DNA of 63,909 nt, counting the filler, from Klebsormidium nitens (lineage: Eukaryota; Plantae; Klebsormidiophyceae): the NCBI GenBank assembly GCA_000708835.1. It is 6 parts of 6 records of this genome, joined end to end, with 100 filler letters (N's around TTAATTAATTAA, not from the genome) between each part and the next. Parts side by side here need not be neighbours in the genome. Positions count along the whole stretch, not along the records: positions 22,183 to 28,070 come from DF238393.1; positions 28,171 to 41,778 come from DF238060.1; positions 41,879 to 61,111 come from DF237938.1; 3 more parts are not named here. The stretch is one strand, 5' to 3'. Numbering within the stretch: the first letter of the stretch is position 1; each line of letters opens with the position of its first letter. The position numbers and the translations under genes are program-made. The notes beneath the pieces are model-generated. The model had not been told where the DNA came from, did no database searches, and worked only from the letters and a program-made list of their open reading frames with translations. This document shows positions 1 through 63,909 of the stretch, piece by piece.

Positions 1-319
1 AAGAGAGCTCGTCCTCGAGACTGGAGCAGACCCGGTTGGACTCCTCCTGAGCAGATTGAAGTAACGGGTGAGTAATAGTCCATTCCAAAATCACTCGAAA
101 AACCTTTCAGGCAACGCGGGTACGTCTTCATCTGTGGGTCCTAATGAAAAGGTCGGACACATCTTCATGAAGAGATAGAGGGTGCAGACTGAAGCTATTT
201 CCAGAAAGACGACCTGAAAATCGGGCTTCGATTGGCTCCTACCATGCTAATTGATGAGGTGAGAGTTGGCTTTGTGTCAGCTTGTCCCGCTGGTGCATCT
301 TCCACCATGCCTTACTTGA

Positions 320-3316
320 CAAACAAGCATTGGAGGCCTCTCTGTAACCTTGCATCTAAAGTCTGAAGCTTAGAGCAGTGCGCTTGTAAGTTCGTCTCGC
401 ATGCCTGAGCATCTTCGAAATCTCATTTCCCCACAATTGACACCAAACATTCCAAGCTTGAAACATCCACTGTTCAAATCATCCCCACCTTAGCAAGCGC
501 CAGTCGTCTTTCATAGTCTAGTTGCAGTTCCGCCTGTTTCTTAGTCGCTAGCCGTTCCGTTTCTTCCGCCCGCTCTTCCGCTTCCGCTCGGGCGGCCGCC
601 CCCCGGGCATACCGCGCCAGCAAATAGAAGCACTGCAGCCGCACCTGACGGAGCCCAGAGGAAGCAAACCGGTCAGATGACCTGGTTTTTTAGAGTACTT
701 TTTACGGATCTTTTATCCGGAATGAAGTTTGAGCAGAACTTCATCTGGCAGACACAACTCCTTTACTTCTGATGTTTTCAATGATTTAGCTGTATGAAAG
801 GTCAGTTAATCTTTTTAGTCGATTCAAAAACGAACATTGATGACTCTACGTTTCCACAATCGAGCTTCCAGCAGATTTTGATGACGCTGCAATAGGCGTC
901 TGATGATTTCAAAAGTCAGGCAGATGGACGAAGAGGTGGGGCGCTCCGCGTCTTCTCTAGCTCCTCAAGAGCCTCGATTTGATACAGCGTCGTTTTATTT
1001 GGAGCTAGAAGGACGAGTAGTCATACGGCGGAACAGACAAGCGCAGAGGAACGGTCAAACATTGTTTGCACCATGCGAGTGCAAAGTGTTCCCCACGCCC
1101 GGAGTATTACATTGCTGGTAAAGGAGGTTTTACCTGCTTGGCACGTGCCGCGTTGTCCTCCTCTGTTCTCTCGAGCTCCTTCTCACGGAGCCGAGCCCTT
1201 ACTAGCTCTTTCTCCGATGCCTCTAGCCGTTTCTCCCACGCCTGTGAAGAGCAAGTTCAGGATTCAGACTCTCATCGGACGCATTTCAGCGAGTGTTCGT
1301 CATCCGCAACCCCGGCTCGTCCCCTATGATCTCTGCACAAGTCAAAGGCGACCCTCGGTTTGAACACGCCCCGTTCATGGTTCCGTTCAGAATTTGAAAT
1401 GTGTGTGCGCCCTGCGTAANNNNNNNNNNNNNNNNNNNNNNNNNNNNNNNNNNNNNNNNNNNNNNNNNNNNNNNNNNNNNNNNNNNNNNNNNNNNNNNNN
1501 NNNNNNNNNNNNNNNNNNNNNNNNNNNNNNNNNNNNNNNNNNNNNNNNNNNNNNNNNNNNNNNNNNNNNNNNNNNNNNNNNNNNNNNNNNNNNNNNNNNN
1601 NNNNNNNNNNNNNNNNNNNNNNNNNNNNNNNNNNNNNNNNNNNNNNNNNNNNNNNNNNNNNNNNNNNNNNNNNNNNNNNNNNNNNNNNNNNNNNNNNNNN
1701 NNNNNNNNNNNNNNNNNNNNNNNNNNNNNNNNNNNNNNNNNNNNNNNNNNNNNNNNNNNNNNNNNNNNNNNNNNNNNNNNNNNNNNNNNNNNNNNNNNNN
1801 NNNNNNNNNNNNNNNNNNNNNNNNNNNNNNNNNNNNNNNNNNNNNNNNNNNNNNNNNNNNNNNNNNNNNNNNNNNNNNNNNNNNNNNNNNNAAATGTGTG
1901 TGCGCCCTGCGTAAACAAATCATCTGATGAATGACGGTTACATAGTCGGGCACTCTTTCGGGACTTCTTCAAGAGTGAAGGTGTGAACGGTGTGGGAGTC
2001 AGGAGAGGCGCGGATATCTGGAAGACGCCGAGTTACCAGGGTCGTGAATTGTACAGTTTCCTAAGTTTGGAAATGTCTCACTAAGACCTCTTCTGATACG
2101 TTTGAACCTTTGTGGATCTCGAGAAGATTCAGGCCATGAAGCTTGATATACTTTAAATGTGGTGGAGGAAGGTGCAAAGCCTCTAGATCTAGCAGGCGGT
2201 CATCGGTGCAGGAAAGCAGTTTACATTAACCCGTTTTGTTCTGAGCATGTGCTTCTCCCTACAGCCATCTCACACCGCCCAAGGCCCTTAGCACACAACA
2301 AGACTGATAGACTCCAGGATTTAACAACCTTTGGATTCTAGGAACGGTGTTAGCCCTCTTCCACAGGATTTTTCTGGCAAATAACCATGGATGGTTATGA
2401 GCTGATGATAGGCTGGTTAGATGGTAAGTATATGTCAGATTGTCAGACTCGGGCAGTAACCAGCCTTATAACAGGGTCACTACACCCACGGTTGATTGTC
2501 CAATAACCCGAGAAGTAAATTTGTCTGGCTAACAACCAAAACTTCCTGTTCTTCAGATTGCCCGCACCCAGTTTCTTCCTCTTACCTCGTTCGCCTCCTG
2601 CAACTCCGCTTGCGCTTCTTCCCCCGCTCGGATCTGCTCCCTCGCTTCCTTTAGCCGCTGCTTCAGTCCATCCCGCTCTAGTTCGACTCTCTTGAGCTGC
2701 GCGGCCTTTTCCTCTGCCACTCGCAGCGATTCTGCGAGCTTTTCCTGCAACAAAGGGAAGTGCAAGGTGTCAGGCCGCTCCTTTGAGGTGTCGCTCTCAG
2801 TTGCGTTTGCGGGAGATACAAACCTTGCAATACTTGGCACATACTTTTCTTACTTGACTTATCCGAACGGATATCTTGTGTGATGAGCGCAGAGCAGCCT
2901 GCATACTGCCGGTGACTACTACGACACAAACTGAGTGTTGGATGCCACATTAGTTCTATAGCATGCTTGTAATTTCAGCACGGCATCGAATGTTCCTGAC
3001 AAGTACCGCCCACTTTAGAGGATTTTAATAGGTGGAGCAGTATCCAAAACAGTCACACGTTGTTTGAAAGGTATCTTGCATCATATTCCGTCTTCTTTCA
3101 ACAGGAGCGATGACATCGGAACGCTTATTCGAAGCCAGGCCACTTGCCTGCAGTTGCTGAGCCTGCTTCTCCGCGCGTGCGCACGCCTCCTGAGCTGCCG
3201 GCAGCGCTTCCGCGTCTTTCTGAGCCGCCTCTAGTTGCGTCTCAAGCTCGCTCGTCTCCGCTTTGAGCCGCTTAAGCTTCAGCTTCTGCTTTTCGAGCTT
3301 TTCCACGGGCACCGCA
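320..3316 (-). CDS. Multi-exon coiled-coil protein of unknown function (partial; termini not defined)
   Basis: In-frame exons with splice sites: ~3148-3316 (AVPVEKLEKQKLKLKRLKAE...QQLQ), 2586-2744 (EKLAESLRVAEEKAAQLKRVE...ANE), 1134-1241 (AWEKRLEASEKELVRARLREKELE...AKQ), plus further E/K/A-rich exons near 510-630 and 320-430. Heptad-like composition. Confidence 0.6.
1420..1891. other. Assembly gap (472 N) flanked by an identical 23-bp sequence
   Basis: AAATGTGTGTGCGCCCTGCGTAA occurs at both 1397-1419 and 1892-1914. Confidence 0.95.
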
Positions 3317-5815
3317 ACTGTGAAACGAGGACAGCGTGAGTCTCTGGCTGCCCGCTGGACCGATTCTTGTGGGATCCGGTGAGAGTCAATCAAGGGGAGT
3401 TGGCAGAAGCCTGTGCTATAGATCTGTGGGTGATTGGGAAGAACTCAATGTACTGCTGCTTTCATTATTGTGCACATTTCAAGAGCTTCAGGTCATCCTT
3501 GTTTTTGCGTACGCAATCTGATTTGTTTTTGTCCTGCGTGATCGCATACTACGGAACCTAAATTGGTATACTCTGGTTGAACATTTCAAGTTAGCATTGA
3601 AGCAAGGTACGGAGTAGAGTAGATACGAAGCGAAGATTGAACCCGAGCTCTTAAGAGAGGAGACCTGCGATTGGCGCCACAGACCAACTCATTCTGCAAC
3701 TTTTTACTTCTGTGGGTCTGCATTCAGAACAGTTGCACCTGCGCTCCGTCGCACTCGAGAGTCTCATGTTGCTCACTGTATGGCTGGGTCACCCCCTTCT
3801 TGGCACTCCGTGGCGAGGCTGGCGCACTTGACTTCCCAGCGAATGCCATTGCGCCAGGTGGCAGAGCCCCGTCTCTGGCCGTCAGATCAGGGTGACAGTT
3901 CGCGGAAGCACTGAGAAAGGGTCGGTCACCTAGGCCTGAGCTTTTACTAGGTGCTTCTCAACCGATGCTGAGGTAGATCTTGCAGGATGGATGATTCAGC
4001 GGCATCTTGAAGCTGCAGACCTAAGGAGCGTGGCGTTTCAAATCGATGTTTGACGGGCCCTTACTGTCTGCTCTAGCTCTCAGGATGGGTATCTGGGACA
4101 AGAAGGCATAGGCAATCAGCGCAGCAACTTCTATGGAAAGTATTGATTTTACGCCTGCCAAAGAGAGCATTTTAAGTTTGACATGCACGGATCAGCTGGT
4201 TCCGGTCGTCACAGTTCCCAAAGAGTCCCAGGATTCTTACAAGCCACTCCACCTTATCTAGCAGCTGCTAAATCAAATGTTACCCTGTATAGATATTGAT
4301 TTAAACCAGATGGTAAGCTCATTTTTCAGGACTTGCCTGGAGCGCTGATACTATTCAGGCTGCCTGAACACACTGATTCGACTGTGGAACACCTAGCAAT
4401 CGGCGCTGCAAATGCTTCCTGCAAACCTTGACAAGTCGCAGGTAAGGTATGGGGTACGTACCTTCCACTTTAATTTGCAGGGCCATGAAAACTACTGCGG
4501 CCCAGAAACCCAAAGAGGGCAATCAATGCAGCGTGTGAGGGAAGCTGATAGCCTTGATAAAGTGAGACTCCGGTGGATCATAATGCTGTTGCGATGTGTC
4601 TCCGCTTATAGAAACCGTGCCAGCCTCTTTCTCATTTCTCTATATCCGGCTTCTCAAATCAGACATTTATGCAGCAAAGCCAGGCACCCCGGAAGGCATT
4701 TCGTGACTTTGATGCTTTGCTGTGACAGGCTGACCGTATAGCAAAACTGGCTAGCATTGCCACCGCCTTTCTAATATTTCAAACGGATTTCTGCGCATGG
4801 TCTCTACAAGAAATGAGAGTATACCATTGCTCAGCTCGCAAGCAATGCGGGCCGGCCGATCCCTGCTTCTTGGTGGCCGCTTGGCCCTCTGATTTAATTC
4901 GCCCTTCCTCTTGCATACGATCATGCAACCAGACAAGGAAATGATATCAGTAGGTGTCTCCGCTTGCCTACACTCTGGTGTCTAATATCATTTAGGAATA
5001 GGTATACTGAAGCCTTGTCTTTTTGTGTCTCCTCTTCTTGAGCCCGACTTAGACCAACTTCCGAAGAATGATGATTGAATCAACCGCCGGCTTACGCTAC
5101 CACAGGAAGTGACGCGCGCGCAGTCTTAGAATACAATGATTAAAGTAGGGGGTTCCGCTTGGGTTGCAAAATAACCCCCTTTGAGAATGCACCAAAAAGG
5201 TTTCATCCGGTGCAGATATCACCTCTAAAGGATGGCGACATCACCACAAACGCCCATGGACGAATCAGAGGTGGTCATATGTCTCACGTGGTTGCCAGCG
5301 GACAGGTCATGTGGGGGCAAAAATTCACGGTTGCAGTCAGGCGCGTTGGTATCCTGACTTTCACCATGGCGAGGGCCACTCCTGGGTATGGGATTGGAGC
5401 CCTTCTAGAAAGCACAGCATTACATCAGAAATGCTTGACGTTTCCATTCAGTTATGCCGCTCAGGAAGTCCTTGTCTGTTCTGCTGGATCATTGCTGATC
5501 AGCGGTCAGGCTGCAAAAGCCTCATGTTGGTCGTTGCTTGCTGGCGATCTCGTCCGCAAGCGAGCGCCCAAGCATCCCCTCGAGAAAGCAGCAAATTTTA
5601 ATACAATCAGAGCCGTACAGATGGTTTCCTCGATCCGTTCAAATAGCACGCATTCAAAGTAGTGCTGCGAGCTTTGGTCAGAACAAGGCCTGGGCTCTTC
5701 CATTTTTTTGGCGCTTTAGTCATCAGGAAGGTGGAACTTAGGCGAGCAGGAAGGTCTGATGTTTTAGTCCTTCCCAAGGTTTTTGGAACCAGGAGAGTGA
5801 TCACTTGAGTGCATA

Positions 5816-8800
5816 ATGGCGCAACAGAGTGGGGGGAAGTCTTGTGTGCGGGGCGCGCAGCAGGGTGAGGAACGGGGCGAAAGCTGTGCTGATTCAGCAA
5901 AAGTACTGAGGCCACGAGAGCCCTTGTGCGTTAGTGTACAAGCAGATGTACACGAGCCTGGCGAAAGATATAATGAAGGGGAAAGTGTACACGAGGTAGT
6001 CGGTGAGAGGGTACAGGATGGGGCCAAAAGCATGCCAGGTGTCCCGGCTGAGTGCAACGAGGAACTAGATGAGGGAGAACTGGAGCTGGAAGAGCTAGAG
6101 GGAGAAGAGGCGGGGATCGTTCCTGAAGAAGAGGTGAGTCGCTGCCTTCGATGTCGGGGCCTCTCCTTCTATGGAAAGTAGCAGTTCAGGACTTCTGAGT
6201 GCCAGAAGTATAAGTTTCTAAGAGAGATTTCTCTCCTATGATTGGTTATTGTGAGCAATGTCAGGGGAAACAACAAAAGCGAACAGAAAGCAGTGCTTGG
6301 AGCAGAGAGAGAGAGGGAATCCGTGAGCAGGTTACGAGCGGGTTACCTGCTCAAGAACAGAGATTGAATCCCTTCCTGTAGGAACTTGTAGTCTTGCCAG
6401 ATGGGGGATACTTCGGTAGGATTCCCCCTTATCCAACGGTTGAAGGGTTGGTCAAAGCACCACTCAATAAACTGCTTGGCTAAGCTGGAAGCCAACCTGG
6501 TGTCAAAATTTTGTAGCCAACTTCTCAAGGCCTATCCTTGACACAACACTCTCGCATGCAGGCCCAATTACCAGAGAGGGCCAAAAGGAGGCGGTGGGTG
6601 CAATGCAGCGACCTCGTCTTCACGTTTTCTCATTTGGCTCTTGCTTCTGTCATCGGGGTAAGAAATCAAAACCAGGTTGAGGTAAGTTGAGCTCAACAGC
6701 AGTTTGACGTCGAATCAGCCATTGAGGATCCATGGATAGTCCACTCTAGTTGGCTCGCACGTTAACAGAAGGAAACATGAGGAAAGCATGAGATGATCTC
6801 TTGCGTCTCAACAAGTTTCTCTCTAGTTGCGGTACTAGTCTATTGTTGAGAAACTCGATTTGTCTGCTCTTGATTACCTGGGATATAAGTAGGTCTACGC
6901 ATATCCTCTGCGCTATCATCCGCGTTTGTCCAAATCAGACAAAGAACCACATTCCTTTGGAAATCTTGACACAGTCCCTTATTGTAGCATAAAGCAGTCA
7001 CCCTCACAAGAACGCTCCTTTTTGAGGTTCCAACATCTCGCTTTACTTGGTACAGATCCTCGCCACCTCTACGATGCAGGTCTTGATTCGCTGTGGCCTA
7101 GAAGACTTGTTTGGAAGCCGGGTTTTGGGTATAGTGGGCGATCAGACTGCTCTTTTCACTGACCTTCCAGTAAACATGGTAAGAGCCGCATGCGATTATA
7201 GAACAGGCTTTTCTTAAAGTGGGCGTAGACCATGCATGGACACCCAAGGGCCATCTACGGTGATGGGGCCCCAGATTCGCCGAAGTTGCAATCTGGTCCG
7301 TTGAAAACAAACGCAGATGCACGGAGTGTGGATTTTGGGGCTTTGGATTCCGATGCCCACTTTGACTTCAAGTAGCAAGATCAAACGACATCGCTTTGGA
7401 TGCTCGTCAACCCTCCTCTGCGATCAGATTGTACAACCATACAAGGGTAAGCTGGTTCACAGCATTCTCGGTCCTGAGCACAGTTGCGAGTCAACTATCT
7501 GAGATTCGCTAATTCCGGGAGAGGCTGGAATGAGACGGGCCTTTTTTGATAGGAACTGCCGTTGCTGTTTCCAACTACGCAACAAAGGTTGCAAAGTCAT
7601 CCAGAGATGATCTTTTCGATTAGGACGGGTCCTCAGAGAAAATCAGAACGGGATGTCACCAGCCTTCGAGTCGTTCACCTAATCAAAGTCAGCAGATCAA
7701 ACCGCTTGCCCGTCAGTTGACGGACCGCGAGTTGGCCGTGTCAGCAGACTGTTAGCAGACTCCGAGCAGTTCGGTTCCCCCTTCATTGAGTCGGCTTGAC
7801 TCTCAGCCCAACTTCGCGGCTTCCTCTACTCCATTCCTCAAACATGTCCAGTGTTCGTCAGTGTTCAGGCGTCCATTCCCCCCGTTGCATAAAGAAAGCC
7901 TCCCGTCTTATAAAGCCGCCACTCCATTCCGGCCAGCTTGCCATTGCTTTTCACGTCTGCTCCACTTCAATCTCCTTTTGACCTTCCCCAATAGATGATC
8001 AGGTTCTTACTTCTTCTGAGCGTCGCTTCTCTCCTCGTTCAGGTGGGCTCTTTCTTCATGGGCGTCATTGCGTTTGCTTGGAAGGACTCCATCCTCCGTC
8101 GTTCGAACGCCTTGTTCCTCAGCTTGACAGCTGGCATGTTGGGATCCTTAACCACGTACTCGGGGTTTAACCAGTCCATAACCACCCTGTTTGTGGAGGG
8201 CAACTGGGCGGCCGCGCTGCTGGGGCTCCTCATAGGTGGGCCCCCTCGTCCCATAAGCGTGCTTTTGTATCGACCTCATGAGACAAACGCTGTAGTATGT
8301 GTGGATAAAGATCGACAAGCTGGGACGCAGAAAGACTTGTCAACCCAATGTTTTGAGGTTCTGGCACGAAGAAGAACTGCACTTGCACTCGCCTTAAGTG
8401 AAGAGGTACTAATACTGACAGTGCTCTCGGCCCTTCTCCCAGCTTGCCTTTACCATTCGTGCGGCTTACTGAAACACAACCGGACATCTTTTTTCAGAAG
8501 GTTCGCTTTGTGAATCCTCACGTCTTCCTATTGCGTTCCTGCTCAATCTTCGTTCGAAACCCAACGAAGTAATCTGATACACAACCAGAATTGAATCTTC
8601 AAGGCTTATCTCGTAAATTCCTCACCTCTTCTCATTGATTACCCTGTTCGTTCGTTGCTCAAAAGTCATCGATGCGATTGACTCTGCATCGGGCTTTCAA
8701 GCTGCCTTTCCAACCCATTTTAGTGTACCCAAAGCTCGTTCTGTGTGAGAAAGAACAAGACACGTCCTCTTGAGCCGTTGCACAGAGTGACGCCCCGTCC

Positions 8801-10323
8801 AAGACCTTGCCTCCAACCACAGAGTCGCAGCACTACCGTCTCTTACGGGCAACAATCTTCTGCTAACGGTCGTTTGCTAAAGGTAAACCACCTTTTTACT
8901 TACTGCCAGGTGTCGAGCTCCCAGTGGTCTCCTTGGTCGTGGGCATCGACTTTGGACGTGGCGCGTCGTGGGCGTTTTCTAGACTGCTCCAACCGCGGCC
9001 CTCAATTTCCCTTAGTCGCATCACGGCCGACGAGCAAAGCCCCACAGAACCCAAAACCGCCTCTCAAAAGAGCTTCCGGCAGTTGCCCGCCGGAGCCTCG
9101 AATGCCGGAACGCGGCCGGAAAACCGTGTCGTCGCGCCAGAAATACGCACAACACCAAGCAAGCTTTGCGAGCGCCCTCCCAAAACCGAACCCTTAAACC
9201 CCCAGCGCGTCTCCGACAAGACGCGCCTGCGGCGCGCGGCCGCCGCGGCCGCGCTCTGGCTCGGCGTCGTTTTGCCCCTGGCAGCGGTCGGGGCAAAGTT
9301 TGACACCGGGAGCAGTCGAAGGCGGGAGATCTGGCTCGCGGCCGCGTTGGCGCCCCCTGGGGTTTGGCTGCGTTACCTCCTGTCGAGGTTTAACGTCCGG
9401 CCGAAGGGCGGTTTGAAATGGCTCCCGGTGGGCACGCTGCTGGCGAACGTGATTGCCTCTGCGGGCATGGCGGGTTTGTCGGTGGTCTTGGTATCGGTAA
9501 GGGCCTTTTTACACCTTAAGATTCTTCAAGATGTTACGTGGCAGCAGATACGGTCGAACATACATACTTGGGTCACAGACTTGACGTCCGAAAATTTGAT
9601 GGTAAAAAGTAGGGCTTGACCTTTTGAGGTTGCTAGCTACATCAGTTTTCCTAGTGGTTCTTCAAAACTGCGCGCCGAACGACAAGAACCTCCGGGAGTC
9701 GAATCATTTCGGTTTCTCTCAAGCACGTGGGTACGTGCGGCTGTCTTGTGATGGCACTCCTCGTGGAGTCTGCGACCATCCGTTGGACCTTCCTTTCTTG
9801 TGCGAGCGCTCAATTCGGATCAAACCAATGGATACTGGTGGCAGGATCGGCCCTGCAGACAGCGCATTAGGGAACATTGAGGCGTCTTTCGTTGCGCTCC
9901 CGAAACAGAGTTTCAAGCTAAAGCGTCCCGGATAACCTCTTTTCAGCCAGTTCAATCGGCTGCGTCGTGATAACATGTTTGGTATGTTAAACCGCATTCT
10001 TGGGCTCAAAGACCACCCGCTGTTGCTACGGTCGTCCACTACGTTGAAAGCAATGACGTCAAACTGATCGCGGCACGGCTTTTCTGACGCTCTTCTTCCA
10101 GGTACGCGGGCTCGCCACTCGTTTGTGGTGCCAAGGTGTCGAAATCGGCGTCATGGGAGCTTTGAGCACAGTCTCCACATTCGCCGCTGAAATCTACTTG
10201 TTAGATCAGGGCAAGCAGCACGTCTGGCGAAGCTACGTGTACATTCTTGTCAGTCTATTAGCTAGTCAAACAGTAGCGTTGCTGATCTACGGCGTTCCGG
10301 TTTGGATCATGCACTATGATTAA
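5816..10323 (+). CDS. FEX: Fluoride export protein FEX (two CrcB/Fluc domains), 6 exons
   Basis: Exons 5816-6133, 6562-6657, 7080-7178, 8043-8235, 8910-9496 and 10102-10323 join in phase through GT-AG introns. Spliced motifs: FSHLALASVIG|VLIRCGLEDLFG...LFTDLPVNM|VGSFFMG, TAGMLGSLTTYSG, APPGVWLRYLL, PVGTLLANV, GVMGALSTVSTF. Confidence 0.92.
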
Positions 10324-11574
10324 GTCTGGTTGCAAGGTACGTCAATCGAATCACTGAGAAATTTGAGGTATATACAGCATCCGTTTGAAGCCTTGATTAA
10401 ACTTGACCAGTATAGTGATGTAAAATAAGTCATTGAATGAGGAAGTCCATGAATCGGAAGAAAAAAAATCATTTCAGACTCGCATTTGGACGTCGGTTAT
10501 TGGGATAAATTAAGTAAGCCCAAGTACGTATAAGCAGCAACTGGATTACTTTTAAGCTAGCAATGATTCAGTTGTCGACGTCAGGTTCTTGTTTAGTTAA
10601 CTAGCCCGCAGGCTCGTTTTCATACGTAGATGTAATGAACTACAGTCGGCGGCAGCCTTGCATAAAGAGCAGAGATCACCCTCTTGGTAATCGTTTCGGA
10701 CTCACGTCCCGGGCGATGTATCGCGTCATGCAACTCAAAGGCCATCGGCAGATTTGGCCACGATTTCGATGCTGAAGGAATCTTGATGTTCTCGACTTGA
10801 CCGTTGGCAACTTGAAAGCCCGTATGTGAGCCATGAGTCCCATGACGCGTTTCCGTCATCCGTGTTTTCGAAATTAAGAGGATAGTTTTCTTTTCGCAGC
10901 TGAAAGTCCAATGTACATTGTAAACCCTCTCAGGCAAGGAGTGCGCGCCACTTCAAAGACCGGATGGTGCATACGCGATCTGGTCCGACGGCCGCAAGAA
11001 TGGACGAACTTATCATGCATGGCACGTACGTTGCAATCAGTAGTTTTGCAGCAATATGATCCAAACGAGAGATAACTTGCCCTGCAGGCTGGCGCCCGCA
11101 GGCTGCATGCCGCGCACAATATTGTAGGACCTAGGCCCATCGTGTCAGAACATGTTTGCAGCGGTGCACTGAACTCCGGTTAGAAAACCGACTTCCAGGG
11201 GGGCCGGTTCCCGGGAAGCGAGCATGTAAAACCGACCTCCAGGGCGGGGGGTCCCTTTAGTCGAAATTTCGACCCCTAGTAGAAATATATCCCAGACCCA
11301 AGTGTTCCTCCCCCTCACCTTTGATTTAGGAGGCTTTGCGTGCTTTAGTAACCCAACTTTCGGTCAGGTGCAGTGCATTCGAGCCCCACTGGACACATGT
11401 CATGGCATAGAACATCGTTGTTGCATAAGCTCGAGATTCTCCCCATGCTAGTTGCATTCCTAGATATTTGCAGCTTGTAAGACCATCTTCACGATGCATT
11501 CGCAGCCGTTGATATTACAGTAGGAGCATCAGCAACCGTAGATTGAGATATTCATAGAGACGACCTTATCTTTA

Positions 11575-11674
11575 NNNNNNNNNNNNNNNNNNNNNNNNNN
11601 NNNNNNNNNNNNNNNNNNTTAATTAATTAANNNNNNNNNNNNNNNNNNNNNNNNNNNNNNNNNNNNNNNNNNNN
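11575..11674. other. Scaffold gap with TTAATTAATTAA linker
   Basis: 100-nt N spacer with the linker at 11619-11630. The same design recurs at 22083-22182, 28071-28170, 41779-41878 and 61112-61211. Confidence 0.95.
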
Positions 11675-13612
11675 AGCGCCGCTTCAGGCACTCCGCCCAT
11701 GTGGCCCGTGGCTGCGTCGCCGTTGGCCCTTGCCGCCTTGTGTCACGTTACCGCTGACAAAGACAAGGACAAACACTCAGATCCCCAACGCTTATACGGC
11801 CGCCGCATTGACCACAGACGTCATGCCACATGTCTTCTCAGTATTCGTGCGTGTCTCACATCTGTCGACGCTTCTGAAATACGAAGTGGCTACTAGAGAT
11901 AATATAACGTGCCGTCTTCGGACTTTTCAGAAGGGCAACGTGAGAGGAGGAATTGATATCTCACCGACAGTCGCCCCATCCTTTTTGCAAAGCGCCGCGC
12001 TGCTCGTTTTAATGTGCGCTGACTATCTCAAACAGGCAAAGCTACGAGACTGCCGAAAGGTAGTAATGGAAGAAGTTTGTAGTTTCAATAAAACATAGAA
12101 GCTCTTTGTTGATTGAACTAATGGAATTGCGCCCCTGGGCAGGCAGAAAGGAAAGACTCTCGAAAATTTTGAACTTGAATCGGGGGTGTATTTGCAAAGT
12201 AACGACGCTGCACCCCACTTCGACTCATGACCAACGAGGTGCAAGCATTTCGCGAACATTCCTGATTGTCGAAACCATCTACGGAGCGCATCGCAATCTG
12301 CTCCCAGTGCCGATAGTCGAAACGTCCAGAACGACAGCAACCATCAAATCAGCGGCCACGGCTCTCCATCACAAATTTCCGCTTCAACTCCAACTCCCGA
12401 CCATACCATGAAAACCAAATCCATCGTACCAAACGCTCACCTGCATGAGTCGGCTCAGAATAAAGGCCTATGATCACGACCCCGTTGAAGATGGTAAGCC
12501 GACTCGAGTCCACTTTCGGGCGACTCCTTCCCTGGACGCACCAGCCCGTGGTCGCCGGACACAGCAGCAGTGAACTCCCTCTCGCCGGCTGCCCACTTCC
12601 TGGTTTCTGTGCAAGAAACAAGTAGCAAAAGTCAATGCAAACAGTTCGGAGCGCAGCAATTGCGATCCCGGGGTGCCTAGAGTAAGGCCCATCTGGTGCA
12701 CCGCCGCATCTGGCGCGACTTTCCGGTTCGGACCTGACCGCAAGAAACGGTTTCGCTCTTGATGCCATCGGAACGAACCTGGAAGACCGGAACGAGTCCG
12801 CTAGGGGCTTGTGCGAAAGCATGAGCCCAGGCACGCGTGTTTTACGTAGGAAAGAACATGGAAGAGAGTCCTCTGGACTAAGTCGGAAGAGTTTCAGGTA
12901 AGAAAGATAGGAGGAGCTAGAGTAAAAAGTGTGGGATGCCAGTCGATCCGAGTTGGCAACGGTCAGGTCTAACCGATATCTTGTACAACAGCTTTTATAT
13001 GCGAATCCGATAACGCGGCTCCTTCGCTCAAGGACCAATTGGAACGGAAGCTTTACATCTACAGCTTTTCGATGGGTTCTGAGAGCTGAGAGACGCCAAT
13101 AACAAGAAGCAATAGGAGCGAACGGAAAGCTAAGTGACCATGCAAAAACCTCTGATCGTTGCCGTACAGTCACTTTCATTCGAAAGCGATTGATGACTCT
13201 TACCAGTGCGTTAGCGACCTGCACCGTGCATCGATGACGTGGTGTCACGTGACGTCTGCAGGGGCCCGATCCTCTTTGCATGCGCAGGCCGTAACGTGAG
13301 CGGGTTGAGGCGATCTGAAAGACAGCGGAATGGTGACATGTGAGTTAAGTCGTGCACATCCGGATCGATGACTCAGCAGAAAGAAGCAGTAAAGCCAGAC
13401 CGGGTGAGACCCGGACGAAGTCCAGAGACGCTTTCATAATGCACACGCCACATTTTCGGCATGTAACAGACAAGTCTGCGCCGAAGGATCACAGAAGACG
13501 TGCACAAATTTGAGTCGGTCGTACCCGGCTCAAATTTCGAGCCCATGTCCCGCTCCTGTCAACTCCTGTACGGATTCTTGAAACATGCAGAGCCGCCTGT
13601 TCTTTCAGTCGC

Positions 13613-13764
13613 ACGATGTCAGAAAGCATGGTCATTTTGACGAGAAAACTTAAGAAGTTTTATCACATACGAGAACACTCGGAAAGTATGGTCACAAAGG
13701 AGAACACTCAGAAAGTGTGGTCACAAACGGGAACACTCAAAAGTTGGGGTCACAGTCGAGAACA
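13613..13764. repeat. Degenerate 29-bp tandem repeat, about 5 units
   Basis: Units 13671-13699 gagaacactcggaaagtatggtcacaaag, 13700-13728 gagaacactcagaaagtgtggtcacaaac and 13729-13757 gggaacactcaaaagttggggtcacagtc, with more degenerate units upstream. Confidence 0.8.
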
Positions 13765-15979
13765 GAAGCATTTCACCCACAGCTGTCGAAAGCGTGGTCG
13801 ACACAAGTCGGATCAGTTCAGAACGTCGTCTATCTGACCTGTGAGATACTTAAGTCAACGAGGCATCACCTTGTTCCGGTCCTTCCGGCCAGACTTCTGA
13901 AGAGCGGAACTCCGCTTCTGTCTGGTTGCACCCAGCGAGCTGGCGGTAGACCATCTGTGCGGCCGTCGCCCCACGTCCGCGTATTCGCTCAGTTCCGCCC
14001 GTCCGCTGGGAGCGGAGTGCCCGCACCGTAGTGGCGGTTCCCTGGTACCGCTTGAGCCATCAACACCTGAAGAGAAGGTCTAAAGCTACTGAGAGGAGCC
14101 TCGAGGGAGCAGATTATTGCAAGGATAATAATTTGGACGATATGTCTTGAGCTCTGTTCTATAACCCATGATTGTTCAAGCCCAACAGGCTGGAAGTCTG
14201 TTCCGAAAACTACTCCGTGAAGTTACGTGTGGGATAATTAACACGAACAAGGCGCCTAAAGGAAAGCACACGCTGGCTGAAACTTTGCAAATCGGGCGTA
14301 CAGAGTCCACGTTCAGAAAGGCCGAGAACGAACGTCACACTTCAATACGGGGCAGAAGAAACAACACACGTGTCCATAATCAGCCTCTGCTTTTTCGGAC
14401 AACTTGCCGCTTCTTTGGTCCGACCAAAAAACGCCAGAGATCCAAGCTTTCAGGCGCGACTTCTTGTCCAAGAGCTTCTTCCAGATCGCATTTACCATGC
14501 ACTAAGCAGTCGGAGTTCAAACGAAGCTGAAAATGGCTCGAAACACGACTTCGATGACCTTGTTAGCGCGAACAAGCCACAATCAGCCTAACCTGCTCAC
14601 TATACAACGAACTTCGAAAGCAAAGCGACAACGACATGAGATATAGGAAAATGCTTACCGGTCAGACGGCTTCGCGTCCATATCAGCACCGGCCCCATCG
14701 GCCGTCATGAGCGGCGACCCCCCTTTGGCGACTTGCATCCCGAGCCGACTTTGTGGTCGCCCACTCCGTACCAGGACTCTTGTTTCCGGCAGCAGCGGAC
14801 TACGTCTCGGTCGTCGCTCGTGCTTTCTCGTCCCTGCAAAGGCAAACAAACTGCTCTGAGTATGATCGTCAGGCCATAGCTTGACTTGAGGAGGTGACTC
14901 CCAAGTAAAGGAGCGAGCGACCGTCCTAGGTCTCAGCAACTAACGTACGATATAACAGTGTCAGAGAGTTGCCTATGATATGTTTCGGCTAACCCTTCGA
15001 CCATATGTAATCGGCTGCTGAAGACATTATTCCAGGGTTAAAATAGGTGCGAGCCAAAGAGAAAACGAATAGGCCCTAAGGGTTCGAACCTGACTTGCTT
15101 GAAAAATTTGGAGACACATGCCTTGAGTGCAAAAGAATTGACCAAATGAAATCTTGCTTCCACCTTTTTTAAAGGCTCCGCATGATCTTTTAGACAAAGC
15201 CAGACAGGATAAACTTGGTCTGCGAACAATCAGGACAGATTGCGACCTCACCTCTTCAGCACGATCGCCCGAAGTGCCACGCGTCCGCTTCCGATCCCTT
15301 CTCTTTCTTCGTGCTTGACATCTGCTTGTGTCTTCGACCCATTTATGTGTTCCCGGTTTCGCGCTGCGCCATCGATCTCGTCCCTCCTTTCCTGTGAGTG
15401 AAGAGCGTCCGTATCATTTTGAGGCCAAGTAGGTGGTTAGGAAACGGGTCGAAATCGCCTGATCGGCCGGTTGTTAAGCTAGCGCGTGTTGAAGAGACGA
15501 AGTTCACGTTGAACCACTTCAATCTGCTTAGTCCACGGGCCTGAAACAAACCAGTACCTACTCTCGCGACATTCTGTTCGAGCAGCCTCTAAGCAGCCAA
15601 ACGTAGAAAAGATCGAAAACCGAAAGCGAATGCAAAATTGCAGAAGGGCGCAATGAGCAGCCTTGTTGGATTTGCGCAATGTTCCATAACGTCGAAGATC
15701 AGCTGTGAGATCAGGAAAGAGCAGAGAAGGGCAACGAAATCAATTTGCAACCCTGCAAGAAACGCCGCTCGCTTCGAGACACAGACCTCGTAACATAGAA
15801 CCGTGAGCAAGTCGGATCTCATGACGTCTGTTCCGTCGCCAGAAAGCACGACCTTCTTACCAGAATCGCACCAGTACTCGGGGCGTCAAAGGCAGTTAAA
15901 ACTGCAAAGAATCGTCACTTCTGAATTAAACACACCTGTATTTTCTGTACTCCCATACGACCCCCGTTTCGCCGCGCCC

Positions 15980-18900
15980 CTACCGCGGCTTCTTGCTCGG
16001 GCCCTCTTTGTCAACTAGGCGCGGCAGCCTTTTCCGTCCGCCCGGGAACCCGCTCTCACTTTTGCACTCGTCACTCCTCACCCCTGACAGCTCTGCTTCC
16101 TGTTCAGGCGCAGCTTCGGATTCGGCAGCCCCAACCGCCCCTGCGCCTCCCGGCGCTCCGTCTGCCACTAAACCCGCACTCTGCAAACCGCTCCTGGCGT
16201 CCGTTAATCTCTCCAGTTGTTCTGCGAATCTCCCCGCGCTTGGCAGTCTACCCGCGGTCGGCAGAGCGTTCTCGGCTTCATCCATCGCCCCCGGCTCTCC
16301 TGGACCCCCCGATCCGTCAACCCAAAAACTTCGACCCAACCCGGAATCTCCCGACTCGCTTCGAGCCTCCCCAAATACCGGCTCCTCTTCTGACCCTCCC
16401 GCTCTACTTACCGCTCCATACGCAACTGGATCAACCCGGTTCGTTTCCAGCAAGCTCTCTGCGCTCCCCAACCCTCCATTGTCCCCCCCGCCCGAATCCA
16501 GGGCCGCCAACGCCTCAGCCGCGCAACTCCGAACGTTGCCCGTGGCCCTGCCGTCCAAAATGGCAATAAGAGCCGCTCGTACGTCCGGTTTCCCCTTCAG
16601 GACCATCCGCACCCCAGGATGGGCGGCCAAGTTTCGCAGCAGCAGAACGGCAACTGATGTCTCAACCCCCCCTTCTTCCGCTAAACGCACCACGGCCCCC
16701 AGACACCCCGGCAGGCTCACCATCTTCGCTGCATTCTCCGCTTCCTTCGCGAGAGCCGCCAAAACACCCCCCGCGTACGCCCGAGTAGCCGCAGCCCCTC
16801 TGCCTAATAGTGCCACCAGGTTTTCAATAGCACGAGGCTGCTCATTGGCCGCTCTCACGACCGCTTGCTCAACTCCGCTGTCTTTTGCCAGCCAGGCCAA
16901 CGCACCCACTGCATTTGAGCAGACCACTGGATTCACCGACTCCAGCATTCGGAACAATGTGCCAAGGCACCCCGGCACACGCGCCATCACTGCCCTGCCC
17001 TCCGCACTCAACGCCAGCTTGCATAGACTTGGCCCCGCGGCCGCTTGTGCCGCTGCGCTCCCATTGTTCAAAGCGTCCGATAAACCTTCCACAACGCCCG
17101 GCACCTTGGCAACGAGTCTTCTGACCTCCGGACCACTCGGCCCCGTCAGGCGCAACAGGACCCTTCCGGCGAGCTCCGAAAGCCTTGGCTCACTCTTACC
17201 GATGCAAGCGACCAGCTTCTCTATGCACCCCGGCACGTCCACCATTCTTCTCGCGCCTTCTGGGTTCACAGCCACGTGGTGCAGGACATCTGCTGCATTC
17301 TGCTGCAGCCAGAACGGCCGGCCCTCCAGAAAACCCACCATTTTCTGTAGGAGCTGCCCCCTGGGATCAGTGAAAAGTCTCCAGAATTCAGGCCCCTTCA
17401 TCAGGTGCGAGAGCATCATTCCTACCAACTGCACCGCACCTCCTGTCCCCTCTTCCAAGTAACTCACCAAATTGTGGAGCACTCCAGGAAGGTCAGCGAT
17501 AGCTCCTTCCTCCCCTAACGCAGTCAGCAGTGCTGCGGCCGGGGCTTGCAGACCGATGTTCGAACTCCCCTCCAAAAGTGCAACCACCTTTTCGACACAC
17601 CCCGGGGACTCCTTGATTGCGCGGCACGGCTCCTTCTCCAGCGCCAAGAGATTGAGGACCAGAAGAACCTCCCCCTTAGCGCAATCGCTTCCGTCTAGCC
17701 CCTTGAGAAGTCTCTCGAAAACCCCAGGAACTTTCGCCACCGCTTTCCGGGCTTCAACGTCCATTGCCAGAAACCTCAAAGTAGCCGCCCCCGCTTCTTG
17801 GAGGTCGGGCCTACATTCCAGGAGACCAACGAGCCCCTCAAGACAGCCAGGCATGCCCGCGACGATTCGCTTCTTCTCCGCCTCTTGGCGCACGCTCTTC
17901 AGAAGCTCCATCAAATGCTGTAACGGGCTCATCCCGCCCTCTGGCGTGGTCCCCTCCATAAAAGTCATGGAAGAGAGTAACCTGGGCAACACGATTGCCT
18001 CCCTGGTTACCTGGAACCCCTTCAATGCCACGGGGCTCTTTGTCGAGCAACGTGCCAGCACATCGGCTGCCGCGCACCTTGATTCTTCTTTAGGCGAACT
18101 CGCAAGCGCGACGAGGTAACCAACAAACTCCGGCAATTGAGCGAGTGCCTCATCCATCCCCTCAACAAGTCGCACCACTTGGGCTAGCGTCTCCACTGCA
18201 CCATTTTGCAACCACACACTGTTGCTGCCCAGAAACCCCACGAGCGTCTGTATGCTCCCGTCAATCTGACACAGCGCCTTGCACGTCTCCGCATTACCCG
18301 TCAGGATTGTCAGAGTCTGCAAGACGCTTTCCACTCGCGCTTGAGCTTGCGCCTCGCCTAAGGCGGCCCTGTTCAACACTGCAACTAACGCCTCCAACAA
18401 ACCGGGACAGCTGCCATTGCCTCCCTATGCAACCGCACAAGGCTCCCAACCACATTTACCGCCTTCAGACTGACGAGCTCGTCTCCGCTCCCCATTATGT
18501 CCAACTGCTGCCGCAAAAACGGCTCAACTCTGCTCATGGCAGCCCCCCACTCTCCGTCCCGCTTCAGCTGCAACAAAATGCTCGCAACTGCCGTCTGCAC
18601 GTCAACGGGGTTTCGCATGGTCAGAAGGTTGGCAACCTTCTGGAGGAGAGTCGTCGATCTGGCAAGTCTCTCCCTGACCCCTGCTCCCCTGCTCAAATGA
18701 AGCAGAAGCTCGGCGGCTCGCTCTGCCAACTCCTTATCGCCCAGAGCGCCGACTAGAAGCCCAAGCAACTCTGGCATGCACCCGACAACCTCCCCAACCT
18801 CGTCGTCCTCTGTCAAGCACGCGAGCAGCTCTGTCGCTTGTGGTGCCATCAGATCATCGGCATACTCTTTCAGGAAGGCCCCCAGCTGCGGCAGGCATCC

Positions 18901-19902
18901 TGGTACACTGGCCATGAGTCTCCTGTTCTTGGGGCACGTTGCAAGGCTTCTGAGCGCTTCGAATGCAGAGAATCTTCTGTCACCCCAACCCTCCCGGTCA
19001 CAGAAGATCCCCAGTAACGTCTCAACAAAGCCCGGCAGCTTTCCGAGCACCTCTCGACACGCTGCGTCTGAGGACAGCTCACTCAGCATATGCACAGCCC
19101 AGTCTTTCTGCTCGCTTTCCTCTGAGAAGCTGCCACTGCGCAGGAAGCCTAGAAGCATCGGTAGACCCCCTGGGACGGTCGCCAATGCAGGGTTCCTAAC
19201 ATCCAACCCCAATTGAGCCTTTCCCCACATGTAAAACTTCTTGAGGGGGTTAGAGCCGTAGTTGTGGTTCTGACCATCTGAAAGCTCCAGGCTCTCTAAC
19301 AAAGGGAAGCTTTGGAGGAAAGTACCGGATTCGCCCACGAAGAAGAAGCCAAACAGAGTGAGGGATCGCAGGGCAGGAAAGGGTTTGAGGCAGAGCTGGT
19401 CTGCATGCAGGACACTATTGTCCTCTGTAACAACACTTGAGGCAACCCAAATTGCAAGATGAAGGACCTCCAGGTTCTTGCACTCCTGGAAGAGGGACAG
19501 AGCGCTGTGCCAGTCTACCTGGGTTTCCTCATCTTTGTCATCTAGGAAAAGGTAGATCTCCTTTAGCGTTTCTCGCGCTGGGGGAACAACGGCCTGGAGG
19601 ATCCCCTGCAACGTGCTTGGGTGCGCGACATTGAGAGCCAGCCGCTTCAACTGGAGCCCCTCTTGCCTTGCATCCGCAAAATGCAGAAACTTCTGCTCAT
19701 CATCAACGTTGCCAATCTCCCACTCAAGGATTTCGAGAGCAGGGATTGCTTCCCAGAATTGCTTGCAAAGCAACCCCAGATGCAACTTCCTCCTTGCTTT
19801 TGTAACGCCAAGTTCAAAGGGGCTCCACAGGACGCGCCCCATGATGTTTTTGACAAGATCTTCGGGCAGCCGCTCAAACGGGTTGACGGTAGCGGGCTCC
19901 AT
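15980..19902 (-). CDS. Intronless F-box / LRR-like / armadillo-repeat protein (~1300 aa if one frameshift near 18400 is corrected)
   Basis: N-terminal F-box-like motif PFERLPEDLVKNIMGRV, LRR-like segments (LEVLHLAI, FPALRSLTL, FPLLESLEL), then many ARM repeats (..MASVPGCLPQLGAFL.., ..VAKVPGVVEGLSDAL..). Adding one G (CCGGTT to CCGGGTT) joins the two ORFs as AMAAVPGLLEALVAVL. Confidence 0.85.
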
Positions 19903-21298
19903 GCTGCAATCCCCTATCCACTTTTCTGCCCAACTTCGATCCAGCTGAGCGCAATGCGAGATTATAATGCAGCTCAAGACAGAGGAGCCGTCAAGTTGTC
20001 AACAACTCCGAGTCCTGGTGCTGCAATCGGGCAAGAGGCACAAAGTTGCTGAATAAATTTTGGTGGTTTCGGACGCGGTACTCGACGGTTTGGACGTGGT
20101 TGGAGACTCAAACCTGGTCGGGTAGCCTCAAAGCCCACTAAAAACCTAAGACCAATGCAACCCTAACAAACCGTCACAGGGAAGGGGCGTAACCCTAAAA
20201 CACAGTCAGTGCTTTGTGACTTGACCCTAAGGCTAGTACGAGGGCCCGGTTGAAGTCGTGGTACTAGGTCCGGTCCTCGTACAAATTCCTGGCGGTGGGT
20301 ACCGTTCCGGTCGATCGACGGTCTCGATCGACTCTACAAAAGTTTATTCGGGAACTTTTGTCCGTTTTGCGGCAGTGGCACTAGGTGTCAAATGCGCAGC
20401 CTTGGGCTGCTGTTGATCAGTGTACTAGTAGATATCCTACTACAGCTTCTTCCGAGCATCCGGCTAGTTTTGGTGAAAATATTAGTGTAACTTAGTCAGT
20501 CTGTTGCTGAGTAAAATTAGTCTAATCTAGATGACACTAAAACTGGCAGGTTGGTGGGGAGAAGCTGTAGATACTACCGGTACCTACATAGGTACGTACG
20601 GTGCACCTGGGATCGGGCGATCCCTCGAGAAACTTGAAAAGGTTGCTTACGCGCGTTGCTCGCGTTAGCCATCAAACGGTTCTAATACCATGCTGAGATG
20701 CTGAGGCTGGAATGCGCCATAGCTGCGTTTTGTGAATCTCGAGTTTGTATCAGACTATTTGGTGGGCAGCACACTGCAGCAACCGTGATTTGATTACTTT
20801 GGTCACTTTGGAGATAGAGTGATGTATTCTTCCTACCCGTACTGGCCAACCCTATTCGCACAACCCCCTTACGAATAATTATTTTTTCGACTTTTTGATT
20901 TCGCACCGGGCATTTGACAGTTTCCAGGTTTTCGCAGCGGGGGTGTTATATGTGCTAAAAAGGCCATTCCCCAGCCAATCTGGCGGAGAATCTGTTTCAC
21001 CGAATTACTTGCTAGTTTCGCGAGTTCGCCCCAGGCCTTCGAGAATATCCGAATTTTCCCGCACAGGGCTGAATATAAATATTTTTCGTGCGAATGGGGT
21101 TGGCCAGTACGGTAGCTCACTGACATAGTTCCACAATTGTGTGCCACGAGCCCGGGGTGGCAACTCCCAGTTTTAAAACATGGTATCTGCGGATTAAAAC
21201 AAGGGGTTTGGCCGTTTTGAAACTTTAAAACTGCTTTTTAAAACGTTTTAAAACAGTTTTAAAACGGCATGAAAAGTCCAATTCTCGGCCCAGGACCA

Positions 21299-21410
21299 GG
21301 CATATTGGCATATGGTCTACGGGCTTTTTTGGGCCGTGGCATACGGCATATCGGGAATTTTGGGGCTTGGCATATGGCATATTGCTCAAACAATATGCCA
21401 ATATGCCAAA
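21299..21410. repeat. GGCATAT-motif cluster forming an inverted repeat
   Basis: GGCATATTGGCATAT near 21299 and its reverse complement ATATGCCAATATGCC near 21393-21407, with further GGCATA(T/C) copies between them. Confidence 0.7.
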
Positions 21411-22559
21411 AAGCATAGCAAATATCGGAAAGAGTTATCAACATTCTCGGCTTTAGAAGGATTGTCAGTATCCCCTGATTTCTGAAATTCTGCTCGGTTA
21501 ACAAGCTCGTATGGGGCTCGAGCAGATCAAGTTCTCGCAGAATTTTGATAAAGTCCAATCTAAACCTTGCAGATTGCTATGCCAGTTTATAGCCTGGCAG
21601 ACTCGCAAAATATGAGACCCGGCGCCCTGGTAGGCCCCTCGAGACGTGACTTTGCACTTTTCGATCGGCCGGTCACGCCGGGCGGGCCGCGGCCTGCCAG
21701 GCTGTGCCCGGCTATGTAAACCTTGAGCAGCCCATACGATAACCGCGGCGGAAATTTGAAACGTGTGTGCTGCCCAAGAGTCACCCCCTCGCGGACAGTG
21801 CCACTTCGTCATCCCCTGCTGTACGCGAGCCCGCGCGCGCGCGGAAGGAGTTTCGCGCGGCGGCCGGCGACCGAGAAGATATTTGGGTGGCGTTCAGCCG
21901 TCGACGGCGACGATGAAGACCACCAGTAGTTAGAGTCGTAGATTTGGTGCTAGTCCCGGTTCTGCGGGATAGCGTTTGGTTGGTAGATTAGAGGTGGCGT
22001 TCCGAAGTCTTCGAAGTCGGATGGACCTCGATTGCGTAGGAGATTGCGTATTCGTGTGAGTAGAAGTGTAAGTGTGAGTGTGNNNNNNNNNNNNNNNNNN
22101 NNNNNNNNNNNNNNNNNNNNNNNNNNTTAATTAATTAANNNNNNNNNNNNNNNNNNNNNNNNNNNNNNNNNNNNNNNNNNNNATTCTGCCTTGTTCAAGT
22201 TTGAGCGCCCTCGTTTGCACCCGTAAGATGCGCTTGTCAAGAGTTGATCATCGCCCAAAACGTCATGAGTGCTTCGCTGCGGGGATATGTATGTTCTTCA
22301 AAGCTACAAGTATAGGCCGTGATAAGCACAGGTCTTGGCCGGATCTAAAGCATTAGCGCCAAACGCTGTCGCATCTCGATGCCAGGTAGCAAACAGCAGA
22401 TGCCGGAGGGGACTGGAGAAGGTAGGTGAACACAGTTGCACTACTGCTCGTCACAGCTGAAGAGTTCTCGGAATTTTGTGGGTCGTTCGATAGCGCAAGC
22501 TTCTGGCGTCGAAAGCAACATCTTGACCACGGGTTTAAGGGGGCCGTCAAGATTGGTAA

Positions 22560-23930
22560 CCCTCGCGGCGTCCCGCTGCGTCGATGGCTATGAGTGTACG
22601 CGGCGTGGTGGCTTAATGGCCATCAAAAGCTTCGCAGGATGCCTCGATGCAGATTTGACAGGACTTAGGCTAAAAATTCAAAAGCTTGCGCTTTTCCGTA
22701 GCCGACGTGACGCAGGCAACTTCCAGCAGAGCTCGCGTTGCTTGAAGTCGCACGCAGCGCGCAGCTGAGTCGCTCGCGGCTGCGCGCCGCCTTTCGCTCA
22801 GCGCTGCACGCGGCCCGACGGCAGAGGCGGCTGGCGTGGCCGCGCCGCGGGACTAGCAATAACCCTTTAGGCAGATTCGAGCAAAGGCGTGAAAATTATC
22901 AAGGTGTCATTCATGCAGGGGCTATACGATAATGCAGTAGACTAGCACTGAACACCTTATGCACGCGAAACTCGCTCTCAAACGTGCTTCGGTCGTTTGA
23001 AGCCGGGGACTCCCGTTCTGCTCACTGGTGTCACCAATGATGGCAAGGAAGACGTCGCGGGTCTTTGGCTGCTGTACTGCAGTCAGGATGGTTCATGTCG
23101 ACCGTAAACTGAAGCCGAGCTAGGACTCGGCTGGGCTTACCACTTGGGACCCAACTCGCGACCGGCCGACCATATCACTACTGAATGTAATCGATCAAGT
23201 GAATTATTGTCCCTCGTTACAGGATAAAGTTTCCGCTTGGCTGCAACAGATTAGGCAGTCAGAAGATTCCGGATATTTGTCTCGCGGACGAGCCAGCAGC
23301 TGTGGTCATTCCGATTCTTTCATAGGCTGTCGGAGGCAGAGCAAGTCTGCATTGACCTGCTACATGCTCCATATGACTGATCAGGGTGCACGTCGTGTAA
23401 CGTTGGGGTCTCCCGAAACTTGCTTTCAAGACCAATATTCTTTCCATTTCCAAAATTGTGACACTTTGAGTTGAGGAGAGATGTGGGCAATGTTGGCGAT
23501 GATTTCGGGATCTGGCTGACGAAGCCATTTCTCTTTTCCTAAAGAGCAAGACGCCAAGCACCCGCCAGGGAAGGTGAAAACGGCAGAGCGCTTCGCTCAA
23601 AGTTCGGCGTCGTCTTGGCAGGCCCCATTTGGCAATCTGCCCACTGGTCGTTCATTGGATCAATTGCAGTAGGTTCTGGCCCGCCTCGCTCGCCTCATGT
23701 GTCGTGGTAATCAATGGTCGCTTCGGTCGAGACTTTTCAGGTTGACTAAATACTTGCAGCTTCTGGAAGGTACTCTCGGAACGGTTAACGGCTAAAATTG
23801 ATCTCAGAGCACAGTGATAGATTTGGGGATGCTAAGCGAGCGACTCTATGAGATTATTTTATGATGTCCTGACTAACAAGCTCTTTCCTCGGCAAAGACG
23901 ACCTCGATGCATGGCTGCAACGTTGCCACC
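22560..23930 (-). pseudogene. Decayed spliced gene, copy 1 of a tandem diverged duplication
   Basis: Colinear with 26660-28060. Exon-like blocks (ATLQPCIEVVFAE, STEATIDYH, MGPAKTTPNFERSAL, QPKTRDVFLAIIGDT), a shared AAGTG|gtaagc donor, and stops or frameshifts. Confidence 0.5.
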
Positions 23931-26659
23931 GTGTCCTGTGGAATTGACTGAGCCAGGGAAGGACCGCCTCTGACGCAACTAGGCATGTTGTCAGTCAGCA
24001 ATTGCTTTGGCTTCCATTCGTTGGGCTTCGTTTTCCACCTCCTTCTGATTGATCACAGCCGGACGCAGCTAAACTTAGGCGCTGTCGGCATGGTTTAGAA
24101 ACCGCATCTCGCGTCCCGCAGGACTGTGAGCCGTTTCGTGCTTTAAGGAAAGTTCACAAATCTGGTTGTGGCACCAGTGCTCCTAAGCTTTGAGAATGCA
24201 TTGGCCGGCGGACCCACAGGCCTACGCGACTGCTTTTCTACCGTTTTTGAGTCGGCCCCTTACTGTCTACAGTACGTTCTCCTTGAGTCTGGCTTCTTTT
24301 GCGGTCCGTCTAGACCCATGCAAACCGCGCATATACGCTCGCAGAGGCATTCGAACTTAAGGGGCGAAACTCGCGTCGGAACAAGAAGTGTATTATATTA
24401 AGCTTCCAGGAAAGGACTGCTGCCAACATGGTTTGGCTCCCTTTACGGGACCCATGTCGGCCTTGGCTAGGAGAACAACCGCGTACTGAGCGAGCCCAAG
24501 GGGTAGGTCGAAGCCAAAAGGTGAGATGCACTTTCTGCTCAGTCTGGTGAGGCTGGCTACAACCATTTGTCACCTTGAAATTCGTCTCGACATGTTCAGG
24601 CTTCCGCAACAGGTGTGCCCAAGTCTTTTTATATTGCCCGCTGCACAGAATGTATTGCTTTAATCTGGCAGGCTGGAAACATTGCAAGCGCCCGTTTTCT
24701 CGGTTAGTTGGCTTCGGCGCTGCGCAGCCTGAGTATCCCGATGATTCAGTCTGCCTGAGTACTTTCACAAAGAACGGCCACGTGGGGCGGTTAAAATCTG
24801 TCGGTCCAATCTCCTTCATTCGACTTTCCTGTCCCTTGCAATCATGATTTTGACGGCCGTGAAACACTAGTGATGAGGAGGATACTTGTAAAGACTGAGA
24901 ATAGATTTCTCAATGCTGGTTGCTCTTGGCTTTACTGACGGCAGTGACGTACAGGCAGCCGTACCTGGCAATGGCGACACTTGCCAGATGATTACAACCA
25001 GATTCGACACCGAACTGGCAAGGAGGTTACACCAAGGAACAAGCCAAGAGCTCCGACAGTTATAACAGCGCCAACCGGAATCTGCTGTGCCTACAACGGC
25101 CAAACGCCCCTGATCTTAGACTGCAATCACGTCGAATCAAGACGTGCGTTGGAAGCAAAGGAAAAGTAGTCAACAGTTTTTTACGTTTATCTTCGATTTG
25201 AGTCCAGCTCGTGTCCTTCTTCGGCTGCCATAACGAAGCGTGCTGCCGTTGTTCTCCTTTGCTAAGCATAAGTGCCAGCTTCTTCGTGACGTAAGTGAGG
25301 GGTCTCACAACAGCTCTGGTTGGCAATGATGACAAGCGTATCACTTGTAAAACCTTGCAAGTGGCGATGTCGCAGCGACGCCAACTCTTCCATGCAAGTT
25401 GAGGCACGCATGGGCACTCACAAGTACTGCCGTTGGACAGAAAGTTGTTGTGCTACACATGTTACCGGCTACCAGTACTGCATCCAATAACGGTCGATCT
25501 GCCTTCTCTGTTGACGACCCCAAAGTCGAGGCGCATGATGATTTACGACGGGCATAGGGGCCTACAACCACTAAGGTGGTGTTCCACAGTAACTATCTAG
25601 AGTCACAGTGAGGTCGGGTTCTTTTCTGAGTTCAAGTCGTGTGGCCTTGATGGAAGAAAATTGTTCTTTCTGAAACAGGGACGCCACCAAGCATCGGTAT
25701 CGATCGTCAACCTCAAGAGGAGCCGGGTCATAGAATTAGCAGTCGTCATGGTCCATTTTGGGACTGCTGGGACTTGCAGCTTGTTGCGACTGCACTCCAG
25801 CGAGATGGGGTTTTGGAAGCTTTTCTCGAGATGGGCTTCGCTTTGACCCTTTTCTTGAGTTGGTGTTGAGACGCTTTTGTCCAGGCAGATCCAAGAGTGT
25901 TACAGGTGCACCCGCGTAAGCTGCACGTCAGAAGATTTATCTTCGAAGGATACCCACTTGAGCTTACCCGCTTGAGTTCGGTGTTGGGTGACAAAGGGCC
26001 GGGTTTGAAAGCGATCGTAGCTGTTTGGGAGTGCCTGAGAAGCGGCTCCTGCTAATTTCGGGACCTGGCGTCTCTAGATTTAAGATACGTGCGTTGGATC
26101 TCCATTCTGTCGGTCTCAAAAAACCGTTACTTTTAGCTCTAGCCTTAAGAATCACGGTAGGCAGGTAAGTGGCAGTTTAAGGTATCCGTCCTATCACGCT
26201 GTTCGATGCGGGTTGATCACTGGGATTGTCACGCGATCGAAGTTGGCTTTTTCGGGTGGACTGAGTGGCCGTATGTTGAACTGCACTTCAGAAGACTTTC
26301 TCGGAATGCGCTTGCTGAGCAAACCCTGTCGTTCTGACGTCCGACATCAAAGGTACGTCAGCCCCAGCTATGCTGCTGGCTTTATCTTACGCGAGGTTGC
26401 AAAGATGAGTCCGTCTCGAAGAAAAACGTGGGCGAGTTACAAATCAATCAGCTTATTTTCAAACTGAGTTTTGGTCCAAGATACGGGCTGCCAAGCTTTT
26501 AGCTTATCGACGTGAGTGGTTTGCTTAGATTGAAGTCTGCAGGCTTTTTTCTTGACCTCGGCGCGGGACAATCATTTCTTGCATATTGATTCCTCTAATT
26601 CATCGAACCCAGTCAAGACCTAGTCCGCAGCGGAATGCATACGCCTTACCAACAACCGA

Positions 26660-28060
26660 AGAGTTTTTGATCCTCGCTGCGCGCGTCCTGCTTCATGAAC
26701 GTTCTTTGAATCGCCAAGATTTGAAGCGGCGCGCGTGGTGGCTTTATGGCCACCAAAAGCTCCGTAAGGTGCCTTGATGCGAAATTAGGGGGACGTTAGG
26801 CCAAAACTCAAAAGTTTTCATAGATGACGTGACGCAGCCAGCCAGCAGTGCTCGCTTTGCTTGTTGAAGTTGTTATCGCACGCGCGGCGCGCGGCTGGGT
26901 CCGAGCTTCGCGGCCGCGCGTCGTCCTCCGCGCTGCACGCGAACGACAGAGGCGGCTGGCGCGGCCGCGCCGCTGGTCCAGCAAGAATTGTGTAGACAGA
27001 CTCGAACAAAAGCGTGAAAACCGTTAAGGTGTCATTCATGCAGGGGGCTCCGGCGATGCGATAGATTGGTACTAATCCCCGTATGCATCCCTCTTATTCA
27101 TTGAATGACGGAACTCACTTTCAACCGTGCTTTGGTGGTTTTAAGTCGGACTACAGTGGTGTCACCAATGATGGCAAGGAAGACGCGGGTCTTTGGCTGC
27201 TGTACAGCAGCCAGGGTAGTAAAGCCTGTTGACCGTAAACTGAAGCCGAGGACTCGGTTGGGCTTACCACTTAGGAGGCGCGACCCAACGGAATCACTAA
27301 CTACATTGGTTAATCAAGTAAATCCTGTCCCTCGTTGGCTTTGAGAAAGTTTCCGCTTGGCTGCATTAAAAGCAGTCAGATTTTGTTTTGAAGTTTGTCC
27401 TGCGCGCGGAGGAGCCAGCAGATCTGGTCATTCCGATATTTTTAAAGGCTGTCCGAGTCGAGGTTGGAGCAAGGCTGCGTTGACCTGCTACAAGCTCCAT
27501 ATAACTGATCAGGGTGCAAGCGTAATCGTACGTGGGGTTTTCCGAAACTTCTATTCAGGACCAGGTTCTCTTTCCACTCCAAATTTTGAAACTTGAAGTT
27601 GAGGGCGTGGACCGTGTTGGCGATGATTCCGGGATCTGGCTGACGAAGCCATTCTCTTTTCCTAGGAAGCAAGACTCCAAGTACCCGCCAGGGAAGCATA
27701 TTGTAAACAGCAGAGCGCTTCGCTCAAAGTTCGGTGTTGTCTTGGCAGGCCCCATTTGGAAATTCTGCCCCTTGCTTTTTTGTTGGAAGCGGTAGGTGAT
27801 CATGGCCCGCTTTGGTCGCCTCTGCATATTGTCTCATGGTAATCTATGGTCGCTTCGGTCGAGCCTTTTTATGTTCGAAATCTGTTTTGCAGCCTTCAAA
27901 AGGTTTGTCTCGCAACTGGTGAGGGCTAAACTAAAACACAGTCGTGAACCTGGGGATGCTACGCTTTCATAATTTCTTTGGCGATGTCTTGTACCAGTTT
28001 ACGAACTCTGTTCTCGGCAAAGACGACCTCGATGCACGGCTGCAATGTTGCCATTCGCGG
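26660..28060 (-). pseudogene. Decayed spliced gene, copy 2 of a tandem diverged duplication
   Basis: Same blocks as 22560-23930, with synonymous differences in the minus frame (ACG/ACA, CCA/CCG, ATT/ATA, CAC/CAT). Runs into the gap at 28071. Confidence 0.5.
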
Positions 28061-28330
28061 ATTGAAAGTGNNNNNNNNNNNNNNNNNNNNNNNNNNNNNN
28101 NNNNNNNNNNNNNNTTAATTAATTAANNNNNNNNNNNNNNNNNNNNNNNNNNNNNNNNNNNNNNNNNNNNGTATCTCAACGGTCTTACAGCGCGCCGTTA
28201 AGATGTAACCGCTGTCGTTTCGCTAACAAGCAGCTAACGAAATCCTGACGAGAACGAGGTTAGGCTTAACCAGACGTAATCGTCACACCTGACAGCGCTC
28301 GCATGCACGGCAACCGACTATAGTACTGCC

Positions 28331-29063
28331 GTGAGTGACCTATGGCCATCGTTGATGGAAAAGTATACCAAGAAGTGTCAGGGGGTTCCGCCCGCACCCC
28401 TTGTTGCAAAGGTAATCGCGCCCGAAGCCTTCCGTAAATACCCCCGCCTAATCGAGGCTTGCAAGGTTCACGCGTCAAGTAGGCTGAGAGACGAGGGATT
28501 CAATCTGAGCTTTGAATTCCAGGAAGAGGGCTCAGAGTGGACGCGTCAGGACGCTCTGATGACGGTGTATACTGCCCGCTACACCTATTGTCTCGGCACG
28601 GCAGACCTTTGTCGGCTGCAGCCTTACACATCTGGCTGGTACAATGAGAAATACTACAGGTTCGAAGACGTTTTGGGGGCGGGCATGCTCCGATTCGGGC
28701 GACGGCCCTACGTGAATCCTCAAAAGACCAATGAGGGAGCTATCTAAGATCGACAAGAGGCACACCCGCTGGCTTCGGGTGCTGCAGTTGCACCAGAGGC
28801 TGGCCCCGGACGTCCCTATCGACTCCGAAGTGCTTCGAGCATATGCAGACGGCTATATCCGGTCGGGCATCGACATCAATGGTGTCAGAGGCCGTCGGTA
28901 CACGCACAAGTTCTTTTTGAAGGAGATGTACCACAATGTGCTCTATCTAAACGCAGCTGAACGCTCACGGATTAAGCACCTCCAGAAGGCTTACGTCTTG
29001 ACGAGTGACTACGAACTGGTCCGAGAAGCTGTCAGGATTGTGATTGAGCTAAGAGACTACTAG
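28331..29063 (+). pseudogene. Intronless virus-like protein with an XPA-C-like helical motif, split by a 1-nt frameshift
   Basis: ORFs 28331-28747 and 28731-29063 overlap; removing one A in ACCAATG gives ...QKTMRELSKIDKR. The motif TARYTYCLGTADLCRL...KYYRFEDV fits the xAxxxYxLxxxDLxxL...YxxxDV pattern. No ATG start in frame. Confidence 0.5.
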
Positions 29064-29211
29064 ACATAGACATAGACATACCATTGTTGAGCACGTGGCA
29101 TTTGGAGGCGTCCCCTATATCATCCGATTCTGACAAGATCTATGAAAGAGTGCTTGTCATCAATTGATGGATTCGATGGATGCAACTTTAGGCGTACAGG
29201 CACTGAAAACC

Positions 29212-29524
29212 TGTTGTAGTGTACGGTACTAGGCTTAGCGGTAGGTTTAGCTAACCGCGGATTGACCGGGCTGACCCGGTTGACCTGATTACTCGGTCAG
29301 AAGACCGACCACGTGGGCCGCGCGCATTTAGACGGCTGGACAGACTGGACACGCTAAATGACTGTAGACGCTCATATTGACTTAGTCTAGACTAGGTAGT
29401 GATTGAATGAATGCTAGAGTACTCCTGAAAGGCATTAGAGATTCTCTGAAGACAATAAAGAAACAAAAGATCATTGTGAAGATCATTCACTTCCAATCCG
29501 CTTGCACCAACGCTGTCTACAACA
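29212..29524 (+). repeat. 5' LTR (313 bp)
   Basis: TGTTGTAGTG...TCTACAACA; differs from the 3' LTR by one 5-bp indel and about 5 substitutions (counted by eye). Confidence 0.96.
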
Positions 29525-29601
29525 GGTTATGGGCCCACGTTAGCGCAAGGAAGTGTCTCAGGAAACAGCCTGTCTGCGTTGCTTTTGTTGGATCAGCCAC
29601 G

Positions 29602-32010
29602 ATGGCGGGATCCGGGGACAAGATCGCGATAGCGCCGCTCGGAGCGGACAACTATGCGACTTGGAGCATTCGCATGAAGGCCTTGTTGGTCCACAAGAAA
29701 CTGTGGAAAGGAGTGGAAGATTCCTCGGCAAACAAGGGCGACTCGGAGTCGGCCCTGGCGCTTCTCACATTGAACGTGCAGGACATGCACTTGGGGACAG
29801 TGGGAGCGTGCAAATCAGCCCAGGAAGCATGGGGGTTGCTGGAAGCAACCTACAGGAGTAAGAACAATGCCCGGAAGTTGCAATTGCGGCAGGAATTGAA
29901 CTCTCTTCGCATGGGTTCTGAGGAATCTGTCGCAGCGTATGTTGCTAGGGCGCAGGACTTGTTCAGGGATCTTACGGCTACCGGGCATGAGATGAAGCCC
30001 GAGGAATTGGCGTGGTGTGTGCTGGTCGGGCTGCCAGCCACGTTTGACACACAGGTCCAAATCTTGCAGTCTGCGGAGAAGGAGTTGGCTGTAGAAGCAA
30101 TACTGCCTAAGCTGCTTCTGACAGTCAAGGCTAGGGTTGGGAGCCGCCAGGTCAAACGAGGAGGCCGGCGCTGTGGCCTTTGCAGCGGGAAAGCGTGGTC
30201 AGCCTGGGTATGCAGGGAACAGGCACTCCCATAAAGGGAATGATCGATCCGGATCCGAAAGCGAGGGGCCCGTGTTTCACGGGAACTGCTATGAGTGCGG
30301 TGAAAAGGGTCACACCAAACGGAACTGTCGGAAGAGGAAGGAGAACGGTTCAAAGGTCATGTTCGGGGTTGCCTTTGCATCTCTGGGCCGGGGGTTGTTT
30401 GACGGAGAGTGGGTGTTGGACTCGGGAAGCTCGCATCACATCTCCCGTGAGAAGGGTGTGTTCAAATCGCTGGAGAGTTTGGAGAACGGCCGGGAGATCG
30501 AGTTCGGGAACAAGGGGGTGCTGAAAGCGGAAGGTGTTGGGGAGGTTGAGATTCTGGTTAAGACGCCAACCGGGGTAGCCCTTGTGACGTTGCGGGAAGT
30601 GTTGTACGTTCCCGGGGCGGCGGCAAATCTGTTCTCAGTTAGCAAAGCGACGGAGAAGGGTGCAGAGTTTGTCTTCACGGAGAAAAAGTGTGAGCTTCGG
30701 CATGCGGGGGAGACCCTCTTTGAAGCCTGCACGGTTGGCGACGTGTGGGTTATACCCAAAGCTATAGATAGCCAGGCGTTCCTGGTGCGGGAGCCCGAGT
30801 CAGCGGAATTGTGGCACAGGCGTCTAGGGCATGCCGGGTACGAGCGGCTGGCTCAGATGGCGTCGAATGGGCTGGTTACGGGGATGCGGGTCAAGCCAGA
30901 GAAGTTTCGTGAGCTGAAAACGGCCATATGCGAGCCGTGTGTTTTGGGCAAACAAACCCGGGAGACATTTCGGAAAACGGAAGAGAAAGACGAGCGGGCC
31001 GGGAAGGAGCCTCTAGAACTCGTCCACACGGACGTGTGTGGACCGATGCCGGTTGCATCAAAGGGGGGAGCTCGGTTCTTCTTCACGGTGCTCGACGACG
31101 CGAGCAAGCTCTCCGTTGTGGTGCCCGTCAAGGCCAAGGACCAGATAGCGGGGGAGCTAGGGGCGGTGCTAAACCGTCTCGAAACCCAAACCGGACGGAA
31201 GGTGAAGTCAGTCCGGAGCGACAGAGGAACGGAGTACGTGAACTCGGAGTTCACGGGGATTCTGAAGGAGAAGGGGATCGTGCATGACACAACGGCACGG
31301 TACACCCCGGAACAAAACGGTTCGGCCGAACGGTTGAACCGGGAGCTAGAGGAGCGGACGCGGGCAATGTTAGAGGATTCGGGGCTGCCCCCGAACCTCT
31401 GGGCGGAAGCGGTCCTGACCGCAAACTACACACGCAATAGGACGTCGGTAGCAGCCCACGGGAAGACGCCCTGGGAAGCCTTTTGGGGGGAGAAACCCAA
31501 CGTGGGGAACATGCGTGTGTTCGGAGCGCGCGCGACGTCCACGTGCCCAAGGCGCTTCGCAAGAAGCTCGAGGCAGTGAGCGAGCGGGGGACGTTTGTCG
31601 GTTACGAGCCGGGTGCGAAAGCGTATCGGATCTTGCGGGAGCGAGACGGGCAGATTCTCGTATCCCGGGACGTCCTCTTCGACGAGACGGCGCGACCGGC
31701 CAAGGCAGCCACGAGCGAGTTCGAGCTCAACGGAAAGGCAACGGAACCGTCGACAGCAGAGAAGGGGGCCGGAAAGGGGGCCGAAATGGAACCAGGGGGA
31801 GCAGGAAAGACAGCCGGAACGGGACAGCCGGCAACGAAAGCGAGGGTGACGGAACGAAGCGTGGGAAAGGTGATAACCCGGGCTCAGACCCGAACGGAGG
31901 AAATCGACCTGAGGGGCGAGCCAGACGACGACAAAGCGGGGGAGGAAGAACCGGTGCCATTCAGGCACTCCATCCGAGAACGGAGGGCTCCGGATCGGTA
32001 CACGCTGTGA
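29602..32010 (+). pseudogene. Copia gag-protease-integrase polyprotein, two frameshifts, truncated before RT
   Basis: gag (DNYATWSIRMKALL, LQLRQELNSLRMG), CCHC knuckle CYECGEKGHTKRNC, protease WVLDSGSSHH, LWHRRLGH, integrase LELVHTDVCGP / RSDRGTEY / PEQNGSAERLNR, SH3 GTFVGYEPGAKAYRIL. Frameshifts near 30133 and 31531. Confidence 0.93.
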
Positions 32011-32071
32011 AGACGTCGAAGACAGGCTCGATATAGCAAGCTGGACATAAGCCAATAAGAGCGTGGGGGAG

Positions 32072-32379
32072 TGTTGTAGTGTACGGTACTTAGCGGTAGG
32101 TTTAGCTAACCGCGGATTGACCGGGCTGACCCGGTTGACCTGATTGTTTGGTCAGAAGACCGACCACGTGGGCCGCGCGCATTTAGACGGCTGGACAGAC
32201 TGGACACGCTAAACGACTGTAGACGGTCATATTGACTTAGTCTAGACTAGGTAGTGATTGAATGAATGCTAGAGTACTCCTGAAAGGCATTAGAGATTCT
32301 CTGAAGACAATAAAGAAACAAAAGATCATTGTGAAGATCATTCACTTCCAATCCGCTTGCACCAACGCTGTCTACAACA
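32072..32379 (+). repeat. 3' LTR (308 bp)
   Basis: Direct repeat of 29212-29524, preceded by the purine-rich AGAGCGTGGGGGAG. Confidence 0.96.
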
Positions 32380-32597
32380 AAACCTGACACATTCCGCATA
32401 CAAACCATCCTTCGTGGTGCATACACATCTGTCGGTGCAGCAGCCTTTCTCTTTGCTGGCTTCATCGCATCAAGTTTGAAGGCCTTTTTTAATCCATTCT
32501 TGACATCCTTTGTCGCCTTCTTCACCTTGCGCCTGATCTGTTTCGGCTTCTTCTTTTTCGATGGTGCGGACACTTCCATGTCATCCGTCATCTGCAT
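32380..32597 (-). pseudogene. Small lysine-rich ORF interrupted by the copia insertion (3' end at 29188-29206)
   Basis: Removing the element and one TSD copy restores MQMTDDMEVSAPSKKKKPKQIRRKVKK...RMVCMRNVSGFQCLYA-stop. Confidence 0.65.
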
Positions 32598-32715
32598 CCT
32601 TGAAACCTTCTCCTTTGAATGGGACGGCAGGGCACGAGACTCTCAGCACGAGCGAGACGAGTGCAAGAGAGATGATCAGCCATGCAGTCTCCATTACATT
32701 CACCATCACAAATTT

Positions 32716-33216
32716 TCAAGGGACACGGGCATTCTTGTGAGTAAAGGCGAAAACAAGCATGATTTTATCGTGATTTGCACTGATCGACCCGTCCTCATTT
32801 TTGAAGTCATCTGAGGTGATAATGTCGCCATCATACTTTCGGAAACGAATTCGCATGTTGTTTAGACGGGCGAGCGGGGGGTCATAAGATGTCTGGCCAG
32901 TGATGTTGTCCCCACACAGGGCATTCAATTGCAGGTAGTCCGTATTAGAATAGATGCCTACTGCGAAGGCATCCGTTTCACCATCTCCAAAGCATTGCAC
33001 GGACCCGTCGAGAGGGTCTACGGAGATTATAACATAGTCCTCTGCTGCTAGCTTTGCAATCTGCAACTGCACGAGTCTGACTGCCGAGATATGTTGGAAT
33101 GGAGTGGATGCATTCGAAAGGCTGACGCGAAAATCAAACGCAGAGTCACTGGGGTCACGCTTTCGGTTATCAATCAGAACGTATGTTACACGCTCTGCGC
33201 TCTTTGGTTCTGCCAT
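32716..33216 (-). CDS. NCLDV minor-capsid/penton-like single jelly-roll protein (DUF5901-like), 166 aa, intact
   Basis: YVLIDNRKRD...FDFRVSL...FQHISAVRL...YVIISV...AFAV...YDPPLARLNNMRIRFRKYDG...MLVFAF matches the recurrent pattern of this viral family (by eye). Confidence 0.7.
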   Translation of the reverse strand: MAEPKSAERVTYVLIDNRKRDPSDSAFDFRVSLSNASTPFQHISAVRLVQLQIAKLAAEDYVIISVDPLDGSVQCFGDGETDAFAVGIYSNTDYLQLNALCGDNITGQTSYDPPLARLNNMRIRFRKYDGDIITSDDFKNEDGSISANHDKIMLVFAFTHKNARVP

Positions 33217-33246
33217 TTCTAATGTACAACAGAGATTGTCTTCTCC

Positions 33247-35357
33247 TCAGCTCAAAGACGCACAGCTGAATTCTATGACAGTGGCTGGATCATGCCTAGG
33301 CTCAGGATTGACGTGCCCGGACCCCCCGCAGCGGACCGCACACTGGGGTGGCCCGTTGATGCTAGACGCCTGGTGAGTGACAGTGTAGCAGACAGAGCAG
33401 ATCGTATGCGCACAGCTACTATACAGGCTCGACAGCTGGTCTACGTCCTCCATACCGCACAGGGCGCAAGCGGCCATCCTCGGCCAGCCGTAGAGAGCTT
33501 CGCGATCAAGCTTGTACCGGCAGTCCCCGCGGGCGGGGTTGGTTGCTCGCAGCTGCGCGTGGATGGCAGCCTCTTCGTGCACGGGGGGCAGTCCGACCGG
33601 GGGGGACTGCATGTTGGCGACCATCGCGGGGAAGACAGCACCCGGCCCCTCCATCCAACCCTTGAGCAGCGCCGCGCTGTCTGCATTGGGTGTCGAAGCC
33701 CAGATGTCCCAGACTTTCTTGATCTCCCGCTCCCTAAGCAGCCGCAAGGACTCTTCGAAAGACTCGGCCTGCAGAGGGCAGAGAAACGGAAATCGTAAGG
33801 ACTCACTCATAAGGTGGGTCGAGTGGCTCTTTCGTTACTAATATCCTGTACATATCGCTATGCATGCAATCTGAGTCTTGGAGGCAAACTGCTCCGCCAA
33901 CTCATTGCACGGTTTGTTTTGATTCCGACAACCGTGTAAAGTGCCCTCCTATTACCAGTTTCCTCGAAGTGTCGCCTGAAGATCTGGAAAGTGGTAATAA
34001 ACACAGAAGAACAACACAATAACGATTCTCACCTGAGGCAGCCACTCCTGCAAACCCCCCTGCGCCACCCAGGCCATTAGCATCCCCCACACGGGCGCAA
34101 AGACTTGCGACTTGTCGTCAACGCCGATCACCCCAAAGAACGGCGAAGTGTCCTCCTGCAGCGTGGGCAGGCAATCCGCCCCAAAGAGGCTGGCCTCAAG
34201 GGTGTTGACAGCGGGATACTCCATGCCGCCCATGCAGGCGGTAGAGGTTGTGCGGCCCGTGAGGAAGAAGCTCGTGCTCCGGTACCAATCAAGCAGCCCC
34301 CTGTTTGCAAGCAGCAGGTCATCATAGTCAAACTGCTTCTCGAATGCCTCATCTTCTAGATTCTGGAGGGTCTCGTCCGTAAAGTCTCCAAGAGTTGCCC
34401 GGCGACGGTCATAGGCCAGCTTGGCCCGGTGCAGCCTCAACTTGGCCGTGTGCTCCAGCGACTGTCCAACCCCCAGCTTGTACATCTTCTCCTTTTGTGA
34501 GGCCAGAGCAGCCCGCATTGTGGGCCACATGTACCGAGGGAACAGCGGCTTCCAGTACCGCAGCCAGGCATTGAGCTGCTCCTGCAAGTGCGTAGGATCA
34601 TTGACCTCGCCTAGATAAGAGTCAAGGCTGGGATAGGAAGAGGTCGGGCAAATGAGTGGATGAATAAAAGTGGAACCCTCCACCTCCCAAATTATCAGGC
34701 AGGGAGCTGGCCACTGGTGCAATGGGGGGAGTGGACCCAACGGGCTTGGATGGACAGCTAGGGAATCGATGAAGATGGAAGCTATGTCGTCTAAAAGCGA
34801 AACCCTGGACTCGCATTTCTGCAGAGCTTGCACGAGGATTCCGGGCCGTGAAGAGCATATGCCAGCTGCCAGCTTGACAGTCTGGCTCCACACCAGAGCA
34901 TCATCCAGCTCCAGTTGCTTCAGCAGCAGCTGGGTGGTGGAGGTGACGGAGGCAGTGACGGAGGAGGTGATGCTCTGCACCAGGGAATCTGGGGACACCG
35001 GTAGGCTTGCAGAGCTCTGCAAAAAAAAGGGGGGCCAATCAGAAAGGACGCAGCACGTGGACAGTGGACTCAGATGGGGATTGCAGATCAGAGCGGATCG
35101 CATGACAATGACCTAACACAAAAGCGAAAAGCATTCACGCAGAATTTCCTATTTCAGCAAGGAGCCCTTCTGCAGATCTCTCACCTCAGCATGCACGCGC
35201 CTCCTTTTCGAGGATGTCGCCTTCAAGTCCTTGGCTTCAAGAGGTGTGGCTGCCACATAGAGCCTTCCCTCACTGATCAAGTACTGCTGTGGACCGGAGA
35301 CGAAGTAAGATTGCGCCATGTGGACGATTTGGATTGAGGGTTGGAAATAACAAATCT
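33247..35357 (-). CDS. Spliced gene encoding a protein with a C-terminal RING-type zinc finger
   Basis: Exons 33247-33768, 34033-35016 and 35185-~35357 join in phase 0 through GT-AG introns. RING-like ligands CALC...CAH..CSVC...CAVRC. 5' end uncertain. Confidence 0.7.
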
Positions 35358-35869
35358 ACTGGCCTGCCTCGACCCACTTTGAGGCGCTAGCGGGGGGTTA
35401 GGACCAACAATGGTGTCAGAGACGCTCGGGATCCTAACGGTCTTCGGCACCTACACTAGCAAGGCACCTGATGGGGTGCCACGTTTGCGAAGAATACAAC
35501 CCAGTTGGACAGTGTCAGCAACCGGCAGGACCGTGTCTTTAGTGGACCGTACAGTCGAAAGTGGGTGCCAGATTCCCGCGGCCGTACAAAATGTCTCCAC
35601 TTTACAGCCAGATGGCACTTTCAAAGAGCGGCACCAACAAACAATCCTTAATCGTCTCAATCCAACTTGTTCAATTCATTCTGGTGTCAAAGTTGGCAGC
35701 CTGTACCAACAGGGTATGGGGTTAACGGCACAGCACACTAAGTTTAATAGTTCCACATCACTGAATTAGATCAGTTCGGGCCGGCAGTTAAGATACACCC
35801 CTATGTGAAGTGGATTTATCGTACGGCTCAGTGGTGTCGAAATTAGTGGAATGTTTATCGATCAACTAC

Positions 35870-36230
35870 AACAATAACAAAAACAAAACCAACAACAATA
35901 AAACATTAACAAATTCAATATCAATAACAAACAGGCGTTGGCCAAGCCAACTCAATATCCATGAATGAATCTCGCGGATGTGGATCTGGCAAACAATCTG
36001 CTAGACTGATTTTAGCCTGCTGCCCTGGCTAGTGGTCTAGCTCGTGTGCTGTACGCAGCACGAGCTGACCTTGGGAAATCGCACGTGCCTGACCACGCTG
36101 CAGGCTAATGGATTTGCGCTGGCGGTAGTAACTGAGCATGCGTACTGCCTCTGCGTCTATCTCGGGACATTGTGATACACTTGATGCGTTGTAAGTTCTC
36201 CCGGCAAATCCCACAACAAACGCATATCTG
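35870..36230 (-). mobile_element. Possible decayed 3' end of a REL-endonuclease (CRE-like) non-LTR retrotransposon
   Basis: AFVVGFAGR...LSYYRQRKSISLQRGQARAIS resembles the C-terminal P-F-x-x-E-x-x-G...Q-R-(I/L)-S-x-x-(L/I)-Q-R motif, followed by a T/G-rich low-complexity tail at 35870-35935. Confidence 0.35.
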
Positions 36231-36278
36231 TAAGCGCACTCTTTTTGGCTGGCGCAACTTTCTAGAAGGCTGAGCCAG

Positions 36279-37850
36279 ATGGCGGGAGAGGGGACTTCAC
36301 GCAAGAGGGTTCGTCTCATGGAGGTGGGTCATTTCACCAGTTTCTGGTTCGGGAGACCTAGCTTTTGCAGATTGTTTGTGGCCATCGAGGGGTTGCATGT
36401 ATGTTTGATGGGTCTGATGGGTCGCTGTGCATTGATTACTCACATGATTATTCAGGTCTTTTGGAACACAGAAGATTGGGGTTATATTAGTTTTAGGCTT
36501 TGGTATGTTTGATGGGTCTCTTTATTGGAAGGGTTTCTTTAAGATAGAATGGGGGATCGTATTCTGGTGCAGATCGTTTGTTTTCCATTTGGGGGCTTTC
36601 ATATGTTTGATGGTTAAGGGGCCTTGAACTTAGAAGACGATTACCTGGTTTCATCAAAAGGATCGCCTGTGGTGTGTACATCAAACCCCCCTGAAAATAG
36701 TTAGGGGGCACTGTATGTTTGATGCGGGTATCATTGCACCCGATTGTTGGGTTTACCCAAAGCTTGGCGCCTCTTACTGATGTCCTTTGATTGTCCTTGA
36801 CATTTGCAGGGGGAGCTACTCCAATGCCTCGGTATGCAGGCAGGTAACACCCATCCATTCCCAACGCCGCCCACTCCTCCTGCGGCATCGGAGTATCTGA
36901 AAGGGATCCCGCAAGGACAAGCTGAGCTGCAGGCAAAGCTGCAAGCTGAGGCGGATCGATTGGAGGCTGAGAAGCAGGCAAAGCTGGCTGAGCTTGCGCG
37001 GGTGGCGACTGAGGCGCAGGCAAAGTTGCAGGCAGAGGCAAAGTTGCAGGCGGAGGTGCAGGCAAAAGTCTGGGAGGCACCCCCGACTCTTGACGAAACG
37101 GCACAGATGTCGCGCTTAATTGCGGCGAGTGTGAGGAGCGTGGACTGTGAGGTACGTTGTCAACATCCCCTTGGCATTTCCTACCCCCGCTCAACTGATC
37201 CTTGGTTGCTACATGTGCTTTCCGATGGATCGTCACTGGACAAACCTTTGACACATAGTCTGTTGGTCAGTCCAGGCTTAGCATGGCATATCTACCATGG
37301 CGCTCCGCTTGATCTTCGATCCCTCCATCTTGAAGTCGCCCCAAAGGGCCTATGTTGAAACAGTTCTTCTGGACGCCTCCCCAACTTCATTCTGCTTTGA
37401 TTCCTTGTAGGACCCGGCGATTGACGATCTGATTGGAAAGACCATCGCCTCGCTGATCAAGTCCTTGCGGGCTGTTTACGGTGAGGAGACCAACTCGTCG
37501 CAGTCTTTTGAGGCCATGTTTTGGGGCCCGATCATTTGCCATGCTTGCATTTGAAAGGCGACACAAAAGCTGATATGTGTTGCTTTTGCTAAATACAGGG
37601 GGCGCCACGGCAGCCAAGTCTGGGGTAAGCAACCCGCAACCCTTGCACACACATATTGTGAACATTGCTGGCAAGCAATGCAGAATGCCTGCAGAATGTT
37701 GCCAATTGTGGCGGACAGTTTTACAACTTTGCAAAGAGCATACTGAAGTGGTTTCGTGTATTTTTCAGGATGAGATGGTGATCGAGTTCGTTCGTAGTCA
37801 CATCCACCAGTTTCTGTCGGAAGTGACCAGTTGGGGCAACCAGAGAGGTG
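36279..37850 (+). CDS. Spliced gene of unknown function with a coiled-coil/repeat exon (3' end uncertain)
   Basis: Exons 36279-36323 (MAGEGTSRKRVRLME), 36810-37151 (QAKLQAEAKLQAEVQAK), ~37411-37480 (DPAIDDLIGKTIASLIKSLRAVY), ~37598-37623 and ~37770-37848 (DEMVIEFVRSHIHQFLSEVTSWGNQR), with GT-AG boundaries. Confidence 0.6.
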
Positions 37851-38542
37851 AACACTTGATCTTTATGAAACTCAACGCTGGTCGTCTTATGGCAAACCGC
37901 AGCACGCCCAGTTTCGGGACTATTTCGAGTCTGATTGTGCATATGAAAGAGTCTTGACTGCTTGTCCAAACTCAAGGATCTTGCAAATCCTTCAGATTCA
38001 GTTTGCTTTTCAGATATAAGTGTAGTGTGATTTCTGCTCTTAAAACGCATCTTCTGTGCATTGCAGGCATTGAATTTTCCTTTTGACTTCCCCGCCTGGC
38101 TCACGCTATGCACGAGGCCAGATCGAATTCTGATACCTTTGCACGCGCCGATTTGTCCATGGCCCCACCAACATCGTGAGGGGCTTTAGCCCCACCAACA
38201 ACGTGGGTAGCTGTGCGTTGTACTACATGTGTCAATAATGTGCTGTGCAATACTGTTGAGATTAACCTGTGCTATGGAGAATTTGTTTTAAGAGGTTCGA
38301 GTTTTACAAACGGAAGGTCAGTTGGGAGCCACGGTAGACAACTATAATTGGACTGTGTTGTGGGGATCGACATGCTCGTCATATCCGCGTTAGAGATCAC
38401 GGTGTGTTTGGACTCACCGAAGGCGAGAATAGCAGAGGTTACTGCCAAGGTGTTACTTGTTGCAGCTGTACCATTAAACCATTATTATCCATGTGGTATT
38501 CAAAAGATGGTTCCCAAATATCTGAACGTCTCAAATCAGGGG

Positions 38543-40244
38543 ATGCATGCTGATTTCATGGAGAAGAGGAAACGGCATTCGACTCTGGCAGAGTCTTTGT
38601 CACCATATGTCGAGATGCTTTTGCAGTGGTTGCAGGCTAGGGCGTGGACATGTTCTGTTGTCGGTAGTCAGGCCATGCAATTTGTGCTGTCGAATGATCC
38701 TTCCGCGCTTGCCACTCCTGCCGACAGGCTTGCATTTGTACCAAATGATTGGGACATCTGGGTGCTCGTTTCAGATGAAGCCGCTGCAATTGACGCTTCG
38801 ACGCAGCTTTGCAATTACTTTAAGGTGCTGCTCGATCACATGAGACAGGACAAAGCGTTGCGTCGAAGACGATTATATACCGTTGCGAATGGTGCAGACT
38901 GTGCCGTGGACCTCACTCTTGCAGACATACCATATCCTGCGCGGTGGACAGGTATTGCTCTTGGCGATCGCAACCAGAGGTACATCGATGTGCAGGTGCT
39001 CGATCTCGGCCGGATAAATGTCACGGACAGGTTTCGAAACGCCTACATAGCACCAGGCACGCCCTATCTGAACCTCGAAGGGTGTATAACTTTTATCGAA
39101 CTCATCAAGTCCAAGCGAAAGGATAAGAAATACAACATTGATGGTATCCGGCAACGTGTTTTCAGTGCTTATCTACTTCGACAGATGGGGACGCCACAAA
39201 AGGTGGCGTACTGGTACCAAGCGGTGGCGAAAACGTTCACGGACGTTGTTTAGCGGAACCGACTTCCTCACACGAAACAAGGGGACCACTGGACGGCTGC
39301 TGCTCAGGTCGCTAGAACATTCGAGTGCGAAAGAGATGGAAGAATGCGAAGCGCGTCTGATCGAAGCACTGCGGCCGACAATGAATGCAACGATAGAGGC
39401 CATTGAAGAGAAACTGGTCGAGCGTGATATAGGCCACATCTTTATCACGGGAGGTGACGCCATGCGTCGATTTAATAGCACCATAAAGGTCTCGAAGGAC
39501 ATCGACACGAAGATCTATGTGAAGTCTGGGCGGCACGTCCACGATGCGTTGGATGTGGCGACAAATCTCTGCGCAAAGGCGGTCACCATGATGATACAGT
39601 TGCGTGGAAGGATTCTGCCGAGGAACATTAAGAAGGTCGTGTGCGGAACGCCAGTGGGCCTCCTTTACACGGATAAAAGGTCTGACAACTTGCAGTTCCG
39701 ATTGCGCTACCTGCCAGCAGAGACGGACGGGAGGCCGCGTCTCATAAGTATCGATTAAAGGATGCAAATCAGAGTGGGAAATATCGAATTCGATCACAAC
39801 ATTCCCGTACTGGATGTAGTCATTCAGAGATCGCCTTCAGGAGGGGCCTCTATCATTGAAGGGGCGAGACCACCGTACGCTGCCCTGAATTGGTTGGTCC
39901 ACGACCTCAAGGAGACATGGGGCTCGAGCTCAAGAGCCCGTCAAAGGGTCTGGGCGGGGAAGAGAGAGAAGAACAGATCGCGCCTCGAAAGCCTCGAAAA
40001 GCTGCTGAAGGCAGGCAAGCAACCGGAAGAGGGCGGTCTGGGGGCAACCAATAAACAGATGTTGGCATACCTCTTGGACGACCGGTGTGCGACAAAGATA
40101 CCGGACTATCTGGAGCTATTCAAGTGGGCAGAGGACCGCAAACGCTACTTGGGCCCCCTCGACAAGAAGAGCAGCAAGCAAAAGGTCCCCTTCTCACAGA
40201 GTAAGCTCCTCGAATGGCGCAGAGAGATGCGGCAGCACAGATGA
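38543..40244 (+). pseudogene. Intronless tandem Pol-beta-family nucleotidyltransferase, NCLDV-type; one frameshift and one premature stop
   Basis: Domain 1: VVGSQAM...NDWDIW...YIDVQV. Domain 2: FITGGDAM...SKDIDTK...LDVVIQ...KREKNRSRL. Frameshift near 39247; in-frame TAA at 39756-39758 followed by the same frame continuing. Confidence 0.75.
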
Positions 40245-40407
40245 CTTTATCGGACGGCAAGGCAGTCACCGCTGGGGGGTGGCTAACGAGCACAATTCTT
40301 AATCTTTGTCTTTGCCAACTCTCTTGCCCTGCTAAGTAGTTGTCGTCCTTTCCCAGCCTTGCGTGCATGGCAAACACCTCCCTGCGCTTCATACGGAAGT
40401 CGGAAGG

Positions 40408-41420
40408 TTAAGGTGCACGTGAAGGCGTTGGGATCTGCCGCTCTCTCACGGGGACCTCTCTCTCCACTACTTTGGGAGTGATGAGCTGCTTCGGGGGCGA
40501 GGGTACAGGGGCGACATGTCGCTTAGGAACTTCAGGCACTGCAGGGGCTGCAGGAATTGCAGGGGCTGCGGGAAGTTCGAGCCTTGAAAATGTGTGCCTG
40601 TATAGCTTCAGTGATGTAGCCCAGAAGAAACCTGCGCTCTCCATGGCATCTCTGAATCTTAACGTGCCCATACCCTGTCTCGCTGGGCCCACGGTCATGT
40701 CCGTCTGGTTGTAGACCAGACCGTCAAATCTGAGGTTTTGATAACATGGCAATCGCTGCTTCCCCTCCTCAAGGATGCCGTTGAAGTATCGTCCCATGAA
40801 CTCGCCGTATCGGACGACTTTTCCAAGGAACGTAGCTCTCTCCAACTTTTGCAGTAACCGGATGATCCCGTACGGGGTCTCGAAGTAGACCTTCCTTGTC
40901 GCGCGAAATGCAAAGTTGAGCTGGCTGCGCTCGACGGCCATAACCACAAATGGTTTCTGAGCGACGGTCTTGCACGTGAACAGAGGCACGACTGCATTCT
41001 GCTCTGTAATGCCGTCCAGAACCCAGATCATGTCGGAGTGACACTCTTCTCGCTTTGCCATGTCCGACGCGCTAATGTTGCTGTGCTGGATCTCGATCAC
41101 GGTTCCATCCTTATTGACAATGTCGGCCATACACAGGACATTTCTCCCGTCGGTCAAGGTGCGGCGAACCGCCACCTGCACATGCTCTTGCTGGCACTGG
41201 TCCTGCCAGGAGCTGTGCCACGGCGTCATGGGCTCTGAGCTGCTCGCATACGCGGTGCACTTTGCCTCGTGGCTGAAGTGGTGAACCAAGACGACGCCAC
41301 GTTTGGCAATCAACTTGCCTTGGCATGCACCGCAGCTTATATTGCCCTTCATTGTATGGCTGTACTCTTTGATGTGTACACGCTCTCCATTGTGGCGTGC
41401 AGTTAGGAAAGACTTGTTGC
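40408..41420 (-). CDS. CoiA-like PD-(D/E)xK nuclease with N-terminal Zn-binding motif and Pro-rich tail
   Basis: CGACQGKLIAKRG...HHFSH...MTPWHSSWQ...MADIV...VIEIQHSNIS...REE...MIWVLDG. The frame stays open upstream of the Met at 41352 (ARHNGERVHIKEY). Confidence 0.75.
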
Positions 41421-41468
41421 ATGAATTGACCGAGTCAAGTCCCTAAGCCTGCCGACGCGCGAGGAATG

Positions 41469-41741
41469 TCATGGGCCCATGCGTGGACGGGTCGGGAGCA
41501 ACTCAAATGTATTCGAAATATCACGGGAGCGCGGTCTACAAAGGGGCACTTGAGGTGCACGTGCGGCGTCATACAGGACTAACAGAGGGGGGTCGTCCTG
41601 TTGGGGTGTGTAAGGCCCATTGAGCGCGATAAATCGAATCTGCACATTTCGATGGATTCGGGCTCTCAACTCATCCATGATGTTGTAACGGCACGACTGC
41701 GCACCGACTTTTGGCTGCGCGCCAAATTCGCGGCCGCGCAT
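41469..41741 (-). CDS. Small intronless hypothetical ORF, possibly viral
   Basis: MDELRARIHRNVQIRFIALNGPYTPQQDDPPLLVLYD... lies in the same orientation just upstream of the CoiA-like gene. No motif recognised. Confidence 0.3.
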   Translation of the reverse strand: MRGREFGAQPKVGAQSCRYNIMDELRARIHRNVQIRFIALNGPYTPQQDDPPLLVLYDAARAPQVPLCRPRSRDISNTFELLPTRPRMGP

Positions 41742-41994
41742 CGTCCGTTACTATACGCTATCGACTTATTTGATATATNNNNNNNNNNNNNNNNNNNNNN
41801 NNNNNNNNNNNNNNNNNNNNNNTTAATTAATTAANNNNNNNNNNNNNNNNNNNNNNNNNNNNNNNNNNNNNNNNNNNNTGTAGCCGACTTTGGACAGCTG
41901 GGCGGGGCCGCGCCAAAATTTAAGAATCGAGTGCTCGTTGCAGGCAATCCCTGCTTGCAGAAACTGATTCGATACATCCCCGAGGGGCTGTCCT

Positions 41995-44900
41995 ATGTTC
42001 TTAGGTAACACGGCGCCGAAGAGATTTGGCACTGGCACTGGGGCCAAGCAGGCAGAGAAGAAAGCAAAGCAGACGCCGTTTGAGACGTCCCCAAGCAACA
42101 TGCGCATGGCGCAGATGCAGATCAAGGAGCCATTTCTAAAATGGTTGCCTATGGAGGAGCGGGACATTAAGTTGAACAAGTATGTCGGGGGCCGGTGCGA
42201 TTTTGAGGGAATAGACTGGCTGCTGAGGAAGTGGGTCCTCCCCGCTTTGGACGTTGTATGTGACACGTTTGGCTACGACAAAATCAAAAGAAATGCAGAC
42301 AAGGCTCAGTAACACTATTATCCCGTGCTTGATAACAATGCTAGCCAAGCAGGATAAGTCGGACTCGAAAAACAAGGTGGGCTGCGATCCTGAAACAATC
42401 TCTCTGATTGATTTGGACGATACGTTCAGCGGCACGCAGCTTGCGGCGCTCTTCAAGCGGGGTCTGCAACAGATGGACCTTGGTTTGGCAGCAGCACCGC
42501 CCCTGTCGAAGCGGGTGAAGGACTTGCTCGAGGAGCGCGACAAGGTGGCGGGGAAGCTGCTGGCTCTGCTCAAGGCCATCGACAGCGAAGTGTCGCCTGC
42601 TGGGGAGGATGCCACCAACAGAGGCAGCGCGCGTACAAGCCCTCGTCCAGAAGAGGATGAGGACGGGGTCACGTTCAGAGCTCAGGAAGGCCTCCCAGGC
42701 GATGTGAGCGGAGCAAAGTTGGGCGAGGGAGAGGAGGGAGACGAGGGAGAGGGGGGAGAGGAGGGAGACGAGGGAGAGGAGGGAGAGGAGGGAGACGAGG
42801 GAGACGGAGAGGGACCCCAAGGAGGAGATGCAAAAGCGTCTGAGGCCATGGATGAGGACACTGTCAAGGTTTGTCTGCATAGCATTGCCATTTCAAGCTC
42901 CAAAACTTGTTGGGACTGCAATGCTAAATTCAAGTCCGCAGGATGCATAGGTGTACATCAATGCGCAACAGTCCCTATGCAGGTTTAGGATCTTGGCAAA
43001 CATTCCCTGCAAGACCTTCTCCTTGTAGTAGATTATCGGTATTCCATCCTCAAGCACTGCAGCAAAATTGTAACGATTTCTGAAGCACTGCAGGAAGACC
43101 TCAAGCCTGAACCTAGCCTGCTTCTATGTGCCTTCCATTTGCTCTTTGCTACCTTGTCTGTTGATTTTTGCAAGTGATAGTCAGGCTTGCCCTTTGACTA
43201 AATTAGTTTGACTTGTTCATTCATCTCCGTAGGAGGAGGAGCAGACAAGAGGGGAGGCCATGGTGGAAAACTTCAAGGAGCACATTAAGCTCAATTACGA
43301 TGACGAAAAGGTGAACTCCTTTGACAAGCCTCTACATCTGGCTGATCTCGTGCATTTGGTTGATCTTGTGCAGTGTCCGGACTAAAGTTCAGGTGCTCCT
43401 TGTCGTCTGAAACCAAGGTTTTGGTCCAGTCATTGTGGATATTTGAAGCAGCTAAGCCAGCATCAATAATAGCGTTCGCATCGCAATCGTATCATACTGA
43501 AGCCTACCGCATTTGCTGATTGTTTTGGGTTTTCTTACAGATGGTTAACGAGGAGCCCAATAAAGACGAGGTAAGGACAGTGCACATCTTCTGTCCCATC
43601 ATGCTGCAACAAGGAGGATTTGTGATGCAACCTGCCTTTCACCTGCGTTCAACCAACTTCAAACAGGCCACTTCGTTCAGAGTGTTGTAGCTGGCCAAGA
43701 ATGTTGTGGCTGTTCCTTGAGCTTGCTGCTTATTGTGTACAGGTTGAAACGCCAAGAGACACATCAGCAGCTGCGGCGCCAGCGGAGGTGGGGGACAGCC
43801 CAGGAAGCTCCTATGGGCCGAGCCATCGCCATGAAGACGACAGTCGGGGCCTCCTACCGCCGAGGTCCACGATGGACCTCGGCACGTACGTGCACGTCAC
43901 GAAGCTGCACGATGACTTCTTGAAGAATGTAAAGGAGTGTAAGGGGGACGATACTGTAGCGGTAGGTACAGCTCTTTGGTTATCCCCCTTTTGCCCTTCA
44001 CATGCTTAATGCAAGACTGAATGCTCTAATCTTAGTAGGAGGATTTTAGCACAGCTAGTTCGCAGCAATCTGAGTATGAGCTATCGTGATGCATGCCGTG
44101 ATTGGGAATCGCCCTTGAAGATAGGGCTGCTGCTGTATTTCAGAAGCGGTGGCGGTATCTGGACTGGAATTTGTGGGCATCCGTTAGGTTGTCTTCAGAG
44201 CTTGTAGTCTGCAGAAGCGGTATGTAGAGCAATGTTTTCCAACAATGCAGAGCATTATCTCACCTTAGTCCTGATCTCCGAACCATTTGGCAGGAGTGGC
44301 GTTCGGGCAAAGGGAACGTGAGCCAGGTTGTGTTTTACACGACCGAGTATGCGAAGTACAACGTGGAGAATGGACGATACGGGTCCATTTACGGCCAAGG
44401 GTATAACGTCAAGAAGTGGGTGGGGGCAGAGAACGTGCCAATGGCGGTCATCAAGGTAAGCTTTCGAGGGGCTGTGCTTCTCATTTGTGCTTAATTCCAT
44501 CGTCGGAACGTGTGCTGGCTTAGCTGTAGGCTATCATACTCTTGAGTTGATGAGGCCTGAGTGTGAAATCTCATCGGACCATGACTACCCAAGTTTGTGT
44601 GGGACAGTGTATAAACTTCTGACGCTACCCATTTTGTACTCTACCACCTGAACGCTTTAGGGAAGATACTTCTGATTCCGGGGTTTTTCTAAGGGGTTCT
44701 CCTAACCCAAAGGCCTTAACCCTTGGTCAAGGTTACCCGTAATATCTAAGCGTAAACCATGTTTAATCCACCTTGTGAACAGGACAAGGTTACTGTTGTA
44801 ATGCAAACAGAGAACGAGACTGTTCATACATAAAGAATTGGTGAATTAACAAAGTAAGCGAAGGGTTTTTCCATGCTGTGCTGTAAGGCCTCAGGAAGCT

Positions 44901-46456
44901 TGTTTGTCCCGCCGAGGAGGGTATCTTCTTCTGCTCTGCAGGGTTGGAGACTTCCCCTCTACTTTTCAAGACTCCCTCCTGCTTCTTGTTGTGCACGCCC
45001 TATTTCAGGCCAGTGTATCCCGTTCCTTGATACTTTTTGGCTCTCCCCCTCCCACCTATCAGATACAATTCTGATCCTGGCGTTGTCCTGAATAGTGAAG
45101 CTCTTTTTTAGAATCCTCCCTGCTTGTGTCCTGCCGATTGTGGCATTATTGTTGGTGCTTCCTGCCCCTGTAAACATCATGTTGTGCTCCTTCTCAAAGT
45201 TGGACCTTGGTGATCTGCACGCCGAGAGAGGGTCTCCCTCTTTTCTCTTGCAGGATTACTCCCTTCCAGAGCATTGCTCCTGCGCCCTGCGCTACTCTCC
45301 CTGCCTTTCAGATTAGTCGATTTTCTATTTCCAAGTTTCTTTCTTTCTTTCTTTCTTCCTCTCCTCCTACGACTTTGCTGGTTCCCAGAATCAGCCCAAC
45401 TCTTGTCAATCGATTTCTTGCACCACACAGTCTGCTCGTGGGTTGCTTGATTTACTCTCTACTCTCTGGTTGCTGCAAAGCTTCTGGAGGTAGGCAGGTT
45501 GGCCAAATTTTCTGGCTCGATTGGTCGTGGAAATTCCCTCAAATGCTATTCCCACATGAGAGGCAGCAGTTGGTGGTGCTGGCTGTTCTGCTGTTGGTCT
45601 GCTCAGTAGCGGTCTGATAGAGCGTAGTATGAGTGCATTTCTTTCGTCAAGCACGTTGAAAGCCAGGCGACATCTTTATGGGCGTCACTGCTTCTCAATC
45701 CACAGATAGGGCAGAACGGCAAGTTGGAAGTGGGGGCCGTCGACGCGGCAAACGAGCAGATCAAGGAGTGGTGGGCTGCGACGAACCCAGGGAAGGCCTT
45801 CGACGATTCCTTGCTTACAAGTGCGGCTCAGCTGGAGAAGCTCATTGAGATAGCGGAAAAGAAGCTGAAGAACGAGTGCGGCTTGCCGCCGAACAAGGCG
45901 AAGCTGCCGGCGGGCTCTTACGAGCTGGGGCAATTTTACTACATGCAGAATGTGAGTTGGGCACAAGACCTTACCTCTTTGATATTGCGTGATTGGAAGG
46001 GGCTATGATCTGGGGACGAATTTGCTCGGCCGGTTCCACAATTGATTGGCAATCTGTCGGCCACTTTCTGTTAGGCTTTGCTGGACTGCAGTACCTTTGG
46101 CGTTGTTTGGAGGTAACACGTAGTAGTGCCCTATTGCAGAACTTGAGCGACCTGTAGATTGAGTTTGTTCTTTCTGATTCGTGCAGTGTCACGACTTCCT
46201 GACCCTGCCCTTAGAGCATGCACCGGGCCTGTCGACGTATGCCTACCTGGAGGCTGAGCTCCTCATCTCGTTGGGCCAGCGGGCTGCCTCGTGGTCCAAG
46301 AAGGACTTCCAGAAGCGCATCATGAATGACTTGAATCGCCGCATTTCGCGGCAGAGAAAGATTCTGGACCAGGGAAACCGAGCCGTGATGAAGAAACACT
46401 GGCAGGCGCATGGCGACGCGGCCGACTACGATGAGTTGGTTGTTAGACTAGTGTAA
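41995..46456 (+). CDS. Unknown multi-exon protein with acidic (GE[E/D])n repeat; 5' end near a gap, probable frameshift near 42280
   Basis: Coding-like exons with splice sites: ..MDEDTVK|gt (~42867), EEEQTRGEAMVENFKEHIKLNYDDEK, MVNEEPNKDE, VETPRDTS...DDTVA, ..IWQEWRSGKG...PMAVIK, IGQNGKLEVG...FYYMQN, CHDFLTLP...ELVVRLV-stop. Confidence 0.55.
42722..42812 (+). repeat. Purine-rich 9-bp coding repeat (GAGGGAGA[G/C])
   Basis: Encodes GEGEEGDEGEGGEEGDEGEEGEEGDEGDGEG. Confidence 0.85.
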
Positions 46457-48652
46457 GACAGCAAGCGACTTGTTCAAGACATTCGAATTCGGTCATGAAG
46501 TTGGGAAGTTGGTTGGACCAGTGATGGTCTGTGGTGGCCACCGTGACAGAAACTTGTCGAAATGATAGGTGATCAAATGGTTCTTTGTTACTTCTTGATA
46601 TCCTGTTGAGAGGCTTGTTGAAAAATCGATCGAGTCCTGTACAGCCTGTCTGTCTACAGATTCCGTCTTTCTTACAGCAAGGCACATGGGCGGGCCAGCT
46701 CTTACTGCTTGCTGCAACTTTGGTTTGCACGTATGGCATGCAAACCCTGCTTACAGAATGGTGATATTGGCCCAAAAGACAGATTTCAAGTCTGCGCTTG
46801 TGAGTGGACACTCGGAACTTTGGATGCATATCGACATGCGAACATGCCATGGCCCGCGATAATCTTGGTGCGCATGATCCGATGATGGTCATTGCCGCTA
46901 GAGCTAGGGACATCTTAATTGTGTCAAAATTGCATCTTGTGCTCGCTGCTGCCATCAATATACCATGTCCTTCCCTGTTCGAGTATCCACGCTAAACATC
47001 GAGCTTTAGCGCGCCATGTTTCGTGCGACGATATACATAGTCAAGCGGACACGTAAAGGCCGCAGGCTCCTTCCAAAGTAAACGCATGCAGCGGCACATA
47101 TTGCATCATATCCCACGAGCCTGACGGGACTCAGCCGTGTATGCGCTGCATCCGGCATTTAATAGAGTGGCCTGGGCCCAACCAAACTTAGATCGGATCA
47201 AAGTCCAGGCGAACAAACATAAGCCAGAATTTCGTCACAGGGGCATGCATCCACCAATCCTTGCATGACGAGAAGATCGACATCACCGTGACATGATCAA
47301 TTTTGACTGTACTTGTCTTGCATCATAATCCTTCCACACGTCGCGAGATCGTCCAGCAGCTGGTTCGCTGCGCGGCGAGATATCCGCCGATCCTTAACTT
47401 TCACCTTTCTTGACGTACTTGCCGGCCTTGGCCTGCTTGTCGTTTGGTCTCAGCTGCAGCGAACAGGCGGACACGTGTCAGCATCTAAGAGGCTATTGAG
47501 CGTTGAAAGCACCTTGACCGATTCACATGAGTCCGGAGAAGAACGACGGTCCCCGCAGGACAAGAGGCCGAGAAGCACGATGACAGGCGCATGTACCCTG
47601 CCAAGCTACTTGGTGTGAGAGAATGATTGTGTGCTTTTTAAGGTGTGAGAACTTATGGACGTTACCATCCTAGATGCTGCAAGTTACCTGGAAGGAACGT
47701 TTATGTCCCAATTTTGGATGACGCCGGCTCTTCAAAATGCTGCTGCCGTAGGATGTTAAGAGGAGAACTGCTCAAAAGCAACCCAGGACTCGCCGTCCTT
47801 CCACGTTGCCTTTGCGTTGACGACCTGGGAAATTGGGACTGACTGCAATACCGAGCTGGTGTAACGGTGTGGAATTGCGAGTGATTGACGAAAAGCGTCG
47901 CAGGATCAGAAACGAGTGGATGGGTTGCTTTGCAAACCAGTTTTCCAGCCAAAGAGCTGACGCACATGAATTTGCATAGGAATTTCACAGGCGGAAGCGA
48001 TGCTGGAAGGGGGTTTCTTCTAAGTTGACGAGAAAGAGGATAATCGTTTTCAGGGTGTGTCATAATGTGGTCAGAGATTGGCCACTCAGGAGGCGGAAAT
48101 GATACGAAATGAGGATACATGTAAGAACTCGTTTTGCCACTGAATTCTGGAGGTATGTACCGAGTTGGGCGAGAGGGACGGTTGGGATTCTCAGACAGCG
48201 TGGCCCCAGCGAATCTGTCGGAGAGCATCTTGATCGGGTTCAGCACAAAACGGGGTACCGACCTGGAAGGAAGACGCAGGGGTAAAAAGCGCGCCAACTA
48301 AGGATGCATTATCTTCTAAAAACAACGAAGAGCAGCCCCGACTAAGTGTGATTCAAAGTATAGATCTTGAATCACTCTTGGGAGATAAACCAAGGCTTAA
48401 GGAATACGGTGCACGAAAATTTCCTACCACACCTTCCTTGTCAAGGGCCGCGTAACTACAATGTGGCTGGTCACATCACGCCCTTCTTTCCGAAATGCGC
48501 TCGCCCTCGCTTTGAAGAGCGTCCTCTTCTAAGGTTGAAACTGGCACGAAGCCCGCAACTCTATCAAAATCAAAAAAGATACTTGTAAGGTGACCGCATT
48601 GCAACTTGTAGGGTTGGTTTGAGGGTTGGAGTCGTCACCTGGGGGCACAAAG

Positions 48653-49471
<819 letters not shown>

Positions 49472-50124
49472 GCTGCTGGCCGCGCTGCGCCAGAAGTCAC
49501 TGTTGGCTGAGGACTAGCAGCGTCCAGCACTACAAGCTCCTCCTGTACTGCCTAGCTTGAATATGCTGGCCCCAACAAACCGTTGAAGATAAACATCCTC
49601 ATAGTACAAAATCTATGTTTACGGATACATGGGACAGGGGCTTTGGCCTGCCCACGAAGACCACCACTAGCAGTTGCTACGTGTAGGACCTAGCCTCTCT
49701 GCTCCATTCTCTCTAATAGCGCTGTTGACAGCCTGAGCTAATACCTGCGTAGCATGGTGGGCCGGTGGCAGAAAGTTGGAGTACATTTCGAGCTTCAACT
49801 TGTTCAAGCAAGTTCCATTTTCCAAGAAACTGTGAGGAGCCCAATGCCAAATTTATACCGTTACCACAGCGATTACCAAAACACGTCAAACTTTGCAAGC
49901 TCGGTTCTACTTGATATTGTTCGCATCGAAGAGAGAACACGGCGTTTATTGCGTGATGTTTTGCTTTTAGTGGTTGAACGGCAAGCAATCCGTTGCAAAC
50001 CTCTTGCAAATACAAAATGCTGAAAACTGAAATCACCTAAATTTGTCATCTTCCCTTCAGCCTCAGCAGGCTCAGGCTCAGGCGTTTCAGTCTTGTTCGG
50101 GAGGGGAAGCTTGGCAAACGCATC
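49472..50124. promoter_or_regulatory. Candidate bidirectional promoter between ELP3 fragment and RBM28
   Basis: The two start codons are divergent and 653 bp apart. Inferred from position only. Confidence 0.4.
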
Positions 50125-53100
50125 ATGGCGGAAACCAAGGAAGAGGCTCCTGGTTCTGAAATGGACAGACGCACGGTTTTTGTCCGCAACCTTGCTTTCA
50201 ATACCACACAAGCTAAGGTGGGTATTCGTACGGCAGCCGGAAGCACACTCGCTTTTCTGCCTGGCCTGGAAATCTGCTCATCCAGCTTACCGAAGCATTT
50301 TATCGTACTGTGGGGATGGTTAATGGCTGCTGGCACTCAATCCATTGCGGTGACTACCCCCAATTGCTGGTCTTCTGCATCATTCTGGCCCGAAGTCAAA
50401 TGACGCAGCCACCATCATCGTGCCCAGTTGCCTGCTTGACCATTACCAAAAATGCTGGCAGCAACGCTACCAATGCATCCACTTGCAATGTGGTCAAATG
50501 TGCAGCCGTTCTTTTCCCCTTGCAGTTGGAGGAAGCGTTCTCAGCTGTGGGCCCAGTCCGCAAGTGCTTCCTGGTCAAGGACAAGGGGTCCGAGCAGCAC
50601 AAGGGCTTCGGCTTTGTGCAATTGTGAGCTGTGGGCATGCGGGCACCTCTGAGATCCGACAGATTGAAGTTCTCAGCTCGTTTTATGTAGTTTCCTCGGT
50701 CAGCAAGAGCTTGGACTTTTTTATTGTTCAAAGAATATCTATCTGCACGTGTTGTCTTTTCTCCCCGATCATTTCTTTCTCTCATCAAAGAATGTCGTTG
50801 GCTCTGTGATAATCTGTGGCGGAGATTTTGATTAATGAGACATACTTCTTGATCATGTTGATGAGGTTGTTGACTTTGCTTCTCTGATGCAGTGCCCTTG
50901 CTGAGGATGCCGAACGGGCAGTGGCCAGCAAGCAGGGGAGCAGCTTGGATGGAAGGACCATCAAGGTGGAGGTAGCCAAAAAGAGGGCGTCCTTTGAGGA
51001 GCGCAAAACCAAACGAAGGGAGCCAGGTAAGATCCAAATGTGTCACTAGAACAGCCACGTACTTCAAAGCAACATCAAAGGAGCAGGACTGAGACAAGTT
51101 GGAGCCTAATCCTTATGCCCAGAATGTCTCATAAGTGATACTTTGGGCAGTCACTTTCAAAGCTCAACAAGAAAAACTACCGCAAGATTATGTATTGCAC
51201 CACCATGCGAGTGAAGCTCATGCTGGTCAAGCACTGCTGCAATGCTGCCTGTGACGTGCTTGCCGTTCCTGGCCCTATGCATGAAGCTGCTGCGCTCCTG
51301 CAATGCAGGCGAGCCTGCTCCGGGCTTCAAGAAGGAGGAGGCCAGGCCCCCTGGTCCGCCAGAAGGAGCTCCGGAAACAGCGAGCAGGGCGGAGGGGGCC
51401 GCGCCAGAGGAGGAGGGAGCGCCACAGGTCGAGAAGGAGCCAAAGTGGAAAGCAAAGAAGGCTGCCCACGCTGCGGTTACTGAGACCGCCCAGGGACAGG
51501 AAGCGGGACAGAAGCCGGCTGCCAAACGCAAGCGCGATCGGGTGGAAGGGGCGCCCGCCAAGAAGCCAAAGCAGGAGGGGCATGTCTCAGAGAAGCAGAA
51601 GTGAGTCAGCAGCGTCCGCCAGCAACATGGACGTTTGCAGAAACTTGGCTGTGATGAACGGTCGTGGGAAGGTCATTCCGTGAGCATGTGTGACGTAGAT
51701 TTCCGCTGTGTTTTTGAGGCCGCACTCCCCATGGTCCAGGGCGCTGGCATGAAGGGGTGGCTTCTCACTTGCCTTATGGACGACCCTGTTAATAACTGGT
51801 GCCGGCTTTATTGTAAAAGGAATTGCTTCTGTGGGCTTATTCTGTTCGTGTCAAGCGCTGCAGGCCGGCGCGCACGGTGGTGTTTGGGAACCTGGCGACC
51901 CCCAAAGTTGTCGCTGCGGTGGTGGCCAAGGTGCGCGCCCTGGGCCAGCTGGAGGAGCTGCGCGAGAGCCTGCCCGACCAAGACCTGGAAAACAACAGTG
52001 AGCGCCTGACCCACGCTGGCCCGCCGCGAGCTCGCGGCGAGTCCCCTGTTCGTTTTGGAAGCTGTAGGGGCTCATGTTTGGAGACTGGCTGCAGGCCCCC
52101 CTTGGTGTCCAAGCTGTGCATGAAATATGCTTCGGAACCTCAACAGTACTGCCGTTGAGTGACTGGTTGGGAGGCATCCTCCAAGGGTCTCAGTCTGTCT
52201 GCCGGCTGCAGGTCTGGCCAAGGATGGCTGCACAGCGCCCGCTGCCTTGGCGGTGTTCCAGTCAGTGCGTGCAGCCCGGGCTGCTGTGGCGGCGTTGCAC
52301 GGGCAGAAGGTGGCGGGAGAGGTGGTGTGGGCCAGGGAGCTCGGGGGTGAGGTGAGGCCACGACTCAGACCCCTGGGGATGAACGGCTGGCAAGAAGGGT
52401 CTGGGAGTATGGCCTCATACGAGCCACGGAGCCTCAACATGATGCTGAAGGGACCTTCCGGTTAAGGGTTTAATGCCTGCCTTTTCTGTGCTTTGGTCGA
52501 AAGGTAATCACGTGACTGTTCTGACCATATTTGAAGAAGGGAATCGAAGAGTGAGATACCTCGTGAGAGGGCTGTCAAGTTGTCATCTGGCAAAATGTGT
52601 GTTTTCTGTGGCAGGGCGCCAAGCTGAAGAAGTGGCGCCTGATTGTGCGCAACCTGGCATTCCAAGCCAAGGAGTCAGCGCTGCGAGACCTCTTCTCCCA
52701 GGCCGGCTTCGTGTGGCAGCTCACAATGCCGCGCAATCCGGAAGGCAGGTCAGTGCTGCAAAGCCCCGCTGGAGCGCCTGCCTCCGGTCACATGGGCGTC
52801 GGTTGTGAAGTAGGGTCGCTGTCGTGTCAGGCCAAGTTTGTGGTCGACAAGGATTTCTTATGCGAAATTAGTCGTTGACATCCAAATATCTGCCGGCAAC
52901 CATGGAATGTGCACATTCTCAGAAACGAGCAGCTTTTGAGCAAGCATTAGTTGCCAATATGCTGCTTTGCCAAAGATGTTTTAACTCCCGAGTTGTGGTC
53001 TTTCATATTTCAAGAATGGCTGTTGACGTGAGATTTCTGGCACAGGCTGCGTGGCTTCGCTTTCGTGGGCTACACCAGCAAGGCGGATGCAGAGAAGGTG

Positions 53101-56100
53101 GGCCACCCTCCCTGCGGCAGAGCAGTCACACAGCTCCGCCTTGGAACCTTGCTAAAGAAGCAGTTGCTCCTCAAATTCTTCGACATGGCTTCTTCTCCTT
53201 CCTATCTCGTTACCAGAAGACGCTGGGAACCTGTGCAAAGGGCCCGTTGGAGTTATTTGACCCAAGCTCCAAGTTTACGAGTTCCTCCTCACCTGGACTC
53301 TGTATACCCAAGTAGCGGTTTCTGGTTTGCACTTGTTTTTCGCACCTCACCGTTTCTAACCGCCACTGTATGCTTGTAGGCCATCGCCTCTCTAAACGGA
53401 GCCAAGATCAGCGGGCGTCCAGTGGTGGTCGATTGGGCGGTGGCCAAGAGCCAGTACGAGGCGCACGTGGCTCAAACGCAAGAGCAGGAGCCAGGTGCGG
53501 GGCCGGGCAAAAGACCAAGAGGACAGGCGGTCTCCCTGTCGATATTGTTCTCGAGCGAACTTCTGTCGGCACCTCCGACGACAATGTTGCTTCTTTCTTT
53601 TGCCCCCAGGACTTTGGACAATGTCGGACGCTTGGAGAAGCATGCTGATTGTGTCTGTATGCTCTCTGCAGTGGGTGAGGAGGATGGCGCCGCGGGGCTC
53701 GGCAATGATGACGGCGCAGAGAGCAGCGATGAAGACTCGTATGATCGGGAGGCAGCAGGAGGTGCGCCGGACAGTGAAGAAGAGGGAGTCAGTGACGAGG
53801 AGGGGGACCAGGAAGGAAACGACACTGCGGCGGATGGTCGGACAGGAAAGGCGGAGGATGAAGGCGCCATCATGCGGAAGGTGTTAGCAGGGGTAATGCA
53901 GGACGATGAAGGGGGCACAGAGGCGGCGGAGGCGGGGGCAGGGGTGGCCTTGGAGGATGACGAAGGTGAGGGCCAGGAGGACTGCAGGATGCGAGCGGGG
54001 CCCTCTTCATGTCGTCAGAATAGTTTGTCCAAAGTCAGTCGCAATCATCCAAGTTCTCAAAGCTCAGCCGATTGCTCTCAGGCTGACAGTATCACCTGTT
54101 TCGCAAAGGCCACATCATTGCTTCCACCTCAGCTCGAACCTGGTCAGCTCTGGCTCAACCACGCTTAGAGAACCGTACGCCACACTGGTGTGCGTGCAGA
54201 CGACCCCCATGCTGCACGGCGGGCGCTGTCCCGAGCTGCTGGGCCGCGACCCAAAGAGAACGGCGTTGCAGCTCAGAAGGCCCCCGCCCAACCGGCTGCG
54301 GCGCGCACGGAGCGGGCGCCCCCGTGGCGGTTTTGTGCGGGGCCTGCCGTTGGACGTGGACGCGAACGAGGTCCGCCGCAAGCTGGCAGCGTTCGGGATG
54401 GTGACGTCATGCCGCCTGGTGAAACATAAGCTGACGGGCAGGGCCAAGGGGACTGCGTTCGTTGACTTTGCCGCCAAGGAGGGTGAGGCATGGCCCCGCA
54501 CGTCAGCGTATGCGATGAAACTGTTATCTCATGTCATATGCAGTTGCTCGTGCTCACCAAGCGGCCGTATCGAAGCTTTGGCAGACAAAGCGAAGCTCCA
54601 GAACTGTGGTCGCGGTCACACCTGGAACAAGCCCCTGCATTCTCTGAAGTCTCCGGGTTGTTGGTTGATTTTGTCTATGGCCTCACCGCTATTTTGCTCG
54701 TCAAGTTTGTCGCTGTTTCGACGTGCAAGCTTGTCTGCCGTTGCGATTGGAGTGTGATGGCAATAGGTGGTGCCTGCAAGTTGTCACCTGCGTACTCCTT
54801 TCTCGGATTCGGAAGAGGCACGTTTGTTGCAATTGAAGCGCCAGCCAGTATGCGGATTTCCAGGCACCTCATGGCTCGAACGAGGCTTTTATGCCTGAAG
54901 GTGTTTGAGTGGCAAGCGTTCTTAGGTCGCCCTGCCGTCTGGTCCTGTATTAATACATTGTCGGACTAGGTTATGAAGCTGATTTACTCCCAGAATTCGC
55001 TCGTTCATCGTCAGACGCCCTGTCCCGTGGCTGTCACAGGCGCGGAGGCCGCCGTGGCCGCCAGCAAGGCGGCGAGCGGAGCGGGGCTGGTGATTGGGGG
55101 CAAGAGCGTGGTGGCCGACCTGGCGGTGGGCAAGGAGGAGGCCAAGGACATGGCCGTCGGGCTGGCCGTCAGCGTGCGCGACAAGGACAAGAGGAACCTC
55201 TACCTCGCAGAGGTGGGGGCACCGCACAACACAACGGGCGGAGAAGCGTGCGCAGCAGAGATAGCCGACGGCTCTGTCACTGCCCTCGTATGTTGCCATA
55301 CCGCAGATTGCGACCGGCCGTGTCTGCCCCTCAATGCGTGTGTGGATTTGCTGCCCATTTTCAGAGCTCCTGTGCTGACTGCGCGTGTGGCTGTGCTGGC
55401 AGGAGGGCGCCATCAAGGACGGAACCGCTGCCGCCGCAGAAATGTCGAAAGCAGATGCTGCCAGGCGGCAAAGGTGAAGCACCGCATGGCTTGTAACTTG
55501 CAAACCGCATCATCCGAATCTTCGCTGTCGGACCCTGCCGCTTTCTTGGCAGTTCCTTTGTGGCACGCTGTAAGGCCCCTCGTCTCAAACAATGATATTC
55601 ACTGTTGAGTCACACGTATCCTGTCTGGACCAGGCTGGCGGCTGAGAAGGCGACCAAGCTGCGGAGCCCCAACTTCTTCGTGTCGCCGACAAGGCTGGCG
55701 GTGCACAACGTGCCTAAGGATCTCGACGAGAAGTCCCTCAAGCAGATTGTGATCACCGCCGTCAAGCAGCGCGCCTCCAAGCAGACGCCGCACCTCAAGC
55801 AGGTCAGGGCCGCCCATGCGTGGTCGTGCTGTCTGGAAACAACCGTTTCCAGAGCCCAAGACAAAAGTGCCAGTCGTAGTGACCGCTGCAGAGCGCTGTT
55901 TTTGGATTCTTGCTCGTCTCGCTGACTAGTGAGATGGTTTCTGGGCGTTAAACAGCTGCTGTTCGACGCCTTTGGCGGTCCGCGACCTGAACGCCCTCGT
56001 GCTTTTGAGTGTCCGCAGGTGAAGATCCTGCGCGAGGACAGCAAAGGCGAGAAAGGCGGCCCCAGCAAGTCGCGCGGGGCCGCTTTCGTGGAGTTCACGG

Positions 56101-57249
56101 AGCATCAGCACGCCCTGGTGGCCCTGCGCGCGCTCAACAACAACCCGGGTGCGCACCTCGCCCGTCATGGCAGCCGCTGCTGCTCCTGCTCATAGCCCTC
56201 CTGAACCGTATATGTTTTCAACAATCGGCGACCGCGCAGACAAGCTTTTTCTTGAAGATTGGATGCCTCGCGCTACTTCCTATTCCGAAAGTAAGCTTTG
56301 GAGAAGAGCGTCTTCTGAAGATGCATGTCCGGTGTGTGCTACAGGTCCCTTTGGCGTGGAGCACCGGCCCATCGTGGAGTTCGCCATCGAGAACCGGCTC
56401 AAGCTGCGGCAGCGCGAGATGCAGCAGGCCAGGAGGGCGGCCCCGCACAATAGGTAAGAAACGAGGCATACTGCTGAGGCGGCATTCGGGCTGCAGTTGT
56501 TCTGGGTTCAGAGGGGCGTCTGTCGATACTGATATAATTGATTCGTTAGATTGGAAAACCGTGGATCTCCGTTCGAAGATTGATGGCAATCGCTAGTGCG
56601 AGGAAGCAGGCTCTCCGTCCAAGGTGGAGCGCACCGCTGCACGCCGGTAGCATTGCAGGTCGCTGACTCGATTGCCATGCGCTGTGACTGCAGGAAGGAA
56701 GATGCGGAGGCTCAAAAAGACGGGGAGAAGGAGATGACGCGGGAAGAGCGCAAGCGGAAGCGGCGGGAGGAGAAGAGGAAAGACAAGAAGGAAGAGCGGT
56801 TAAGGAAGAAGCAGCAAGGGAGCATTCAGCCGGCAGGGGACACGGAAGGGGCTGGGCAGGAGGGCGGTCCCGCGGCAGGCAGGCAGGGGAAGAAGCGGAA
56901 GCGGGAGGCAAACGGCAGCGGTGCACGGGAACAAGGGGACGGGGGCGGGAAGGCAGGACCGGGGAGGCCCGCGGTGGCCAGTCGAAAGCCAGTGCAGCGG
57001 GAACCTGGTCAGGACTTGGCGAAGACTCTGGGCCTGCCAGAAGGGGAGCGAAGGAAGAAGGGGGAGAAGCCGCTGAGCCGCAAGGAGCGGAAGAAGGCGC
57101 AAGGAGGCGGGGGAGAGGACCGGCTGGACCGGCTGGTGGCGGAGTACAAGAGCAAGTACTTCCAGGGAGGGGGGTCCCCGGCGGGCAGCAAGGCAGCACA
57201 GCCAATCAAAGCGCTGATCGCCCAAGACCTCAGCCGGTGGTATGAATGA
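50125..57249 (+). CDS. RBM28: Four-RRM nucleolar protein RBM28/Nop4, multi-exon; apparent 1-nt frameshift near 54331
   Basis: [54 protein letters not shown]...[72 protein letters not shown], and a terminal DLSRWYE. Confidence 0.9.
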
Positions 57250-58454
57250 GCAGAACCGTTTCCGCGGGTACCCGCTTACATCTTGCCGAAGGGGTCTTGT
57301 TTAGCCAGCACTGGCGAATCTGGGCCGCTTTTTCCGGCCGCTCTGAAGTACCAGCGCGCTTAAGACGCAAAAGATCGCCGTCAGCTTCTTCTAGCTTCAA
57401 CAATCATGAACTTCGCGCATGGACTGCCTCCGGGTACTTATTGTCACTGTTCAGTCATGATTCTAGCGCAGAAGCGAGTCATGCCTTTCTTTTGCAACGT
57501 ATGTCGTATTTTATCGAGGTGGGTAATCGGTGGCGGGTAGTGAGGGCGTTCTCGTTGTTTCTCGATGGTCTGCCATGTGAAAACCATGGGCTCAAAATGA
57601 GTTCTGCGCACATATCTCTCTATGACGAAGCAGCAGCTCAATGGTACCAAGCTCGGTCTGCCCCAACCGGGAATGGCATCGAGCTCAGACCTTGAATGTG
57701 ATCGAATGATGGAACAAAAACCCGAGCCCGCAATTGCCTTGCTGAGAGTGTGAATATGCACGTACACGTCATAACATTGATGCTTGATATACTTGAGCAT
57801 GAGCCGCCGATGCCATGTGCATGATGTTCTCTTTTCAAACGCCGTAGCCACATGGGCCATAGGCTTCCATGGCATACATGGGAATAAATGTTTTGAGTTC
57901 TGAGCGCCTAGCTACCTCCCAAATCTTGGTGTGCTACATTAGTACATACCTAGTTGATGATGATCATCTGGCACTCATGCATCTAACACACATGGGAAAG
58001 CTCTCGACCTTTCCGCTGCACCATGCTCTTACATGATGATGCTTGCAATCACGCATGTATAGCTGTCCATTGCCCCGAAGCACAATCGCAGGCATCTGTA
58101 CTGGCATGTACTATTAACATGCATATGCAGGTTGAGTTGTTTCGAGACAGTCCTTGAGCTCAATCTTCTGGCTGCCATGAAGACGAATCTTTTGCTTGAG
58201 AGATTAAGTGAAAAGGCTGATGTGTGACACAGATAACACACAGTGCATGTGCGGGGGCCATGCGTGTAGAGATTGATGTTACATATTCATGCAGTAAGCT
58301 CTCCCACGCTTGCATTACACCATCATACCACCACATCAGGCCATACGTCGCAGAAGTAGACTGCCAAATTCTCCAACGAGCATATACAGGTTTCTTTCCA
58401 GGAGTTCTTCTCCCGCGCCAAGATAGCAAGCTAGAACGTTCTCGAGACACGCAC

Positions 58455-60283
58455 CTAGAAGAGCTGGGCACCCTTACCCTTCTTGTCACCACCAATTTCG
58501 AAGTGCTTGCACCTCTGTACCACAACAGAAGGAGCTGGTAAATGATTTAAGAACCATGCGGGGACTCTTAGTCACTGAACAGCGGACACCATTCCAGAAG
58601 TGTATGGGAAAGAAGGTTGACAATGTAGAACACTACCTTGACCCAAAGCAAGAAGAGCCAAAGGGCTGATGCAGCCAAAAGACAAGCAGGCTTCTTTTGC
58701 TTACCTTGAGTGAATGTTGGGTTACGTGCTTGCAGGTCTGGCACTGCAACCTCAGAACAATCTTCTTTGTGGTTTTTGCCTGCATGGTGATACCGTTGAA
58801 TATCAGAGATGGGACAACTCTTGACCGGCATCGGGCTCTTTTGTGAGTGAGCCAGCTCACAGCCTGCTCAGTCCAACATTATCTTGAGAAAGCAGCTCTC
58901 AGTCCACGCTTCCAGGCTTCAGTGGACCATAGACTTCTTGAACTTGTAGCCCCTCAGGCAACGTAAAACGAACAACCTTCCCGTTTGTGGAAGAAACTAT
59001 CGCCCGCACTGACCAGTACTTTCATGAACTTGGGAAGCTTTCAGTACGCCGCCGGTTCAATTCAATTCCAGCCAATAAGCGGTCAAGCATCGTCAAAGAA
59101 CCAATGAGAGTGTCGCTATGGTGTTTCAGCTACGTACGGCTAAAGACCGCAATTTCGATATATGTTATGTGCCTGCCGGTTAGTGCAGTCACTGCTTCAA
59201 CTCCGCTATACGGCCCTCTTCTGGTCTGAATCGGTTGGTGGCCCTCTGAGCTTATCAAAGGACAAGACGGAATGAAACACACACTTTCTCGGCCTTGCAG
59301 ACAGGGCCCACGGACCAGGTTGACAAGTGGTCGCAACGTGGGGTTGCCAGCAACCTTGCTAACACTGGTCCGAGACAAACTGATTGCGAAACGTGCTCGT
59401 TTATTCTGTCAATGATTCCTTGTTCCAACCCCACTTCTTCAATCGGCACTTCACTCGATAGCCAGGACACCGCAATGGCCAAACCCTAACCATCACTGGC
59501 AAGTCGCTCTACTGGCATGTTGCTCTGAAGCCCGCAAGCGGGCTGCTGTAACTGACCCCAATGTGCTTCAGATCATCGACTCAGTATAAACTACATACTT
59601 GTATCGGAGTCACATCCAGACACGGTAGAACCCGTATCATATAAGAAGAGATGCTCAACAACCGAACTGGCAAGGAATCAGCTGACGGCGGCTTTCTTCA
59701 CTTCCAGTCCAGAAACAGGCCCGAGCTGTAAACACCATTACCGCCACAGAAAGGAAAGAGCAGAGAACTTATTCACGAGGAACATACCTTCTTGTGGAAC
59801 ACGGGCTTGGTCTGCCCTCCGAACCCAGACTGCTTCCTGTCATACCGCCTCTTCCCCTGGGCATACAAACTATCCTTGCCCTTCTTGTACTGCGTGACCT
59901 TGTGCAGGGTGTGCTTTGAGCACTCCTTTGAATTGCAAAAGGACTTCTTGGTCTTTGGAACGTTCACCTGCAACGCGACGGGACTGAAAACTGAGCAACG
60001 CACCAACCCCGCGGGCCTGCAGGACATCTAAGATTACTACAATCAAGCACAATCCAGCAAAAGTGTTCTAAGACGGCGATTGCTTGCCCCTTCCTGTCAT
60101 CTCTGACAAAACTCAAATTGCAAACCGTTCAAGCCCCGTAAAACCAGATACAGGTACTCCCAAATCGCAAGCACCCTCAAGCGCGCTCAACAAAATCAGC
60201 ATCTCAGGTTTGCAGCTTATATCTTGGAAAATCACGCAAACTCCTGTGTAAGCAATCAGATTCCATCTCACAGGACTTACCAT
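58455..60283 (-). CDS. RPL36A: 60S ribosomal protein eL42 (L36a/L44), 4 exons, 105 aa
   Basis: Exons 60281-60283 (ATG), 59788-59967, 58705-58779 and 58455-58514 give [105 protein letters not shown]. Confidence 0.97.
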
Positions 60284-61211
60284 GGTTGCCCCAGGTGCGG
60301 AAACCCTCCCGAGCGATCTGAAGTAGCTCACAAGCGCCCCGAGCTCGCCGGGCCCAAGGGAAGAGACAAGCAGAAAAGAGGACGATGCAAAGCTCTGTTT
60401 CATGCTTGAGTCTCATCACGGTAACCATTACCACTACGAGTCACGTCCCGCGACCAGACCGGGCCCGGCGAGCTCCTAGACCGGGCGGCGGGCGGCTACG
60501 TAGCCCCCCGGGGTGTCATATTTGCTTGCTCGGCGAACTTCCAGGACCCAGCCGCAAAGTCCGGTATGCACAGAGGGCGCAAACGCCAGGTAAAAGTTGC
60601 CAGATAGCAAAATGGGAAGTCGAGATTTCTTTCGCGTATGAAGTGCCCACAAGTTCAAATTGGTTTGAATAGGCATCAATAAGGTATGTACCAATTTCCG
60701 CCAAAAATCCTAAGCGTTTGACCCCCCTCCAAAAGCCACGAATAATGGCAATTTAGCTGGTGAAATGGGACATATGGTCATATACGCCACCATACGAAGG
60801 GCACCGCCGGTGGCGGCACAAGTATGAAAGTGGTTTTGGAAGGGTCTTATGGTGTAGAAAGCACCTGCCAATTTCGGGTTTGCCCGCCCCCGGCGGTGCT
60901 CTTGATCTCTGCTAGCGAAGAACCGCTCACAAGCAACCCAAAATCGCTTTTGTCCCACGATAAGGATTTTGAGGCCCCACTGGCCACTGATCAGTGGTAG
61001 TGAGCCTAGGTTCAGCCCTTGAGTTGAGTCGAGGCTCGTCGACGGCGGTCAAATTGGGGCCCGAGTCAAATTCTCGGCGCCGAGCCGAGTAGGTCTCGAT
61101 CTCACGGTAAANNNNNNNNNNNNNNNNNNNNNNNNNNNNNNNNNNNNNNNNNNNNTTAATTAATTAANNNNNNNNNNNNNNNNNNNNNNNNNNNNNNNNN
61201 NNNNNNNNNNN

Positions 61212-63909
61212 AGCGTGACGCGCGCGTTTGGTCAGAAGGGGGGGCCAACTGCGCGCAAGGGAGGTCGGACGGAAGGGCGAACATTTCGGGTGACTGCTCG
61301 GAGCGGGGGGCGGGCACTGCACGCGACTGCTTGGACGTAGAGAGCGGCGGCGCGCGCGTCTGGTCGGAGGGCGGGGAGACGGGGCCCTCTGCAAGCAACA
61401 GAAATGTTTGAGTAGCAATTTGCCAAGCGATGACGGGATGCCAAAAGCAAGCTCGAAATACTTTCATTGTGAAATTGCCGACCAACCCCGAAATAGTGAG
61501 TGCGCCCAACAAGGCTTTACATAGCATCATCAAACACCTCTACCAAATTTGATTTGTACAACTAAGTGGACCTTGAAGACGTTTGCTCAGTTAGACGCTT
61601 AACACAGACTCGTAGAATTCTGAGGTTTGTAATCGCTAAGGTATGTGCTGGTCCTCCAGAGACACTGATCCAAGGGTTCGTCAAGAGAAGTACAATCTCC
61701 GGTTCGCCGCAACTGATGCAGGACTTATTCTTCAATTAAGCATTGCTTAAGCAACATACCTGCATCACGGGCTTGCTTGGCAAGCGCCTGCCGCTCCAGG
61801 ATTTCCTCTAGAGCCACAGCCTCTCGGTCCCTTTCGGTGGCCCCAGGCTCCTCAAGCGCTGCCGCCATCTCGAGTGCTTCCCGCACTTCAGGCGGCAGAT
61901 TGTCCGCGCCAAACCGCTCCTTCGTGGGAGGAGCCTTCTTCCACTCGGGGAACGGGTCGGGCCAGCCCATCTGACGGCAGACCGCTTGCATCTCCTCGAG
62001 GAGAAAGTGGTCGTTCATGCGGAAGTCCGGATCACCGCGGTTGGTGATGCCGCAGGTGATGTTCCAGCGGTAGTTGAAGATGGTGAGGAGCGCATCCGCC
62101 AGTTCCGGAGAGCAGTTGCCCCCGGAGAAGAGGCTGTTGAGGTGCTTGTGGTAGCCCTCAAGCTTCGACGTGCCGCGAATGCTCTTAAACTGGGGCATCG
62201 AGCCTGGCTTGCTGACGTCGTAATACATGTCCTCCACGCCCAACGGATCTGTTGAATGTCATGAACAAAATATGTTAGAATAAAACTCATTCCGCCTAGC
62301 CTTGATTTGAGGGCTTGGCATGGGACAGAAGCATCACTCTCATTGGACAAAGCAGACCCAATCACCAAGCAGACAGACCAAACACCACATCGGAAGTAGG
62401 ACTAGGCTTGACTTGGAAAAAGTTGGGTCGTATGAGCAATCACTAACTGGATTGTGACCAGCACGTGGCACATGCACAGGAGCATGAAGTAGAGAGGGGG
62501 GAGTGTCAGGGAGGATCCGAAAGAACCTCCGGCTTCAAAAAGAAGGTAACAAACGCAGACTGAAAGGATTCTGTCGAGTCAAAAGACCCAGGCAGCAACT
62601 TGTGGCAATTGCTTACCGCTCAAGGCTCCAGCCCGGACGAGCTTCAGTTGATTCTCATGCACCTTCTGCAGCTCCAGCGTCACCAAAGTCCTATCTCCAT
62701 TGTTCCCGTTCCCCCCCAACTCGTACTTCCTCATAACAGCATCCATTCGAGTTGCCAACACCTCCTTCGAAGGAATGGTCCTTCTACAGTGGATGTTCCA
62801 ACAGCTGTTCGGCTTGGCGTTGATCTCCTTTAACGTCAGCTTCTTGCGGGCATGCTGGAGAAGATGGTTCCGCAAGGTGCCTTTGTCCCCTGCCAAGTTT
62901 ATCACGAACATGGCGCCACTGAGGTCTCGCATGAAGTCACTTGCACAGGATTGATCCCAAGATTTCACTGCAAGATTCTTGAGTAAGCTAGTAGAGTGCA
63001 CACAGATCTTCTCATGAGCAATTTAACATTGCAGTCATGATACTTAACCCGGAGTGCACGCTGATCCAAACTACGAACAGGCATCACTTTCCATCCACAA
63101 CAGACCACTCGCTTGACGCAACACTCCAGTATTGCAGCTGAAGCCGACATTAACACTTGCACAGTTTGAAGCTTCACATAGGTAAGTAAGCCGAACCAGC
63201 ACTCGACCGTAGGTTGAACAACCTGCAATATCCATCAGAACTGGTTGTCCCTAACAAAATAAAGGACGGACTCACAGCCTTACCTTTCAGAGGGTGGCTG
63301 TCCGGGATCGCGTCGAAGTAACGAGCCATGCAGTGGGTGGCGTCCTCGAGTACTTGCTCGAGGGAGCTGAGGACGCAGTACAGATTGGCCGCATCCGACC
63401 GCGTGTTGTCAGTCCAGAAGAATCGAGGGAGCTGCAAGTCAAGGACTGCATGTCAGATGAATATTGTAAATACCGAAATCTGTAGGCTAGCATTGACAGA
63501 TTGTTGCATCTGAAGCAAGCAACCGCATCGTTTCCACAAAGCACTGTAACTCCATGGAGCTTGTTCCTACATCAATCAACCTTAAGTACTGTCCCGATCA
63601 TCCTCATACCCAGGATGTGCATTTGCATACAAGTCTGTGCCCGGTTGTCTCCATTGAAAAGCCATTCTGACAATTTTAAAAAGGGCAGACCTAGGGCTGC
63701 ATACTTTCAACAGGGAGGAACCACTGAGCTTCTGGCAGGACCACCAGCCACAGTGACAGGCGAGAGAGTGTAATTGGGGGTAAAACTTGCAAAGTAACCC
63801 TGCCATCCTCACCCGCTCTTGGAAGTGCTCCTCGTAGCGCTTCATCAGGTCGCGCAGTGAAGCGGCGCTGAACAGAATCGACTCGGGGTGAGAGAGATAC
63901 GGGCTGGAG
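61212..63909 (-). mobile_element. Spliced putative DDE transposase gene (Mutator-related, DUF6729-like family), partial at both ends
   Basis: Exon 63284-63431 (FFWTDN...VLEDATHCMARY...HPL), exon ending 62617 (DFMRDLSGAMF...CRRTIPSKEVL...QLKLVRAGALS), exon 61760-62248 (DPLGVEDMYY...RGTSKLEGYHKHLNSL...ALL..FNYRWN). Confidence 0.65.

Follow-up and report, generated by a model that had tools for sequence, protein, structure and literature searches.

The 13,608-bp stand-alone scaffold of Klebsormidium nitens at positions 28171-41778 is very probably a decaying piece of a Nucleocytoviricota (NCLDV) genome, integrated in the nucleus of this alga, formerly named K. flaccidum. An earlier note had read the scaffold as the remnant of an integrated NCLDV in a streptophyte alga, and that reading is supported by two results: a structural match to a viral penton, and the giant-virus distribution of a nucleotidyltransferase family. 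Positions below count along the window, that is, the whole stretch of 63,909 nucleotides that was analysed, and the features discussed are the following.

28071-28170, no strand: artificial 100-nt spacer (44 N + TTAATTAATTAA + 44 N), non-biological
28171-28287, no strand: end of a high-copy repeat by read depth, terminating in CA; scaffold terminus
28289-29063, + strand: broken gene, 5' truncated, frameshift near 28716
29188-32597, - strand: small basic ORF of about 78 codons, interrupted within its last codons by the copia insertion; without family match in Pfam or NCBIfam
29212-32379, + strand: Ty1/copia LTR retrotransposon, internally deleted (LTRs, target-site duplication, Pfam domains)
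32716-33216, - strand: intact 166-aa protein with one jelly roll, predicted by structure match to be a penton like PBCV-1 P1/A310L
33247-35112, - strand: cellular-type gene; one GT-AG intron, in phase (34032-33769); C-terminus rich in Cys/His and RING-like
36029-36328, - strand: candidate non-LTR retroelement, 3' end (by motif)
36810-37957, + strand: cellular-type multi-exon gene; a coiled-coil exon, then three GT-AG introns, all in phase
38654-40244, + strand: nucleotidyltransferase pseudogene of a giant-virus family, frameshift near 39250, premature stop at 39756-39758
40408-41352, - strand: ORF for a CoiA-like nuclease, 314 aa when read from its first ATG (KFL_011110060 at NCBI)
41469-41678, - strand: short ORF of 69 aa, without family match in Pfam or NCBIfam
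41710-41778, no strand: start of a high-copy repeat (bin depth 2,972); scaffold terminus
41779-41878, no strand: artificial 100-nt spacer, identical copy

The extent of 13.6 kb claimed earlier is borne out, and the parent record of the NCBI protein for the CoiA-like gene measures exactly 13,608 bp. The two 'gaps' beside the contig are not genomic: both are concatenation spacers, of which the window holds five identical copies (0 of 100 shuffles attained five matches). For this reason the neighbouring host genes are unproven as flanks; they are neighbours by concatenation, and the question of linkage to flanking host sequence is void for the window. More generally, windows cut from a concatenated assembly display false adjacencies and call for caution. 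Both scaffold ends stop in high-copy repeats, with no junction to a recognisable host gene in the scaffold. In run X1 the bin at 28171-28287 had a summed depth of 29,786, against 15.8 in the unique part, and loose ends from six contigs lay behind 28287 (agreement 0.55). This repeat, which removes the 5' part of the adjacent broken gene, is possibly the end of an LTR, to judge from its terminal CA. At the other terminus the unique X1 contig ends at 41710, and 34 nt of the repeat are found again at 26893-26926, on another scaffold (79%). GC content offers no contrast (53.3% versus 53.7% in the next scaffold), and an Rfam search of the scaffold gave no matches.

A structure model of the jelly-roll protein (pLDDT 74) had 6ncl_a6 as its top Foldseek match in the PDB (E 1.3e-5, TM 0.64), and VIA-align placed PBCV-1 P1 best (Z 13.0, rmsd 3.5, 131 aligned). 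By sequence, the same chain was the sole match at E<=10 among 177,635 PDB sequences, and a weak one (E 1.4). BFVD returned 30 matches at E<=0.001, 21 of them named; 19 of these 21 are giant-virus proteins. P1/A310L is the penton of PBCV-1 (PMC7019647). Like the K. nitens protein, it is a single jelly roll of similar length (PDB 6NCL chain a6; 170 versus 166 aa), but identity between the two is just 13-14%, and the P1 fold is also found in other minor capsid proteins (DUF5901-type). Like NCLDV pentons of the P1/A310L type, the protein stands alone, consists of one jelly roll of roughly 170 aa and matches P1; on this model it is a predicted penton of that type. Thirteen homologues of 160-166 aa occur in other datasets at 61-92% identity, and intact relatives at 85-92% lie on contigs of up to 31-55 kb. 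The assignment, missed by sequence searches, and these relatives are new here.

The transferase has a Pol-beta fold in its C-terminal half and a second GS..DxD motif in its N-terminal half; its GG..DxD motif is invariant in 26 of 26 aligned family members. Relatives made up 27 of 257 candidate stretches in IMG/VR: 13 are named GVMAG, and 12 of the remaining 14 contigs exceed 100 kb. The best BFVD match was Mimivirus AB-566-O17 (E 3.3e-18), and prokaryote genomes yielded no relative (0 of 11 candidate stretches). An intact 540-aa relative exists at 83-89% identity. The K. nitens genome itself holds at least four copies, with those on three other scaffolds (170,327, 16,546 and 7,680 bp) 54-61% identical to the one described here where the two align. 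Megavirus poly(A) polymerase (PDB 4P37) shares the Pol-beta fold with GG..DxD motif (Z 8.7, rmsd 4.3, 183 aligned), a score tied with those of MenT1 (8.4) and ANT(2'') (8.1); the Pfam poly(A) polymerase family matched none of the 26 members, and no PDB sequence matched. The protein belongs to an uncharacterised giant-virus family and is at most a candidate poly(A) polymerase. Two Atlas searches add weak support, because their recognition values (1752 and 2005) fall under the threshold of 2300 and one top transferase cluster is mainly Uroviricota.

For the third gene of viral type, the CoiA_N domain was found with E 4.9e-5 and 23.2 bits, under the cut-off of 26.3. Relatives were recognised in 6 of 28 IMG/VR stretches, the best at 31%, in contigs of 103-148 kb, and a phage search gave no match. 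The nearest characterised relatives of penton, transferase and CoiA-like protein are thus giant-virus genes, the last more weakly. The earlier count of at least five compact ORFs holds (28289-29063, the split basic ORF, jelly-roll, transferase and CoiA-like), and so do their reported lesions: the two frameshifts, the nonsense codon and the copia insertion in the basic ORF. A viral link stands for penton, transferase and CoiA-like ORF; three other ORFs have none. In the gene at 28289-29063, two frames align to consecutive parts of a single protein, P0176 (65% and 58%).

No match to MCP, PolB, A32 ATPase, VLTF3 or D5, the core markers, was found in the 20 scaffold ORFs, so that the earlier statement on missing hallmark genes stands for the scaffold; PolB, MCP, ATPase and VLTF3 are, however, reported on other scaffolds (PMC5294986). 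Exact-pattern scans of IMG/VR and metagenomes found no close relatives on free-virus contigs: none for the penton (0 of 15 and 0 of 98 IMG/VR stretches, 0 of 113 from JGI metagenomes), for the close transferase clade (0 of 86 metagenome and 0 of 47 IMG/VR stretches) or for P0176 (0 of 7 IMG/VR stretches). Since such scans require an exact pattern, empty results prove no absence; the donor family is left unplaced because no close relative on a free-virus contig was found. The IMG/VR records searched for marker genes held none (1 of 5 and 2 of 5 searched), too few to inform. A motif count over 33 loci yielded one match. At locus L001 a DUF5901-like ORF lies 1.3 kb from the transferase (E 4.3e-5, below cut-off); it was rejected as a penton neighbour, with an alignment probability of 0.1 to the penton profile, and because of this failure conserved synteny with free viruses is not claimed.

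NCLDV affinity does not extend over the whole scaffold. Some 5-5.4 kb between penton and transferase are of cellular, non-viral type, and the contig is not intronless throughout, because two genes within 33247-37957 carry canonical GT-AG introns, all in phase. The first matches Prok-RING_4 alone (E 0.029), its 5' end undefined; in the second, introns are read from the sequence at 37152-37410, 37481-37598 and 37625-37768. This segment of 5.4 kb invites a reading as secondary patchwork, in which at least two bits of older viral inserts, still viral in origin, were shuffled with host genes by duplication or transposons. The several transferase copies fit such a history, and duplication with rearrangement is one of two readings given in the published account (PMC5294986). 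Evidence to the contrary comes from P0005 and P0026, homologues of penton and transferase (88-89%): each derives from a 31,205-bp ENA contig, which suggests that they sit on the same one, and this apparent sharing favours one viral block, interrupted later. We regard the patchwork as possible, if rather unlikely.

Single jelly-roll pentons are also borne by Polinton-like viruses and virophages, and an insert of that kind would agree with the VIA-align scores of Mavirus (Z 6.9, first among virophages) and Sputnik (Z 6.2) and with an adintovirus protein in BFVD (E 1.3e-3). PBCV-1 P1 nevertheless stands far above these, the transferase family occurs in giant-virus MAGs and contigs above 100 kb, and the piece, possibly incomplete, shows neither biological terminal inverted repeats nor a Pfam match to pPolB, double jelly-roll MCP, ATPase, integrase or tyrosine recombinase outside the copia element. 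Such an origin is very improbable.

Residence of the NCLDV piece in a eukaryotic nucleus, argued earlier from the copia insertion and its target-site duplication, is supported by further evidence. The 3.2-kb element has LTRs with TG...CA ends at 29212-29524 (313 bp) and 32072-32379 (308 bp), a 5-bp duplication (AAACC at 29207-29211 and 32380-32384) and gag, protease, integrase and SH3 domains in Pfam, with the gag-protease-integrase order, in three frames, that together identify Ty1/copia. The LTR pair differs by five substitutions and one 5-bp indel (98.4% alike). RT and RNase H, which follow the integrase in an autonomous element, were absent from the Pfam matches, and the 3' LTR begins about 60 bp past the last ORF. 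Colonisation by retroelements, in the plural, is only partly sustained: at 36029-36328, adjoining an AAC-rich tandem tract (35864-35930), Pfam and NCBIfam had no match, and a motif marks what may be a non-LTR 3' end. Further signs of nuclear residence are a single 9,622-bp unitig joining viral genes to intron-bearing genes, the end repeats, the GT-AG introns, the divergent copies and the lesions, which recur with 0 differences in short-read contigs (records 2, 8, 15, 22 and 23) from one sample, possibly the assembly source. Runs X5, X6, X8 and X9, with shares of 0.06-0.24, are left out of these comparisons.

A bisulfite-like run (X7, library type unrecorded) gave 177 C>T and 84 G>A against 8 other changes, at a depth of 1.7-6.8 over transferase and nuclease and with a bias toward contigs at least 90% alike. 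Among contigs so selected, and without a control, most cytosines were nonetheless unconverted, a pattern that may reflect methylation of nuclear DNA: record 29 showed 8 differences over 82 C and 73 G, and record 32 showed 31 over 76 C and 81 G.

The unplaced state of the scaffold, its joint to a recognisable host gene being unproven, would also suit a free or persistent virus of the culture that carried host transposons or genes and was co-assembled with the host. Every short-read contig compared, though, carries the frameshifts and the stop, several divergent copies exist in the assembly, high-copy repeats close both ends, and contamination was rejected for the K. flaccidum genome on the same grounds as here (PMC5294986); there is little chance that this is the explanation. 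Fast-evolving host genes or bacterial transfers of non-viral origin, to which the bacterial family name CoiA, the host-like GC and the intron-bearing genes mid-scaffold might point, are scarcely credible: they are already largely refuted by the penton structure matches and the IMG/VR relatives of the transferase, that family had no relative in prokaryote genomes, and NCBIfam gave nothing better than E 0.0066 over 12 proteins, all far under cut-off.

If the scaffold is an integrated NCLDV piece, its history may be sketched as follows. During an infection, viral DNA would have reached the nuclear genome; capture through DNA repair is the probable route, because neither an integrase gene nor a terminal repeat of the insert was found in this piece. 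Methylation by the host, at CG and non-CG sites alike, may then have accompanied its silencing; with selection lifted, frameshifts and stops would have gathered. Retroelements and host-type DNA would have been inserted or shuffled in, the copia element recently to judge from its LTRs, and the insert is presumably inert today. As parts of a free virus, the penton would cap the five-fold capsid vertices, the transferase add nucleotides to some substrate, and the CoiA-like protein cut DNA.

Intact relatives of penton and transferase exist, none of them among IMG/VR contigs in the exact-pattern scans, and they point to a virus lineage that has been active of late and is unisolated. Their closeness suggests that a giant virus, of which we found no described isolate, recently infected or still infects the algae related to land plants. 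Tentatively, a giant-virus lineage of Klebsormidium-type streptophyte algae may still be circulating and integrating repeatedly, a proposal we hold doubtful; if it is true, the relatives supply markers with which to find and isolate a streptophyte Nucleocytoviricota virus. A literature search by title and abstract, with subscription papers mostly outside its scope, returned neither an isolated Klebsormidium giant virus nor the present scaffold.

Known endogenous giant-virus elements (GEVEs) can reach lengths from tens to hundreds of kb, with core genes as their defining feature, unlike the unplaced 13.6-kb fragment described here; those of chlorophytes show pseudogenisation, transposon invasion, introns and methylation. 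In K. flaccidum, contigs with 5 DNAP, 6 MCP, 6 ATPase and 5 VLTF3 genes, grouped with Phycodnaviridae, were reported by authors who knew of no giant virus of streptophytes (Gallot-Lavallee and Blanc 2017, PMC5294986), and giant-virus endogenous elements with methylation-enriched viral genes have been described in K. nitens (2025, PMC12344493). The lineage, suggested earlier to be possibly uncharacterised, is therefore already represented in both papers. The present scaffold, which bears none of the five core markers of 2017, is outside the accessions in the main text of PMC5294986 (5 mentions, four DF23 contigs), and Figure S5 of that paper may list it. We regard it as a further fragment of the published set and a small case of insert decay. 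It resembles the published inserts (PMC5294986, PMC12344493) in organism, in its small, viral-gene-rich contig with cellular-type genes, in its several divergent copies, in a host junction mostly unseen and perhaps in the methylation enrichment of viral genes. With the GEVEs of protists such as Amoebidium (PMC11244446) it shares decayed genes, invading transposons, viral genes interspersed with introns and perhaps methylation.

The feature on the scaffold at 28171-41778 is real and likely viral, very probably a fragment of the giant-virus inserts of K. nitens, carrying no marker genes. The earlier note had proposed a giant-virus remnant, and this reading holds up, on the fold match of a predicted penton and on a transferase family found in contigs named GVMAG. 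The features concerned are:

28289-29063: truncated gene, 5'-truncated and frameshifted
29212-32379: copia LTR retrotransposon with TG..CA LTRs and an AAACC duplication
32716-33216 (-): intact jelly-roll ORF, 166 aa
38654-40244 (+): nucleotidyltransferase ('transferase') pseudogene, three consecutive alignment pieces to its homologue P0175
40408-41352 (-): CoiA-like nuclease ORF, CoiA_N match below threshold

Five N runs, all identical, with TTAATTAATTAA at their centre, divide the window:

11575-11674, 22083-22182, 28071-28170, 41779-41878, 61112-61211: spacers of exactly 100 nt each

Such runs delimit 28171-41778 on both sides, and the pieces between spacers measure 10,408, 5,888, 13,608 and 19,233 bp. 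The window is thus a string of unrelated scaffolds, and adjacency across any spacer is artificial. The gene KFL_011110060 sits on a 13,608-bp record, the same size as the studied piece, and KFL scaffold numbers track size (156, 170,327 bp; 1041, 16,546 bp; 1356, 7,680 bp), which indicates that 28171-41778 is a complete unplaced scaffold. The link to flanking host sequence by which the earlier note would test its call cannot be read from the window: given the identical spacers and the whole-scaffold status, neighbours in the window are not demonstrated flanks. GC content (53.3%) matches that of the next scaffold (53.7%). The scaffold breaks at both ends because these fall in repeats, with summed depths of 29,786 and 2,972.

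Structural modelling predicts that the jelly-roll ORF encodes a penton. Its homologues (13 of 64 candidates, 160-166 aa, 61-92% identity) all stem from assemblies of JGI, ENA or Logan, where they are nameless or 'hypothetical'. The model built from their alignment (pLDDT 74, pTM 0.71) has PBCV-1 chain 6ncl_a6 as top match both in Foldseek (E 1.3e-5, TM 0.64) and in VIA-align run against 48,161 chains (Z 13.0, rmsd 3.5, 131 aligned), where the next rows from other viruses are EhV-201 (Z 8.3) and the mavirus penton (Z 6.9). This chain, named P1, is also the sole match at E<=10 of the jelly-roll profile against PDB sequences (E 1.4), and P1/A310L is described as the PBCV-1 penton (PMC7019647). 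BFVD returned 30 matches at E<=0.001; among the 21 named, 19 are giant-virus proteins, the remaining two being one protein of a phage and one cucumovirus capsid. Atlas clusters are 96-100% viral, Nucleocytoviricota being in the majority, at a recognition under threshold. The predicted penton would presumably be located at the capsid vertex.

The transferase pieces are 83%, 89% and 85% identical to the intact 540-aa P0175, and two lesions break the gene: the frame shifts near 39250, and a stop codon lies at 39756-39758. In a whole-library search 159 relatives passed E<=0.001, of which 8 reached 1e-30; among 20 matches checked by name or source (19 transferase plus P0176), the only organism-named ones were three K. 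nitens genes. With a 26-member alignment, relatives numbered 27 of 257 candidates in IMG/VR (22-33% identity, 13 named GVMAG) and 0 of 11 in prokaryote genomes; no Pfam family was found in the 26 members. A GG..DxD motif is invariant in the giant-virus transferase family, whose lengths reach about 1,000 aa and whose members include:

around 9000-11700 in the IMG/VR loci L002-L004 and L006: giant-virus transferase family members

The best IMG/VR relative, on locus L001, has 2-cysteine-adaptor and DUF5901-like genes nearby. The latter, a small capsid-type ORF (12608-13330 of a 154-kb contig), lies 1.3 kb from the transferase; comparison with the window's penton candidate did not demonstrate homology. 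For P0025, an intact relative, a structure model (pLDDT 86) matches a protein of Mimivirus AB-566-O17 (E 3.3e-18). The C-terminal half of the P0025 model resembles Pol-beta transferases among solved structures with no clear winner, scoring Z 8.7 with Megavirus poly(A) polymerase and Z 8.4 with MenT1. The N-terminal half, barely covered by structure comparison, may hold a second transferase domain, judging from a GS..DxD motif. The family seems to be an unnamed, widespread Nucleocytoviricota enzyme.

Gene 28289-29063 has no demonstrated viral link because its sole homologue (of 37 candidates) is nameless; a demonstrated link is likewise lacking in the case of the small basic ORF and of the 69-aa one. 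The CoiA-like ORF has three homologues among 3,263 candidates, its own gene model included, and six relatives among 28 IMG/VR candidates (best 31%). Its best match, NCBI GAQ92731.1 (KFL_011110060, Klebsormidium nitens), equals the window translation save 42 residues skipped by the gene model. KFL_011110060 removes these codons as an intron, which is likely false since the frame is open there and the homologues P0019 and P0023 retain the segment. The earlier note had pointed to compact, intronless ORFs; between penton and transferase, however, lie two cellular-type genes with four canonical in-phase GT-AG introns predicted from sequence, which would make the scaffold not intron-free as a whole. 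Positions 36029-36328 may be the end of a non-LTR retroelement, judging from a motif.

The copia insertion with target-site duplication claimed earlier was recovered and, like the repeats at the scaffold ends and the read contigs below, speaks for residence in the nucleus. The LTRs of this copia element differ by 5 substitutions in 308 bp and one indel; its coding part comprises gag, protease and integrase, spread over three frames, no RT was found in the element, and it lies about 340 bp from the stop codon of the penton candidate. Relatives of its gag region (29522-29915), ~91% alike, reach a depth of 227 versus 10 for the scaffold copy in the same runs, indicating a multi-copy family in this genome. 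In sequencing run X1 a single 9,622-bp contig covers 32089-41710 with 0 differences (depth 15.8), which ties viral and intron genes together. Further contigs cover the joint on the left side of the copia element and each of the three lesions. Together these contigs rule out simple consensus error, yet they are non-independent, X1, X3 and X4 being one sample, possibly the source of the assembly. The scaffold may have arisen as one viral block, later interrupted, or as a secondary copy put together by shuffling.

Intact relatives at 83-92% identity, present outside the window, are the most interesting lead, and homologues of penton and transferase apparently share one 31,205-bp contig. These relatives might represent a free virus, but the homologues P0032 and P0059 resemble a broken copy carried by a 43,365-bp contig, and scans of IMG/VR and JGI metagenomes found no close relatives.

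Run X7, a different sample under the same species label, differs from the scaffold by 177 C>T, 84 G>A and 8 other changes, from which we infer bisulfite conversion. Its contigs leave the majority of cytosines unchanged: a 338-bp stretch holding 82 C and 73 G shows 8 differences, and a 316-bp stretch inside the transferase, holding 76 C and 81 G, shows 31. This is only suggestive of methylation, the contigs compared being those at least 90% alike. CHG and CHH methylation is described on silent transposons of K. nitens (PMC5890265).

Elsewhere in the window, 22603-23928 and 26733-28053 form a diverged direct duplication (spacing about 4.13 kb, blocks 74-97% alike) occupying much of a 5.9-kb scaffold. 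Two long ORFs at 15980-19998 (-) carry ARM/HEAT repeats (ARM_PUB E 8e-14) and, by eye, an F-box-like start. Ordinary host exons encode a CrcB-like fluoride exporter (7995-9619), the ELP3 N-terminus (49013-49513) and an RRM protein (53897-54757). The 177-aa ORF at 61725-62258 (-), for which Pfam gave no match, carries a motif that suggests a transposase fragment.

The suggestion of a possibly uncharacterised lineage gives way to published giant-virus inserts of K. nitens, formerly named K. flaccidum (PMC5294986, PMC12344493). Contigs of K. flaccidum in which viral genes predominate are described with 5 DNAP, 6 ATPase, 6 MCP and 5 VLTF3 genes, these markers being placed in Phycodnaviridae; that account argues for distinct insertions and states that no NCLDV had then been reported for streptophytes (PMC5294986). 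A 2026 survey locates dsDNA viral regions across 168 assemblies of streptophytes; Klebsormidium is not mentioned in its main text (10.1101/2025.04.19.649669). Klebsormidium is listed among hosts of giant-virus endogenisation (PMC11244446), and giant endogenous viral elements (GEVEs) with methylation enrichment of viral genes are described in K. nitens (PMC12344493).
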